A DNA stretch of 64,000 nucleotides from a candidate division FCPU426 bacterium (lineage in GTDB: Bacteria > Oederibacteriota > Muellerivitia > Muellerivitales > Muellerivitaceae): contig CAWKAR010000029.1 of assembly GCA_963847625.1 (NCBI GenBank), positions 27,360-91,359 of the forward strand. Reading direction: 5' to 3'. Numbering within the stretch: the stretch's first letter is position 1; each line of letters opens with the position of its first letter. Under the pieces are notes generated by a model. The model was not told where the DNA came from. It ran no database searches and saw only the letters and a list, made by a program, of their open reading frames with translations. Shown one piece after another: positions 1 through 64,000 of the stretch. The position numbers and the translations under genes are program-made.

Positions 1-2
1 AA

Positions 3-269
3 AAACTGGGGTTTCCGGCGGACCTCCGGAACTACGGCATCGGGGCCCAGATCCTGGTGGACCTGGGCGTGGAGGAAATACGTCTCCTGACCAACAACCC
101 CAAGAAAATCGTGGGACTCGAGGGGTACGGCTTAAGGGTGGTGGAACGTGTTCCCATCGAGATTCCGCCGAATGCGGTCAACGCCCGGTATCTGGACGCC
201 AAACGGTCTAAAATGGGACATATTTTAAACAAAAAAAGCGAACGGGACCCGCCGGAGGGGCTAAAATGA
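3..269 (+). CDS. ribBA: GTP cyclohydrolase II / bifunctional RibBA, C-terminal part (5' end outside window)
   Basis: Frame open from base 3: [44 protein letters not shown]...[11 protein letters not shown], the RibA C-terminal signature; overlaps ribH start. Confidence 0.93.
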
Positions 270-736
270 AAAACATTGTTTACGAGGGAACTCCCGAGGG
301 GACCGGAAAGCGCGTGGCGGTGGTGGTGAGCCGTTATAACGATCTCATCACGCGCAGGCTCCTGGAAGGGGCTTTGGAAACGCTATCCCGCCAAGGGGTG
401 AAAGGCCAGAACGTGGAAGTGGCCTGGGTTCCCGGGGCCTGGGAAATACCGGTGGTAGCCCGGAAATTGGCGAAGACGGGCCGGTTTGACGGCATCATTG
501 CGTTGGGCGCGATTATCCGGGGAGAGACCACCCACCACGAGGTGATCGGACGTGAGGTGTCGGCGGGTCTCAGGCGATTGGCCGAGGATACTGGCCTGCC
601 GGTGGCCCTCGGGGTTCTGACCACCGAGAACCTGGAGCAAGCCCTGGCCCGGGTGGGCGAGGGGTTGGACAATAAAGGCACCGAAGCGGCCCTTCATCTC
701 CTGGACACGCTTTCGGTATTGGGACAGATTCACTAA
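266..736 (+). CDS. ribH: 6,7-dimethyl-8-ribityllumazine synthase
   Basis: [35 protein letters not shown] motifs; rib-nusB context. Confidence 0.96.
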
Positions 737-772
737 ACCAAAATCCGGATTTTCTGGTTTCAAAGGCGAAAA

Positions 773-1180
773 ATGGGTTTAAAACGAAGGACACGCGAAC
801 TGGCATTACAGATGCTTTTTCAGATGGACCTGGGTACCGTCCAGCTGAAGGACTTGGAGGCGATTTTCCTTCCGCAGGCCAGCGCCCCGGAAGCCGCCAA
901 GATCATGGCCTTGCGCCTGGTCAAGAGTACCTGGGATTGCGTCGCCGAGATCGACCGGCGTCTTCGGGAACTGGCGGAGAACTGGGACTTGACACGCATG
1001 GCGGCGGTTGACCGCAACATCCTGCGAATGGCCGCCTATGAAATCCTATACGAGAAGGATATACCAAAATCGGTGGCCATCAACGAGGCCATCGAAATAG
1101 TCAAGAAGTTCAGCACCGTGGAATCCGGAAAGTTCGTAAACGGCATCTTGGACAAACTGGATAAAGTTCAAAGCAATTGA
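773..1180 (+). CDS. nusB: Transcription antitermination factor NusB
   Basis: RRTRELALQMLFQ, VDRNILRMAAYE, INEAIEIVKKFS, FVNGILD. Confidence 0.96.
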   Translation: MGLKRRTRELALQMLFQMDLGTVQLKDLEAIFLPQASAPEAAKIMALRLVKSTWDCVAEIDRRLRELAENWDLTRMAAVDRNILRMAAYEILYEKDIPKSVAINEAIEIVKKFSTVESGKFVNGILDKLDKVQSN

Positions 1181-1288
1181 GGGTTATCAACCGTCCGTTG
1201 GAGATTGGAAGCTGACGGCTTATATGTCAATTTGTTTTTATTCGTGAACTTCTGTTTTCTCATCTACTGCTTGTAATAGGGGTTTGAA

Positions 1289-1639
1289 TTGGAAATTGAC
1301 ATTCCTCAGGATATAAGAGCCTTCATCGACGAAGTCGTGGATTCCTTCGTCATGTGGGATCTTTTGATCTATTTCTCAAAAAAACAGGATGTATCAGAGC
1401 CTCCTGAGGATGTCGTACGGCTTTTGGGCAGGTCGATGGAGGATGTGCTCAAACCCTTCGAAAGATTGGAAAAGATGGAAATTCTTATCCAGGAAAAAAA
1501 TCCTGAGGGGAAGAATTTAGGCCGCCTGAACCTTCAAACTCCTTTTCTCCCGGCCTTGAAAAAATTCTGGGAATACAACGAGCGCCAGGAAAACCGACTG
1601 CGGATATTGAGCTACCTCCTGCACAAAAAAGCCCGGTAG
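1289..1639 (+). CDS. Hypothetical protein (possibly winged-helix-like)
   Basis: 116 aa ORF, TTG start after GGGG; fills the gap between nusB and the phosphoesterase; no firm motif. Confidence 0.55.
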   Translation: MEIDIPQDIRAFIDEVVDSFVMWDLLIYFSKKQDVSEPPEDVVRLLGRSMEDVLKPFERLEKMEILIQEKNPEGKNLGRLNLQTPFLPALKKFWEYNERQENRLRILSYLLHKKAR

Positions 1640-1793
1640 CACGTCCGGCGAGAGCCAATCGATGGATCCCAAAGCCCGTTTACGAATTTTTACCCCTAAA
1701 CGCTGACTACCCAACATTTTTCCAAGCCAATCCGGGTTGATTTCATAAAGTCCGTGTTAAAATAGGTCGTCGTATTTCCCGTCTGGGAGTCAT

Positions 1794-2525
1794 ATGCGTT
1801 ACGGCATTTTTTCGGATATCCACAGCAACTTGGAAGCCATGACCGCGGTTGCAGCGGCCATGAAGGCCGAAGGCGCCCAGGAATACTTATGCCTCGGCGA
1901 TTTTGTGGGCTATTACGCCAATCCCGTCGAGGTCATCGAACTTATCGAATCCCTCTGCTGCTGGAAGATGGTCCTGGGCAACCACGATTCAGGCTGTTTG
2001 GGAAAAACCCCCTTGGCCAAATTCAACCCGCCCGCCGCCCAGGCTTTGACTTGGACTCGGGAGCGCCTGAAACCCCAGCACATCAAATTCCTGGAGAGCT
2101 TGCGCCTGCGGGAGGAAATCGGCGAGATCCAATTGGTGCATTCGTCACCCTTTCAAAGCGGGGAATGGCATTACTTGATTAAGAAAGAAGATATTGAGAA
2201 TAATTTCCGCTACTTTGAAGGAGTCCTTTGCCTCTTCGGACACATTCATGCGCCTTACATTGCCGAGCAGAAATCGGACGGGACGGTGGAGGTGCTGAAG
2301 GACCAGGAATACGTGCTCAAAAGCGATTGCCGGTACCTGGTGAACGCAGGAAGCGTAGGCCAGCCGCGGGACGGGGATCCCCGTACCTGCTACGTTATGT
2401 ACGACTCTTCCACCCGGAAAATTTCCATCCGACGCATCGAATACGACTATGAAACTACGATGAAAAAAACCCTCGCCGCCGGATTATCCGATTACCTTGC
2501 CAATCGCTTGAAGACAGGGAAATAA
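1794..2525 (+). CDS. Metallophosphoesterase (calcineurin-like) family protein
   Basis: SDIHSN, LGDFVGY, GNHD, VHSSP, FGHIH, NAGSVGQPRD motifs. Confidence 0.92.
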   Translation: MRYGIFSDIHSNLEAMTAVAAAMKAEGAQEYLCLGDFVGYYANPVEVIELIESLCCWKMVLGNHDSGCLGKTPLAKFNPPAAQALTWTRERLKPQHIKFLESLRLREEIGEIQLVHSSPFQSGEWHYLIKKEDIENNFRYFEGVLCLFGHIHAPYIAEQKSDGTVEVLKDQEYVLKSDCRYLVNAGSVGQPRDGDPRTCYVMYDSSTRKISIRRIEYDYETTMKKTLAAGLSDYLANRLKTGK

Positions 2526-2669
2526 TCCGATTGAAGTTCAAGCCTAACTTGTGCAGAAAAAATATGATTATCAAACTACTAGATAGAGTAGTAAATTCCC
2601 TTTCATCCGTATAAAGACTCCAAAATAAACAGCCTCCATTTCTTGTGCTAAGGTTGATTTCCTGGTTAA

Positions 2670-4724
<2,055 letters not shown>

Positions 4725-4736
4725 AAAGGAATAACC

Positions 4737-5237
4737 ATGAGAAGAATCATTTTTACCGGGTTTATCTGCGCGCTTGCATGTTTCTCTCTCCTAGTTACTT
4801 CCGCGCAAGCCAATTCTATTCTCTCAAGCACACCGACGTCTAAGCCATCCGGCCTGGACCAGGCCCTGACCTCGGAGGTGAATGATTTGGAAAAAGCCAA
4901 AAGCGAAGTACAGGCCTTGAAGGACGCTTGGGACCGGTCCCGCCTGGAAGCCACCCTGTACGAAAAGCGGGCCAAACGGGCTTACCTGCGATGGGTGAAG
5001 GCCGCGAAGAATGTGAAAGCTGAGGCCCAAGAACGGAAGGAAAAGGCGGAATTGGAACTGCAACTAGCCGTGGAGAAAAGGAAGCTGGCTTACAGCTTTT
5101 GGCAAACCTCGGTTTTTAAGCAGGCTGCCAAAGAATCGGAAGTGAAGGCCCTCGCTCAGCAAAAAGACACGGTTGGAATTAAGGAAAAAATCAAACAGTT
5201 GGAAACAAAGCTAGGCCCGCCCAAGGAAAACAATTGA
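4737..5237 (+). CDS. Hypothetical exported coiled-coil protein
   Basis: Signal-peptide-like N-terminus (MRRIIF...SAQA), Ala/Lys/Glu-rich helical body, AAGGA RBS. Confidence 0.7.
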   Translation: MRRIIFTGFICALACFSLLVTSAQANSILSSTPTSKPSGLDQALTSEVNDLEKAKSEVQALKDAWDRSRLEATLYEKRAKRAYLRWVKAAKNVKAEAQERKEKAELELQLAVEKRKLAYSFWQTSVFKQAAKESEVKALAQQKDTVGIKEKIKQLETKLGPPKENN

Positions 5238-5398
5238 AAAGACTCGATGAGCTGGCGGGTTTTAGCTGTTGGTTAAACAGCGTGTTATCAATTGTAGTTC
5301 ATTTGAAATAAATCCCTGATAAACATCCCGCCTTGAACGACCCCCATAAAGCCCTTATACTTAACCGTCTTTGCCACATTTCCTGAAATAGAGGTTCC

Positions 5399-8066
5399 AT
5401 GATTAACCTGATTTTAACCAAGATGTTTGGAAGCAAAAACGAGCGTGAAATCAAGAAAATCCGGCCCAGGGTGCTGGATATCAACGATTTCGAGCCGAAA
5501 TTGCAGGCACTTTCCGACGAGGGCCTGAAGGCCAAAACCAACGAGTTCAAGGACCGCCTGACCCACGGCGAAACCCTGGACGATCTCCTGCCCGAGGTTT
5601 TCGCTGTGGTGAGGGAAGCTTCCAAAAGGACCCTAGGACTGCGCCATTTCGACGTGCAGATGCTGGGGGGCATGGTTCTGCACTCCGGCCGTATCTCGGA
5701 AATGAAGACGGGGGAGGGAAAAACCCTGGTGGCCACCCTGCCGGTTTACCTGAATGCCTTGGAGGGCAAGGGCGTGCACGTGGTCACGGTCAACGACTAC
5801 CTGGCCGAACGCGACAGCCTGGGCCTCGGCAACTTCAAGGGCATGGCCAACGTTTACAGCTTCCTGGGCATGTCTTGCGGCGTCATCAAGCACGGCCTCT
5901 CCTACCAGCAGCGCAAGGAGGCCTACGCCTGCGACATCACCTACGGCACCAACAACGAAATGGGGTTCGACTACCTTCGCGACAACATGGCCACCTCCAT
6001 GGAATACGTGGTCCAGCGGGACCTGCATTACGCCATCGTGGACGAGGTGGACAGCATCCTGGTGGACGAGGCCCGCACCCCCCTGATCATCTCCGGGCCC
6101 TCCGAGGAATCCACCGACCTTTACTACCGGATCGACCGCATCATCCCCGCCCTCAAAAAAGGGCCGGATTACGACATCGAGGAAAAGACCCGTGTCGGCC
6201 TTCCTCACCGAGCCGGGCGTGAGGCACGTGGAACAGCTCCTGAAGGTGGACAACCTCTACGACCACAAGAACGTGCAACTGGTGCATCACGTGGACCAAG
6301 CCCTGAAGGCCCATGCGATTTTCAAGACGCGACGTGGACTATATCGTGAAGGATGGGGAAGTCATCATCGTGGACGAGTTCACGGGCCGCATCATGCCGG
6401 GCCGGCGCTACTCGGACGGCCTTCACCAGGCCCTGGAGGCCAAGGAGAAGGTCAAGATCGAGGCCGAAAACCAGACCCTAGCCACCATCACCTTCCAGAA
6501 TTTCTTCCGGATGTACAAGAAACTTGCCGGCATGACGGGCACCGCCGAGACCGAGGCCGCCGAGTTCAAGGAAATCTACAAGCTGGACGTGATTTGCGTT
6601 CCCACCCACATGCCCATGGTCCGCAAGGACGAGTCCGACGCGGTTTACCGCACCCAGAAGGAGAAATTCAACGCCATCGTGGAAGAAATCGTCGAGATGA
6701 ACGAGAAAAAACAGCCGGTGCTCGTGGGCACGGTTTCCATCGAGAAGAACGAACTGCTTTCCGCCATGCTCAAGAAGCGCGGGGTCAAGCACGAGGTCCT
6801 GAACGCCAAGTTCCACGAACGCGAGGCTGAGATCATCGCGCTGGCCGGACAGCCAGGCGCGGTCACCATCGCCACCAACATGGCGGGGCGCGGCACTGAC
6901 ATCGTTTTGGGGCCCGGCGTCAAGGAACTGGGCGGCCTCGCGGTCCTGGGAACGGAGCGGCACGAGAGCCGCCGAATCGACAACCAATTGCGCGGCCGGT
7001 CAGGCCGGCAGGGCGACCCGGGGTTCTCCCTCTTTTACGTGGCGCTCGAGGACGACCTCATGCGCATTTTCGGCTGAGCGACCGCCTCAAAAACTGGATG
7101 ACCAAGCTGGGCATGCAGGAAGGCGAGGTCATCTCCCATCCCTGGGTTTCCAAGTCCATCGAACGGTCCCAGAAAGCGGTGGAAGGCCACAACTTCGACA
7201 TCAGGAAGCACCTTCTGGAATACGACGACGTCATGAACAAGCAGAGGGAGCGCATCTACAAGGAACGCAACCGGGTCCTCCACGAGGGGGACATCCGCTC
7301 CCACATGATCCAGATCGTGGAGGACGTGGCCGCGGATGGCGTCGAGGTCTACATGCCCGAAAAATCCAAGTCCGACGAATGGGATATCCCGGGCTTGATG
7401 AAGTGGTATAGGGGCATCTTCCAGACAGAGCTCGTTTGGAACCTGGAAAACATCAAGTTGATGGATCGCGAGGGCATATTCAAGGCCCTTCAGGATGAGA
7501 TGGTGAAGGCGTACGAGACCAAGGAAAAGGCCCTCACGCCCCAGGTCATGCGCACCCTGGAACGGGCCATCCTTTTGGAAGTCATCGACAACCAGTGGAA
7601 GGACCACCTGCTTTCCATGGACCACATGAAGGAAGGCATCGGACTGCAATCCTACGGCGGCAAGGATCCCCTCATCGAGTACAAGAGGGAAGGCTTGTCG
7701 CTGTTCATGGAGATGCTGGGCCGGATCGAGGAGGATACTCTCAAGCTCATCTTCCTGGTCCAGACCGTGAAGTCCTCCGACCAGCTGTTTGGCCAGGCCC
7801 CGTCTGTTATGAAGGAAGAACACCCCGAATTCGACTACAACTCGGCCATGGCCCAGCAACCGGCGCCCCAACCCGTGCTCGTGGCCCCGGGATTACCGCC
7901 CGGAATGGGGCCCCCTCCGGGCATGGAACAGTGGCAGGCCCAGGGCAGCCAACCCCAACCCCAGGCCAAGGTAGCCCCCTTTCGCAGGGAAGGACCCAAG
8001 GTCGGCCGCAACGAGCCCTGCTGGTGCGGGAGTGGCAAAAAGTTTAAGAAGTGTCACGGAACTTAA
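5399..8066 (+). CDS. secA: Preprotein translocase ATPase SecA, split by three frameshifts (near 6194, 6327, 7075)
   Basis: [51 protein letters not shown] and SEC-C ([19 protein letters not shown]) lie in order across ORFs 5399-6349, 6192-6326, 6313-7077, 7098-8066. Confidence 0.95.
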
Positions 8067-8139
8067 GTTTTTGGTGTCATTGTTTTGCCCCCGATTTCGC
8101 AGCTCGCATTGGCGGAATTTAATAAAAGGAAAAACGACC

Positions 8140-9783
8140 ATGTTTAAAAAAGGCCTTTTCCTCTTGATGGTTATGGTTGCTTTTTCCGGTTGTAAAAAGG
8201 TCGATCCCAAGATCTACCGCCAGGTGGGCCCTACGGCCGACGGGGATATGATTGTCGAGTCCTCCATCGGGGACGCCAAGACCCTTAACCCCGCGTTGTC
8301 TGACGAAAGTGCTGGCGGCGACATCATCAGCTTGGTTTTTAACGGTCTCCTGCGCTACAACCCCAACCTGGCGCTGGAACCCTGCCTGGCCGAGAAATGG
8401 ACCGTCTCCAAGGATGGAAAAACCGTCACTTATTACTTGCGGAAAGGCGTGAAGTTCCACGACGGAGTGGAGTTCACGGCCCAGGACGTCCTTTTTACCT
8501 ATAAGGTTTACACCGATCCGACGGTCAATACGCCCTTTGGCGCCGACTACCAGTACATCAAGGACGTCAAAATCCTGGACCCCTACACTGTCCGGGTCCT
8601 TTACAAGAAAGCCTTTGCGCCAGCCCTGACCAACACTTTTGGTGCCATACTTCCCATGCACCTCCTGGACGGAAAAGATATCAACCACTACGACGCTTTT
8701 AACCGGCATCCCGTCGGCACCGGGCCCTACCGGTTCGTGGAATGGAAAACCGACCAGCAAATCGTTTTGGAGGCCAACCCGAACTACTGGGAAGGCAAAC
8801 CCCATATCCGGCGTTTCATCATGCGCATCATCCCGGACCAGTCCTCAGAATTCTTGAGCCTCTTGAAGGGTGAGACGGACGCCATGGGGGCCTGGACCAG
8901 TGGAACGCTGAGCCCGGAACAATACGCCCGGGAGACGGATACTCCCCGGTTCACCGATTTTTACGACAAGTACCAGACGGATCAATTCGTCTACATCTAC
9001 CTAGGCTGGAACCTGGAGAATCCCCTGTTCAAGGACGTCCAGGTGCGAAAAGCCCTCACTATGGCCATCGACCGCCAAGCCATCATCAAGAACGTGGTTT
9101 ACGGCCTGGGAAGCGTCTGCACCGGCCCCTTCGTTCCCAATTCCTGGGCCAGCAACAAGGACGTGAAACCCCTACCGTTCGACCCGGAAGGGGCGAAAAA
9201 AATCCTGAAGAAAGCGGGATGGAAGCCGGGACCGGACGGTATCCTGGTGAAAACCCTCCGGGGCAAGAAGACTCCTTTCCGCTTCAAGCTCTTTACCAAC
9301 CAGGGCAACGTGAGCCGGGAGCGCATCGCCACCATCGTCCAGCAGCAGTTGAAAGAAATTGGGGTGGACTGCCGGCCGCAGATCATGGAATGGACCACCC
9401 TGTTGAGCGAGTACATCAACAAGCGTAAGTACGACGCCATGGTCATGGGATGGCAATTCGGACCGGAACCCGACTGCTATTTGACCTGGCACTCCTCTCA
9501 GATGGGGGAACACCAGTACAACATGGTGGATTACAAGAACCGGACCGTGGACCGGCTTTTGGTGGAGGGCCGTGTAACCCTGGATCCGGCTAAAAGGGCC
9601 AAGATCTACCACCGCATCCACAAGATCCTCGCCGACGACGTGGCCGCCACCTTCCTGTACGTGCCCTACGCCCTTCCGGCTGTTCACAAGCGTTACAAGG
9701 GCCTCCAGCCCAACCACAACGGCATCGGCTGGCACCCCGAACGGTGGTACGTGCCCCTGAGCCAGCAGAAATACAAACTTTGA
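8140..9783 (+). CDS. Peptide ABC transporter substrate-binding lipoprotein (family 5, OppA/AppA-like)
   Basis: Lipobox FSGC after ATG 8140 (AAGGA RBS); LRKGVKFHDG, PVGTGPY, VRKALTMAIDR. Confidence 0.92.
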   Translation: MFKKGLFLLMVMVAFSGCKKVDPKIYRQVGPTADGDMIVESSIGDAKTLNPALSDESAGGDIISLVFNGLLRYNPNLALEPCLAEKWTVSKDGKTVTYYLRKGVKFHDGVEFTAQDVLFTYKVYTDPTVNTPFGADYQYIKDVKILDPYTVRVLYKKAFAPALTNTFGAILPMHLLDGKDINHYDAFNRHPVGTGPYRFVEWKTDQQIVLEANPNYWEGKPHIRRFIMRIIPDQSSEFLSLLKGETDAMGAWTSGTLSPEQYARETDTPRFTDFYDKYQTDQFVYIYLGWNLENPLFKDVQVRKALTMAIDRQAIIKNVVYGLGSVCTGPFVPNSWASNKDVKPLPFDPEGAKKILKKAGWKPGPDGILVKTLRGKKTPFRFKLFTNQGNVSRERIATIVQQQLKEIGVDCRPQIMEWTTLLSEYINKRKYDAMVMGWQFGPEPDCYLTWHSSQMGEHQYNMVDYKNRTVDRLLVEGRVTLDPAKRAKIYHRIHKILADDVAATFLYVPYALPAVHKRYKGLQPNHNGIGWHPERWYVPLSQQKYKL

Positions 9784-9879
9784 TTCTTCGCCTTTTTGAC
9801 TTGCGAAACGGCGGTTTAAATAGAGGTATCAAAATTCGTTCCTCGGCGAGACCCAAGTTTAATTTTCGGAATTGAACCC

Positions 9880-10851
9880 ATGCGCAAATACCTGATCCGC
9901 CGTTTTTTGATGATGATTCCCCTGCTACTGGGGATCTCCATCCTCTCCTTTTCCATCATGAAACTGGCTCCCGGCGACCCGGCGTCCCTGAGCGTCAACT
10001 TGAATTCCAAGATCGATCCGGGATACATCACCAAGTTGCGCGCCCATTGGGGCCTGGACCAGCCTCTCCACATTCAGTATTGGCGCTGGCTCAAGGGAAT
10101 GCTCACCTTCGATTTTGGCATTTCCTTCAAAGATGGGAGGCCCGCGTTGAATGTCATCGCCGAACGGTTCCCGGCCACCTTGCTCCTCTCGGGCCTCTCG
10201 GAAGTGCTCCTGTTCCTCATCGCGGTGCCCCTGGGCGTGGCCGCGGCTTATTACCAGGGAAAATGGTTCGACCGGTTCACGACCCTGTTTTCCTTCGTGG
10301 GATTCGCCACGCCGACCTTTTGGCTGGCCCTGATGCTCATGCTGGTGTTCGGCGTCCAGCTGGGGTGGCTTCCTGTTTCGGGAATGATGTCCGTCGGGAC
10401 CGACTACCTTCCCTGGTACCAGCAGGCCTGGGACCTGGCCGAGCACCTGCTCCTGCCGCTTTTCGTCACCACCTTCGGGGGGTTGGCTTCGGTCTCGCGC
10501 TATGCCCGAACCAGCATGCTGGAAGTCATCCGGCAGGATTACATCCGCACCGCCCGGGCCAAGGGCCTTTCGGAGTTCCAGGTGGTCATCCGGCACGCCG
10601 TGCCCAACGCCCTCCTCCCGATTGTGACCCTGCTAGGCTTGTCCCTCCCTTCCTTGATCGGGGGAAGCACCATTATCGAGACCATCTTCAGCTGGCCCGG
10701 CATGGGCCGTTTGAATTATGAGGCCATCATGTCCCGGAATTACACGGTCGTAATGGGCGTGGGCATCATTTCCGCTTTCCTAACGCTTTTTGGAAATTTG
10801 CTGGCGGACCTCTGTTACGCGCTGCTGGACCCGAGAATCCGATACAAGTAA
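9880..10851 (+). CDS. Peptide ABC transporter permease (OppB/DppB-like)
   Basis: LAPGDP, GLDQPLHIQY, DYIRTARAKGL EAA loop, IETIFSWPGMG. Confidence 0.95.
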   Translation: MRKYLIRRFLMMIPLLLGISILSFSIMKLAPGDPASLSVNLNSKIDPGYITKLRAHWGLDQPLHIQYWRWLKGMLTFDFGISFKDGRPALNVIAERFPATLLLSGLSEVLLFLIAVPLGVAAAYYQGKWFDRFTTLFSFVGFATPTFWLALMLMLVFGVQLGWLPVSGMMSVGTDYLPWYQQAWDLAEHLLLPLFVTTFGGLASVSRYARTSMLEVIRQDYIRTARAKGLSEFQVVIRHAVPNALLPIVTLLGLSLPSLIGGSTIIETIFSWPGMGRLNYEAIMSRNYTVVMGVGIISAFLTLFGNLLADLCYALLDPRIRYK

Positions 10852-10877
10852 ATACTGTCCGATTTGGAGAGACTGCG

Positions 10878-11723
10878 ATGAAGTTGAAACGGTTTATAAG
10901 AATTCATCCCCTGCTTTTTTGCGGCTTGGTGCTGGTGGGCCTGCTGGTGGTAACGGCACTCACGGCCCAATGGGTCGCGCCTTTCGACCCCGACCTGCAG
11001 TCCCTGGGTGACCTGGACCGCCTTCAGCCCCCTTCCTGGCACCACTGGATGGGAACGGACCAGTTCGGCCGGGACGTCCTCAGCCGCCTGCTGTACGCAT
11101 CCCGCATCTCCCTGGTGGTGGGATTGGTGGCGGTCTCGATCTACATCCTGATCGGAGTAACCATCGGGTCCCTGGCGGGTTTTTACGGAGGCTGGGTGGA
11201 CGGGCTCTTGATGCGCACCACCGATATTTTCCTGTGCGTGCCGACCTTTCTCCTGATCCTGATGGTCATCGCCTTCGTCGGGCCTAACATTATCAACGTC
11301 ATGGTCGTCATCGGCCTGACCTCCTGGACCGACGTGGCCAGGCTTGTCCGGAGCGAGATTTTGTCGCTGAAAGAGAGGGAGTTTATCCTGGCGGCCCGGG
11401 TTATCGGCATGAGCGACGCCCGGATTATTACCCGGCACCTCCTTCCCAACGCTTTGGGGCCGGTGATCGTAGTCGCCACCCTGGGGGTGGGCGGGGCCAT
11501 CCTGGTGGAATCCGGGTTGAGTTTCCTGGGATTGGGCGTTCAGCCGCCTACAGCCAGCTGGGGGAACATGCTCATGGAAGGAAAGGAACACCTGATGGAA
11601 GCCTGGTGGCTCGTTACTTTCCCCGGTCTGGCCATCTTTTTCACGGTTTTAGGATACAACTTCCTGGGGGAAGGCCTCAGGGACATGCTGGACCCCCGGC
11701 TCCAGGGCAGCGGCCGGGGTTAG
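10878..11723 (+). CDS. Peptide ABC transporter permease (OppC/DppC-like)
   Basis: HWMGTDQFGRDVLSR, REFILAARVIG, ESGLSFLGLGVQPPTASWG, GEGLRDMLDPR. Confidence 0.95.
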   Translation: MKLKRFIRIHPLLFCGLVLVGLLVVTALTAQWVAPFDPDLQSLGDLDRLQPPSWHHWMGTDQFGRDVLSRLLYASRISLVVGLVAVSIYILIGVTIGSLAGFYGGWVDGLLMRTTDIFLCVPTFLLILMVIAFVGPNIINVMVVIGLTSWTDVARLVRSEILSLKEREFILAARVIGMSDARIITRHLLPNALGPVIVVATLGVGGAILVESGLSFLGLGVQPPTASWGNMLMEGKEHLMEAWWLVTFPGLAIFFTVLGYNFLGEGLRDMLDPRLQGSGRG

Positions 11724-11808
11724 AAACTCATTATTTATGAAGAATGGAATGAAGCCTGATTTTAAAATATAACGTCTCTGGTTTTTAAGAAACCATTTTG
11801 GAGCAGGT

Positions 11809-14319
11809 ATGGCGAGGGCGAAAAAAACCTCAAAATCGCCAAAGTCTGGCGTGGCGAAAAAAAAGACTATCCCCAATCCAGAACTTGGGATTCCTTTGCC
11901 CGCGTCCATCCCGCCTGTGGAACTTCCACCCTCCGAGTCCCTGCAGATTTGGAAGGCCCTTTTCGGCTGGGTTCTCATCACGCTTTCCCTTCTGGCTTTT
12001 CAACATTTTCATCCGATTTACATTACCGGCGTCCACGGCTGGGATCCGGACCCATTATTCAAATTGACGCTGTTGCTCTTTATCGGAGCCTGTCTCATGG
12101 GCTTGGCTTACCGAAAGATGACCCAAAGTGATTCGAAGGATGACATCGGCAAGGTCCCTGCCCGGCTGATTTTAGCCGCCATCCTGGCCTTGGGCGCCTT
12201 CATGCGCCTTTACCGGGCTCATGATTTTTCCGGGAATTACTGGGACGATCCCTCCCAGCCCCTGTATGACGCCTGCCAGATCACGGATTACCGCCATTTC
12301 TTTATTTACGCGGGTTACCAGGTCGGCGAACCCCTGTTCGCCTACGCCATCGCCCTAGTCCTTTATCTTTTTCCGAGTTGGCACGGCCTTTTTGTCCAGC
12401 GCCTGGTGTCAGCCCTTTTCGACATCACGGCCCTTTGGGTTTATTACCTGCTGGGAAAGGAGTTTGGCAAGCGCCGGATCGGCCTCCTGATGGCCTCCTT
12501 TGGCGCGGTCAACCGCGCCCTCCTTATGATGCTTTTGAGCTACATGAGGTACATGCCCCTTCCCTTGACGCTGGCCTTGGTCCTTCTCTTCTCCATGAGG
12601 CTTTTCAAGAAACCCTCCCTGGCCCATTTCCTCGAATGGGGCGCCTGTATCGCGCTGGGATATTACACTTACACGGCTTTCCGCCCCATGGGGCCTTATT
12701 TTATTGCCGCGGTGCTGGCTTGGATTCTTTACCGCGAAAAGGGGAAAGCAGGCCAGGCTTGGAAGTGGTTCCTGGGGCTGGGTTTATGCGCGTACCTTTT
12801 CTTCCTCTTTCTTTACCTTCACCGTTATATTCTCCCGGATCAATCCGTCTGGAGGCAGGGAATCACGGCAATCGGTGAAAATTCCCACCTGGCGGTTTTC
12901 ATATGCGGAGGATTGATTCTTGTTTTTATAAGGAATGTTTGGATGGGGTTCCGGGGAAAAAGCGATTGGTCCATGGTTTATTGGACCCTCGGGGTCTTGC
13001 TGTGCGTTTTGCTGGTTTATCCCATCATCGTGAACGTTGAATTGCTGCGTCGTTTGAACGGAATGTCCCGACTGGCGCAGGGCTCCGCCCAGCCTTCGAT
13101 CCAGGAAATTCTGGGGGCTCTGGCTCAAAAGTTTCTTAAAACCCTCCAATTCCTGGTTTACAGCGGAGGGGACCGCTCGGATATCAGTCTCTACGGGGAC
13201 CCCTATTTCAACGTATCCGACCTGGTTTTCATCGTTCCCGGCGTGGTCTTCGCTTTATGCCGTCCTAACTGGCCCCGGACTTTCGTGCTGTTGTGCGCCT
13301 GCGTGGGATTAATCCCCTATATCCTGGGTGACGCGGGTGGGAACAGACTTATCGCCAGCATCCCGCCGTTTCTGCTGCTGGGCGCCCTGGCGTTTAACCA
13401 ACTGATGGAGTCCTCGGACGGCGCCCTGAAACCACGGGCCCGGACGGCTTTCAACTCCGCCCTTTGGATCTTAGTTTTGAGTTTCGGGGGTTACACCGCT
13501 TTCCAGAAGGTCTATAACCACTTTTTCACCCACATGACGCCGCTGCCCCTTCTCGCTCATATGATCAACCAGGACGCGGTGAAATACCGGGTTTACGTCG
13601 CGTCCAACGAAGGTTATCTGCCCGAACAGGTCATGACCGAAGGAAAAAATTATTACCATTTTTCCATAAAGGGCAATCCCATCGACCTGGAAACGGGTGA
13701 GAAGATCCCGGAGGTGGTCGTTTTGTTCAAGACGGACCAGTTCCCGGTGCCGGATATCGTGGAAAAAATGAAAGCCCAATATCCCCGCGCTCAATGGGAA
13801 AAAAGTCCCGCTTTCCCGGATCATCTCGACAGCACGGTTTTCCACCTGCGCCTTTTTATTCCGGGGGACCAGATTTCGAAGAATCCCTCCAAATTCATTT
13901 ATGTGCGCCGTGTTCCAGCCGGGCATTGGATCAGGAGATATTACAAGTCGGATTACCGGCTGGGGGTCGGTTGGATTTACGCGGAAGACCGGGTCACGGA
14001 TTGGAACGCGCCGCTTCCTTCCGAAATTCCCCTTAACGATATCGGTGCCTCCACCGGCAGGCTGGAAGGGCTTTTTGAGGTTCCCCGGGACGGCAAATAC
14101 AAATTTGCGGTTGATGTTGACCGTCCCTTGTCCTTATGGCTGGGAGACCGGCTTCTCCTTCGGCCGAGGCCGAGGGAAAAGAAGCATTACGAGGCTTCCG
14201 TCCGCCTGCGAGCTGGGACTTGCCTCCTGAGCCTCAGGGTTTTCGACCCCACTGGCCGGGGTTTTCCGGCTGTCAAGGTTCGCTACGCCGGCGAAAAAGA
14301 TTGGAAACCATTGCAGTAA
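11809..14319 (+). CDS. Polytopic membrane glycosyltransferase (GT39/ArnT-like) with C-terminal PA14-like domain
   Basis: Many TM segments, RLY...WDD acidic loop, PLFAY; C-terminal RLEGLFEVPRDGKYKFAV...LWLGD PA14-like strand pattern. Confidence 0.7.
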   Translation: MARAKKTSKSPKSGVAKKKTIPNPELGIPLPASIPPVELPPSESLQIWKALFGWVLITLSLLAFQHFHPIYITGVHGWDPDPLFKLTLLLFIGACLMGLAYRKMTQSDSKDDIGKVPARLILAAILALGAFMRLYRAHDFSGNYWDDPSQPLYDACQITDYRHFFIYAGYQVGEPLFAYAIALVLYLFPSWHGLFVQRLVSALFDITALWVYYLLGKEFGKRRIGLLMASFGAVNRALLMMLLSYMRYMPLPLTLALVLLFSMRLFKKPSLAHFLEWGACIALGYYTYTAFRPMGPYFIAAVLAWILYREKGKAGQAWKWFLGLGLCAYLFFLFLYLHRYILPDQSVWRQGITAIGENSHLAVFICGGLILVFIRNVWMGFRGKSDWSMVYWTLGVLLCVLLVYPIIVNVELLRRLNGMSRLAQGSAQPSIQEILGALAQKFLKTLQFLVYSGGDRSDISLYGDPYFNVSDLVFIVPGVVFALCRPNWPRTFVLLCACVGLIPYILGDAGGNRLIASIPPFLLLGALAFNQLMESSDGALKPRARTAFNSALWILVLSFGGYTAFQKVYNHFFTHMTPLPLLAHMINQDAVKYRVYVASNEGYLPEQVMTEGKNYYHFSIKGNPIDLETGEKIPEVVVLFKTDQFPVPDIVEKMKAQYPRAQWEKSPAFPDHLDSTVFHLRLFIPGDQISKNPSKFIYVRRVPAGHWIRRYYKSDYRLGVGWIYAEDRVTDWNAPLPSEIPLNDIGASTGRLEGLFEVPRDGKYKFAVDVDRPLSLWLGDRLLLRPRPREKKHYEASVRLRAGTCLLSLRVFDPTGRGFPAVKVRYAGEKDWKPLQ

Positions 14320-14371
14320 AAAAAATAGTTCTTCCAAAAAATTCTGTTGAATTTATTCCCTGGAGTCCTCC

Positions 14372-16609
14372 GTGCCCGAGTCATTCGCCGAGATCGTCTT
14401 TGCCGTATCCCTGAAACGGTCCTTTACCTACCGGGTTCCTCCCGCGCTGGAGGGGCTGGTGAGACCCGGAATGCGGTGCCTGGTTTCCTTCGGGAGACGG
14501 CAGGCCGTGGGCCTCGTCACGAGTTTGTCACGGCAAAGCCCCGCCGGCGTCAAGGGCCTGAAACCCATCGATTCGCTTTTGGACACCGAGCCCTGCCTGG
14601 GGGACGACCTGATGGAACTGGGGCGGTGGATCGCTGATTACTACTATTGCTCCCTGGGCGAGGCCCTTTTCGCCGTCATTCCCGCCGGTCACCGCAAAGC
14701 CGGCAGGGCTTTCCTCCAATTGACCGCCCAGGGCGAGAAACGCCGGGAAGAGGTGGAATTCGTTCTCGCGAAAGCCGGGCCCTTGAGGGGGGTGAATTGG
14801 GACAGCCTGCGGAAAAATAAGATTCCCCTCACGGCCCGGACCCGCGTGCTGGCTGAGGCCTTGAAATCAGGCGGATGGGCGGATGTCCAAGTGGCAGCCC
14901 CCCAAGACGATAAAGGCGCGGCCCGGAGGGTTTTGGGCGCCTTGACCCAACCCCATAAACTCCACACCCAGCAGGAAACGGCTTTGGCCGCCGTCGGTAA
15001 GGCCCTGGATTCGGGAACTTTTCACACATTCCTGCTCCAGGGCGTGACGGGTTCGGGCAAGACCGAGGTCTATCTTCAAGCCATCAGCCAGGCGCTCAGC
15101 CAGGGCAAGCAAGCCATCGTTCTCATCCCTGAAATTGCGCTCACCCCCCAGACTGTGGAGCGCTTCACCGGCCGGTTCGGGGACCAGGTGGCGGTCTTTC
15201 ACAGCCGTCTCGCGTCGGGGGACCGCACGAGGGAATGGAGGCGGATGTCCCTGGGGGAGGCGAAGGTGGCGGTCGGGGCCAGATCCGCGCTTTTCGCGCC
15301 GGCGCCCCGGCTGGGGTTCATCGTGGTGGACGAGGAGCACGAGTCCACCTACAAGCAGGAGGATGCCCCCCGTTACCACGCGCGCGACGCGGCGGTGAAG
15401 CGGGCCCAGATCTGCAAAGCGGTAGCCCTATTGGGAAGCGCCACCCCCTCGCTGGAATCGGTGCAGAACGCCCGGTCGGGCAAGTACACCCTATTGACCA
15501 TGCCCGAAAGGATCAACCGCATGCCCTTGCCAGAAATCCGGCTCGTAGACCTGAGGGAGGAATGGGCGGTCCGGGGACAGGACCGGCCGGTCTTGTCCGT
15601 TGCCTTGAAGGAAGCGATCCGGGAAACCTTGGAGAAGAAGGAGCAAGTCCTCCTGTTCCTGAACCGGCGGGGATTCCAGACCCTCCTTTTGTGCCTCAAG
15701 TGCGGGGAACAGGTGCATTGCCCCTCTTGCGCCATCCCTGTGACCCTTCACCGGAACCCCGGTCGAATTCCAGGAGGGGCCGAGGGCAAACCGGTGGTGA
15801 TATGCCATTACTGTAATTGGCAGGGCCCCCTGCCCGAGATTTGTACCAAGTGCGGGGATGGGACCGTCCGCGCGGTCGGCCTGGGAACCCAGAAGGTGGA
15901 GGAAGAAGTGAAGGCCGCTTTCCCCAGGGCCCAAGTCGGGCGCATGGACCTGGATACCACCAGGCGGCAGGGAAGCCACGAAGAGATCCTGGGTAAATTC
16001 CGCAGGAGGGAGATCGACATCCTGATCGGGACCCAGATGATCGCCAAAGGGCATGATTTTCCGGGAATCACCCTGGTGGGAGTGGTGGGAGCGGACGTGG
16101 GGCTTTCCCTGCCGGATTTCCGTGCGCCGGAGAGGGTTTTCCAGCTCATGGTGCAGGTGGCGGGCAGGGCCGGCCGGGCGGACAAGGAAGGGGTCATCTA
16201 CCTGCAAACCTTCCACGGGGAACACCCTGCCATTCAGGCTGCGGTCAAGCACGATACGGAGGCTTTTTGGGAAGGGGAGCTGGAACTTCGCAAGGCGCTG
16301 GAATACCCGCCCTTCACCCGGTTGGGATTAATCCTGTACCGCAGTAAAGTTGAGAAAAAGGCAAAGGAAGCGGTGGAGAAGGCCGCGGCCCTGCTGAAAA
16401 AATTGGGACCCAGCCTGGGAGTGCGGGTTTTCGGCCCGGCTCCCGCGGGGATCGCTAAACTGAGGGGCCATTACCGGTTCCAGGTTCTCTTGAAAGCTGC
16501 TAAAGCACAATCTATCCGGCGGCTGGTTCAATCCCTGGATGAGAAAATGGCGACCCCCATTCCGGGTGTTTTCAGGGTGGTTGACCTCGACCCCCAATCA
16601 ATGTTGTAA
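14372..16609 (+). CDS. priA: Primosomal protein N' (replication restart helicase)
   Basis: GVTGSGKTEVY, VDEEH, SATPS, two Cys4 zinc clusters, GTQMIAKGHDFP, QVAGRAGR. Confidence 0.97.
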   Translation: MPESFAEIVFAVSLKRSFTYRVPPALEGLVRPGMRCLVSFGRRQAVGLVTSLSRQSPAGVKGLKPIDSLLDTEPCLGDDLMELGRWIADYYYCSLGEALFAVIPAGHRKAGRAFLQLTAQGEKRREEVEFVLAKAGPLRGVNWDSLRKNKIPLTARTRVLAEALKSGGWADVQVAAPQDDKGAARRVLGALTQPHKLHTQQETALAAVGKALDSGTFHTFLLQGVTGSGKTEVYLQAISQALSQGKQAIVLIPEIALTPQTVERFTGRFGDQVAVFHSRLASGDRTREWRRMSLGEAKVAVGARSALFAPAPRLGFIVVDEEHESTYKQEDAPRYHARDAAVKRAQICKAVALLGSATPSLESVQNARSGKYTLLTMPERINRMPLPEIRLVDLREEWAVRGQDRPVLSVALKEAIRETLEKKEQVLLFLNRRGFQTLLLCLKCGEQVHCPSCAIPVTLHRNPGRIPGGAEGKPVVICHYCNWQGPLPEICTKCGDGTVRAVGLGTQKVEEEVKAAFPRAQVGRMDLDTTRRQGSHEEILGKFRRREIDILIGTQMIAKGHDFPGITLVGVVGADVGLSLPDFRAPERVFQLMVQVAGRAGRADKEGVIYLQTFHGEHPAIQAAVKHDTEAFWEGELELRKALEYPPFTRLGLILYRSKVEKKAKEAVEKAAALLKKLGPSLGVRVFGPAPAGIAKLRGHYRFQVLLKAAKAQSIRRLVQSLDEKMATPIPGVFRVVDLDPQSML

Positions 16610-16754
16610 GGTTGTGTTCAAAAACATAAATCCCACTGATTTTAAAAAGCCGTTTTCCCCTGCTTGATGAAGGTCATATTCCAAGTGCGTGTGAAAGCCT
16701 ATACTCCCCTGAATTCGAGAAACCCAGTTTTTAAAAAATATGCGGGAGGAAAAT

Positions 16755-17258
16755 ATGTCAACCCAAGATAACTTGAAGGAAGCTTTCGCCGGGGAATCCC
16801 AAGCCAACCGCAAGTACACCGCTTTCGCGAAAAAGGCGGACCAGGACGGGAAAAAACAAGTGGCACGGATTTTCCGGGCCGCGGCCCACGCCGAGACCGT
16901 ACACGCCCTCAACCATTTCCGGGCCATGGGGATGGTGAAAACCACGGCCCAGAACCTGAAAGCTGGCATCGAGGGGGAGGCCTATGAGTTCCAGATGATG
17001 TACCCCGGTTTCCTGGCCCTAGCTGAAACGGAAGTCGTCCCGGCGGCGGTGAAGTCCTTCAAGTACGCTCTCGAGGCCGAAAAGGGCCATTGGGAACTCT
17101 ACAATAAGGCGCTGAAGGCGGTGGAAAGCGGGAAGGATCTTCCGGAAAAAAAGGTATGGGTTTGCGAGGTCTGCGGGCATACCCACGAGGGGGACGAAGC
17201 GCCCGACCATTGCCCGGTTTGTGGGGCCAATAAAAAGGCTTATTCTGAAGTTAAGTAA
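16755..17258 (+). CDS. rbr: Rubrerythrin
   Basis: AFAGESQA, ExxH motifs (ETVH, EKGH), C-terminal CEVCG...CPVCG rubredoxin domain; GGAGG RBS. Confidence 0.93.
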   Translation: MSTQDNLKEAFAGESQANRKYTAFAKKADQDGKKQVARIFRAAAHAETVHALNHFRAMGMVKTTAQNLKAGIEGEAYEFQMMYPGFLALAETEVVPAAVKSFKYALEAEKGHWELYNKALKAVESGKDLPEKKVWVCEVCGHTHEGDEAPDHCPVCGANKKAYSEVK

Positions 17259-17280
17259 GAAAGTCCATTATTTTGAATCA

Positions 17281-17334
17281 AACCCCCACCCTAATTAGGA
17301 ACGATTTTGACGTTCCCATGGGGTAGGGGTTTTC
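17281..17334 (+). terminator. Probable intrinsic terminator after rubrerythrin
   Basis: AACCCCCACCC...GGGTAGGGGTT stem followed by a T run. Confidence 0.45.
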
Positions 17335-17459
17335 TATATCCAAAACCCTGAAAAACCGCCTAAATGTTCAATTTATCCCCGCAATTCGATATTCCTGACG
17401 ACATAAGCCAGTCTTTCTCTGAAATCCGCAAAAATAAATGTGTTTAACATTAAAATTTT

Positions 17460-18134
17460 TTGGATTTTTTTCCGACTTCGCCGTCTATAGGGTGTGAGGA
17501 TAAAAAACCAAAGGTTCAGGTCATGAAAACAAACATCTTTGAAACGCACTTTATGGACGGGAGAACGATGATGAAAACATTAATCCAGTATAAGCTTCTG
17601 ATTTTTAGAGCCGGTGCTATTGCTGGTATTTTCACGGTTTTTGGATTGGGTTTGGTACTCTTCGGCCAATTGGACCGGTTTAGCAGCAGATATACCCCTC
17701 CCCCCAAAAAATCCTTTGTTTTTTCAAGAGTTGCCCAGCCGGATAAGGCCGCCATTCGGAAAACCCATGAGATTTATGGACGGGTTCAGCCATTCTTTGT
17801 TCCCAACCAAGGCCAAACCGACCCCCAGTTGAGGTTTCTGGCGCCTGTAAGCCGGTACGCACTATATCTATCGCCCGCCGAAGCGGTGACTGCCCAGAAA
17901 CAGGGTGAAGACAATCAATTGGGCCAATTTAATCTCTCCACGATCCGGCTTGTTCAGTCCCTGAAGGAACCGGATGTCCTGCGCTTGGGACTCGCGGTGG
18001 GGAACTGCAAGGCCACTTTCGAGGGGATGGCAGAGGCGGCTGGAAAGGGTGTTTACGTCATCGGAAGCAATTCGGCTAACTGGCACACCAGCATGACCCA
18101 CTATGGTAAGAAAAAGGATCAAACCCCTGGCTAA
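17460..18134 (+). pseudogene. Truncated N-terminal part of an SBBP-repeat-type surface protein (start uncertain)
   Basis: TM segment, then FVPNQGQTDPQLRF and YVIGSNSANWHTSMTHYG, resembling the domain preceding SBBP repeats; stops mid-domain. Confidence 0.5.
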
Positions 18135-18249
18135 TAGTTTTTATTTTGCGGAGTTTTAAACTTTGAACCTCCAATAGCCATATTTTTTATCCCCAAAAAA
18201 CAATAAAATCCACCTGCCTTTGACCCGATTTTTTTAAATTTTTTTTGGA

Positions 18250-18567
18250 TTAAATCGACATTTCGCGGGCTAGAGGGTGTGAAAGAGACACCCTTGGGTT
18301 CAGGCCATGAAAAAAGCATTTCCAATCATAACCCGCCTGAAGGGGGCTGGGAGGCGTGAGCAGGAACAGGCGGTCCACCCCGTGAAGGGCCGCCTCGATG
18401 GTGGCTATTTTCGTGACGTCGCCCTCGGCCGTTTCCAAGCCGAGACTCACCGCCTCTTTCGCCTTTTCGGCGCTCCGGGCCAAAACCCGCGTCTTGGCCT
18501 TGACCGCCGCCAACCGCCACACTACATTTCCCCCGACCTTACCCGTCCCGCCGATCAGGAGAATCAT
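18250..18567 (-). pseudogene. NmrA-like/SDR NAD(P)H-binding protein, N-terminal fragment
   Basis: MILLIGGTGKVG Rossmann motif, AALHGVDRLFLLTP, AGGAGG RBS; similarity ends after about 80 aa. Confidence 0.75.
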
Positions 18568-18705
18568 GCCCGCCTCCTGAAATTTTGTGGATGGGAATAT
18601 CATCGGAAGAACCAGGGGGGATTATCAAGGGAGGAAAGGCATTTTTAGGGGAAGTTACATGATGGAAACAATAAGGCATGAAAAAACGGCTTTTCGCTTT
18701 TTCCC

Positions 18706-20589
18706 CTAATACGACGTGAAATGCTGTTGGGCCTGGCTGCGCATCTGGCCCAAGAAATTCGGGTCGAAATTTTTCACCAAATTCGTGTTCTCGTGGATGT
18801 CCTTGTCCAGATCGTACAACTCTCCCGCCTTGTCCTCGTAATCCTCCAGGGTGCGGGAGTATTTGAGTAGGCGGTTCGGGCCGTCATAAACCACCGCCCC
18901 TTCCTGGTTCGATTGGGTATAGGGGCAGAGATGGAAGGTCCAGGGGTTCGTGCGCTTGCGCAGGAGGGACTGGCCCTGCCAGCAGGAGGGAAAATCCAGC
19001 CCCACCATGTCCGTGAGGGTCGGCGCGATGTCGATCTGGGTCCCGTAATGGATCTCAGGAAAAGCGGGAAGGGGTTTAGAACCGAAGAAGACGATGGGGA
19101 TGTGAAGCGCCTCGATGGCGGTGAAGCGGCGGTGGCCATACTTGCCTTTCTTGCCCAGGATCTGGCCGTGGTCGGCGGTGAGGACCGCCACATAATCCTT
19201 GAGGTACCCTTTTTGCCTGAGAGTCAGCAGGATTTTCCTCATTACGTCGTCCATTTGGAGGATGCGGTCGTCATACAGGTTCCTCACCCATGGCACGGTA
19301 TCACCCAGGAACAGCGTGTCCCCGATGACGACATTACGGGTAGGCTGGTACCTCAGGAATTTATCATCCAGGGTCCCCAGGGGGTGCACGGACAGCAGAT
19401 GGAAGTAAAAAAAGTGGAAACCACCGTCATAGGGCTTCAGGTTGGCGGTCTCATTCACCACTAATTGGTCGTCGCAAATCCCCCCCGGGCCGGGATTCTC
19501 ACTGCCGTCGAAAAAAAGGTCGATTTTTTTCCCGAAGGCCTGGTGCGTCTTTTGCCAGGTATGGCCCCCCGCCAGGATGAGGTAATTCGAAAAGCCCTCG
19601 TCGGCCAAGTAATCGCAGAGGGAATAATCGTATTGGCTCACGGCGGCGGGTTCCTTGGAATTCATGAGGCAGACGGTTCCGGTGAGGGTGTCGATTCCCG
19701 TGGAAAGGCCGATCTCCACCCGCCGGGCGTGGGCTGCGGGAAAGAATTTGTCCAGGAAGGGGGTCAGGGGCCGTTTATAACCGTAGATCGGAAGGTGGTC
19801 GGCCCGGAGCGCGTCCACACAGAAAAGGATGATGTTGTGGACCTTCGGGATCTTGCCCCGAACGGCTTTCTCGACGAGCCGGTCCCGGTGCTCCCAATAG
19901 ACCCTCTCACGAGTCATGGCGAAAATGGTGGGCCGCGGGTTGAAGAAGGCCACAATGGGCTCGTTGACGAGATTGATGAATCCGAGTGTTTGACGGGTGG
20001 AAGTCAGGGCGAGCCCGAAGATGGTCATGCAGGCGGTTATGCCGAAGATGAAAATCATTTTTTGGGAACGGCCGAGATAGTTATATTTTTCCCTTATGGC
20101 CCAATACCATACGGACAATTCCCTGGTTCTCCCGTGGAGGATGAGATAAAAAACGATCAAGGGAGCGATGAAATAGGCGACAATCACGCCGCGGGGGATG
20201 TCAAAGTTGTCCGCGAGGTCGAAAAGGTGGGGAATGAAATTCAGGATCAGCCGGTAGTCGGCCGGCTCACCCCAGGAGAGGTTTCCGACAACGGAAGCGG
20301 TATATATGAAATAAAGGAAGTAAAAACTGGCCGTGGGGACGAGGAGCCATGGAATTAAAAAATACCTCTTGTTTAAGCGGAGGAAAACTTCCCGTACGGC
20401 GAACATCAGGACGAGAGTCGCGGCAAGCCAAAGGGATAGTACGAACAGATGCTTCATAACAAGGTAGGGGTCTTTGTTGTAACGGGGATAAACGATGAGT
20501 AGGTATAACGTAGCCATGAGGAGGGGAATCATTAAAATAGGGAAGAGATGTTTTTTGGGGGGCATAGGCACGGAGGAGGATGTATTCAT
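18706..20589 (-). CDS. Membrane-anchored sulfatase-fold hydrolase/transferase (LTA synthase/EptA-like superfamily)
   Basis: About 5 N-terminal TMs, VDALRADH, HLLSVH, TADHG, QIDIAPT, ELYDLDKD; no CxPxR. Confidence 0.8.
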   Translation of the reverse strand: MNTSSSVPMPPKKHLFPILMIPLLMATLYLLIVYPRYNKDPYLVMKHLFVLSLWLAATLVLMFAVREVFLRLNKRYFLIPWLLVPTASFYFLYFIYTASVVGNLSWGEPADYRLILNFIPHLFDLADNFDIPRGVIVAYFIAPLIVFYLILHGRTRELSVWYWAIREKYNYLGRSQKMIFIFGITACMTIFGLALTSTRQTLGFINLVNEPIVAFFNPRPTIFAMTRERVYWEHRDRLVEKAVRGKIPKVHNIILFCVDALRADHLPIYGYKRPLTPFLDKFFPAAHARRVEIGLSTGIDTLTGTVCLMNSKEPAAVSQYDYSLCDYLADEGFSNYLILAGGHTWQKTHQAFGKKIDLFFDGSENPGPGGICDDQLVVNETANLKPYDGGFHFFYFHLLSVHPLGTLDDKFLRYQPTRNVVIGDTLFLGDTVPWVRNLYDDRILQMDDVMRKILLTLRQKGYLKDYVAVLTADHGQILGKKGKYGHRRFTAIEALHIPIVFFGSKPLPAFPEIHYGTQIDIAPTLTDMVGLDFPSCWQGQSLLRKRTNPWTFHLCPYTQSNQEGAVVYDGPNRLLKYSRTLEDYEDKAGELYDLDKDIHENTNLVKNFDPNFLGQMRSQAQQHFTSY

Positions 20590-21014
20590 GAACTTTCCCG
20601 GGAGGAAGTTTTTTTAAAAAAAAAGGGAAAAGGCATGTTGGTTGGTCGAACCATCCCCGGATAACAGGAGTAGTTTCGCATTTGTGCCATTATAAGGAAA
20701 ATCAATGGAGTAATCCCTGCTTAAAAGGCCGGTATTTTAGATAGGGTTCCACGGGGATAGCGGTCAGGCTTTCCGGCGGGATTTCTCGGGAATAATCTTC
20801 TAATCGAGTTTGACAGATTTTCGAATAACCGAAACGGAGGAAATCTCACCTAGTTGTTCCTGGCTCAGGAGATGGTGCAAGTCATCCATGATTTCCACCG
20901 GATTCACCTGGAACTCCATGACTTCCATCCGATTCCATTTGCGGGTGGGAACGATCCGAAGTAGATTGAATTGGGCCCTGAATAATTCCACCTGCCAACT
21001 ATTATTTTAATGGA

Positions 21015-22034
21015 GTGAGAGTGAAAAAGCTTATTTGGATGTTTCTGTTCCTTTTTTTGTTTCCCGCCATCAGGGTGCAAGCGGGTGATTCCCTTGTCCT
21101 TAGATCGGGATTATTCATGGTTTCGGGGAATACCAGCTATGACATCACCTATTCCGGATACGACGCGAACTACGGAAACTATACCGGGGAAAGCATCCTG
21201 GTGTTCAACCTGAACGCTTTGATGCTGGATGTTGGGGAGGATTTCATAGTAGGAAAACGGGATTTTGTCCTCTCCGTGGATTATGCCTCGTCCCTTACCG
21301 GATTTAGCCAATACTTCCAGGATGAAGATTTTTTCAATAACTCGACCTACAATGCGTCCTACGGGTCCTTGATCAGCAACACGGTCTCCCCCGGAGTGGA
21401 TACCCCGGCTCAAATCTTTTGCCTCAGCTTAAAGCCGTGGTTGACCGCCTTTGGGCCGGATAACATCTTTAAATTGAACCTCGAATTGGGGTATGAGCAC
21501 CAGCATTGGGGGATTTTCAACGTATACAATTATTCGGGTTATCACTATCAATACTTTACAGGCACTGGAAACGCCCAGTATGTCGACGTTAATTCCTCTT
21601 CACCGGTTTTGACCTATGAAATCTTCTTCGACAGCTACTTTATCGGTCTTGGCGTGAATTTTGACATCAGCCGGGGGCTCCGGGGTGAGATCGGGGCGAG
21701 GACCGCGATCTGTGGTTTCAACGACATCGACAACCATCTATTCCGCGACAAGTTATGCCGGGCAACAGGTCTCGGGTTTTCTTCGGACCTGCGCGCCGAA
21801 CTGACCTTGGACCTTGGAAAGGGTTATTCCCTGACCGGCTATGGACGATATCAGGATTTTTCGGTTTTTGGCACCCAGGCGCAAACCGATTATTCCGGCA
21901 CGGTGCAACCCACCCCTTACCTTCCCATCAGCGGCACGGCAAACGACCAGGTGACTTCCCAACAGTTACGGATTGGATTTGAAATATCCTATGCCTTTAA
22001 TTTCGGCAGAAACATTTGGGGCCTGGAATTCTGA
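21015..22034 (+). CDS. Omptin-like outer-membrane beta-barrel protease
   Basis: Signal peptide, aromatic-rich beta pattern, QDED (DxD) and DIDNH (DxH) at omptin dyad positions. Confidence 0.65.
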   Translation: MRVKKLIWMFLFLFLFPAIRVQAGDSLVLRSGLFMVSGNTSYDITYSGYDANYGNYTGESILVFNLNALMLDVGEDFIVGKRDFVLSVDYASSLTGFSQYFQDEDFFNNSTYNASYGSLISNTVSPGVDTPAQIFCLSLKPWLTAFGPDNIFKLNLELGYEHQHWGIFNVYNYSGYHYQYFTGTGNAQYVDVNSSSPVLTYEIFFDSYFIGLGVNFDISRGLRGEIGARTAICGFNDIDNHLFRDKLCRATGLGFSSDLRAELTLDLGKGYSLTGYGRYQDFSVFGTQAQTDYSGTVQPTPYLPISGTANDQVTSQQLRIGFEISYAFNFGRNIWGLEF

Positions 22035-22157
22035 CCGGAAGGGACCGGCGGGCCCTTGAGAGGTTATTTTTCGGCGCGGGCAGATTCAACTAGCCGAACC
22101 TGAGTTCAACGGGTTCTACCTCTGTTCTTGATTCGATTTAAACTCACTGGAGAAGGA

Positions 22158-23171
22158 ATGAAAAAGCTTTTTTGGACATCCATGCTTCTTTTATTTTCGA
22201 CCGCCAGGACGGCATCCGCTGATGTCTCTTTCGGCCTGCGGTCAGGCACTTTCCTCGTCACGGGGCAAACCAGCTATGACATCACCTTTTCCGGGTTTTC
22301 AACGCTTATTGTATCCGGCAAGGTTATTGGAAACTTTAACGGCGAGAGCAAGCTGGAATTCAACTTGAATGCGGACATGCTTGATATCGGGGGTGACATC
22401 ATCATGGGAAGACAGGATTTCATTGTCTCGCTGGATTTCGCTTCATCTTTTGCCGGAAATTCCCAGATCTTTCGGGACCGCGATTGGATTTATAACCCAA
22501 TCTATGATCCGGCCTACGGGATCTTGTGGGGGGACACGACATCCACTGGAATAGAGACCCCTTGCCAGATCTTTTGCCTCGGTCTAAAGAAAAGCCTGGT
22601 TTCGTTCGGGCCGGAGAACGGTTCCCATTTGAACCTCAAATTGGGCTGGGAGAACCAGCATTGGGGTGTCCTCTACATATACAATTACGCGGGGTTTTAT
22701 GGCCCATACTTTACGCACAATGGTACCACCCTGCATGTCGATGAAAATTCCTCGACCCCGATTTTAACCTATGAAATTTCCTATAACGATTATTCTACGG
22801 GTCTTGACCTGGATTCGGAAATAAGCCGGGGATTCCACGCGGGATTCGGGGCGGATATCGGAAGAAGCGATTTTAGCGACACTGACCATCACTTTATCGG
22901 GGACCGGATAATGCAAGGGATGGGCGGAGGTTTTTACGCGGACCTGGATTGCGACCTCGCCTTCGACCTTGGAGGGGGTTTTTCCCTGACAGACTACGGG
23001 CAATACAAGAATTTCTCGCCATCGGGCATACAGACCCAAAACTATTATTCCGGAATTTTTCCAGTTAGTGCCGTGGTGAACGACCAGGTGAACTCCGACC
23101 AGTTCCGCGTCGGCCTCGAGTTGTCCTTTATTTTCAATGCTGAGGGTAAAGCCTCGCGCCCGGGTTTATAA
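22158..23171 (+). CDS. Omptin-like outer-membrane beta-barrel protease, paralog of upstream gene
   Basis: SKLEFNLN, RDRDW, DTDHH; shares TSYDIT, QIFCL, QHWG, LTYEI, NDQV blocks with 21015-22034. Confidence 0.65.
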   Translation: MKKLFWTSMLLLFSTARTASADVSFGLRSGTFLVTGQTSYDITFSGFSTLIVSGKVIGNFNGESKLEFNLNADMLDIGGDIIMGRQDFIVSLDFASSFAGNSQIFRDRDWIYNPIYDPAYGILWGDTTSTGIETPCQIFCLGLKKSLVSFGPENGSHLNLKLGWENQHWGVLYIYNYAGFYGPYFTHNGTTLHVDENSSTPILTYEISYNDYSTGLDLDSEISRGFHAGFGADIGRSDFSDTDHHFIGDRIMQGMGGGFYADLDCDLAFDLGGGFSLTDYGQYKNFSPSGIQTQNYYSGIFPVSAVVNDQVNSDQFRVGLELSFIFNAEGKASRPGL

Positions 23172-23235
23172 TCCGAAGGGATTTCGGCGTTTTTGGAGGT
23201 TGTTTTTTGTTACCGCTTAATCCTAAAATAAAACC

Positions 23236-23529
23236 ATGAAAATCAACCGAGTATTGAGACTCTTTCTTTTGGTATTGATCCTGGGGACCTTCGGGTTCGT
23301 GGGTTTCGTCCGGGCGCAATCGGACGATTCAATCGCTCAAAATCCACCTGCCCAACATCAGGTTTCCCACCCTGCCAAACACAAATCCAAACTTAAAAAA
23401 CGGAAAAAGAAAAAGTCTTACACCAAGATCAGGGTCGATAACCAATCCTCCCAAGAACAGGAAAATGTCTCCAACCAGACCAGCGTATCAGACCAGGCGG
23501 ACTCGAAAGGTTCCAAAAAAGGCCGCTGA
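23236..23529 (+). CDS. Small hypothetical exported protein, Lys-rich
   Basis: Signal peptide (VRAQ), KHKSKLKKRKKKK tract. Confidence 0.55.
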   Translation: MKINRVLRLFLLVLILGTFGFVGFVRAQSDDSIAQNPPAQHQVSHPAKHKSKLKKRKKKKSYTKIRVDNQSSQEQENVSNQTSVSDQADSKGSKKGR

Positions 23530-23552
23530 AATAAAACCAATAGGAGTCAATC

Positions 23553-24134
23553 ATGTCCCGCACCCCTTCCACGATGCTTGAATTGGGAACCCCCGCGCCG
23601 GATTTTCACCTGCCCGACGTCCAAACGGGCCATAGCGTGAGCCTATCCCAATTCTCGGGGAAGAAAGCCCTTTTGGTCATGTTCATTTGCCGGCATTGCC
23701 CCTATGTCCAGCACGTCAAGGGGGAACTGGCCCGTTTGGGAAAAGATTACGCCTCCCGGGAAGTTGGAATCGCGGCCATCAGTTCCAATGATTCGGTCAA
23801 ATATCCCGACGATTCGCCGGAGAGTTTGAAACAAATGGCCAAGGAGCTCGGCCTCAATTATCCGCTGCTTTTCGATGGAACCCAGGAAACGGCCAAGGCC
23901 TACCGGGCGGCCTGCACGCCTGAATTTTACCTTTTCGACGCGCAATTCCGGCTGGCCTACCGGGGCCAACTGGACGACAGCCGGCCCGGGAACAGCCTGC
24001 CTGTCACCGGAAAAAGCCTGAGGGAAGCCCTGGATGCGGTTTTAGAGGGGAGGCCCTGTCCCTCGGACCAAAAGCCCAGCGTCGGTTGCAACATTAAGTG
24101 GAAACAGGGCAACGAGCCTGACTATTTCCATTGA
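23553..24134 (+). CDS. Thioredoxin-fold AhpC/TSA family protein
   Basis: APDFHLP, FICRHCPYV, AACTPEF, YRGQLDD, PSVGCNIKW. Confidence 0.93.
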   Translation: MSRTPSTMLELGTPAPDFHLPDVQTGHSVSLSQFSGKKALLVMFICRHCPYVQHVKGELARLGKDYASREVGIAAISSNDSVKYPDDSPESLKQMAKELGLNYPLLFDGTQETAKAYRAACTPEFYLFDAQFRLAYRGQLDDSRPGNSLPVTGKSLREALDAVLEGRPCPSDQKPSVGCNIKWKQGNEPDYFH

Positions 24135-24270
24135 AAAGCGAAAGGCCCCGGATCCGCCGCCCTTTTAACTTTATTTATTGACTCCGCTTCCCTAGAATAA
24201 AAGTTCATTCCCCATAAAAGGCAGTTTGGTTGAACGTTCCAAACCGTTTAAAAACAATGTTGGAGGAATT

Positions 24271-26898
24271 GTGAACGCGCATGCAAGCGATGGTTCAGCC
24301 CCACCCGGGCGGAGTTTAGTTGACGCCGGGGAGGCCAATCTCCAAAACGCAGTTTCCACCGCCCCTTTCATCCTTTTCGCCCTGGACCGGAACGGAATTT
24401 TTACCCTGTCCGAGGGGGAGGGGCTGAAGGCTCTCCGGCTCAAGCCGGGAGAGGTCGTGGGCCGTTCCGCCCTGGACCGAAACCAAGAGAATCCGCCTCT
24501 CATCGAGGACATTCGGCGCGCCTTGCGCGGGGAGAAATTCACTTCCACCTCTCGGATGGGGGATTTGGTTTTTGAGACCCGCTATTCCCCCCTCTCGGAT
24601 GCCGAAGGCCGGTTCAATGGCACGGTCGGAGTGGCCTTGGATATCACCGAATGGGATAAAAGGGAGGAAGTTTTCAAGCGAAGGGTGGAGTTCGGCAAGC
24701 TTATCAGCACTCTGACATCCCAATTCATCAACCTGCCCCTCGAAAAAATTGATGGAGGCATCCAGGACGCCCTCCAAACGATCGGCTGTTTTATCGACGC
24801 AGACCGCATCTACATATTCAAGGACAGCCAAGGGATTGTAGCCACCCCCGCTTTTGTGTGGTCCGCCGAGGGGGCGCCTCCCCCGGTGAATTGGCCTGAA
24901 AAATTGAAGTTGCCGGATTACCCGTGGTTTTACGACAAACTAAACCGGCTGGAGACCGTGCTGTTGAGGACTCCGGAGGATTTGCCCTCGATCGCTGTTA
25001 AGGAAAAGGAATTCCTCCAGGCCTTTGGAATCCAATCCATCGTTACCGTCCCCATGGTTTCCGCCGGGCGTTGTATCGGTTTCATGGCCATCAGCACCCT
25101 TCGAGCCCCCAAAACCTGGAATAACGACGACCTGGCTTTTTTCCGTATCGCGGGCGACTTATTTGCCAGCACGCTGGAGCGCAAGCACAACGAACTGGCC
25201 TTGAGGGAAAGCGAGGGAAAATTCCGGGAACTTTTCAACAACGCCAACGACGCGATTTTCCTTTTTCCCATCTCCGACGACGCGGTTCCCGGAAAGTTCA
25301 TGGAAGTCAACGACATCGCCTGCTCCAAGATAAGCTTCCTCCGGGAGGAGCTTCTGCGCATGACCCCCTATGACATCGCCGTTCCCGAGGATGTGAACGG
25401 GATGCCCAAACACTTCAGGACCCTTTTGCAACAGGGGCACCTGCTGGCGGTCGAAAGGTCCTATCTCTCGAAAAACGGGCTGAAGATTCCCTTCGAGATC
25501 AATTTTTACGTTTTTGAATGGAACGGCCGGAAGATGGTCCAAGCCGTCGCCCGGGACATCACCGACCGGAAAAGGGCGGATGAAACCATCCGGCACCAGG
25601 CCTATTACGACGTCCTGACGAACCTGCCCAACCGGACCCTGTTCAAGGACCGGCTGGAACAGGCCATGAAAACCGCCCGCTTCAACAACCAGATGCTGTG
25701 CGTGATCGTCCTGGACCTGGACCGCTTCAAGAACATCAACGAGACCCTCGGGCACCAGGTGGGGGACAAGCTCCTGGTGGCGGTGGCCGAAAGGCTCCTG
25801 GACGTGCTCAACGAAAACGAGACCATCGCGCGCTTCGGGGGGGATGAGTTCACCCTGCTCCTGCCCCAGGTGGGCAAAATCGAGGAGGCCACCGATCACG
25901 CCCAAAAAATCATCGAATTGCTCTCCAACCCCTTCAAGCTCAACGGCCACGAACTGCACGTGACCACCAGCATCGGCATGGCCTTCTACCCGGAGGACGG
26001 CGAAAATCCCGAAGTGCTCATGAAGAACGCGGAAACCGCCATGTACCGGGCCAAGGAACAGGGGAGGAACAATTACCAGCTTTACGCCTCGGTCATGAAC
26101 GTGAGTGCGTTCAAGCAATTGCTCATGGAGAACAACCTCCGGAGGGCCCTCGAGAAGGAGGAATTCGTCGTTTACTACCAGCCGCAAATCGACATGAGGA
26201 CCCAGCGGGTCATCGGCGCGGAAGCCCTCGTGCGCTGGCAGCATCCCGACCTGGGGCTGGTGTTCCCGACGGAATTCATCGGTCTGGCGGAAGAAACGGG
26301 ACTCATCGTCCCGATCGGGGAATGGGTGATCCGCAGGGTGTGCCTTCAAATCAAGAAATGGCAGGAAGGCGGGAACAACAAATTCTGTATTTTCGTCAAC
26401 CTGTCCGGGCGCCAATTCCAGCAGAAAAACCTGGTGAACAGCATCTCCCGGATCCTGCAGGAAACGGGCACGGACCCCCAATACCTGGGCCTGGAAATCA
26501 CGGAAACCATCGCGATGAAAAACGCCGATTTTACCATCCTGGCCTTGAACGAGTTCAAGAAAATGGGGATTCACCTTTCGCTGGACGATTTCGGGACCGG
26601 GTACTCGTCCCTGAGCTACCTGAAACGCTTCCCGTTGGAAACGTTGAAGATCGACAAGTCATTCGTCCGGGACATCACCATCGACCCGAACGACGCCGCC
26701 ATCGTTTCGGGAGTCATCGCCCTGGCGCACAGCCTGAAGCTCCAAGTGGTGGCGGAGGGGGTCGAGACGGAAGGGCAATTGACGTTCCTGAAAAACCACG
26801 ACTGCGACCATGTCCAGGGGTATTTCTACAGCCACCCCCTGCCGGTGGAAAGCTTCCTGAAGGCCATCAAGGAATTCAGCTTCCCCAAGCCTATTTGA
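24271..26898 (+). CDS. PAS-GAF-PAS-GGDEF-EAL c-di-GMP cyclase/phosphodiesterase
   Basis: ARFGGDEF, AEALVRW, DDFGTGYSS, VAEGVE intact; PAS ends ALDIT and ARDIT; GTG start after GGAGG. Confidence 0.95.
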   Translation: MNAHASDGSAPPGRSLVDAGEANLQNAVSTAPFILFALDRNGIFTLSEGEGLKALRLKPGEVVGRSALDRNQENPPLIEDIRRALRGEKFTSTSRMGDLVFETRYSPLSDAEGRFNGTVGVALDITEWDKREEVFKRRVEFGKLISTLTSQFINLPLEKIDGGIQDALQTIGCFIDADRIYIFKDSQGIVATPAFVWSAEGAPPPVNWPEKLKLPDYPWFYDKLNRLETVLLRTPEDLPSIAVKEKEFLQAFGIQSIVTVPMVSAGRCIGFMAISTLRAPKTWNNDDLAFFRIAGDLFASTLERKHNELALRESEGKFRELFNNANDAIFLFPISDDAVPGKFMEVNDIACSKISFLREELLRMTPYDIAVPEDVNGMPKHFRTLLQQGHLLAVERSYLSKNGLKIPFEINFYVFEWNGRKMVQAVARDITDRKRADETIRHQAYYDVLTNLPNRTLFKDRLEQAMKTARFNNQMLCVIVLDLDRFKNINETLGHQVGDKLLVAVAERLLDVLNENETIARFGGDEFTLLLPQVGKIEEATDHAQKIIELLSNPFKLNGHELHVTTSIGMAFYPEDGENPEVLMKNAETAMYRAKEQGRNNYQLYASVMNVSAFKQLLMENNLRRALEKEEFVVYYQPQIDMRTQRVIGAEALVRWQHPDLGLVFPTEFIGLAEETGLIVPIGEWVIRRVCLQIKKWQEGGNNKFCIFVNLSGRQFQQKNLVNSISRILQETGTDPQYLGLEITETIAMKNADFTILALNEFKKMGIHLSLDDFGTGYSSLSYLKRFPLETLKIDKSFVRDITIDPNDAAIVSGVIALAHSLKLQVVAEGVETEGQLTFLKNHDCDHVQGYFYSHPLPVESFLKAIKEFSFPKPI

Positions 26899-27349
26899 TC
26901 TTCCGGCGCAGGGCCCGCTCGATTTCCCGGTTGGCTTCTTTTTCCCTCAGCTTGTGCCGCTTATCCACCTGGGTTTTCCCCTTGGCCACCGCCAGCTGGA
27001 CCTTCACTTTGCCGGCCTTGAAATAAAGCCTCAAGGGCACGAGGCTCAGACCCTTTTCCTGGACCCTCCCGGAAAGTTTCCCAATCTCCCCCCGGTTGAG
27101 AAGGAGCTTGCGGGGCCGGGTGGGCTCGGGATTGTAGCGGTTTCCCTGCGCGTAGGGGGTAACATGCATCCCGTATAGGAAAACCTCGCCTTTTTCCACC
27201 CGGCCGAAACTGTCCTGGAGGGTGACCTTGCCCAGGCGGATAGATTTCACCTCGCAGCCCACCAGGGCGATGCCAGCTTCCACGCTTTCCATGATGAAAT
27301 AGTCGAAGTGGGCTTTCCGGTTTTGGATTGTCGGGGCTCTATCCGCCAT
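26891..27349 (-). CDS. smpB: SsrA-binding protein
   Basis: NRKAHFDY, EAGIALVGCEVKSIR, RKLLL, KGK..DKR. Confidence 0.97.
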   Translation of the reverse strand: MADRAPTIQNRKAHFDYFIMESVEAGIALVGCEVKSIRLGKVTLQDSFGRVEKGEVFLYGMHVTPYAQGNRYNPEPTRPRKLLLNRGEIGKLSGRVQEKGLSLVPLRLYFKAGKVKVQLAVAKGKTQVDKRHKLREKEANREIERALRRKIK

Positions 27350-29366
27350 GGTTCCTCGTTAAAATCAACCGCTGGAACAGCATGTCCACCGCCAGGACCT
27401 TGACTTTCAATATATCACCAAACCTCACGACCGTTCCCTGGTTTCCCTTGAGCGTGAGCGACTCTTGGTCATAACGAAGCCCGTCTTCCAGCATGTTCTC
27501 CAAGGGAAGGAATCCCTCGAGTCCGTAGGGCTCCAACTCGACATACACGCCGTAAGCGGTCATGTGCCGCACGGGGCCGGAGTAGTCCCGGCCGATCTTA
27601 TCCTGCATGAACCTCAACTGCATGACTTTTTGGCCCTCCCGCTCGGCCTTTTCCGCGGATCTTTCCCGCTCACTGCAGTGGGCCGCCAAACGGTCCAGGG
27701 CGGCGGCCTTGGAGGCGGATTCGCGGGCCTGGAAGGTTTTTTTCAAGGCCCGGTGGACCACCAGGTCGGGGTAGCGGCGAATGGGGGAGGTGAAATGGCA
27801 GTAGGATCTCAGGGCCAGCCCGAAGTGGCCGAGGTTTTTCGTTGAATAGACCGCCAGTTTCATTGAACGCAGGGCCAGCATGTTGATGAGCGGCCCCAGG
27901 GGGTTTCCCTTCACGGATTCCAGCAGGGCGCTCAAGCCCCGGGGCGTGCCCAATTCGGAGGGCTTAAAGTGAACATGGTATGCCTTTAAAAAAACGGTCA
28001 AGTCCTCCAAATCGGGGGGCTGGGGCGGCTCATGGATGCGGTAAAGCGCCGGGATGGCCTTCTGGCTGACATAAGTGGCGACAGCCTCGTTGGCCGCGAC
28101 CATGAAATCCTCGATGAGACGGTGGGTTTCCAACCGCTCCACCTTCCGGATGTCCTGAACCAACCCGTCCGGGCCCATGACCGCCCTGACTTCCGGCAGG
28201 TCGAAATCCATCGAGCCTTGTTCCCGGCGTCCGGCGCGGATGTTCCGGGAAAGCAAAAGCATATCCGCCAGCATGGAACGCAACCTCTCGTATTTCACCC
28301 GTACCGCGGGCGGCGCCGTCCCATCCAATACCTGTTGGACTTCCTCATAAGTGCCGCGCCGCGCACTTTGGATGACGGTGGGGGCGAACTCGGTGCCCAA
28401 CAACTTGCCTTCCGGGCCGTACTCCAGAAAAGCGGAAAGGGTCAGGCGGGGGACGCCTTCCCGGAGGGAACAAAGCCCGTCGGAAAGGGAATGGGGGAGC
28501 ATCGGAAGCACCCGGTCGGGCAGGTACACGCTGGTGGCGCGTTCCTGGGCCTCCTGGTCCAGAGGCGTTCCCTCGCGCACGTAATGGGAAACGTCGGCGA
28601 TGTGGACGCCCAGGCGGAAGCGGCCGGAAGATTCCCGGACGAGGGAAATGGCGTCGTCGAAATCCTTGGCGTCCGGGCCGTCGATGGTCAACACCGGCGT
28701 GTCCCGCAGATCTAGGCGGCCCTTCCAGTCCTCCTCGGACGGGTTTTCCGGAAAGTGCTTGCATTCATGCTCGACCGCCGGGGGGAATTTCTCGTTCCAT
28801 TTGTATTTTTTGACGATGGCCAGGATATCCACTCCCGGGTCGCCCGCGAAACCGAGGATTTCCTCCACGTGCCCTTTCATCCGCTTGCCCTCACCCGGCC
28901 ATTGGGTGATCCGAGCCACGGCTTTCTGGCCTTCCTTGGCGTCGGGGGGGACCTGGTCCAGGTGAACCCAGTGAATGACCTTTTGATCATCGGGCTTCAG
29001 TAAATAACCTGCCTTCGTCTTGCTCAAGACCCCAACGATCGTCGGGTGGGCCCTCTTCACGACCGAAAGGACGACCGCGGCGAACCGGTCTTCCTTGCGG
29101 GAATCTTTTGTGATCCTGGCCCGGATGGTATCCCCGCTTAAAATACCTTTCATTTCCCTGGGGGGAAGAAACGCGTCGGTGGAGCCGTCCTCCGGGATGA
29201 AGAATCCAAATCCCTTCTCGTTCCCTTGGACTATTCCGACTTTCTCAATCTGGCCCGTACTTGCCTTGGGTTTGGGTGCGTGGGATGGGGGGCCGTGGTG
29301 CCCGCCCTTTTTGGAGTGGCTTTTTTGCTTGGGATGAAAACCCTTGTTTCTATGCTTTCTTGACAA
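27339..29366 (-). CDS. rnr: Ribonuclease R (RNB family)
   Basis: KGFGF cold-shock domain, TIDGPDAKDFDDAIS, HIADVSHYV, HFTSPIRRYPDL, C-terminal S1; rnr-smpB order. Confidence 0.95.
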   Translation of the reverse strand: MSRKHRNKGFHPKQKSHSKKGGHHGPPSHAPKPKASTGQIEKVGIVQGNEKGFGFFIPEDGSTDAFLPPREMKGILSGDTIRARITKDSRKEDRFAAVVLSVVKRAHPTIVGVLSKTKAGYLLKPDDQKVIHWVHLDQVPPDAKEGQKAVARITQWPGEGKRMKGHVEEILGFAGDPGVDILAIVKKYKWNEKFPPAVEHECKHFPENPSEEDWKGRLDLRDTPVLTIDGPDAKDFDDAISLVRESSGRFRLGVHIADVSHYVREGTPLDQEAQERATSVYLPDRVLPMLPHSLSDGLCSLREGVPRLTLSAFLEYGPEGKLLGTEFAPTVIQSARRGTYEEVQQVLDGTAPPAVRVKYERLRSMLADMLLLSRNIRAGRREQGSMDFDLPEVRAVMGPDGLVQDIRKVERLETHRLIEDFMVAANEAVATYVSQKAIPALYRIHEPPQPPDLEDLTVFLKAYHVHFKPSELGTPRGLSALLESVKGNPLGPLINMLALRSMKLAVYSTKNLGHFGLALRSYCHFTSPIRRYPDLVVHRALKKTFQARESASKAAALDRLAAHCSERERSAEKAEREGQKVMQLRFMQDKIGRDYSGPVRHMTAYGVYVELEPYGLEGFLPLENMLEDGLRYDQESLTLKGNQGTVVRFGDILKVKVLAVDMLFQRLILTRNHGG

Positions 29367-29631
29367 TTTCTATTCCTTTATTGCGAATTGCTTTTCCACG
29401 GATGATTTTAAAACGACTGAGCCCTGTTTTGGGACTTTCTTCGATTCATGGCCCGGAAAATTTCGCCTTTTATCGAATGGACAATGGGAATCTGTTCGAG
29501 TGAGGAGGGGGAACCGGCAGACCTCGGGTCGGGGGAGTGGCCCTCCGAACCAACACCCCGTTGCTTTCTGGGGATTGACGTCTAATTTATAACACGAACA
29601 CTCATAAGACAAGCCCTTAGGGTGCATTTAT

Positions 29632-29810
29632 TCACGCAGCCTCCCTGTAGTAAAAGTTGAGTAATCAACCGAGACGTTGACGGCGGATGATCTTGCCGGT
29701 CGGGCTTCCCCTTGAGAGTTCCGGACTGGAAAGGGAATGGCATTCAGCCCTTGGTGCGGACGTTCCCCGTGAAAATGGGCCAGGTACTCCCGGCAAATAT
29801 TTTCAAATAT
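29632..29810 (-). pseudogene. Remnant of an integrase-core (DDE) transposase C-terminus
   Basis: EYLAHFHGERPHQGL, then in another frame KIIRRQRLG*LLNFYYREAA*, with an internal stop. Confidence 0.7.
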
Positions 29811-29812
29811 CA

Positions 29813-29876
29813 TTGACAACGTTTCCTGTAAGTTTTACTTTATATATAAGTTATACTTTTATTAATAGTTTTACTT
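29813..29876 (+). promoter_or_regulatory. Sigma70-type promoter and three operator-like repeats of the AbrB-VapC operon
   Basis: TTGACA(29813)-17 nt-TACTTT(29836); AGTTWTACTT at 29831, 29849, 29867 (18 bp period). Confidence 0.6.
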
Positions 29877-29888
29877 CGGGGGGACTTT

Positions 29889-30119
29889 ATGCTGATTACA
29901 CACGTTTCAGAAAAAGGGCAGGTGGTCATCCCTGCCGAATTCAGGGATAAATACGGAATCAAAAAGGGAACATCCGTCAAATTTTTTGAGAGAGACGGGG
30001 AGATACGCTTAATTCCCATGACCAAGCATTTGATTAGGAAAAACTGCGGGATACTCGGGACCAGGGGAAAACTCTTGAAGCTTTTGGCGGAGGATAAGAA
30101 AGCCGAGCGTGAGTTTTGA
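29889..30119 (+). CDS. AbrB/MazE/SpoVT-family antitoxin
   Basis: VSEKGQVVIPAEFRDKYGIKKG motif; overlaps the PIN gene by 4 nt. Confidence 0.92.
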   Translation: MLITHVSEKGQVVIPAEFRDKYGIKKGTSVKFFERDGEIRLIPMTKHLIRKNCGILGTRGKLLKLLAEDKKAEREF

Positions 30120-30517
30120 AACATTACGTTCTGGATGCCCATTCGCTCATTGCCTATCTGGAAGGGGAAGAGGGCAAGGAAACCGTCATTTCCATTTTAG
30201 ATGAAGTCGCGGACGGACAGGCCGAGGCTTTTCTTTGTGTCGTGAATTGGGGGGGAGTTTGGTACACGGCTTTCCGTGAAGGCGGGGAAGAAAGGGCGTT
30301 GTTATATCAAAACACCCTTTCTGAATTGGATATCCAGGTTTTGGACGCGGATAGGGAATTGACCCTTGTTGCGGCACGATTCAAAGGGTCTCATAAAATG
30401 TCTTACGCAGGCGCTTACGCCGCAGCTACGGCGAAACTTAAAAACGCTCATCTAGTGACAGGGGATAAGGAATTCAAATCGGTTGATAAAGAAATCAAGG
30501 TAAAGTGGGTTAGGTAA
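30116..30517 (+). CDS. vapC: VapC-family PIN toxin, two catalytic acids apparently replaced by Gly
   Basis: YVLDA, VNWG(G)V, SYA(G)A, LVTGDKEF. Confidence 0.88.
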   Translation: MKHYVLDAHSLIAYLEGEEGKETVISILDEVADGQAEAFLCVVNWGGVWYTAFREGGEERALLYQNTLSELDIQVLDADRELTLVAARFKGSHKMSYAGAYAAATAKLKNAHLVTGDKEFKSVDKEIKVKWVR

Positions 30518-30541
30518 TTATTTTTCACGCCCGAAATTGAG

Positions 30542-30573
30542 AAAAGCCTCCGCCTTACGGCTGAGGTTTTTTT
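30542..30573 (+). terminator. Intrinsic terminator after TA pair 1
   Basis: AGCCTC-CGCC...GGCTGAGGTT stem followed by T tract. Confidence 0.55.
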
Positions 30574-30717
30574 ATAACTGTTTTTTCGCGCTTTTTTTCT
30601 CATTAACCATTTTTCTTTCCGCTTTATTCTTATGGGATCAACTACTTGGTTGTTTCCTTCTGCCATTCGAGCTTCCAATCGGATTCCGTAGTATTTCGTA
30701 ATGTTAATTCCTTGGTG

Positions 30718-30806
30718 TGCAACCTAAAAAAGGTTGCGTGCGACCCTGAAAAGATTTTCCCATAACAGTTTTTTAGAATTTTTTTCAGTGGCACAGATTT
30801 GGCACA
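30718..30806 (-). repeat. Inverted copy of the tRNA-Gly att arm motif plus core-like palindrome
   Basis: 30788-30806 is the exact reverse complement of TGTGCCAAATCTGTGCCAC; CAACC-N7-GGTTG at 30720-30736. Confidence 0.75.
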
Positions 30807-31014
30807 CTTCATTTGAGAAAGACATGATGAAAAGCGCCGACCAACATTAACCTGCCTCCGAAAATTTAGAAGATAAACTCAGATTGAGATGAAAAACGTG
30901 CAGTAGAGTGACTCTCTAGCGCGTTCCCCCTGTTTTGCCTTGCATTGCAGGGGTGGATCGAAAAGAAGCCCTAGAGGCCGCTTCAGTAGGAATTTTTGCC
31001 GAACCAAAGAACAT

Positions 31015-31060
31015 TTGACTTTTCATTCCGGGGTGACTAAGATTTATGTGATTCACATAA
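31015..31060 (+). promoter_or_regulatory. Promoter and palindromic operator of TA pair 2
   Basis: TTGACT(31015)-17 nt-TAAGAT(31038); perfect palindrome TTATGTGA-T-TCACATAA (31044-31060). Confidence 0.65.
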
Positions 31061-31080
31061 TCACGTAAAAGGACAGAATC

Positions 31081-31314
31081 ATGAAAAGGAACCTCACCCT
31101 GGCGATTGATGAAGGCATCCTCGATCGGGCCCGCGTCGCGGCGGCCCAAAAGAAAAAGACCTTGACTGGAATGGTCCGGGATTATCTCGAGGGCATCGCG
31201 AAGGAGGACCGCGAAAGAAAGGCCTCCCTGGACCGCCTTCTCAAAGCATTTAAATCCACCCCCTTGCGGGTGGGCCGGGGTTCCTGGAGCCGGGACGATT
31301 TGCATGCCCGATAA
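31081..31314 (+). CDS. Ribbon-helix-helix-type antitoxin (DUF6364-like)
   Basis: MKRNLTLAIDEGILDRAR...SLTGMVRDYL-type pattern, WSRDDLHAR end; overlaps the PIN gene. Confidence 0.85.
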   Translation: MKRNLTLAIDEGILDRARVAAAQKKKTLTGMVRDYLEGIAKEDRERKASLDRLLKAFKSTPLRVGRGSWSRDDLHAR

Positions 31315-31726
31315 GGTTTTCCTCGATACGAATATACTGGTATATGCTTTCGACCGGGATGATGCGCGGCGCCAAAAGATCGCGGCGGAACTCATGGAAC
31401 GGCACCTCAGGAACCGCACGGGGGTCTTAAGTCTTCAAGTTTTACAGGAATTTTTCGTCGTCATAACCCGTAAAATAAAAGTCCCGCTTGATCCGTCTAA
31501 AGCCCGACAATTAGTCGCGGATTTCCTGCGCCATGATGTTGTCGAGGTCTCGGCAATCCATCTTCTGGAGGCCATGGATCTTTCCATATCGGCCAAGATT
31601 TCATTCTGGGACGCGTTGGTAGTCGTCACTGCGGCCAGGGCTGGTTGTAAAACCGTTTATACCGAGGATCTCCGGTGCGATTCAACGGTCGCGGGCGTAC
31701 GGGTTGTGAATCCTTTTAAACTTTGA
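31304..31726 (+). CDS. PIN-domain (VapC-like) toxin, intact
   Basis: FLDTNILVY, QVLQEF, SFWDAL, YTEDL, VVNPF. Confidence 0.92.
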   Translation: MPDKVFLDTNILVYAFDRDDARRQKIAAELMERHLRNRTGVLSLQVLQEFFVVITRKIKVPLDPSKARQLVADFLRHDVVEVSAIHLLEAMDLSISAKISFWDALVVVTAARAGCKTVYTEDLRCDSTVAGVRVVNPFKL

Positions 31727-31833
31727 TAAATTCCGCCTGGGCAAATATTTATTCCATAATTATTTTTGGACGATGCCAGGGAAATAAGGTAGCATAAGGC
31801 CGTTACGGCTTTTTCAAAAAGTTTTTTCCAGAC

Positions 31834-31919
31834 GCGGAAGTGGCGAAATTGGCAGACGCACTAGATTCAGGTTCATCTAGTGGGCCTTCGTGAGGGCTCC
31901 ACTCACTCCTTCCACACCA
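31834..31919 (+). tRNA. tRNA-Leu(CAG), degenerate/pseudo
   Basis: Canonical 5' half GCGGAAGTGGCGAAATTGGCAGACGCACTAGATTCAGGT; 3 extra nt in the anticodon arm, T loop CTCCACT, stem mismatches, ends CTTCCACACCA. Confidence 0.8.
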
Positions 31920-31982
31920 CGTCTCAAACTTTTATGAAAATCCTTGTGAGACCTTAATTTCATTGTTCCTAGCGCATTTGAG

Positions 31983-32020
31983 AGGCTTCCGGTCGAAAAA
32001 ATTTTTCGCCGGAGGCCTTT
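31983..32020 (+). terminator. Long hairpin / terminator downstream of tRNA-Leu
   Basis: AGGCTTCCGGTCGAAAAA-A-TTTTTCGCCGGAGGCCT then TT. Confidence 0.55.
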
Positions 32021-32030
32021 CTTGCTTCTG

Positions 32031-32060
32031 GCAGTCAGAGGCAGTCAAGGGCAGTCAAAG
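32031..32060 (+). repeat. Three tandem 10-mers GCAGTCARRG
   Basis: gcagtcagag gcagtcaagg gcagtcaaag. Confidence 0.85.
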
Positions 32061-32143
32061 TCGGTAAAAACCGAGTGCGAAAGACTCCCATAAGAAACGG
32101 GTTGGTCAATCCAAATCGTAAAAAAATCTAGTGCGTTCCTGAA

Positions 32144-32250
32144 GACTGAGAAGTGGAACATACACTAGAGTTTCATTCTAGCGAGTCGCTCATGACTGAG
32201 AAGAATCACGTGCGAGTGAGAAGAAAACATACACTAGAGTTATGCTCTAG
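32144..32250 (+). repeat. Two ~37 bp direct repeats, each ending in CTAGA-N7-TCTAG
   Basis: GACTGAGAAGTGGAACATACACTAGAGTTTCATTCTAG (32144-32181) and GAGTGAGAAGAAAACATACACTAGAGTTATGCTCTAG (32214-32250). Confidence 0.85.
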
Positions 32251-32409
32251 TACATTTCACAAGTCAGAATTGAAACACACGCAGTAGATTAGTTCTGAAA
32301 TATGACCCATCCGATCCATAATAGTTTTACGATCTTTTTCACTCCTAAAATTCATAATGAAACTCTTAGTTGTCCAATTCCAATTTGCAATCCCTTTAAT
32401 TTTCGAGAC

Positions 32410-32690
32410 TATGCCAAATCTGTGCCACCGCCTAAGAAGTATCAGAATATCGTTATATAGGAACAACTGAGCGGTAGAGTGCAACCTTGCCAAGGTTAGA
32501 CCCGAATTTGGTTTCCTGTTAAAAATCTTTTGGAAATAAAGTAAAAAATCAATTTTTGTCCCGCTTCCCCGACGATTCATCGCAAAGAAAAAATGCCAGA
32601 AAGTGCCGTAAAATGACAGGGTGTGACAAACTTTCTGTGCCAAATCTGTGCCACATTTTTTTGGGAAGCGCAACCCTTCACGGGTTGCAT
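32410..32690 (+). repeat. att-like site 1: arm motif, degenerate tRNA-Gly(GCC) 5' half (32460-32497), arm block, core-like palindrome
   Basis: GGAACAACTGAGCGGTAGAGTGCAACCTTGCCAAGGTT; TGCCAAATCTGTGCCAC on both sides; 32603-32654 matches 60862-60913 at 49/52. Confidence 0.8.
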
Positions 32691-32803
32691 TCCATACCTT
32701 ATTTTCCTCTCAGAATTTGAGTCGCCCGGGGAGTTGAGACCTAAGGGCGGGTTTAGTACCCCCGTCGGGCTACCAAATTTTCCTTGTAGAACAAGCGTAT
32801 TAG

Positions 32804-34506
32804 CCGGAATTTCCCAGATGACCTTCTCTGAAAACATTGCCGGGTAATTTGTTTCTCATTATATTCCCCCCCCCGCTTCTTCCACCCGTATCCGGAATTT
32901 TCTGGCCCAAGGCCAGCGAAATGAGCCCAAAAAAGGGTTTCTGTGCCCCAAAAAAGTTGAAAATGACCTTCCAGAAAGCCAATTCTCGTTGTGAACGCAC
33001 ACCTATCCCACGATGGTTGATCCGGTTGAAGCCATGAAGTGTTCCTGCGGTTATCGCAGTACTGGCGCTCGCGGCCTTACCATCGCCAGTAGCCTTATCC
33101 GTCCAAGGATTTCAGCAAACAGGCGTTGGGTAACCATCACCTCCGCCATCTGGAAAACCACGTACCGCGAATGGCGGATAACGTTAGCTCCGATTTTGAT
33201 AAGTTTTTCTCGCAACGTCGTCAGCGACCAATGCTTCACCAGTTCTGGCAGGGCTAGACGGCGAAGGAAGTTGCCCAAGTTGTAAGCCAGTGCAAATAGT
33301 TGCAACCTTACTTGGTTGTCCGCGAAGTCGTGGCAGCTTAGTCTTGTCCACTTCATCGCGTACTTTCCCTCCTTGATCCATTGCTCAGCCGTACCTCTTC
33401 CGTTGTAGAACTTCACCACCTGGGGTGCCGGTCGTCGCATGTTCGTCACGATGAAACCCACCCTCGGGAAAAGTTCGCCGTTGTGATGCTCAATCTTCGC
33501 CACCACGCGGCGGGGTTTGTCCCAGCTGACGGCTTGGTATTGGAAGCTGTGATACCGGACAACCGGCTTGTGGGAAGGGCGGCCCACGGGACGGGTCAAA
33601 AATGGCTCAATTTCTCTTTGTAGCACGCCATTGGCGGGTTGGCGGATCGCATAAAGGTATCCTTCGTCTTCTAGGTACTCGTATAGTTCCTGACGGGCGA
33701 AGGCCGCGTCACCCCGGAAAAAACGGCTGATGGAAAGACCCCGATAACGGACAACCACTGGTTCAAGAACCGACCGCCACTCGTGGGCGCTGGCCACATT
33801 GCCGTTGCGCAACATTGCCCGTTCCAAATCGCCAAACTGGTTGAAACAAAACAGGGGATGGTAACAGGTACAGCCGAAGTAACCGTTGTACAAGGAACCT
33901 TCTTGGTCCCCGTAGGTTTCACTCACGGAGCTGTCCATGTCGAGAATAATCTGCTGGATGGGCTTTTTTTCATGGACACCATCAATCCATTGGCCAGATA
34001 GGTCAATCAGACCGGTCTGGTTCTTCGACTGGGTGAGAACTTCCGTCTCGAAACGTCCCATCTGGCTGGTGGAGGCAGCTTGTTTTTCCTTGGCCCGTCC
34101 TCCGATCACATGCCGCATCGCCGGATCAACACTCAATCGTTCTGCGTCGTTGGTGTCCTCGTAACCGGCTAGGCGGCTGTAGATTGATTGCCGCAAAAGC
34201 GCCGTCATCGTATGTTGCGTATTCTTGCCGGTTCGCCGATCCCTCAGAAGGTTTTCCGTTCTGTCAGTCAAACCAAAGGCTTCATCGAGTTCACGATAGG
34301 GAATCAACCCGCCATCGGAAGTGACCTTCGCGCCATGGAACTCCAGCTTGAGACCAGGATCAAAAACCACCCGAAGAGCGTCTTTTCCCCTTTCACCCAT
34401 TGCATTCCCCCCTCTCGTGGTCCCCAAAGTGAAGAAAAACCTTTGTTTGTATGGCCAAACGACGCCTTATTATACTCGAAAGGTAATTTCATCTGGGAAA
34501 TCCGGG
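32804..34506 (-). mobile_element. IS1380-family element, copy 1 (complete)
   Basis: TIRs CCGGAATTTCCCAGATGA / TCATCTGGGAAATCCGGG (16/18); 5 bp TSD ATTAG (32799-32803, 34507-34511). Confidence 0.93.
33051..34427 (-). CDS. IS1380-family transposase
   Basis: TSDGGL, AGYEDTNDA, LDMDSS, RGDAAF, YNGRGTAEQWIKEGK, LAYNL. Confidence 0.95.
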   Translation of the reverse strand: MGTTRGGNAMGERGKDALRVVFDPGLKLEFHGAKVTSDGGLIPYRELDEAFGLTDRTENLLRDRRTGKNTQHTMTALLRQSIYSRLAGYEDTNDAERLSVDPAMRHVIGGRAKEKQAASTSQMGRFETEVLTQSKNQTGLIDLSGQWIDGVHEKKPIQQIILDMDSSVSETYGDQEGSLYNGYFGCTCYHPLFCFNQFGDLERAMLRNGNVASAHEWRSVLEPVVVRYRGLSISRFFRGDAAFARQELYEYLEDEGYLYAIRQPANGVLQREIEPFLTRPVGRPSHKPVVRYHSFQYQAVSWDKPRRVVAKIEHHNGELFPRVGFIVTNMRRPAPQVVKFYNGRGTAEQWIKEGKYAMKWTRLSCHDFADNQVRLQLFALAYNLGNFLRRLALPELVKHWSLTTLREKLIKIGANVIRHSRYVVFQMAEVMVTQRLFAEILGRIRLLAMVRPRAPVLR

Positions 34507-34745
34507 ATTAGAAGCTTGCCTCTCCAAATCTACCCTTGATCTACCTTTTCGGAATGAGTCCTCCAGAATCTTTGGAAAAACATAATGTAGGTACTTATTA
34601 CTTCCCCGTGGGGCTCCTTTTTTCATATGTATACTGAGTTTTTCGAACACTTTTATTTTAAATCCACTCTTGATCTACCTTTTTCATTGTTTCCCGAGTT
34701 AAATACACCTTCAATTCATTGATTCTGTTCACGGCATAAACCCTA

Positions 34746-35189
34746 GTGGGATTTAATCCGTTGGGCTACCAATTTATTGACAAATGGTACCAGGAGCGAT
34801 ACGTTTTTTTAAAAGGTTTTAGGAGTTTTTCTATGGACCGCCTATTAGAAATTGGTTCTATCGTGGACGACTGCCTGACCACTAAAACACTCAACCGTTT
34901 GTACCCCCCTGAAAGGGTTTTGGAAGAGAAGAGTCTTCCTGAAATGGAACGCTTGAACCGAAACCATTTGCTTCATATTGAATTATTGGAAATGGCCGGC
35001 AAAGCATTACGGGGACGGTTTGATCAACCCCTAACAGAGGGGGAAGTGGTTTTTGTTTGCCGCCGACTCGAGACATTTTTAATGGCCCATGGATTTGAGG
35101 TGCTGAATTCAACCAGTAAGTGCAACACCTTGACTAAAGACCTGCTCCGGCGTTTTGAAACGAAGGCACTTGCGAGGACGATGGTTTAG
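34746..35189 (+). CDS. Hypothetical protein with C-terminus replaced by IS30 sequence
   Basis: ORF reads into IS30 at 35102; removing the IS restores ...HGFEVKITL*. Confidence 0.5.
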   Translation: MGFNPLGYQFIDKWYQERYVFLKGFRSFSMDRLLEIGSIVDDCLTTKTLNRLYPPERVLEEKSLPEMERLNRNHLLHIELLEMAGKALRGRFDQPLTEGEVVFVCRRLETFLMAHGFEVLNSTSKCNTLTKDLLRRFETKALARTMV

Positions 35190-36153
35190 GATCCGTTCCA
35201 CGCGTCGTACATTCGCTGGGGTTATAGTAGCAAAATCCGTTTTCTTGGGATAGAAGCGACGAACAAGACCTGCAGTATTTTCAACACAACCTTTCTCCCA
35301 ACTGTGGAAGGGCAAACAAAAGAATGAACGAGTGCCTGAAACACGATTCACCTGGAGATGTTCGACGTTTTCGGAGCCATTGTCGTATGTGATGGTACGG
35401 CGGAGGCCTTTTGAAATCCGAACCAACCGACGGTTGATTGCGGCTCTAGTGTGGAAAGCTGATTTTTGAGGTAGCCAAGCCAGTTTCACCAGACGACTTT
35501 TGCGCTCGACCATAACCAGAAGTGAGGGTTTGCTTTTCCGGGAGATGATGGTGTCGGCCTCCCAGTGCCCGAATTGCTGTCTTGTTTCAACGATAGCTGG
35601 TCGTTGGGTAATGGGAGTACGTTGAGGAATATGGCTTTTGCGATGTTTTTGAGTGTGCCAACGTCGCAAACGTTTTCGATGGGCCCGGGCTAGATGAGGA
35701 ATGAGGTTTCGAGCTTCGCAGTAGATGAATTGATAGATGGCTTCATGGGAAACGGAAAGTTTTGGTTTCTCCCGGCGAAGAAAACCGGCAATTTGCTCGG
35801 GCGAGAGTCCACGAGGTATTTCTCGCAGTACTAAACGGCGAATCTCAGGATTTTTAAGCCTTAAATGAGTACGTGAAAGACGGTTTCGGTGTTCTGCACG
35901 CATGTGAGCTCTGGCGGGCAGGTAGCGGCGAGATCGTATAGGAGGGGCGTTGCGCTTCAGTTCTCGGGAAATGCTGGATACATCACGGCCCAGACGGCGT
36001 GCGATTTCCCGAAGGGAGAGGCCTTCAGCATTCCAAACTGAAATTTCTTCACGTTCGGCTAACGACAGATGCTTGTAGGATGATTTCATAGCACTTAGGA
36101 TAACCCCCGGGTTCTGCCGGGTCTAAGTGTTGCACTTCGTTATTGAACTGGGG
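35102..36153 (-). mobile_element. IS30-family element 1 (complete)
   Basis: Imperfect ~27 bp TIRs sharing AAGTGCAACAC; 3 bp TSD GGT (35099-35101, 36154-36156). Confidence 0.9.
35109..36089 (-). CDS. IS30-family transposase
   Basis: YKHLSLAERE, SISRELKRN, GHWEADT, TYDNGSE, SWEKGCVEN, LNHRPRKCL. Confidence 0.95.
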   Translation of the reverse strand: MKSSYKHLSLAEREEISVWNAEGLSLREIARRLGRDVSSISRELKRNAPPIRSRRYLPARAHMRAEHRNRLSRTHLRLKNPEIRRLVLREIPRGLSPEQIAGFLRREKPKLSVSHEAIYQFIYCEARNLIPHLARAHRKRLRRWHTQKHRKSHIPQRTPITQRPAIVETRQQFGHWEADTIISRKSKPSLLVMVERKSRLVKLAWLPQKSAFHTRAAINRRLVRISKGLRRTITYDNGSENVEHLQVNRVSGTRSFFCLPFHSWEKGCVENTAGLVRRFYPKKTDFATITPANVRRVERILNHRPRKCLRFKTPEQVFSQGVALTG

Positions 36154-36408
36154 GGTTAAGATAACCCTTTAACCTTTTTAATTTTTAAAACTGCACAATT
36201 CCTTTCTGAATTTGACGGTCGTTTATACAAGTTTCCGGATTTTTTTAATAACATCGATTAACTGCAAATACACAATCCGGTTTGTTTTTTAAAATTTCCG
36301 CACAAATAAATTTTACAGCATGGATTGTTTGTTTCAACGCAGGCCTTCGCGCGAATTAAAAATGATTGGATGAAAAAAGCATGAATGAAAGGAAAGGACG
36401 GGAAAGGC

Positions 36409-37020
36409 CTAGGAAAGGTTTTCGGGGTTTAAATAACGCTCCAAGGTCTTGGGACTGACGTCCACGAATGCCGCTATCTTTCTTTTTTGTGATTTTTTTT
36501 GGCCCAGAATTTGTTCCAGGAAAACCCTCGTGAAATCCCGCTTGGCTTGAAATAGTTTGGTATTTTGGTAAAAAGCCTTTTCACTCAATGAATTCGCGAC
36601 ATTACCCAAGTTTGAATAAAGGCATTCCTTGGAAGCCATACCCTCCAGGAAAGTCCTGATCTTTTGTTCGAGAACCGATTTGTCGTCGGCCACATGAAGA
36701 ATATCACGAAACCCAGACTTTAACGCAGTAAGAACATTCGGCAAATCCAAAGCGGAAAATAACGCCAACCGTTCAGCGTTGGGCTGGAAATGATCCATTT
36801 CGGAAATCAGGAAAAGAGACCACTTCCGGTTGGCAATGAGATGCCAATCCAATAACAAGAGGTCATAAGTCCGGCTGGTTAAATCGTGAATGGCGGAATC
36901 GATGTTATCAACAGCGGTGGTTTCTCCGAACGTGGAACAAATGTTTTCAAGGATGGAACGGTAACAAGCATCATCCTCAAGAATAAAAATACTGTGTTTT
37001 CCAGAACCGGTTGGAAGCAT
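36409..37020 (-). CDS. Response regulator, receiver plus Fis-type HTH (no AAA+ domain)
   Basis: ILEDD, LLLDW receiver; AKRDFTRVFLEQIL...IAAFVDVSPKTLERYL HTH. Confidence 0.8.
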   Translation of the reverse strand: MLPTGSGKHSIFILEDDACYRSILENICSTFGETTAVDNIDSAIHDLTSRTYDLLLLDWHLIANRKWSLFLISEMDHFQPNAERLALFSALDLPNVLTALKSGFRDILHVADDKSVLEQKIRTFLEGMASKECLYSNLGNVANSLSEKAFYQNTKLFQAKRDFTRVFLEQILGQKKSQKRKIAAFVDVSPKTLERYLNPENLS

Positions 37021-37042
37021 AAGCTTCTTCCTTAAAGTGATA

Positions 37043-37057
37043 GTGATAATTTATCAC
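37043..37057. promoter_or_regulatory. Operator-like palindrome upstream of the REC-Fis gene
   Basis: Perfect GTGATAA-T-TTATCAC. Confidence 0.45.
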
Positions 37058-37636
37058 AAAAAATGGAGTCCCGAGTTCCATAAGTAAGTGCAACACTTAG
37101 TGTCTGAAGAAGGCCGCATGAATAGGATATGCGGCTATGAAAAAGAAATACAAGCATTTAAGCCGGAATTTCCCAGATGACCTTCTCTGAAAACATTGCC
37201 GGGTAATTTGTTTCTCATTATATTCCCCCCCCCGCTTCTTCCACCCGTATCCGGAATTTTCTGGCCCAAGGCCAGCGAAATGAGCCCAAAAAAGGGTTTC
37301 TGTGCCCCAAAAAAGTTGAAAATGACCTTCCAGAAAGCCAATTCTCGTTGTGAACGCACACCTATCCCACGATGGTTGATCCGGTTGAAGCCATGAAGTG
37401 TTCCTGCGGTTATCGCAGTACTGGCGCTCGCGGCCTTACCATCGCCAGTAGCCTTATCCGTCCAAGGATTTCAGCAAACAGGCGTTGGGTAACCATCACC
37501 TCCGCCATCTGGAAAACCACGTACCGCGAATGGCGGATAACGTTAGCTCCGATTTTGATAAGTTTTTCTCGCAACGTCGTCAGCGACCAATGCTTCACCA
37601 GTTCTGGCAGGGCTAGACGGCGAAGGAAGTTGCCCA

Positions 37637-39010
37637 TGATAAACGTCAGATCATCGATGACTTAATGATACGTCACATCATCGATAACTCCCCAGGAGGG
37701 CTCTTAGCCCTCCTGGGACAACCTCTTTCTACCGCAGTTTGTAATCGTACTCCTCCGCCTTCAAGCCATCATGGAACAGTTCTAGTTTCTGCCTTCGAAC
37801 ATCTACTGTCCCCACTACATACTCATGGGTTAGACTTTTAGGCACTTCGAACATCTCTCCGAACATGTTCAACCGGTGGTTGCTCCGTATCAGCCGAACC
37901 AAGTGGTATTTCCCACTCGTCGGTTTGGACAACGGATGTTGGGGTGGTTGGGTTTCGTAAGGAAATCTCGGCTTCTCCCCCAATCCTTCCAGGGCCTGTA
38001 AAGGCGTCCTGCCCTTGAGCTTGCTGTAGCGGTACCGGCTGTTGTGTTTGTTCTCGAACCCGAGAGATTTCGTCCACAGAGCCTTTCCCGGTCTCAGGTT
38101 CACTTTCCCCAGGAATTTTTGTTCGTAGTGGTCGTTGAACTTTTCCACCACTCCGTTGCGCCAGGGCTCTGCCGGTGGAATGAACCACAATTCAATGCCC
38201 TGATGCAGGCAAAGCCGGATTAAAGGCCCCATTCCCCTCGGATACTTCGGACTTCCATAAAACTCCTCGGCGTTATCCACCTGGAGGTTCTGGGGGATTC
38301 CCAAACGCCTCCAAATGGCCCAGAATGCGTTAAAAACGCTCTGCCCATCCCTTCCCAACGACGGTTGGATTCCACAACGTCCCGTGGCCAGGTCCACTGC
38401 GTTCAAACTGTAAAACCGAGGTCCTCCCAAAAGGTAATTCGCTCCCACCCAGTCCGCTTGCTGCACCTCATTCACAGCATGTCCTGAAAGCTTTGGATAG
38501 GGCGTTCCTTTGGCAAAATACCGCCCCGTCCTTCGATGGGTCAGTTGATTGCGCCTCAGGATTCGGTCCACAGTACTGGGCGATGGAAGCGATTGAATCC
38601 CCAGGTCCGCCAACTCACCCAGTATGGCTTGCGTTCCGCAAAACACCCCCTGGTTGTAGAGTTGGAGACGAACCATCTGAACGGCCTTTTCAATTTCCTC
38701 CTTCGTGCGATCCGGATAGCGTTGCCGGGCTTTCGATCCCTCGACGTACCAAGCCTTTTTTTTTGGTCTTATAACGCTTCAGCCATTTGTAGAGCCAAAA
38801 TTTGGAATGCCCCAAGGCTCTACAGATGGCGGTGGGACTTTCACCCTTTTGGTACTTTTCCACAGCTAAAATGCGTTCTTTTTGCGCTTCCTCCTTCATG
38901 AATACCTCCCTTTCAAGAGATGTTCATGAGTATAATTTTTACTCCTTCTAAAGAGGCAGTCATCAATGATGTGACGTTTTTAACGGTTAGCGATGATCTG
39001 ACGTTTATCA
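37637..39010 (-). mobile_element. IS481-like (integrase-core DDE) element
   Basis: Perfect 20 bp TIR TGATAAACGTCAGATCATCG with inner partial repeats; 5 bp TSD GCCCA (37632-37636, 39011-39015). Confidence 0.9.
37729..38899 (-). CDS. IS481-like transposase, frameshifted at an A9 run (38756-38764)
   Basis: HTH ORF 38690-38899 plus catalytic ORF 37729-38676 (QADW, QVDN, NGVVEKFN); removing one A fuses them. Confidence 0.85.
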
Positions 39011-41640
39011 GCCCAAGTTGTAAGCCAGTGCAAATAGTTGCAACCTTACTTGGTTGTCCGCGAAGTCGTGGCAGCTTAGTCTTGTCCACTTCATCGCGTA
39101 CTTTCCCTCCTTGATCCATTGCTCAGCCGTACCTCTTCCGTTGTAGAACTTCACCACCTGGGGTGCCGGTCGTCGCATGTTCGTCACGATGAAACCCACC
39201 CTCGGGAAAAGTTCGCCGTTGTGATGCTCAATCTTCGCCACCACGCGGCGGGGTTTGTCCCAGCTGACGGCTTGGTATTGGAAGCTGTGATACCGGACAA
39301 CCGGCTTGTGGGAAGGGCGGCCCACGGGACGGGTCAAAAATGGCTCAATTTCTCTTTGTAGCACGCCATTGGCGGGTTGGCGGATCGCATAAAGGTATCC
39401 TTCGTCTTCTAGGTACTCGTATAGTTCCTGACGGGCGAAGGCCGCGTCACCCCGGAAAAAACGGCTGATGGAAAGACCCCGATAACGGACAACCACTGGT
39501 TCAAGAACCGACCGCCACTCGTGGGCGCTGGCCACATTGCCGTTGCGCAACATTGCCCGTTCCAAATCGCCAAACTGGTTGAAACAAAACAGGGGATGGT
39601 AACAGGTACAGCCGAAGTAACCGTTGTACAAGGAACCTTCTTGGTCCCCGTAGGTTTCACTCACGGAGCTGTCCATGTCGAGAATAATCTGCTGGATGGG
39701 CTTTTTTTCATGGACACCATCAATCCATTGGCCAGATAGGTCAATCAGACCGGTCTGGTTCTTCGACTGGGTGAGAACTTCCGTCTCGAAACGTCCCATC
39801 TGGCTGGTGGAGGCAGCTTGTTTTTCCTTGGCCCGTCCTCCGATCACATGCCGCATCGCCGGATCAACACTCAATCGTTCTGCGTCGTTGGTGTCCTCGT
39901 AACCGGCTAGGCGGCTGTAGATTGATTGCCGCAAAAGCGCCGTCATCGTATGTTGCGTATTCTTGCCGGTTCGCCGATCCCTCAGAAGGTTTTCCGTTCT
40001 GTCAGTCAAACCAAAGGCTTCATCGAGTTCACGATAGGGAATCAACCCGCCATCGGAAGTGACCTTCGCGCCATGGAACTCCAGCTTGAGACCAGGATCA
40101 AAAACCACCCGAAGAGCGTCTTTTCCCCTTTCACCCATTGCATTCCCCCCTCTCGTGGTCCCCAAAGTGAAGAAAAACCTTTGTTTGTATGGCCAAACGA
40201 CGCCTTATTATACTCGAAAGGTAATTTCATCTGGGAAATCCGGGTTAAGCGTTGAAGAAAGAGATCATTTATCCGTCTTGAAAGGAAAGGGTCTTAGCCT
40301 TCGAGCCATTTCCCGCGCCTTGAAGAGGTCTCCTTCCACCCTCTCCAGGGAACTCAAGCGCAATGCTCCCCCTATCCGTTCTGGTTATTATCTTTCTCAT
40401 CGAGCCCATCAACGGTATGTTGACCGCAACCAACAACGAGCACGCCGTTTACGCCTGAAAACAAAACGAATTCGTGCCTACGTCCGTCGTCAATTGAAAC
40501 GAGGCTGGTCACCAGAACTCATTTCAGGTCGATTAGGTCACCTACGGCCTAAGCAAACCATTGGTCCTGAAGCTATCTATCAGTGGGTTTACGCTGAAGC
40601 CACTGAGCTGATTCCTTGCCTAGTTCGACACCACCGGCGACGATTCTCATTTGGCCACAGCCGTAAGCACGCCAAAAACCATATCCCAGGCCGTGTTTCC
40701 ATCGATAAGCGCTCCGAGATCGCCAATCAACGCAAGCAATTCGGCCATTGGGAAACCGACACCATGGTCTCTCGTCAGAGTAAAGTGGCTATGCGGGCTC
40801 TCGTCGAGCGTCAAAGCCGTTTTTCCAAGTTGGGAAAGCTCAAACGAAAGACCGCTCGCCAAATGAGTCATAGCCTCAACCGCGCTTTATGCCGCTTCCC
40901 TCAAGACGCCCGCTTGAGTCTGACCTATGACAACGGAACCGAAAACACCAACCACTTGGAAACCAACCACGTGCTTGGTACAAAATCCTTTTTCTGCGCC
41001 CCTTTCCACAGTTGGGAAAAAGGTACTGTGGAAAATACTATCGGTCTTGTCCGCCGCCATTTGCCTAAAAAGACTGATCTTGCTAAAGTGTCCTTCAAAA
41101 AATTCAGGGCCATAGAAAGATGGCTCAATAACAGACCCAGGAAATGTTTGGGCTTTAAAACTCCGGCGGAAGTCTTCCGGCGAAGTGTTGCACTTACTCC
41201 GTGAATTCGGCAGTAATAAACATCGCCCCGCTGACGGTTGGGTGCCTCCTTGCAAAAAAGAAGGCCAGTATTCAAAATTTCCATAACCGCCAAAAAACCA
41301 GATATTTAAGTAAAAGCATGGAATTCCAATATGAAAAACTGCCTAATTTGCGGCTATCTTTTTCGTTTTTTCGGGATATTCCCATCCTATGTGAAAAGAA
41401 AAAATGCATAGTTTTTGATTTACATGGGGCTCATTTGGTAATAAACATTCAGGATGTGAAAAATAAAAACCAAGGGCAAAAATCAGGATTAAAATACGTT
41501 CTCCGCGTTGATTAACCCTTTCAGTGTTTTATCTGATTCGCATGGCGGGTGAAAGGAATCTCTCGAAAAGTCCAATCATCGAATATTAATAATTATAAGA
41601 GCGGGTAACACTATTTAAACAATTCGCGCAGGAAGAACGA

Positions 41641-43053
41641 TTGAAACCCACCCTGTTAATTGTTGATGATGAGGAAAGCGTCCGGGATTCCCTCCGGTTG
41701 ATTCTGGGGGGGGATTACAACCTGGTTTTCGCCGTGGACGCCAAATCCACCCTCCAAATATTAAAAACCACGTCTTTTGACCTTTGCCTCCTGGATATCC
41801 TCCTGCCTGATGGTACCGGTACCGACCTCCTGCGCCAAATCAAGCGCCGGGATGAATCGTTGGAGGCCATCATGGTGACGGCCTTGCAAAGCGTGGACAC
41901 GGCTTTGGAAACCATGAAACTCGGGGCTTACGATTACGTCACCAAGCCTTTCCAAGTGAATGATCTCCTGGAAAAAATAAAAAGTGTCTTGAATAAGAGG
42001 GACATCAAGAGGGGATACCGCTTTTTAAAAGGGGAAAGTCATCCCCAAACACCCGCGAGCCTCACCGGCGACAGCAAGGCGATCCAGGAAGTCCGGTGTC
42101 GAATCCTGGAAATGGCCGGAACCGACACGCCCGTCCTGATCCGGGGGGAAATAGGGAGCGGAAACGAGGATGCGGCCTGGGAAATTCACCGGCTAAGCCC
42201 GAGGAAAAACGGCTCTTTTGTCACCATCCCCTGCGGGGCCTTGTCAAAAGAACGGTTGAACGTCGAATTATACGGGCGGGAAGCGAAGGGTAATAGTGAT
42301 AAACCGGGCCAAATCGGGAAACTGGAGTTCGCCGAGAAAGGGACCCTCTTCCTGGAAAAAGTAGAGCGCCTCCCCCTGGAAACCCAGGAGGAACTGGCAA
42401 AAGTTTTTGTGGAAAGAAAAATCAACCGAGGAAAAAGGCGAGGGGCGATTTCCCTGGATTTCAGGGTCATCGCTTCCTGTGAAATGGATTTGGCTCCCGA
42501 GGTGGATGCCGGCCGGTTTAGCAGGGATTTTTACCGATTTATAAGTTCCTCGACCCTCAGGGTGCCGCCCCTCAGGGAACGCCGCGAGGACATCCCGGGG
42601 TTGATCGCCCATTTCCTGGAAGCTGCCAACCAAAAAGTCAATTTACCGGTCAAGAGCATTCACACTGACGCCGTTCAATTTTTAATGGATTACGACTGGC
42701 CCGGAAACTTGAGGGAACTGGAAAGCAGCATCGAGACCATGACAGTTTTCGCCGGCAAGGAGAATTTGGACCTCGAGGATGTTCCCTTGGCCATCCTCTC
42801 GAAGCGGATTGAACTGACGAAATCAAAGGCCCAAGCGAAGATTTCACTCTGGAAAGTCCGCCGCCAGTTTGAGCGCCAATATATCCGCAAAGTCTTGGAG
42901 CGTACCAGGGGCAACCAGACCCGGACCGCCGTTGCCCTGGGACTCCACCGCAACACCCTCCTTTGGAAGTTGAAGGAACTGGATTTGGAGAAGGAATACC
43001 AAAATATCGTCAAAAAACGGCGGGAAAGCGGTGTTGGTTTCAGGGATTTATAA
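41641..43053 (+). CDS. NtrC/AtoC-like response regulator with degenerate AAA+ domain
   Basis: REC (VDDE, LLD, GAYDYVTKPF), WPGNLREL, Fis HTH (GNQTRTAVALGLHRNTL); Walker A GEIGSGNE, no GAFTGA, Walker B FLEKVE. Confidence 0.9.
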   Translation: MKPTLLIVDDEESVRDSLRLILGGDYNLVFAVDAKSTLQILKTTSFDLCLLDILLPDGTGTDLLRQIKRRDESLEAIMVTALQSVDTALETMKLGAYDYVTKPFQVNDLLEKIKSVLNKRDIKRGYRFLKGESHPQTPASLTGDSKAIQEVRCRILEMAGTDTPVLIRGEIGSGNEDAAWEIHRLSPRKNGSFVTIPCGALSKERLNVELYGREAKGNSDKPGQIGKLEFAEKGTLFLEKVERLPLETQEELAKVFVERKINRGKRRGAISLDFRVIASCEMDLAPEVDAGRFSRDFYRFISSSTLRVPPLRERREDIPGLIAHFLEAANQKVNLPVKSIHTDAVQFLMDYDWPGNLRELESSIETMTVFAGKENLDLEDVPLAILSKRIELTKSKAQAKISLWKVRRQFERQYIRKVLERTRGNQTRTAVALGLHRNTLLWKLKELDLEKEYQNIVKKRRESGVGFRDL

Positions 43054-43280
43054 GCCCTAAATTCACAAGGAATTTTCTTTTCCCCGAAGCTGGATGGGGA
43101 AAATATATTTCATCGGCCATCCGGCGATCGATTCGTAAACACAGGCGCTTGCCCCGATATTTATTTTGGCCTTCAAACGTTCCATACAGAACGCCCCTTA
43201 TATCGAAGTATTTAAAACCAATATGCCGGGGCCTTTTACTTCCTCAAAAATTGATTTGGGAATCTTTTAGGAGTCATTAG

Positions 43281-44501
43281 ATGAAAAAAGTCGCGGTCAC
43301 CGGCCTTGGCGTGATCTGCCCCTTGGGGGGCGATGTGGCATCGTCCTGGGACGCCATGGTCAAGGGCCAGGTCGGGACCGGAAGGCTCCAGCTGATGGAC
43401 CCAACCCCCTACCGGGTGAAAATCGGGGGGGAAATCAAGGACCGGGGGGGCCTGGAAGCCTTCGAAAAAAAATACCCCGGCCGGTACGAGCGGGCCTCGG
43501 TCTTGGCCATCCTCGCCACGCGGGAGGCGTTGGAGAACGCCGGCTTGACCCCCGCCGGTCTTGAAGACCTCCGAGCCGGGAGTTTTTTCGGCACGACCAT
43601 GGGCGAGGTCCAGTTGGCGGAGCGGTTGTCCGAATTGAGCACGCAAAACAGGTTGGACGAGATAAAACCCGAAAGCTTCCACAAGGTCCAGGGTTCAAGA
43701 ATTGCCTTTTCGGTGCTGGATGATTTGGGAATCGGCGGACAAACCATGGTTTTTTCCAACGCCTGCGCGTCCGGCAACTACGCCATCGGCTGGGGTTTTG
43801 AGCAGATCCGGCAGGGAAACCTGGACCTGGTCCTCTGCGGCGGTGTCGATCCCTTTTCCAGGATCGCCTTTACCGGCTTCAACCGGCTCCTCTCCTTGAC
43901 GCCGGACCTGTGCCGGCCTTTCTCCAAGAACCGCAAGGGCCTGGTAGTGAGCGAGGGGGCCGGCGTCCTGGTTTTGGAGGAGATGGAAAGGGCCCGCTCG
44001 CGCGGTGCCCATGTCTATTGCGAGGTCGGCGGCTACGGCCTCGGGATGGACGCTTACCACATGACCTCCCCCCATCCGGAAGGCACCGGCGCTCATGAAA
44101 GCATCCTGAGGGCCCTGGACCAGGCCCGGCTCTCTCCTAGCGAGGTGGATTACATCTCGGCCCACGGCACCGGGACTCCCGCCAACGACAAGACGGAATC
44201 CATCGCCATTAAGAAGGCCATCGGCAAGGATCGTGTGATCCCCGTCAGCTCCATCAAATCCATGATCGGACACACCATGGGGGCCGCAAGCGCTATCGAG
44301 GCGGCCATGACCTGCCTGTCCCTGGACCGCGGGGTTTTGCTGCCCACCATGAACTGGGAGGTCCCCGATGAGGACTGCGTTTCGGATTGCGTGCCCAACC
44401 AATCCAGGCCGTTCAAGGGGAAGGTCGCCCTCTCCAATTCATTCGCTTTCGGCGGGAACACTTCCTGCCTGGTCCTGATAAAGAGGGAGCCCGCCCCATG
44501 A
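43281..44501 (+). CDS. Beta-ketoacyl-ACP synthase (FabF-like KS)
   Basis: Cys-His-His triad: NACASG, SAHGTGT, IGHTMGA; SNSFAFGG. Confidence 0.95.
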   Translation: MKKVAVTGLGVICPLGGDVASSWDAMVKGQVGTGRLQLMDPTPYRVKIGGEIKDRGGLEAFEKKYPGRYERASVLAILATREALENAGLTPAGLEDLRAGSFFGTTMGEVQLAERLSELSTQNRLDEIKPESFHKVQGSRIAFSVLDDLGIGGQTMVFSNACASGNYAIGWGFEQIRQGNLDLVLCGGVDPFSRIAFTGFNRLLSLTPDLCRPFSKNRKGLVVSEGAGVLVLEEMERARSRGAHVYCEVGGYGLGMDAYHMTSPHPEGTGAHESILRALDQARLSPSEVDYISAHGTGTPANDKTESIAIKKAIGKDRVIPVSSIKSMIGHTMGAASAIEAAMTCLSLDRGVLLPTMNWEVPDEDCVSDCVPNQSRPFKGKVALSNSFAFGGNTSCLVLIKREPAP

Positions 44502-45400
44502 AACCCCTGTTCGTCCACCGAAAAGGCGAGGCCATCCTGGGCTGGGACGGATTGGCCCTGGAAAAGGTGCCCCAGGCGTTTCAAGGGCTGTACCCCAATG
44601 AATCGCCGAAATATATCGACAGCCTATCCTTATTGGCGGCCATCGCCGCGGGACGGGCCTTGGAAGGGTCCGCGCTATTGAGCCGGAAGGAACTGCGCGA
44701 AAACTTCGGGGTGGTTTTGGGGAACGGGTTCGGGGCCATCGCTAGTTCGCTGGATTTCGACCGCCAAGCCCTCCTCAAGGGCCCCAACACCGTCAACCCC
44801 ATGGATTTTCCCAACACCGTGGCCAACGCGGCCGGAAGCCGCATCGGGATCTGGCTCCAGCTTAAGGGGCCGAATGTGACCCTTACCAACGGGGGCACTT
44901 CCTTCATCGACGCGATCGGGTTCGCTTGGGAGGGTTACAACGCGGGGCTTTTCCAATGTTGCTTAACCGGGGCGGTGGAAAAAGTTCCCGCCACCCTCAA
45001 ACACTTGGTAACATCTGCGCCGACGGCGATGGATTTAAGGGAAGGTGCGTGCCTTTTGCTGGCATCCGGCGATAATAACGGGGAAAAATTGTTCGAGGTG
45101 ATGGACTATTTTTCCGTACAATTGAAACCGGTTTTAAGCCTCCCGAAATTGTCCTCCGGCCGTTGGGACCAATTGTGGGAGGGCGCACAATGGTTGGGAT
45201 TTCCGGGGGATACGCCCCTGGAGCCCCTTTTTCCGGGGAATATCGTTCGTTTCACGCCGAATCCATCGGTGATGGAACTGGGATTAGGCGGTTTGGGGTG
45301 CTTGAGCGCGTTTCTGTCGGCGCCCCCAACGCAAGGGGTGATCGGGGCCTATTCAAGTATGGAAAGAAAAATATCTTTAATAAAAATAAAAAGAAATTAA
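44498..45400 (+). CDS. KS-like protein without catalytic residues (chain-length-factor-like)
   Basis: VNPMDFPNTVANAAGSRIGI, GPNVTLTNGGTS (no Cys), no HGTGT; ATGA overlap with KS stop. Confidence 0.8.
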   Translation: MKPLFVHRKGEAILGWDGLALEKVPQAFQGLYPNESPKYIDSLSLLAAIAAGRALEGSALLSRKELRENFGVVLGNGFGAIASSLDFDRQALLKGPNTVNPMDFPNTVANAAGSRIGIWLQLKGPNVTLTNGGTSFIDAIGFAWEGYNAGLFQCCLTGAVEKVPATLKHLVTSAPTAMDLREGACLLLASGDNNGEKLFEVMDYFSVQLKPVLSLPKLSSGRWDQLWEGAQWLGFPGDTPLEPLFPGNIVRFTPNPSVMELGLGGLGCLSAFLSAPPTQGVIGAYSSMERKISLIKIKRN

Positions 45401-45413
45401 GGAGCCGTTAAAA

Positions 45414-45659
45414 ATGGAAACCTCCGAGATCAAATCGAGAATCAAGGGAATCATCGCGGGCATGTTCGACGTCCAGCCGGGGGACATTCCCGACGCGAAA
45501 CCATTTCCTGAAATCTCGAAATACGATTCCATGAGGGCCTTGGAGTTCCTGGCCAAGTTGGAGACTGAGTTCAATGTCACCATCGATCCGGACCAACTCT
45601 ATACTATGACATCGGTGGAAAAGACAGTGGATGTCATCCAAAGCATGGTCAAGGCCTGA
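45414..45659 (+). CDS. Acyl carrier protein
   Basis: 81 aa, acidic, YDSM phosphopantetheinylation site, LETEFNVTI. Confidence 0.92.
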   Translation: METSEIKSRIKGIIAGMFDVQPGDIPDAKPFPEISKYDSMRALEFLAKLETEFNVTIDPDQLYTMTSVEKTVDVIQSMVKA

Positions 45660-45660
45660 A

Positions 45661-46110
45661 ATGGAAACGCCCTCCGAGATTCATGTTCAAACTTTGTTAA
45701 AACAACGCTTTCCCTTTGTGATGGTGGATAAGGTCCTTTCTTGGGCGAAGTGGCGGGAACTCAAGGCGGTGAAGTATGTCACATTCAACGAGCCCCATTT
45801 TCAGGGCCATTTTCCGGGATTCCCAATTTTCCCGGGAGTCTTGACGATCGAATGTTTCGCCCAAGCCTCCGCCCTCCTGATCGGCCTTTCCCGGGATGAG
45901 CCCTTGGCCCCGGGTTTATTCGACGCCATCGGAACGGTCATGGATTTCCGCTTGGAAAAACCCATTTTCCCCGGCGACCGTTTGGAAAGCCACGTGAAAA
46001 TCGTCAAGATGGCGGGCTCGAACCGGATTTTGGAAGGAAAGATGTATGTGGATCAAGAGATAGTCGCGACTGGAAAAATGATATTTGGGGAAATCAGATT
46101 GCCGAAATGA
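45661..46110 (+). CDS. 3-hydroxyacyl-ACP dehydratase (FabZ-like)
   Basis: QRFPFVMVDKV, NEPHFQGHFP, PGVLTIECFAQ (His/Glu kept). Confidence 0.9.
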   Translation: METPSEIHVQTLLKQRFPFVMVDKVLSWAKWRELKAVKYVTFNEPHFQGHFPGFPIFPGVLTIECFAQASALLIGLSRDEPLAPGLFDAIGTVMDFRLEKPIFPGDRLESHVKIVKMAGSNRILEGKMYVDQEIVATGKMIFGEIRLPK

Positions 46111-46146
46111 CTCAAGGTGCTGAAAACCGTTGAAACAGGATGCAAG

Positions 46147-46866
46147 ATGAAAAAAATCGTTATCTCCGGCGGCTCTTCGGGAATCGGCAAGAGCCTGGTG
46201 GAAACCTTTGCGGGAAAGGGTTGGAAAACCCACTTCACCTATCACTCCAATGAGGCTTCGGCCCGCGAACTGGAACGGCGGTTCGAGGGAAAAACCAAAG
46301 CCCACCGGTTGGATGTCACGGACCGCGAGGCCTGTGATCAATTCTGTAAGAGCGTCCTGAAAGAGGAAGGAAGCGTTGACGTGTTGGTCAATAACGCGGG
46401 CATCACGAAGGACAAGCCCTTGTTCGCGATGCAGGATTCGGATTGGTCGGACGTCTTGAACACGAACCTTTCCGGGGTTTTTTACCTGACCCGCAGTTTC
46501 GTGCTGGACATGCTGAAAAAGAAGAAAGGCCGGGTGATCAACCTCTCCTCCATCTCGGGCATCCACGGCCTTCCGGGACAAACCAACTATTCCGCCACCA
46601 AGGCCGGGATCATCGGCTTCACCAAGGCCTTGGCCAAGGAAGCCGGCCCCTACGGCGTCATAGCCAATGTGGTGGCTCCCGGAGGGGTTGCGACCCCCAT
46701 GATCGAGAAAATGACCCCCCAGGCCAAGGAGGCGCTTCTCCAGGCAGTGCCTCTCAAACGATTTTGCGAGCCTGAGGAAGTCGCGCGGGTGGTGTTTTTC
46801 CTGGCGGAGGAAGCCCCGGATTACATGAACGGCAGTGTCCTGGTCCTGGATGGCGGGGCAGGGTGA
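46147..46866 (+). CDS. 3-oxoacyl-ACP reductase (FabG-like)
   Basis: SGGSSGIG, NNAGITKD, GQTNYSATKAG, VAPG, DGG. Confidence 0.93.
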   Translation: MKKIVISGGSSGIGKSLVETFAGKGWKTHFTYHSNEASARELERRFEGKTKAHRLDVTDREACDQFCKSVLKEEGSVDVLVNNAGITKDKPLFAMQDSDWSDVLNTNLSGVFYLTRSFVLDMLKKKKGRVINLSSISGIHGLPGQTNYSATKAGIIGFTKALAKEAGPYGVIANVVAPGGVATPMIEKMTPQAKEALLQAVPLKRFCEPEEVARVVFFLAEEAPDYMNGSVLVLDGGAG

Positions 46867-46873
46867 ATAGAAT

Positions 46874-47635
46874 ATGATTGAACAGATTCAGCCGATCCAA
46901 GCCGATGAAATCCATATCCACCTTCTCAAGAATGATTCCGGGCGTATGCCTGGTCCGGCCACCCATTTCCTGCCTTTCCTCACCCCCGATGAACGCGATC
47001 AATACCTGCGTTTCGGATCGGATAGCCGGCGCCGGGAGTTTTTATTGTCCCGATTGCTGGTGCGTTCACTTCTGGCAGGTTATTTGAATAGGGATATGAA
47101 TGGTTTGAAATTCAGCTACTGTGACCGGGGAAAACCTTTCGTTGAGGGGGCGGAATTAAAGTTCAATCTTTCCCACACGGACGGCCTGATCGCTTGTTCC
47201 TTCGGCCGGCGCGAAGTCGGGATCGATGTGGAAAAAATGGATGCCCAAAAGCGGCCGAGTTGGCCCCTTTTGGCCAACCGTTATTTCTCCCCGGAAGAAA
47301 ATAATTATTTATTCTCCCAGCCCCAAGAAACCCAACCCTTGGCTTTTTTCAGGATTTTCACCGCGAAGGAGGCATTTGGGAAGGCCACGGGGCGGGGTAT
47401 CAACATCCGCTTAACTGATTTTACGGTTCCTATGCCGCCCGCGGATCGTACCTGGATAGGTCCATGGGAATTTTTCCAGGAAACATTTGGGCCGGTTGTT
47501 TATTGTTTGACCCATGTAGCGAAAAATCCCGGAAACGTCCCGCTTAAGTATGAAATCCATACCTGGGACGAGGAAGGTTTAATGGATTTCTTTAAGAACA
47601 GCGATGCTTTAGAGGCCTTGGGAGTTAAGCCGTAA
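46874..47635 (+). CDS. Sfp-type 4'-phosphopantetheinyl transferase
   Basis: GKP, FNLSHT, VGIDVE, FTAKEAFGKATGRG. Confidence 0.93.
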   Translation: MIEQIQPIQADEIHIHLLKNDSGRMPGPATHFLPFLTPDERDQYLRFGSDSRRREFLLSRLLVRSLLAGYLNRDMNGLKFSYCDRGKPFVEGAELKFNLSHTDGLIACSFGRREVGIDVEKMDAQKRPSWPLLANRYFSPEENNYLFSQPQETQPLAFFRIFTAKEAFGKATGRGINIRLTDFTVPMPPADRTWIGPWEFFQETFGPVVYCLTHVAKNPGNVPLKYEIHTWDEEGLMDFFKNSDALEALGVKP

Positions 47636-47657
47636 AATTGCAAAGGGAGTTATCGTC

Positions 47658-48422
47658 ATGAAGACATGTGGAAATACGGTTTTGATCACCGGGGGAGGGT
47701 CGGGAATTGGCCTGGCCTTGGCGATGGAATTTTTAATCCGCCAGAACACAGTTGTGGTTTGCGACCACAAGGCCCGGAGGCTTCTAGAAGCCAAAAAGTC
47801 AACTCCCGGTCTCCAAACCATTCATTGCGATGTCCGAAGCCCGGCGCAACGGAAAAGGCTGCTTGCCGCCGTGGTGAAAAAGTTCCCTAAGATCAATGTC
47901 CTGGTCAACAACGCCGCCGTGTCCCATTGGCAGGATTTCGTGGCACCCGAGCAAAACCAGGAGGCCCGTGTCCTTCAGCAAATCGAGACGAACCTGTTAG
48001 CCCCCATCGAATTGACCCGGCTCTTCCTACCGACCCTGCTCAAGCAGGATTTTGCCGCAGTCGTATATCTATCCTCGGGCCAGGCTTATGTTCCCCTTTC
48101 AAGAAAGGCCGTTTATGCGGCCACGAAGGCGGCCATTCATTCCTTTTCGCAATCGATCAGGTACCAGCTCAAGGACCGCCCGGTTTTTGTGATGGAGGCA
48201 TTGCCCTCTTGGGTGGACACGGACATGATCCGGGACCTGGCCATAAAAAAGATGCCGCCTGAAAAGGTAGCCAGGGAAATATTGGAGGGGCTGGAGGAAA
48301 ACAGGGAAGAGCTTCGGATTGGCTTGTCGGGCCTTTTATTTTACTTCAGCCGTTTGATGCCACGCATGATGTGGAAGAAATTCAACGATTACGCGCCAAC
48401 GCCTAAACTGGAAAAATTTTAA
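47658..48422 (+). CDS. Short-chain dehydrogenase/reductase (DltE-like)
   Basis: GNTVLITGGGSGIG, VNNAA, YAATKAAIHSF. Confidence 0.9.
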   Translation: MKTCGNTVLITGGGSGIGLALAMEFLIRQNTVVVCDHKARRLLEAKKSTPGLQTIHCDVRSPAQRKRLLAAVVKKFPKINVLVNNAAVSHWQDFVAPEQNQEARVLQQIETNLLAPIELTRLFLPTLLKQDFAAVVYLSSGQAYVPLSRKAVYAATKAAIHSFSQSIRYQLKDRPVFVMEALPSWVDTDMIRDLAIKKMPPEKVAREILEGLEENREELRIGLSGLLFYFSRLMPRMMWKKFNDYAPTPKLEKF

Positions 48423-48446
48423 CCCCTGTTCACGGAAAAAAGGCCC

Positions 48447-49988
48447 ATGGAAAAGACCCGACCATTCGATGCCATCGTCATCGGTTCCGGCATGGGCGGT
48501 TTGGCGGCCGCTTCCCTGCTGGCCCAGATGAAGCGTTACCGCGTGCTTGTTTTGGAAAGACATTTCAAGCTAGGGGGGTTCATCCAGTCCTTTCAACGGC
48601 CCGGCGGTTACCATTGGGACGTGGGGCTCCATTATGTGGGTGAGTTGGAGTCGAGAAGCCCCTACCGCCAGGCTATGGATTACATCACGGCTGGCCGGTT
48701 GAAATGGGTCAAAATGAAGGACCCCTTTGATGTCTTCCTCTACCCCGACTTGAGATTTGAGGTTCCCTCAGACCGCGCTGCTTATCTGCGAAAACTCCAG
48801 GACCTTTTTCCGGAGGAGTCCGGGCCCCTCCAGGATTATTTCATAGATATCATCCGGGTCCGTGAAATCCTGATTGGACGGTGGCTTCCATCCGCCCAAA
48901 TGCTGAAACGCGAGGAGGCATACCGCCAAAACCATGATTTGATTCGTCAAACCCTCCAAACCTACCTCCAGTCCCATTTTCGGGACAGCCGACTAAAAGG
49001 TCTATTGGCTTCGCAATGGGGTAATTACGGTCTGCCACCAAAATCGGCTAGTTTTGGGACCCATGCCGCCACGGTCCGGCATTATTTGGACGGGGGATAT
49101 TACCCTTCCGGCTCCTCTTCCGCCTTGGTGGACGTCCTTGCAGGAATTGTCCGGGAGGCGGGGGGCGAACTCAAGACCAGGCACCGAGTGATCCGCATCC
49201 TGGTCGGGGACCGGAAAGCCAGGGGGGTGGAGGTGGAGACTTTAGGGGGACGGGTCAGGTTCAATGCGCCGGAAATATACTCGGACGCGGGTGCGGAGGC
49301 GACCTACAACGGGCTTCTTCCGGAAGAAGCGCACGGACCCGAGATGCTGAAGGAACTTTCCAAGTCGCCGACCCATGGCGTCGTTGTCCTGTACCTTGGC
49401 TTGAAATCCGCCTGTGGATCTTTAGGCATCCACGGGCAAAATTTTTGGATCTACGAACATTACGACCATAACGCGATGTGGGAACAAAGAAATTCCCTTG
49501 CCGGGGGAAAAGCCTCTTATTGCTTCCTTTCCTTCCCCGGAATCAAGGACCCGGGAGCCAAAGCGCCCACGGCAGAAATCATCTCGGACCTCGACTACGA
49601 CGTTTTCCAACCATGGAGCAACACGGAGTGGATGAAACGCGGGCCGGAATATTCGGCCTTGAAGGCGAAAATCGCCGAAACGCTGTTGAATTTTGTAGAA
49701 TCTAGATTGCCGGGTTTCCGTGAGGAAGTGGCCTACGCCGAGCTGTCCACGCCGCTTACCGTCAAACATTTCACCGGTTACCGCGATGGGAACATTTATG
49801 GCTTTCCCGGCGTCCCCAGCCGGTACGAGTTGGAATGCTTTGAACCCAATACCCCCATCCGGGGTTTGAAACTCGTCGGGGTGGACGCGGGATCCTCGGG
49901 TATTTCCGGGGCGATGTTTGGCGGCCTTTTGGGCGTCGCGGCCCAGCATGGGAATGCCATTTTTCACGGACTGGCAAAAGGAAATTGA
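48447..49988 (+). CDS. FAD-dependent oxidoreductase (phytoene desaturase / retinol saturase family)
   Basis: IGSGMGG, LERH, WDVGLHYVG, GGYYP, STPLT, GNIYG, TPIRGL. Confidence 0.88.
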   Translation: MEKTRPFDAIVIGSGMGGLAAASLLAQMKRYRVLVLERHFKLGGFIQSFQRPGGYHWDVGLHYVGELESRSPYRQAMDYITAGRLKWVKMKDPFDVFLYPDLRFEVPSDRAAYLRKLQDLFPEESGPLQDYFIDIIRVREILIGRWLPSAQMLKREEAYRQNHDLIRQTLQTYLQSHFRDSRLKGLLASQWGNYGLPPKSASFGTHAATVRHYLDGGYYPSGSSSALVDVLAGIVREAGGELKTRHRVIRILVGDRKARGVEVETLGGRVRFNAPEIYSDAGAEATYNGLLPEEAHGPEMLKELSKSPTHGVVVLYLGLKSACGSLGIHGQNFWIYEHYDHNAMWEQRNSLAGGKASYCFLSFPGIKDPGAKAPTAEIISDLDYDVFQPWSNTEWMKRGPEYSALKAKIAETLLNFVESRLPGFREEVAYAELSTPLTVKHFTGYRDGNIYGFPGVPSRYELECFEPNTPIRGLKLVGVDAGSSGISGAMFGGLLGVAAQHGNAIFHGLAKGN

Positions 49989-50041
49989 AGGAAAAACTGT
50001 CTTCATCGGGCAGGAAAATTTAATCAGGGAATCGAGCGGTC

Positions 50042-51454
50042 ATGGCCGTGTCAACAAGTAAGGACATGTTTATTGTTTGCCGGAACAGCCAGGGAACGGA
50101 GTTCCGCGCTACGCTGCTCCGGTTGATGCAGTATACGGTCGTTTTCGAGGTCTACAATCCCTATAGCATCATCCAATTGGGGGAGGTCCTGATCGATTTC
50201 AAGATGATCCTGAATGACCGTATGGTTTATTCCGGAAAGGCGGTGGTCAGCAATTTGGTGAATACGGGAATCCTTCTTGTCTGCGAATGCACCTTGGAGG
50301 AAAGCTGGTTGGACGTGAACGCTTTCGCCTCTATCCACAAGGAGGAAAGGCTCCGGGAGGAGTTCCTGGGGTTCTTGAGGGATTGGGAGAAATTCCATCA
50401 AATCGACGATAAGCTCAAGGTGGCGGTGGCTGATTTGCAGACCTTCCTCTTGGATGTCCGGCGTTGGCTGGAACAGGTGGAATTGGGCATCTGCTCCGAC
50501 CCTTCCGGGGAGAAAAGCCGGATGGAAATGGACGTCATCCTGAAATTGAGGAGTTCAATGTCTCCCGCCATAGACAAGCTTTTCCAACGTTTCGAGAAAA
50601 CGGCCGCCTGCATTCCCGAGGAATTCCGGGCCATCCACTGGTCTTACAGCAAGCAGCAGCTTCATCCCCTCATGCTATGCTCGCCGTTTGTCTACCGGGT
50701 TTACCATAAACCCCTGGGTTACGCGGGTGATTACGAAATGATTAACATGATGCTGAGGGACCCTTACGAGGGTGCGTCCCTTTTTGCCAAGATATTGAAC
50801 ATTCACTTCCTGGATACGTCGCCCTGCCGGGCGCATCGGAACCGCATCAAGACTTTGACGAGGAATTTGAGAGAGGAGGCGGGACGTGTATTGAAGGAAA
50901 AAGCGGAATTCCGAATCATCAACATGGGCTGTGGGCCCGCCAAGGAAATCCAGGACTTTCTCGCCGAAGAGGATCTGAGCGACCGCTCGAATTTTGTCCT
51001 GATGGACTTTAACGACGAGACTTTGGAATATGTTGAAAAAACCTTGGAGGATATAAAAAGAAAGCACCGCCGGGGGGCTCGGATCCGAATGGTCAAAAAA
51101 TCGGTCCATCAAATCTTGAAGGAATCCTTCAAGGCTCCCGACCCTCGGGAAATGAATTGCGATTTCATCTATTGCGCCGGGTTGTTTGATTACCTGGAGG
51201 ATAGGATCTGCAAAAGATTGATGGAATATTTTTACGGCCTGCTGTCACCCGGTGGGTTATTGCTTGCCACCAACGTGACCCCCAATAATCCCATCCGAAA
51301 TATCCTGGAAAGCCTCCTGGAGTGGCCGATGGTTTACCGGAACGCAGAACAAATGGCGGCCCTCATTCCTAACTCGGTGGGGAAAGATTCTTGTAAAATC
51401 TATACTGAGGAAACCGGTGTCAATATTTTCGTGGAAGTGAGAAAAGCCGGATGA
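50042..51454 (+). CDS. phcB: PhcB-like SAM-dependent methyltransferase (fatty-acid methyl ester signal synthase family)
   Basis: RNSQG...VFEVYNPYSIIQL...YSGKAVVSNL N-terminal block recalled from PhcB homologs, KPLGYAGDYEM, AHRNRI, MGCGPA SAM motif, YCAGLFDYL; followed by HK and REC-HK genes as in phcBSR. Confidence 0.85.
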   Translation: MAVSTSKDMFIVCRNSQGTEFRATLLRLMQYTVVFEVYNPYSIIQLGEVLIDFKMILNDRMVYSGKAVVSNLVNTGILLVCECTLEESWLDVNAFASIHKEERLREEFLGFLRDWEKFHQIDDKLKVAVADLQTFLLDVRRWLEQVELGICSDPSGEKSRMEMDVILKLRSSMSPAIDKLFQRFEKTAACIPEEFRAIHWSYSKQQLHPLMLCSPFVYRVYHKPLGYAGDYEMINMMLRDPYEGASLFAKILNIHFLDTSPCRAHRNRIKTLTRNLREEAGRVLKEKAEFRIINMGCGPAKEIQDFLAEEDLSDRSNFVLMDFNDETLEYVEKTLEDIKRKHRRGARIRMVKKSVHQILKESFKAPDPREMNCDFIYCAGLFDYLEDRICKRLMEYFYGLLSPGGLLLATNVTPNNPIRNILESLLEWPMVYRNAEQMAALIPNSVGKDSCKIYTEETGVNIFVEVRKAG

Positions 51455-54090
51455 ACAAGGACCTGCTCAACCAACCTGAAATGAAGAAGCTGTTCGCCGA
51501 GTATAACAGCCGCGAATGGGTGCGTTTGTTCAAGGTGGCATGTTGGGTTTGCGCGATCGCCATGCCTTCCGCGATTTTCCTGGACATGATCGACTATCCG
51601 AAATATGTCGCTTATTTCTTCGAACTCCGGATGGTTTGCGCGGCCCTGGCGTTGGTTCTTTTGGGGGTGGTTTATACCCCCTGGGGGCCGCGCCACCAGT
51701 ACATCTTAACCCTGTTCCTGGCCATCATCCCCCAGGGTTTCGTTTGTTGGATGATCTACATTACCGATGGCGCCGTTTCACCTTATTACCAAATCCTGAA
51801 CCTGCCATTGCTCATTTACTGCCTCTTGTTCCCTTGGACCTACTTGGCTACCTTCAGCCTCTCCATCATCACCATTGTTTTTTACTTAACTGCGTGTTTC
51901 GCGCATGGCGGGATATCGGAAGGCGGGTTATTCCTCAGCAACATCATCTTTCTACTTTATACCGTTTCTTTCGCCGTGATCGGGAGCTATTTCACCAATG
52001 GCCTCCGCGCCCGGGAATTCATTTCCCAGTTCGAGCTGGACCAAAGCCGGAAAAAATTGGAGGAATCCAACCAAAAACTCATCGAAATGGACCTGGCGAA
52101 AAACCGCTTCTTCGCCAACATCAGCCATGAGTTGAGGACGCCCCTGACGCTGCTCCTTTCCCCCCTGGAATCGCTCCGGACGGCGAAATCCAGCCACATG
52201 GACGATGAAACTAGGAATGTCCTTGGCCTCATGTACAACAACGCCATGAGGCTTTTGAAGCTCATCAACGACTTGTTGGACCTAGTCAAGCTGGAATCCG
52301 GACGAATGGAAGTGCGCAAGGGGCCCCTCAAGGTGGAGGAATTCATCAAGGGGCTGGTCCTTTCGGTTCACCCGGCGGCGAGGGATAAAAGGATCATCCT
52401 TTCATCCTCCGTAGGCGAGGGGTTGGGGACCCTCCTGGCCGACCAGGACAAGCTGGAAAAGATCACCCTGAACCTGCTTTTTAATTCCTTGAAATTCACC
52501 CCGGCGGGGGGCCGGATCGAGCTTTCCGCGAACGCCGAGGGCCCGTACCTGGTGTTGAAAGTGAAGGACACGGGCATGGGCATCTCGGAGATGGACCTGC
52601 CGCGCATTTTCGACCGGTTTTGGCAGGTCGACACCTCCTCCCGGCGCAAGTACCAGGGCACGGGAATCGGTTTGGCCTTGGTGAAGGAGCTCGCCGAAGC
52701 CATGGGCGGCTCCATCGCCGCCGAAAGCCAGATGAATAAAGGCACGGCCATTACAGTAAAAATTCCCCTCGAACGGCCGAAAGAAGAAGCGGTCAACCTG
52801 CCGGATGTTTCTTCCGCGGCCGGACCCGCCGGGGAAAAGAACGAATCCCCGGAATGGCTCGCGAGCCTCTATCGCCGGGCCGAGCTTTTCCCGGCCATTA
52901 CCCTCCTCTCGGAAAACATCCGCCGGGACGATTACGGCTCGGGAAAACCAAAAATCCTGGTCGCGGACGACGAGCCAGACATGCTCCGTTACCTGAAATC
53001 CCAGTTGGAGAGGGAATTCACGGTCCTGGAGGCCGTCGATGGGAACCAGGCCGTGGAAAAAACCCGCCAGTTCCTGCCGGACCTGGTTTTACTGGACATG
53101 ATGATGCCGGGTAAGGACGGCGTGCAAGCCTGCCGCGAGATCAAATCCACGGTTTCCACCCAGGCCATCCCCGTGATCCTCCTGACCGCCCGTGCCGACG
53201 AGGAAACCCGAATCGCGTCCCTCGACGCGGGGGCGAACGACTTCCTGACCAAACCCTTCTCGGCCACGGAATTGCACATCAGGGTCCGCAACCTGGTCCA
53301 ATCGCACCATTACCAAAAGGATTTGGCTTTCGAAAAAAGTGCACTGGAATCGACCCTCGAGCAGTTGAAGGAGACCGAGGGGCAATTGGTGCAAAACGAG
53401 AAAATGGCTTCCCTCGGCCGGTTGAGTGCCGGTATCATCCATGAGATCAACAACCCCTTGAACTACTCGGTGGCGGCCCTGCGCCTGTTGCGCGCGCGCA
53501 AGGACCAGCTTCCGGAGGGGGACCGGGCCAAATACGAGGAGACCCTCTCCGACATCGAGGAAGGACTGGGGCGGGTCGCTGGGATCGTCTCGGACCTGCG
53601 CGCCTTCAGCCACCCCAAATCGGGGGGGTTGGACTTGATCGGGCTGGAAGAGGTCGCGTCAATTTCCCTGCGGTTCTTGAACCATGAGTTGGCGGGCAAG
53701 GTCAAGGTCGAGGTCGGGGTGCCAAAAACCCAGAAAGTCCTGGCCGACAAGAACAAGCTGACCCACGTTTTCATCAACCTGCTTCAGAATTCGCTCGATG
53801 CGTTCAAACAAAAGACCTTTGACGGGGAGATGCCGGCGATCTCGATCAAGAGCCGGCAGGTGGATGGAAAAGTCCTGGTGGACGTGCGGGACAACGGCTC
53901 CGGGATCGATGAGCGGTTCCTGGGCAAGGTTTTCGACCCCTTTTTCACCACCAAGGACGTGGGGGAAGGGATGGGATTGGGTTTGAGCATCTGCTACCAG
54001 GCCATGCGGGACCAGGGCGGGAGAATCACGGCCGCGGGCGAGAAGGGGAAGTACGCGCAATTCACATTGGAGCTCCAGGCGGGGGCATAG
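51451..54090 (+). CDS. phcS: PhcS-like membrane hybrid sensor kinase: TM-HisKA-HATPase-REC-HisKA-HATPase
   Basis: About 5-6 TMs, SHELRTPL, NSLKFT/GTGIGL, ADDE/LLDMMMP, IHEINNPL, FFTTK/GMGLGL; ATGA overlap with phcB. Confidence 0.8.
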   Translation: MNKDLLNQPEMKKLFAEYNSREWVRLFKVACWVCAIAMPSAIFLDMIDYPKYVAYFFELRMVCAALALVLLGVVYTPWGPRHQYILTLFLAIIPQGFVCWMIYITDGAVSPYYQILNLPLLIYCLLFPWTYLATFSLSIITIVFYLTACFAHGGISEGGLFLSNIIFLLYTVSFAVIGSYFTNGLRAREFISQFELDQSRKKLEESNQKLIEMDLAKNRFFANISHELRTPLTLLLSPLESLRTAKSSHMDDETRNVLGLMYNNAMRLLKLINDLLDLVKLESGRMEVRKGPLKVEEFIKGLVLSVHPAARDKRIILSSSVGEGLGTLLADQDKLEKITLNLLFNSLKFTPAGGRIELSANAEGPYLVLKVKDTGMGISEMDLPRIFDRFWQVDTSSRRKYQGTGIGLALVKELAEAMGGSIAAESQMNKGTAITVKIPLERPKEEAVNLPDVSSAAGPAGEKNESPEWLASLYRRAELFPAITLLSENIRRDDYGSGKPKILVADDEPDMLRYLKSQLEREFTVLEAVDGNQAVEKTRQFLPDLVLLDMMMPGKDGVQACREIKSTVSTQAIPVILLTARADEETRIASLDAGANDFLTKPFSATELHIRVRNLVQSHHYQKDLAFEKSALESTLEQLKETEGQLVQNEKMASLGRLSAGIIHEINNPLNYSVAALRLLRARKDQLPEGDRAKYEETLSDIEEGLGRVAGIVSDLRAFSHPKSGGLDLIGLEEVASISLRFLNHELAGKVKVEVGVPKTQKVLADKNKLTHVFINLLQNSLDAFKQKTFDGEMPAISIKSRQVDGKVLVDVRDNGSGIDERFLGKVFDPFFTTKDVGEGMGLGLSICYQAMRDQGGRITAAGEKGKYAQFTLELQAGA

Positions 54091-54117
54091 CAGGATCAAA
54101 AATCGAGGGAGACGGCC

Positions 54118-55380
54118 ATGGATCATTTTTATGATTACAAGAAATTCTTCGTCCTGTACGTGGACGACGAGGAAAAATCCCTGAAATATTTCCGTGAAAC
54201 CTTCGGCGAGAAATTCTCCATTCTCACCGCCCTCAACGCGGTGGACGGGTACCGAATCCTGCAGGAAAACATGGGGGTGACGGCCGTCCTGATGACCGAC
54301 CAGCGCATGCCAGGCGAGAAGGGAACCCAGTTCCTGGAGCGGGCGCGCCAGTTGAACCCGCGCGTCCTGCGCGTCCTCATCACCGCCTATTCGGACCTGG
54401 ATACGGCCATCGAGGCCGTCAACTTGGGCGCCATCTATAAATACGTCACGAAACCCTGGGACATTCCCCAACTGGAGGTCACCTTGAAGCGGGGGATCGA
54501 GTTTTTCATCGTCCAGAACGAGCGGGACCAGCTTCTGCGCGAAAAAATGTCCACCCTCTACAACGTCATGTTGACCGACCGGATCTTGAGCCTGGGGCTA
54601 TTGGCCACCGGCTTGAGCCACCACATCCGCAATTCCCTGGTGGCGGTCAAGACCTTCCTGGACCTGGCACCCAAGAAGCTGAGCGAGGAAAACCTGGACC
54701 TGGACCAGCTGAGGAACCCCGATTTTTGGAAGGAATACTACAAGAAAGTCCAGGGCCAGATGGACAAGGTGGCCGGGCTCCTGGACGACCTTTGGGAGTC
54801 CTCCGAGCGGCCGAATACCGAGTTCCCCGACCAGGTCAAGGTGCACCAGGTGCTGGGGGAGGCCCTCGCGCTGGCCCAGCCCGAGTTGAAAAAGAACGGC
54901 ATCGCCGTGGACAACCTGGTTCCGGCGACACTTCCCGAGCTGAGGGTGGACAAGAAAAAATTCACGCGGTTGTTCGAGCTCCTGCTCCGGGAGGAGGCCG
55001 CGGCCTTGCCGGCCGGGAGCCGGGTGAAATTCAACGCCCAGACCACGGGGACCAAGGTGGTGCCGGGGGAGTTCCAGATCGAGATGGAGGACAACGGGCC
55101 GGCCTTGACCCAGCCTGCCTTGAGGTCGCTGTTCGACCCATTTTTCATGCGATCCAACAACCCCCAGGAATTCGGGCTTTACCTCATGACCTGCTTTTTC
55201 ATCGTCTACCACCACGGCGGCAGGGTCTTGGCCAGCCGGGATGAGAAACGGGGGAACATCGTGACCATGACTTTTCCCCTGAATCCCCAAGCGCAGGTTT
55301 CCCCGACCGATCAGAAGGATTTCATCAGTAAAATCCTGATCAATGAAACCATGTGGGAGAGATTGTTGGCGGAAGGCTGA
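54118..55380 (+). CDS. phcR: PhcR-like response regulator: receiver plus degenerate kinase-like output
   Basis: YVDDE, TDQRMP, KPW; LSHHIRNSL H box; HATPase without N-box Asn and with QEFGLYL in place of GxGLGL. Confidence 0.8.
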   Translation: MDHFYDYKKFFVLYVDDEEKSLKYFRETFGEKFSILTALNAVDGYRILQENMGVTAVLMTDQRMPGEKGTQFLERARQLNPRVLRVLITAYSDLDTAIEAVNLGAIYKYVTKPWDIPQLEVTLKRGIEFFIVQNERDQLLREKMSTLYNVMLTDRILSLGLLATGLSHHIRNSLVAVKTFLDLAPKKLSEENLDLDQLRNPDFWKEYYKKVQGQMDKVAGLLDDLWESSERPNTEFPDQVKVHQVLGEALALAQPELKKNGIAVDNLVPATLPELRVDKKKFTRLFELLLREEAAALPAGSRVKFNAQTTGTKVVPGEFQIEMEDNGPALTQPALRSLFDPFFMRSNNPQEFGLYLMTCFFIVYHHGGRVLASRDEKRGNIVTMTFPLNPQAQVSPTDQKDFISKILINETMWERLLAEG

Positions 55381-55496
55381 TTCGAACAAACCGGTCAATA
55401 CCTATAAGGTTTTGGATTACGCTATCAACGAGTTCTTCAAAGGTATTCAAATTAAAAGATATTTCTTTCAGCCCCCCACGCTGGGAAAAAACCACC

Positions 55497-55883
55497 TCAT
55501 TTCCTGGGAATGGCCTTTTCCAAGATGTCCCGGATTTTCGCCTTCAATCCCGCCATGGGGACGGGTTTCGCGAAAAAAGCCAGGATGTTGAATCCCTTCA
55601 GGTGGAAATCGTCCTCCAGCCCCTTGAACGCCGAAACCACGATGATGGGCAGGTCCGGGAATTCGGCGCGCACCCTCGGGACCATCTCGAACGCGTGCAT
55701 ATCGGGCATCTTGACGTCCGTCATGAGCAGGTCCACCTTCTGGTCCTCGAGGGTCCCCAGGACCTGGAGGCCGTTCTCGGCCGTGAGGACCTTGTATCCC
55801 TCTTCGGACAGCTCCTCCAGGTAAAGAAACAGGGAGGCTTTCTCATCCTCCGCCACCAGTATCGTGTAATCACTTGGATTCAT
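55497..55883 (-). CDS. Single-domain response regulator
   Basis: VAEDE, TDVKMP, VSA, AKP. Confidence 0.92.
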   Translation of the reverse strand: MNPSDYTILVAEDEKASLFLYLEELSEEGYKVLTAENGLQVLGTLEDQKVDLLMTDVKMPDMHAFEMVPRVRAEFPDLPIIVVSAFKGLEDDFHLKGFNILAFFAKPVPMAGLKAKIRDILEKAIPRK

Positions 55884-57609
55884 TTTTGGTCTCCTCCAAC
55901 GGCAAATATAAAATAAAGGTGCTACCGGCCCCCAACTGGCTCTCCACCCGCATGAAACCTCCGTGCGACTCGACGATCTTGTGGCAGATGCTCAAGCCCA
56001 GCCCCGTCCCCGTGGTTTTGGTCGTGAAAAAGGGTGTGAACAGCTTATGGAGGTTTTCCTTCGAGATGCCGCAGCCGGTGTCCTGGATGGAAACGGAAAC
56101 CATTTTTTGCTGAAGGAAAACCTGCTGGAGGAGCGTCTGGTCCGGATTGAGCATTTGGTCGGCGGGCAGCATGCCTTCCTCGACCCGGGCCCGCACCGTG
56201 AGGGTGCCCCCTTCTTCCATCGCGTTGATCGCGTTGAGCATCAGGTTCAAGAGCACCTGCTTGATCTTGTCCTTGTCCATGGGGATGAGCGGAAGATTTG
56301 GGTCTATTTCACGGATGACTTGGACGTTGGAAGCCCCGGCCTTTTCCGTCACGATGACCATGGTGTCGTCCAATGCGACGTTGAAGTCCACCAGTTCCTT
56401 GGATGATTTCTGGTAGCGGCTGTACTCCAGCACGTCGCTGATGGTGGCGGCCATGCGGTTGACCTCCTCGATGATGATTTCCGCGTATTTCTTCTGTTTC
56501 GGGTCCTCCAGTTTGTCCGCGAGCCGCTGGGAAAAGCCGAGGATCGCGTTCAAGGGGTTCTTGATCTCGTGGGCGACCCCTGCGGCCATTTCCCCCAGGG
56601 TGGCCAGGTGCTCGGAACGCACTAGCTGCTGCTCCATCTGCTTGACCAGGGAGATGTCCTTCAGCGTGGCGATGATGCCCAGGGTTTCCCCGTCGGGGTT
56701 TTTAAGGAGGGTGGTTTGGAGCGACAGGGTCACCGGTTCCGACTTTGATTTTTTCACATCGACGTTTTCCTGCGAAAGGGGTTTGCCTTCCGCCAGGGTG
56801 CGCTTCATCAGGTTGGCGATGGGCTGGAAAACGGCGGGCAGTTCCTCCAACTGGTAGTTCACCACCCGGGTTTCGTCCAGGCCGGTGATCCGGCTGGCGG
56901 CCGCGTTGAAAGTCCGGACTTTTCCGTCTTGGCGGGCCACGACGATCCCGGTCTGGATGTTGGCCAGCACGAGATGGTGGTAGTTGACGAGGTCCTTCAG
57001 ATGCTTTTCGGAGGAGACGAGTTTTTTAACGGCGATATCGGCCTGCGCGGTGATGGATTCGTTGATTTTCCCGTAGCGGCGCGTCACTTCCTCCCGCTTC
57101 CTCGAGTCGACGGCAAGGTAGCCGCTGAAAGTGGAGACGATGAGGAGGAAAGGGAGCTTGAGGAGGGTCGCGGTGTCGGGCATCAGGAATTGGCCGGTGA
57201 TCCTGTACTGGAGGAAAAGGTAGATGAAGCAGGCGGCGATGCCCACGCCGAGGCATTCCTTCAGGTCGCGGACCATGGCGCAGATGAAGATGGTGAGGAA
57301 ATAAATCGCCATGAGGTCCCATTCCTTGACCCCGGTCAGGTACAAGCCGCAGGAAACGAAAAAGGTGTCTAGGAAAAATATCAAAATAAGCAACAGCTTG
57401 GTCTGCAGCCAGGCCTGGAAAAGGAAAAACATGGCGATAATGGAAAGAAAAAAGAAACTCAGGAGAATGACGGCGTGGATCTCGTATTCCTGGGGCGGCC
57501 GGTTGAAAATGAGGAATAAAGCGATGATGGAAAGGGAAAGGAGCCGCAGGGTAATCAGGACCCGGCGGTGCTCGCTGGCGAGGGCGGCGTTCATCTGGTC
57601 GTCAGCCAT
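55870..57609 (-). CDS. Membrane PAS-domain sensor histidine kinase (PilS/AtoS-like)
   Basis: N-terminal TMs, PAS (FNAAASRITG...KDIS), AHEIKNPL, NAINA, DTGCG, FFTTK, GTGLGL. Confidence 0.93.
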   Translation of the reverse strand: MADDQMNAALASEHRRVLITLRLLSLSIIALFLIFNRPPQEYEIHAVILLSFFFLSIIAMFFLFQAWLQTKLLLILIFFLDTFFVSCGLYLTGVKEWDLMAIYFLTIFICAMVRDLKECLGVGIAACFIYLFLQYRITGQFLMPDTATLLKLPFLLIVSTFSGYLAVDSRKREEVTRRYGKINESITAQADIAVKKLVSSEKHLKDLVNYHHLVLANIQTGIVVARQDGKVRTFNAAASRITGLDETRVVNYQLEELPAVFQPIANLMKRTLAEGKPLSQENVDVKKSKSEPVTLSLQTTLLKNPDGETLGIIATLKDISLVKQMEQQLVRSEHLATLGEMAAGVAHEIKNPLNAILGFSQRLADKLEDPKQKKYAEIIIEEVNRMAATISDVLEYSRYQKSSKELVDFNVALDDTMVIVTEKAGASNVQVIREIDPNLPLIPMDKDKIKQVLLNLMLNAINAMEEGGTLTVRARVEEGMLPADQMLNPDQTLLQQVFLQQKMVSVSIQDTGCGISKENLHKLFTPFFTTKTTGTGLGLSICHKIVESHGGFMRVESQLGAGSTFILYLPLEETKNESK

Positions 57610-58061
57610 AAAATCCTTTCCCTTTTCAGGTGGTTAACGGAAACAGGGAACTTTATCCGAAGTGTCCGCGGAACCGCCGCCTTATTCGGTTTGCCGCCCT
57701 TGAGACATTCTTTCAGGCTCCAAACTTGGGCGCAGATAAGGATGGTGAAGAAATAAAGCGCCATGAGGTTCCATGCCTTGAACCCGGTCAGGTACAAGCC
57801 GCAGGAGACGAAAAAAGTATCGAGGAAGAATATCAACACAAACCCAAGCTTTGTTTGCAGCAGGGCCTGGCAAAGGAAAAACATGGCGATGATGGAAAGA
57901 AAAAAGATGGAGAGGAGAAAGACGGTGTGGATTTCGTATTCCCGGGTCGGCCGGTAAGAAATGAGGGATAATGCGGTGATGGATAGGAAAAAGAGGCGGA
58001 TCGAAAGAAGCATCCGGCGGCGCTCGCTGGCGAGGGCGATGTTCATCTGGTCGTCAGCCAT
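57591..58061 (-). CDS. Truncated tandem duplicate of the kinase membrane domain
   Basis: First 120 aa align without gaps to 57609 kinase (about 31 differences by hand count), then unrelated tail. Confidence 0.7.
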   Translation of the reverse strand: MADDQMNIALASERRRMLLSIRLFFLSITALSLISYRPTREYEIHTVFLLSIFFLSIIAMFFLCQALLQTKLGFVLIFFLDTFFVSCGLYLTGFKAWNLMALYFFTILICAQVWSLKECLKGGKPNKAAVPRTLRIKFPVSVNHLKRERILWLTTR

Positions 58062-58128
58062 AAAATCCTTTCCCTTTCCGGGTGATTAACAGAACTTGGG
58101 AACTTTCACCGGACCATCCGTCGAATCA

Positions 58129-58518
58129 CTACTTGATTTGGGAGACTGCCTGCTTTCGTAGGATGGCCGCCAGGGTTTGCTTCAAACTTTTCAAGTCCAC
58201 CGGCTTTGGGAAAAAAGCCTTGACCATGGGTTCGTTGCGCAGGAGATAGTCTTTGTACGCCGGGTAGCCTGAAACCACCACGACCGGGGTGTCGAAATGG
58301 GTATCGCGGATATGGGGGATGAAGGCGGTGGCGTCGCCGCCTGGAAGCCGGACGTCCGTCAGGATCAAGTCAACATGGTTTTTTTCCAACACTTCCAGGG
58401 CGTCTATGGCGTTGGGGCACGCCAACACACCGTATCCTTCATCCCGCAGTTCTTCCTCGAAAAGAAACCGCTGGTTTTTTTCATCCTCTATCACCAGGAT
58501 TTTCTTTATTTCCTGCAT
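58129..58518 (-). CDS. Single-domain response regulator
   Basis: VIEDE, TDVRLP, VSG, PKP; GGAGG RBS before ATG 58518. Confidence 0.92.
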   Translation of the reverse strand: MQEIKKILVIEDEKNQRFLFEEELRDEGYGVLACPNAIDALEVLEKNHVDLILTDVRLPGGDATAFIPHIRDTHFDTPVVVVSGYPAYKDYLLRNEPMVKAFFPKPVDLKSLKQTLAAILRKQAVSQIK

Positions 58519-59253
58519 TTCAAAACCTCCTTGGTGCCGGATGGGCCTTTCACCCATTAAACGGTTACCCAGAACTGAAAATATCCCTCGAGTTCTAAAC
58601 CGAAATGCCGCGGGAAGATGGAATCGTTCGCGAAAAAGGAAGTCGCGTCGGGAAAAATTTGTCCTGCATCATACGGCGGGAGCATCCGCCGAAAAAAAGG
58701 CCTATCTGGATTTTACGGCTTATCCCAGGGAATACAAGCGAACCACCGCTTCCGGTCCGTCCTCGAAACTTGTCCGGCCGTAATTCGTGCAAAAAAATAT
58801 TTTGATATTGCCGCATAGCCCTGGAATTGTGCAAAAAATGGAATGACCGGGCTTGTGCGAGAATATTTTTCACGGCAACCGCGCAGCCTGAAACCGCCGG
58901 AGCATGGTTCTATTTGAAATCGCTGGCTAATTCCGGCCAGGGAATAATTGCCTAATTTCTGAAAATTTTTTTTCCAATAAATCGTTAAATCCCGGCGGGG
59001 AAAATAATTTGGGGATAAAATGTGAACAGGTGCTTTTTGACATTTATCCGGCGAATGCCTTCGCCGGATAAATGCAAGCGGGGTTCCCGCGGCTTCCGCC
59101 GCGGGGAAAACAATCAATTCAGAATGTTTCATTCTTCTCTTTCTCTCTTTCGAAAATCCGGTATCGGTTTCAGGATATAGCTGTCTTTAGCGGGCGCCAT
59201 GAGGGCTGCTGGGGGAGATGGCGGATAAGAACAACGCGGGGAAGGAGCCAAAC

Positions 59254-59670
59254 ATGGAAAATTTATCTTTCGCGACGCGTGAAATCACCGCCGGAAGCGG
59301 GATCATCATCCTGAGGGTGGAGGGGTCGCTGGATGTCAACACGGTCGTGCAGTTCGAGGCCAGGCTGCAGGAACTCGTGCTGGACAGGAAACTGAAAATC
59401 ATCGTCAACATGGAAAACCTTTCCTACATTTCAAGCGCAGGCATCGGGGTTTTGGTTTATTTCAACCAATTCCTCCGGAACAACCAAGGGAATATCATCC
59501 TGACCCATGTCAACAAGGCGACCCTCAGGATTTTCGAATTGTTGGAACTTCCCAGGATTTTCCAGCTTATGAATACCGAGCAGGACGCCTTGAACGAGTT
59601 CGAAGGGAACCGGAGGGCCTCCTCCCTGAGGCTGAACCCGGTGCGTTTGTTCGAGGGATCGAATGCTTGA
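59254..59670 (+). CDS. STAS-domain anti-sigma-factor antagonist
   Basis: VEGSLD, LSYISSAGIGVL phosphoserine motif; AAGGAG RBS. Confidence 0.9.
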   Translation: MENLSFATREITAGSGIIILRVEGSLDVNTVVQFEARLQELVLDRKLKIIVNMENLSYISSAGIGVLVYFNQFLRNNQGNIILTHVNKATLRIFELLELPRIFQLMNTEQDALNEFEGNRRASSLRLNPVRLFEGSNA

Positions 59671-60031
59671 AGCCAAGCTGTTCGTGGAAAACCGCGTCTA
59701 TCCCAGATTCCTGACGGAAATCCTTATCGGATACCGGGTGATCTCGGAGCGAAAAGAAATGGAGCGGGCCCTCCTCCAGCGAAAAAAAGAGACTGCCCTG
59801 ACCCAAGACATCAGCCTGGGGGGCCTGTACATCCTGGCGAACCACGGGTTAAAAGTGGGCCACGTCCTGCGCCTATATATTTCACTTTCCGACGGGTCGA
59901 ATATCATCGCGCCTATCGCCGAAGTGGTATGGACCAACGGAAAGGGCGGCGGCCTCCGGTTTATCTCCCTGTGCCAAGAGGAAAAAGAACAACTTAAGGG
60001 TTACTTGGAAAAAATGACCCGGCCCAGCTAG
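59663..60031 (+). CDS. PilZ-domain protein
   Basis: RVYPR (RxxxR), DISLGG (DxSxxG), AEVVW, GLRF. Confidence 0.9.
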   Translation: MLEAKLFVENRVYPRFLTEILIGYRVISERKEMERALLQRKKETALTQDISLGGLYILANHGLKVGHVLRLYISLSDGSNIIAPIAEVVWTNGKGGGLRFISLCQEEKEQLKGYLEKMTRPS

Positions 60032-60207
60032 ACAACCCCAATTTAATCCAACAGAAATTTACTGAATATTATTCCCATTCTCCGCGAATTTTTCCAAAAA
60101 TTATGCGAATTCGATAAACCGTTTTCTGCCGATTCCAAATGTATTAAGGGGCGGAATTATTCCCGAGGCGATATTCTTTATCAGAATTTTATTTTACGAG
60201 GTGCGAT

Positions 60208-60450
60208 ATGGAACAAAGAGAATTTAAAAAGTGCTTTTATCTTCAAAGAAACGTCTGTCTGATCCATGAGATAAAAATGGATATGGACGAATTCAGGAAT
60301 ATCAAAAGCAGGGTGGAAAGCAGATGTAATGATGCCAACCACTGCGATCAACAGAAAATAATGTGCAAGTGGGTTTCAGCGGATCACTGTTTTGATGGAA
60401 TACACCCGAAAAATTTGCCATCCCCTTATGAAAGTCCCCGTAATAATTAA
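60208..60450 (+). CDS. Small Cys-rich hypothetical protein
   Basis: 80 aa, GAGGTG RBS, six Cys. Confidence 0.5.
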   Translation: MEQREFKKCFYLQRNVCLIHEIKMDMDEFRNIKSRVESRCNDANHCDQQKIMCKWVSADHCFDGIHPKNLPSPYESPRNN

Positions 60451-60723
60451 TTCCCACCGGCATTTCTTTAAAACTGCATAAAAATCAGAGTTGAGCTAAC
60501 CCGCTGTTTCACCTGCCGCGAGTCACCATTAAACTCACATAAACACTTGGTCGTCTTTCTGGGTCCTTCGAAACGAAGTTGGATTATTCGTTTTATTGTT
60601 TATTGCCGGTATTAGGATTTAAAAACTTGCAACCTATGGCGGATATTTGGTAAAACTAACGACTTAATAAAGGCATTTGCCAAAAATAAGCGGCTATATA
60701 ATAGGTAATCGACAAAGGCTTTC

Positions 60724-60760
60724 GCGGGAATAACTCAGCGGTAGAGTGCAACCTTGCCAA
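60724..60760 (+). tRNA. tRNA-Gly(GCC) 5' half, broken right after the anticodon loop
   Basis: GCGGGAATAACTCAGCGGTAGAGTGCAACCTTGCCAA then non-tRNA sequence; TATAAT at 60697-60702. Confidence 0.85.
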
Positions 60761-60789
60761 CGTGAGTACCTTCTTTCAGTTCTTTTTTG

Positions 60790-60950
60790 AAAAATCCTTG
60801 TAAATAAACAACAAAACTAATTTTTTTGCTCCAGCTTCCTGATCAAATGTCACTGTTGAAGGTGCCACAAAATGACAGGGTGTGACAAACCTTCTGTGCC
60901 AAATCTGTGCCACTGTTTTTTCGAATGCAACCCTTCGCAGGTTGCACTCC
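60790..60950 (+). repeat. att-like site 2 arm block and core-like palindrome
   Basis: 60862-60913 matches 32603-32654; TGCAACC-CTTCGCA-GGTTGCA at 60926-60946. Confidence 0.85.
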
Positions 60951-60985
60951 TGTAGTGTTCACAAAATATCTTCCGGAATTTCCTG

Positions 60986-61996
60986 TTAAGCACGACAATT
61001 TTTTCCGCCCCTCAGAATGTTAATCAAGTGATTTTTCTCAAGTGTTTCGTAAATAGCTAACCGCTCCGCTTTTCGTTTTTCTCTGGGTGTTTCACCTCCT
61101 TGTACCGCTTTTTTAATATTCCTGCAAGCTTCCAGGTAGAAAGTCTCCCGATCAACCAGCGAAGGGCCTTTCACAAGGCTGTTTTCAAGCTGCTGGGCGC
61201 TCTGATAACCTTTGCTGGCCCTAGGTCGGCCATCTAGCAGGTGCCACGTTTTCGCTAAGCACGATACTGCTTCTTGCACAGCACGAAATCCAACCCCTTT
61301 TTCCAGGCTGGATTCCGCCTTTATTTCGCCGATTCCTCGCTCAGCGGCCCCATTGTCCTGCGGTGTTCGGGGTCGAGAAAGCAGATGAATCACTTTTTCG
61401 TGTCGTAGGTAGTCTGTTAATTTTTCGTTTTTGTAGGCCGAACCATTGTCGGTCGACCAAACCAAAGGCAGTCCTGTTTTCTTTTTTTGCAGCTCCAACA
61501 TGGTCAATATATTTTCTGCTTTAGCAGCGGGTCCGACTGCCAGACCCTTAAAACCCAAAGTCGCTCGATCTTTGATTACTTCTGCCTGCAATGCTACTTT
61601 TCCAACACGCCCAATGTGCGCCGCGTCCTGCGCCCAGATCACATCTTTTGCCAACACCTCTACGCTCACCCGGTTTTTCTCGGCCAACTCCCTCAACTTT
61701 TTCCTGTGTCTCGCCTTTATTTGGGACAGGCTTTCCTGCACCAACCTCGTCGATACTTTGCCGCGAAGGATGGCCGCAATAGATCTCCATCCTGTAGTCC
61801 AACCAAAATCCCTCACTTGACGCCTTACTGCCAACTTAGCCCGATACCTTGCACTCGCGGAATACGCGGGGCGTCCCTGTTTTCTTTTTTGATTATGCGC
61901 CCCGCGAATCCAATTATTCAGCGTCCTCTCACTCACCTGAAGTTGGCTGGATAGAAGCTTCCGTTGGCCCCGGCAATTTTTCTTCCCCAACAACAT
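60986..61996 (-). CDS. Integrase-core DDE transposase (second in the element; start uncertain)
   Basis: HTH VSERTLNNW; WAQD, STDNGSAY, PQDNGAAER. Confidence 0.85.
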   Translation of the reverse strand: MLLGKKNCRGQRKLLSSQLQVSERTLNNWIRGAHNQKRKQGRPAYSASARYRAKLAVRRQVRDFGWTTGWRSIAAILRGKVSTRLVQESLSQIKARHRKKLRELAEKNRVSVEVLAKDVIWAQDAAHIGRVGKVALQAEVIKDRATLGFKGLAVGPAAKAENILTMLELQKKKTGLPLVWSTDNGSAYKNEKLTDYLRHEKVIHLLSRPRTPQDNGAAERGIGEIKAESSLEKGVGFRAVQEAVSCLAKTWHLLDGRPRASKGYQSAQQLENSLVKGPSLVDRETFYLEACRNIKKAVQGGETPREKRKAERLAIYETLEKNHLINILRGGKNCRA

Positions 61997-62501
61997 TCCC
62001 GCTTGCCGGGCGAACCACCTTGGGCTTCTTTTTTTTCCCTCCCAACTCCTCCGCTTTTTTTAACACTTCCCGATTACCCGGCAGCTCCCTCAATAGCTTC
62101 ACCAGGTCTTTCATTAGATCAAGGTCCCGTTCTAGGTTCTGGATTTTTTTGTTCAGTTGCTTCGGGTCCTCCTCCGGTGGCAAGGCCTCCCTCATCTTTT
62201 TCTTGCCTGCCTTGGGTTGCTTCACCAACCCCGCCGCCAGGCCCGCCAACGCTTGTTGGGACAATTGCCACACTCGCAACGGTGGTATTTCCAGTTTCTG
62301 CGCCGCTTCCTCCTTCGTGACGCGACCCATCCAATATTCCAACATCACCGCCGCCGTTTGGTGCGCTTTCTCCTTCTCCTGCAGACTTGCCGTTTCCCAC
62401 AAGGCCTTCATTGGCAATGCCACATTCATTTGAAACTTGAATTTTCTCTTCATGCGGCCCTTGGAAATCCGTTTCTTTTCGCCCTTCTCGGCCTCTTCCA
62501 T
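61929..62501 (-). CDS. HTH plus coiled-coil accessory protein (IS3 OrfA-like)
   Basis: EEAAQKLEIPPLRVWQL HTH, LNKKIQNLERDLDLMKDL zipper; AGGAGG RBS. Confidence 0.7.
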   Translation of the reverse strand: MEEAEKGEKKRISKGRMKRKFKFQMNVALPMKALWETASLQEKEKAHQTAAVMLEYWMGRVTKEEAAQKLEIPPLRVWQLSQQALAGLAAGLVKQPKAGKKKMREALPPEEDPKQLNKKIQNLERDLDLMKDLVKLLRELPGNREVLKKAEELGGKKKKPKVVRPASGNVVGEEKLPGPTEASIQPTSGE

Positions 62502-63912
62502 TGGTATCCTCCTGGATTTTCACGCCCAAACCATTCAACCCTAGTTCTTGTACACGTCCATCCGGCGTCTGGATAACTACTTTCCCTTTCTCCCCATGCA
62601 TGGACACTTGTTGGTCCCCAATTTGACCCACCAAATATACCGGCTTCCTTGGTTCTTCACCTACAGCCAAACGCAATTCGTTCTTTTGCATGGCCGCTTC
62701 CAGCGCTTTTCTGACCTCATTTTCCACCCCGAAAAACCGATCCGCTGGCACCATTCCATCGATTCCCTGATGTGGCCGAAAATGATTGTAGTGGTTGATG
62801 AAATGCCCCAATCGTTCCTTTGCCTCGGCTAAATCCTGTGGCTGATATCGTCCCCAGAATTCTTCCATGACCGTTGCCCAGAAACGCTCAGTCTTTCCAA
62901 CCGTCTGTGGATGATGAGTACGCGCAACCACGTGCTGGATACCTTTTTTACGCAAGAGCCGTTGGAAATCGCCTTTCCCGCGCCAAGCGAAATACTGCCG
63001 CCCTTGGTCTGTGAGAACTTCCTTGGGTTGCCCAAACCGGTCTATTCCCGAAAGAAGAGCCTCAACCACGATTTCTTGTTTTTGTTGAAAGGCCAGTCTC
63101 CAAGAAACAATGTACCGACTGTAGTCATCCAGGAACACAGTCAAGTAAACCCGTTGCCCGTATCGAGGGAGGACGAAACTCGTGATGTCGCTTTGCCACA
63201 AGTCCCCCGCGCGAGACCGCTCAAAACGCCGAGGTAGTTGTGACTTTTCCCGTCTTCTCTTCATCCTCCCGCTTGGATATCCTTTGCCTTTGAGAGCGTT
63301 ACGGACACTGCTGGTACTTACCCTGACGCCGGCGATTCGGCCTAGAAAATTTTTCACTTTCCTCAAACCAAAATCCGGATTTTCTTGTTTTACCTTCTCA
63401 ATGAGTTCCCGCACTCCTTTTCGCCGGGGTCGGCCACCGGGTTTTCTGCCCTCAAGGGCTTTAGGCCCTCCAGTTCGGTACTTCTGAAGCCAACCTTCCA
63501 GTGTGTTTTCGCTTACGCCCCATACTCTTGCGAAATCATGGACTGACGATCCAGATTTCATGAACATTTCCACAGCCTGTCGACGTTCTTCCGGCTTGAA
63601 TGGCCCATCGTGGTGTCCTGATACGAGATATTGGTTGTGCCGCTTTCTCATCCACTCCTCGCCCTCAATCCGATACTTCTTTAGCCAGCAATTAAAGGTC
63701 GAACCATTTATTCCATGGGTGATGCAAAAGGATCGCTGGGAGCCACCGATTTTCAGGTATTCCTTGACCAAAAACAGACGCTTTTCAAGGCTGTCCACAG
63801 GTTCTTCTCCCTGTGTTGGCATCAAAGGTGGGTTATGCGAATTGATTTGTATGGGTGTGCTAAGTGAAGGAACTGCTTCTGCTTGATCTGATTGCTGCTG
63901 CTTTTCGTCCAT
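62119..63912 (-). CDS. IS481-family transposase
   Basis: Tandem HTHs, WQSDIT, LDDYSR, LTDQG, PQTVGKTERF, YNHFRPHQGI; low-complexity tail overlaps next ORF. Confidence 0.9.
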   Translation of the reverse strand: MDEKQQQSDQAEAVPSLSTPIQINSHNPPLMPTQGEEPVDSLEKRLFLVKEYLKIGGSQRSFCITHGINGSTFNCWLKKYRIEGEEWMRKRHNQYLVSGHHDGPFKPEERRQAVEMFMKSGSSVHDFARVWGVSENTLEGWLQKYRTGGPKALEGRKPGGRPRRKGVRELIEKVKQENPDFGLRKVKNFLGRIAGVRVSTSSVRNALKGKGYPSGRMKRRREKSQLPRRFERSRAGDLWQSDITSFVLPRYGQRVYLTVFLDDYSRYIVSWRLAFQQKQEIVVEALLSGIDRFGQPKEVLTDQGRQYFAWRGKGDFQRLLRKKGIQHVVARTHHPQTVGKTERFWATVMEEFWGRYQPQDLAEAKERLGHFINHYNHFRPHQGIDGMVPADRFFGVENEVRKALEAAMQKNELRLAVGEEPRKPVYLVGQIGDQQVSMHGEKGKVVIQTPDGRVQELGLNGLGVKIQEDTNGRGREGRKETDFQGPHEEKIQVSNECGIANEGLVGNGKSAGEGESAPNGGGDVGILDGSRHEGGSGAETGNTTVASVAIVPTSVGGPGGGVGEATQGRQEKDEGGLATGGGPEATEQKNPEPRTGP

Positions 63913-64000
63913 TTTACCCCTCCTGCCGGGGCTTATTTCCCGGCTTGAGAGGCGGAATTACCATCGCCGCTACACAAAAAATACGGAAAGACTTTTGTTA

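Follow-up and report, generated by a model that had tools for sequence, protein, structure and literature searches.

A Phc-type signaling cassette directly downstream of a putative private type II acyl synthase in a candidate division FCPU426 bacterium

Introduction

The locus described here raises the question of why genes for building an acyl chain should stand directly in front of a signaling cassette of the Phc type, and whether the two together could form one self-contained signaling module. The acyl chain used by Ralstonia PhcB comes from ordinary fatty-acid synthesis. The products of the enzyme are methyl 3-hydroxy fatty acids, according to the passages of PMC13320629 and PMC8578825 that deal with it. 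Our literature searches found Phc signaling described only for Ralstonia and near relatives; in agreement with an earlier note on this DNA, they found no description of a dedicated synthase in the Ralstonia phc operon, nor did they find one of an operon that joins a phc cassette to its own synthase.

Results

We analyzed a window of 64,000 nucleotides from the genome of a candidate division FCPU426 bacterium, using Pfam and NCBIfam for the domain calls of its ORFs. Eleven co-oriented ORFs occupy positions 43281–55380 of the + strand, each where the earlier note had placed it, in the order ketosynthase (KS), chain-length-factor-like KS homolog (CLF), acyl carrier protein (ACP), FabZ, FabG, Sfp-type 4'-phosphopantetheinyl transferase (PPTase), SDR, CrtI-like flavoenzyme, PhcB-family methyltransferase, hybrid kinase, and receiver-kinase. 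ORF coordinates and domain searches agree with that note's picture of closely spaced genes with two ATGA overlaps, which we confirmed at 44498–44501 (KS/CLF) and 51451–51454 (PhcB/kinase). The other gaps measure 13 nt (CLF-ACP), 6 nt (FabZ-FabG), 7 nt (FabG-PPTase), 22 nt (PPTase-SDR), 24 nt (SDR-CrtI), 53 nt (CrtI-phcB), and 27 nt (kinase-receiver), while ACP and FabZ are spaced by ∼1 nt, or overlap by 29 nt if the longest FabZ start is taken. A search for RNA runs containing this stretch found none.

The upstream genes include a type II KS/CLF gene set, comprising an active KS, a Cys-less KS homolog, an ACP, a PPTase, a ketoreductase, and a dehydratase. The KS (406 aa; 43281..44501) has both ketoacyl-synthase domains and a catalytic Cys-His-His in the motifs NACASG, SAHGTGT, and GHTMGA; its best solved relative is 9s5h_B (370 bits; Bacillus subtilis FabF scores 279 bits), and ∼44 near relatives match it at 70% identity or more, with the next matches at 56% or less. 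The CLF (300 aa; 44498..45400) consists of the N-terminal KS domain only: a Gly (TNGGTS) is aligned to the catalytic Cys of the KS, and the C-terminal KS domain is also absent. Its best solved relative is 9s5h_C, and its family is small: among 5.8 billion clusters just 67 belong to it, each sharing 49% identity or more, and below that level the matches are FabF-like. The ACP (81 aa; 45414..45659) carries its phosphopantetheine serine in a DSM motif and has 6kxf_C and 9s5i_E as best solved relatives. The FabZ-type 3-hydroxyacyl-ACP dehydratase (45631..46110; NF000582, 117.5 bits against a cut-off of 113) likely starts at the Met at 45661, and the FabG-type 3-oxoacyl-ACP reductase (46117..46866; NF009466, 241 bits against a cut-off of 222; Y158xxxK) likely starts at the ATG at 46147. 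Both Pfam and NCBIfam identify the Sfp/HetI-type PPTase (46874..47635) and the first of two accessory tailoring genes, an SDR oxidoreductase (47658..48422) found only in the window, in genomes G001, G005, and G006, and on metagenome contig L100. The second tailoring gene encodes a CrtI/phytoene-desaturase-family flavoenzyme (48447..49988) whose scores are all below curated cut-offs; it is patchily distributed (window, G001, G011, G030, G004, and L100) and occurs also in G026, where it sits between phcB and the kinase gene.

Pfam and NCBIfam searches found no thioesterase or acyltransferase encoded in the synthase block, which is thus without an off-loading enzyme of its own, and no match to an enoyl reductase (FabI/FabK/FabV-type) in the core block. 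Double-bond reduction could be supplied by the SDR (in one subclade only), by the CrtI-like enzyme, or by host FabI in trans. The lack of acyltransferase, enoyl reductase, and thioesterase counts against the signaling reading set out in the Discussion; the missing off-loading enzyme is at the same time a point in its favor.

The PhcB-family SAM-dependent methyltransferase (470 aa; 50042..51454) has an N-terminal beta domain, a long helical domain, and a Rossmann methyltransferase domain. Across 98% of its length it shares 40.7% identity with a protein of the Paraburkholderia graminis plasmid pPHS1_P that heads an MT-kinase-RR-RR cassette. The homology is full-length, including the non-methyltransferase N-terminal two thirds, with invariant columns from R14 to E465. 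What the earlier note had called PhcB-like is a full-length member of the family, as judged by the match to the Paraburkholderia protein rather than to Ralstonia PhcB itself. At 55 to 70% identity, JGI matches carry the name [quoted passage not shown] and in the ESM Atlas the closest clusters are proteins of 469 aa from Pseudomonadota.

The hybrid sensor kinase (879 aa; 51451..54090) begins with about six hydrophobic helices (residues ∼20–190), followed by HisKA-HATPase, REC, and a second HisKA-HATPase. Its N terminus matches no domain annotation, and the input domain is wholly membrane-embedded with short loops. Residues 19–439 align to the 445-aa kinase of the Paraburkholderia cassette at 27% identity (E 2e-37), TM region included, and the core of that kinase best matches residues 622–875 of the window protein (37% identity). 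The last gene encodes a receiver plus kinase-like protein of 420 aa (RR420; 54118..55380; REC + HisKA + HATPase) in which Pfam detected no DNA-binding domain or HTH; its residues 12–220 are 36% identical to the last regulator (344 aa) of the Paraburkholderia cassette, and its predicted architecture is PhcR-type. The assignments of a PhcS-like kinase and a PhcR-like regulator thus stand, as homologs of the kinase and last regulator of that cassette.

No PhcA-type LysR gene was present among the window ORFs scanned. An NtrC-type sigma-54 response regulator (41641..43053, + strand; REC, AAA+, and HTH_8 by Pfam), with a terminator-like hairpin 3' of its gene at 43078–43103, is a neighbor outside the operon and a possible candidate for the output regulator. 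G001, a genome of the same genus, has it in the corresponding place ahead of the cluster (73% aa, 77% nt), and sigma-54 regulator genes also come after the receiver gene in G013 and G010.

We surveyed the window's family, with genus and family labels as supplied with the genome collection, and found phcB in 24 of the 30 genomes searched. The linkage of phcB homologs to KS/CLF-ACP genes for which the earlier note had proposed a survey is present there: 12 of 25 family phcB loci, all in one sublineage, have the synthase block directly upstream of phcB and in the same orientation, and L100 has the same gene order. Because the order recurs in this way, we conclude that the arrangement reflects more than chance. 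The 12 family genomes concerned represent seven genera; in each the block order is retained and every ORF is intact. Outside the window's genus, the genes flanking the locus are conserved whether or not the block is present. CLF occurs once each in 13 of 31 family genomes, exactly those with linked phcB, and lies at the phcB locus in 12 of the 13; in G030 it is on a different contig because the phcB contig is cut. When hit tables were compared, 20 of the 36 best PhcB matches (60–92% identity) had a longest contig of equal length to that of a CLF match, against none of the 84 other matches listed. The carriers of a phc cassette with its own synthase are organisms that cannot yet be grown.

The maker genes and the input domain of the sensor vary together. 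Linked PhcBs form a single clade with FastTree (support 100; 15 of 121 rows) and with IQ-TREE (SH-aLRT 99; 14 of 33 rows), and the first 200 residues of the kinase, containing the TM domain, give the same split of linked from unlinked (support 98; 11 of 24 rows). The kinase cytoplasmic part and RR420 follow genus instead: on their joint tree the linked label needs five changes, and monophyly of the linked rows was rejected (lnL difference 344.6, p-AU 6.8e-9). The same mosaic is seen between linked G004 and unlinked G020 of one genus, whose PDDEXK upstream gene (77%), kinase cytoplasmic part (80%), and RR420 (88%) each reach the top value of their column, with only 61% for PhcB and 45% for the TM domain. 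In the same-genus pair G006 and G029, HK1 (84%) and REC (91%) are highest, with PhcB at 59% and the TM domain at 42%. These two pairs constitute the full mosaic evidence, and the upstream flank of G029 spans just 480 bp. Sliding identity jumps at kinase residue ∼180–200, which puts the mosaic breakpoint at the TM/cytoplasm junction. The five SDR-carrying rows group as a single subclade of PhcB; four of these rows have kinase sequence, and they too group as a single TM subclade. Fixed differences between linked PhcBs and the rest number just five positions, which counts against the signaling reading.

Linkage, trees, and mosaic pairs thus bear out the earlier note's view of a joined signaling unit, with synthase, PhcB, and sensor input domain co-inherited. 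As judged from sequence, the locus resembles a pherotype locus in which maker genes and sensor TM domain are exchanged together between related species. This co-variation is our main evidence that the synthase makes the substrate of PhcB and that the sensor reads the product; physical linkage alone could also produce co-transfer of contiguous DNA.

The cassette itself is far more widespread than the synthase. We found the phcB/kinase/receiver set in over 590 species genomes, most of them from Verrucomicrobiota, and the PhcB profile matches more than 1400 clusters at 50% identity. At loci with at least 2.7 kb downstream of phcB, an HK879-like kinase gene follows in 66 of 67 genome-contig, 9 of 10 metagenome-contig, and 20 of 20 own-family cases, and where the contig extends far enough, the kinase gene is in turn followed by an RR420-like gene (65 of 65, 4 of 6, and 17 of 17 loci, respectively). 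Among loci with 4.4 kb or more of sequence upstream of phcB, a KS was found there in one of 57 on genome contigs and in none of seven on metagenome contigs. Since most cassettes are without a synthase, PhcB needs none. A gene for a FadL/TodX-type outer-membrane channel adjoins the cassette in 50 of 127 loci, which fits a hydrophobic ligand crossing the outer membrane; no such channel is found beside the cassette in the window's own family, and elsewhere in the window's own genome there is only a marginal match.

Discussion

We think it reasonably probable, on the strength of gene content and co-variation, that the locus encodes a Phc-type lipid-signal module whose signal precursor comes from a private type II synthase. 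An acyl chain, its length set by the CLF partner, would be built by the KS/CLF pair with the help of FabG-type ketoreduction and FabZ-type dehydration, on a dedicated ACP that the PPTase has primed. Primary fatty-acid synthesis would lend malonyl loading and whatever enoyl reduction takes place; in the window variant, the SDR and the CrtI-like flavoenzyme may modify the chain. The PhcB-family methyltransferase would convert the carboxyl to a methyl ester and so free a hydrophobic molecule, presumably diffusible and acting in cell-density signaling. The six-helix membrane input domain of the 879-aa kinase would sense this ester and relay the signal, via its own REC and second HisKA-HATPase unit, to RR420, from which it would reach an output, possibly the neighboring sigma-54 regulator.

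The cassette is like Ralstonia phcBSRQ in having the methyltransferase first, then a membrane kinase, then receivers without a DNA-binding domain, as far as the relevant passages of PMC8578825 and PMC13320629 describe it; in the former, PhcR is a receiver plus kinase domain and PhcQ a receiver. Each of the three window proteins has a homolog in a Burkholderiaceae cassette laid out like phcBSRQ, the comparison being made via Paraburkholderia rather than Ralstonia proteins. Unlike phcBSRQ, the window operon includes a six- to eight-gene synthase block, its kinase has an extra HisKA-HATPase-REC that separates the PhcS-like TM domain from the kinase core, itself PhcS-like, and one receiver-kinase protein takes the place of PhcR plus PhcQ.

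Bacillus comQXP and Staphylococcus agrBDCA are pherotype loci in which the signal-making genes and the sensor membrane domain are polymorphic and co-vary, while the cytoplasmic portion of the sensor and the regulator track species phylogeny and breakpoints fall within the kinase gene. Our locus shares the co-varying maker and input domain and the breakpoint inside the kinase gene. It differs in that comQXP and agrBDCA use peptides, whereas the signal proposed here is a lipid-derived methyl ester, and in that its polymorphism extends to presence or absence of the whole synthase block and the tailoring genes. In CqsA/CqsS (Vibrio) and LqsA/LqsS (Legionella), which use alpha-hydroxyketones, and in the DSF system RpfF/RpfC, a hydrophobic, fatty-acyl-derived signal is made by an enzyme whose gene lies beside that of a multi-pass membrane kinase, which binds the signal within the membrane, and to our knowledge none of them has a dedicated KS/CLF-ACP synthase. 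The proposed signal and the maker gene beside a membrane kinase are similar here; the enzymes are unrelated, CqsA and LqsA being of a PLP-dependent acyltransferase type and RpfF a crotonase.

CrtI-family enzymes act on polyenes, and KS/CLF with ACP, ketoreductase, and dehydratase in the absence of an enoyl reductase is a polyene-forming type II gene set. The locus might accordingly be read differently: the block would make a separate lipid or polyene (pigment, membrane lipid, or antibiotic), the Phc system would merely regulate it, as in many quorum-sensing-controlled gene clusters, and PhcB would methylate an ordinary fatty-acid intermediate. The many PhcB cassettes with no synthase speak for this, as do the ACP being closest to 6kxf_C and the presence of 6kxd_A and 6kxd_B among the KS and CLF matches. 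In the available portion of bioRxiv 10.64898/2026.05.19.726425, PDB 6kxe is tied to the ishigamide cluster and an amxFabF2/amxFabFmut heterodimer is described for the anammox "Cluster I." The window shares with the ishigamide cluster (PDB 6kxd–6kxf) and, as far as that portion goes, with "Cluster I" an active KS with an adjacent inactive homolog, a dedicated ACP, and FabZ-type dehydration, and with the latter also a phytoene-desaturase homolog in the same cluster; unlike "Cluster I" as described there, it has no radical SAM enzyme. We infer that 9s5h and 9s5i are the structures of this preprint, in whose available text the identifiers do not appear. The window CLF has 300 aa against 412 aa for 9s5h_C, the C-terminal domain being the part it is missing, and the window KS is ∼50% identical to 9s5h chain B (counted from the alignment), a level that many KS from Bacillota, Acidobacteriota, and other groups also reach, so it has no special kinship to the anammox enzyme. 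Against a separate product, the only release or transfer enzyme is PhcB downstream, CLF never occurs apart from linked-clade phcB among the 31 family genomes, PhcB and the TM domain change with the block and with SDR presence while the remaining signaling genes do not, and the CrtI-like gene of G026 lies within the cassette itself, between phcB and kinase. We regard this account as unlikely, if still to be reckoned with.

Less likely again is a private circuit for lipid homeostasis or the envelope, in which the methylated lipid would serve the cell's own membrane and the six-TM kinase would monitor lipid or membrane state. The entirely membrane-embedded input domain with its short loops, the cassette's want of a DNA-binding output, and the FadL-type channel missing beside the family's cassettes, with that marginal match in the genome, all speak for such a role. 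Yet pherotype-like exchange of maker and sensor input is expected for discriminating signals and not for a housekeeping lipid, methyl esterification would remove charge and so favor diffusion, and the homologous Ralstonia system is presented as an established diffusible-signal system in the pertinent parts of PMC13320629 and PMC8578825.

The earlier note had also seen an apparent island here, and this did not hold. IS30, IS1380, IS481-like, and IS3-like transposase genes do lie at 33–41 kb and 62–64 kb of the window; those between 37.0 and 41.6 kb are absent from same-genus G001, in which the 12.1-kb cluster is nevertheless syntenic (85% nt identity over 12,114 bp), so the IS elements are strain-specific and the island idea fails. 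Recent acquisition is likewise rejected given this synteny, the presence of phcB in most of the family, and a cluster GC of 0.50–0.59 within the window's 0.45–0.62. That the adjacency is a rearrangement accident on a mobile island, with no functional link, is scarcely credible despite the nearby transposase genes, given G001, the intact gene order across seven genera, and the unexceptional GC.

We return to the Phc-type module with its private synthase. If it is correct, private enzymes for building the chain would provide a novel route by which quorum-sensing signals are made and diversified, and the ∼8 kb gene set at 43281–51454 could be expressed to seek a new class of signal molecule. As a tentative extension, which we hold with less confidence than the module itself, Phc-type methyl-ester signaling may be widespread beyond the Burkholderiaceae, a breadth not described in the literature that we searched, with one uncultured lineage having pherotypes. 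In these, a private KS/CLF synthase with swappable tailoring genes (SDR, CrtI-like) would make a custom polyketide-like chain for PhcB to esterify and a matching TM domain to read, and maker and reader input would be exchanged between species through recombination in the kinase gene. The breadth of the cassette and its frequent FadL-type neighbor suggest that lipid methyl-ester signaling is common in Verrucomicrobiota and other little-studied phyla. Because maker genes and sensor input domain switch together, the mosaic pattern predicts which sensor reads which product. That synthase, PhcB, and the membrane-spanning portion of the sensor are exchanged jointly suggests a whole family of custom-made lipid signals.

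Gene content of the cluster

All eleven open reading frames that the earlier note placed in the cluster at 43281-55380 were recovered by ORF calling, and domain searches agreed with the labels it had assigned; its two ATGA overlaps are both genuine on inspection, and the remaining intergenic gaps are, as claimed, 53 nt or less. The observation of the eleven-gene cluster is confirmed. The first gene (43281-44501, + strand) encodes a ketosynthase (KS) with the Cys-His-His motifs present, and the second (44498-45400, + strand) a 300-aa CLF-like KS homolog consisting of an N-terminal KS domain only, with a Gly aligned with the catalytic Cys. The ACP carries the DSM serine and the FabG the YxxxK motif; a PPTase of Sfp/HetI type is also encoded. 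PhcB, the 470-aa methyltransferase (50042-51454), is followed by an 879-aa kinase, HK879 (51451-54090, + strand), in which approximately six hydrophobic stretches (residues 20-190) precede HisKA-HATPase, REC, and a second HisKA-HATPase; a Pfam search assigned no family to its first 200 residues. The final gene (54118-55380, + strand) encodes RR420, a 420-aa receiver protein with REC, HisKA, and HATPase domains and without a DNA-binding domain.

A search for the sigma-54 promoter TGGCAC-N5-TTGC with up to two mismatches gave 42 matches versus 58 expected and none in the gap at 43054-43280. Scans for sigma-70 promoters and terminators, a weak kind of evidence, revealed no enrichment (4 versus 8.1 and 31 versus 27.8, respectively), and the equally weak terminator scan found no terminator-like site in the gap at 49988-50042. 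Among public sequencing runs, no RNA data set was listed as containing the stretch, and those that turned up were DNA contig sets matching a small share of it. Elsewhere in the window, SecA (5399-8066) is split into ORFs at 5399-6349, 6313-7077, and 7098-8066, each in a different frame; because this amounts to two frameshifts in an essential gene, assembly errors are likelier than a pseudogene, and ORF calls elsewhere in this assembly should be read with care.

PhcB, the kinase, and the receiver protein belong to a Burkholderiaceae-type cassette

The methyltransferase had been called PhcB-like, and this assignment stands on a full-length match to a Burkholderiaceae cassette protein, the comparison being with a Paraburkholderia protein. 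Among 136 plasmid records matching PhcB, just one, from Paraburkholderia graminis, reached a query coverage of at least 80%; its protein is 40.7% identical to the window PhcB over 98% of the query, and its gene is followed by those for a kinase of 445 aa and two regulators of 134 and 344 aa, in this order. The alignment of the window kinase with the Paraburkholderia one starts at residue 19 and runs across the membrane region (27% identity), the Paraburkholderia kinase core has its best match in the second kinase module of the window kinase (37% identity), and RR420 shares 36% identity with the 344-aa regulator across the receiver and linker. These alignments indicate that all three proteins are homologous to a Burkholderiaceae cassette of phcBS(R)Q layout.

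Conservation of PhcB extends over the entire protein. A PhcB search matched 5,535 of 8,000 scored candidates at E ≤0.001; the best 120 of these are 55-92% identical, and many of the 120 carry the JGI name "EF 3-hydroxypalmitic acid methyl ester biosynthesis protein". In a profile search against representatives of clusters at 50% identity, 1,465 matched at E ≤1e-30 and 6,119 at E ≤0.001. Some family representatives, including P0136, P0214, P0236, P0239, P0250, and P0257, are fused forms of 590-796 aa in which 120-335 N-terminal residues precede the PhcB-like part.

In a scan with one genome per species, the family occurred in at least 591 genomes, and the best 80 loci were mostly from Verrucomicrobiota MAGs. 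Where 2.7 kb or more is available downstream of phcB, an HK879-like gene follows in 66/67 genome contigs, 9/10 metagenome contigs, and 20/20 loci of the window's own family; given at least 4.3 kb, an RR420-like gene follows the kinase in 65/65, 4/6, and 17/17, respectively. The genes right after the receiver-kinase gene differ, being cytochrome P450 (G028), sigma-54 regulators (G013, G010), or small histidine kinases (G021, G025) at loci L124, L128, L135, L122, and L123. A FadL/TodX-type outer-membrane channel gene (Pfam Toluene_X) adjoins the cassette in 50 of 127 surveyed loci (for example, L011:7981-9369, L085:15714-16931, and L033:4520-5824), in none of which the host is of the window's own family. 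Its usual place is directly upstream of the cassette, in the same or a divergent orientation, or else immediately downstream; in 41 of the 50 loci, it lies ∼0.9-2.9 kb upstream of phcB.

Rarity and lineage restriction of the synthase block

Synthase genes upstream of phcB (the block) were sought at phcB loci in general and within the phylum. With at least 4.4 kb of upstream sequence, a KS with ≥60% identity was found upstream of phcB in 1/57 genome-contig loci and 0/7 metagenome loci, and the sole locus, L004, is on the same contig as that of G011, a genome in our family set. A cut contig, L100, encodes a PhcB 70% identical to the window's, with FabG-PPTase-SDR-CrtI upstream. Within the phylum, phcB occurs in 24/30 genomes of the window's family, in the one genome of a second family from the same taxonomic order, and in 0/29 genomes of 13 other families. 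The earlier note proposed surveying phcB neighborhoods for KS/CLF-ACP linkage, and the linkage does recur: KS-CLF-ACP-FabZ-FabG-PPTase lie immediately upstream of phcB on the same strand in 12 of the 25 loci fetched, three of these contigs ending within the block. The other 13 loci have no block genes upstream of phcB in the sequence available, which is 9 kb in most and 0.5-3.5 kb in G029, G008, and G012. PhcBs of the 12 linked loci are 62-92% identical to the window's, and those of the 13 unlinked loci 46-60%.

CLF occurs as a single copy in 13/31 family genomes, which are exactly the linked genomes; in G030 it is on a different contig from phcB because the phcB contig is cut. Other families gave only weak CLF matches in FabF-sized frames. 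A search of 5.8 billion protein clusters gave 67 of the CLF type, none below 49% identity, and the next matches are FabF-like at E 2e-14 or weaker. Equal length of the longest contig, taken as a proxy for co-location, pairs 20 of the 36 best PhcB matches with a CLF match, compared with 0 of the remaining 84 among the best 120. Two deltaproteobacterial MAG loci, L033 and L043, have KS and ACP genes near phcB, with tRNA-synthetase or FadL genes between; these are only a lead.

The cluster sits at a syntenic site

The cluster had been described as lying on an apparent island, a description that its neighborhood does not bear out. Window positions 43256-55359 are 85% identical at the nucleotide level to G001, of the same genus. 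G001 shares with the window the upstream genes for the sigma-54 regulator and the receiver and is without the IS481-like, IS1380, and IS30 genes found in the window between 37.0 and 41.6 kb. In other genera, a shared PD-(D/E)XK-family gene precedes KS in linked G005, G009, G006, and G004 and precedes phcB in unlinked G028, G003, G019, and G002 (one gene farther in G012), and both linked and unlinked loci have a HEAT-repeat gene downstream on the opposite strand. At this syntenic site, the block was either inserted or deleted, and the IS elements arrived beside the cluster later.

Insertion sequence genes are dense at 33051-41204, comprising a full IS1380 copy (33051-34427), an HTH_38 (IS30-like) gene (35109-36089), an IS481-like gene (37729-38676), a shorter IS1380 copy (39008-40165), and an IS30 gene that overlaps the latter (40059-41204), and again at 62119-63912, an IS3-like gene. 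The 15-mer TGGCACAGATTTGGC has four exact copies, on both strands, at 30789, 32413, 32639, and 60898 near the IS-rich stretches, and is probably part of a repeated mobile element end. Downstream of the cluster are STAS-domain and PilZ-domain genes (59218-60031), which in G001 come right after the cluster, and a PAS kinase gene (55870-57609, − strand), whose counterpart in G001 is ∼10 kb farther on.

The block, PhcB, and the sensor membrane domain co-vary

Co-variation provides the principal new evidence. Linked rows form one clade in the FastTree tree of PhcB (121 rows, 15 linked, with six short or interrupted rows excluded; support 100), in a quick IQ-TREE tree of PhcB (33 rows, 14 linked; SH-aLRT 99), and in a tree of kinase residues 1-200 (24 rows, 11 linked; SH-aLRT 98), the rows being mutually related and not independent samples. 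In a tree of the kinase cytoplasmic part and receiver protein (20 rows, 1,107 columns), linked rows are scattered, with five changes, at least four of them forced by well-supported branches. An AU test on this alignment, with the group fixed by KS presence ahead of building the tree, rejected placing the linked rows together (lnL difference 344.6, p 6.8e-9). The PhcBs of L003 and L005, labeled Verrucomicrobiales and Limisphaerales, are nested in the window-family clade in the FastTree tree, which could reflect gene transfer or mis-binning; in the IQ-TREE tree, they group with two outgroup rows instead.

The full mosaic picture comes from two same-genus pairs. Between G004 (linked) and G020 (unlinked), the PD-(D/E)XK gene (77%), kinase cytoplasmic part (80%), and receiver protein (88%) follow the genus, each at the top of its column, and PhcB (61%) and the kinase's N-terminal membrane (TM) domain (45%) follow the type. 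Between G006 (linked) and G029 (unlinked; its upstream flank is short, and its genome, 84% complete, is without CLF), the first kinase module (84%) and internal receiver (91%, the highest) follow the genus, and PhcB (59%) and the TM domain (42%) the type. PhcB of G004 is 72-82% identical to linked PhcBs of most other genera, and lower only versus the window's subclade (64-68%). In both pairs, sliding kinase identity rises from 28-60% to 70-100% at approximately residue 180-200. Mean TM identity is 0.38 between types versus 0.54 and 0.44 within, and for the cytoplasmic domains, the between-type mean falls between the two within-type values.

Accessory genes vary further. The SDR gene is restricted to the window, G001, G005, G006, and L100, which make up one PhcB subclade, and the four SDR-bearing rows with kinase sequence form one TM subclade (support 100). 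The CrtI-like gene is patchy; in G026 (L118), it sits between phcB and the kinase gene rather than upstream of phcB. At this locus, KS is preceded by genes for a sigma-54 regulator and a small kinase.

Co-exchange of maker and reader is the pattern of peptide pherotype loci, in which signal-maker and sensor-input types co-vary. Contiguous DNA co-transfers anyway, a caveat to any such reading; with this in mind, we read the co-variation as pointing to a maker-plus-reader specificity cassette that would be swapped as a unit.

The putative synthase product and its release

Acyltransferase, enoyl reductase, and thioesterase were not found among the domains of the synthase core, and PhcB is the sole candidate for product release. 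The best solved match of KS is PDB 9s5h_B (370 bits, versus 279 for a FabF), that of CLF is 9s5h_C, and that of ACP is 6kxf_C, then 9s5i_E. According to a preprint on anammox bacteria, a FabF2/FabFmut heterodimer behaves like a KS/CLF pair, and its cluster also encodes ACP, FabZ, and a homolog of phytoene desaturase (bioRxiv 10.64898/2026.05.19.726425). We infer that 9s5h and 9s5i are the structures of this preprint, whose text does not carry the ids. A special kinship to the anammox ladderane genes, which the 9s5h match might suggest, is rejected, since KS proteins of many phyla are equally similar to the window's (45-56% identity); the likeness to anammox is therefore of kind, not of descent.

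In the AlphaFold model of PhcB (pLDDT 85.9), residues 9-85 form a six-stranded beta domain, 92-286 a helical domain, and 290-467 a Rossmann methyltransferase domain. Foldseek against the PDB returned generic class I methyltransferases only (best 3ocj, TM 0.41/0.62) and nothing informative on the N-terminal domain, and by sequence, no solved structure matched below E 0.2. Some related ESM Atlas clusters have PilZ Pfam hits; in the first 100 residues of the window PhcB, Pfam found no PilZ even at E 10. Linked PhcBs have fixed differences at five positions, 83, 295, 363, 386, and 413, of which 295 immediately precedes the invariant CGPA loop, 386 comes after the invariant AGLFDY motif, and 413 comes after the invariant T410-N411. 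These five positions may line the substrate pocket.

Relation to known Phc systems

Literature searches on phcB homologs and their distribution, Verrucomicrobia, and ketosynthase turned up nothing beyond studies of Ralstonia and Cupriavidus and general reviews; "phcB" and "ketosynthase" co-occurred in two papers, both reviews, and are unrelated terms in passages of one of them. Relative to the Phc systems in the Ralstonia and Cupriavidus literature found, the cluster adds a putative synthase block to a Phc-type cassette. The interpretation of the cluster as a putative signaling system with a dedicated synthase is largely supported by the comparative evidence.
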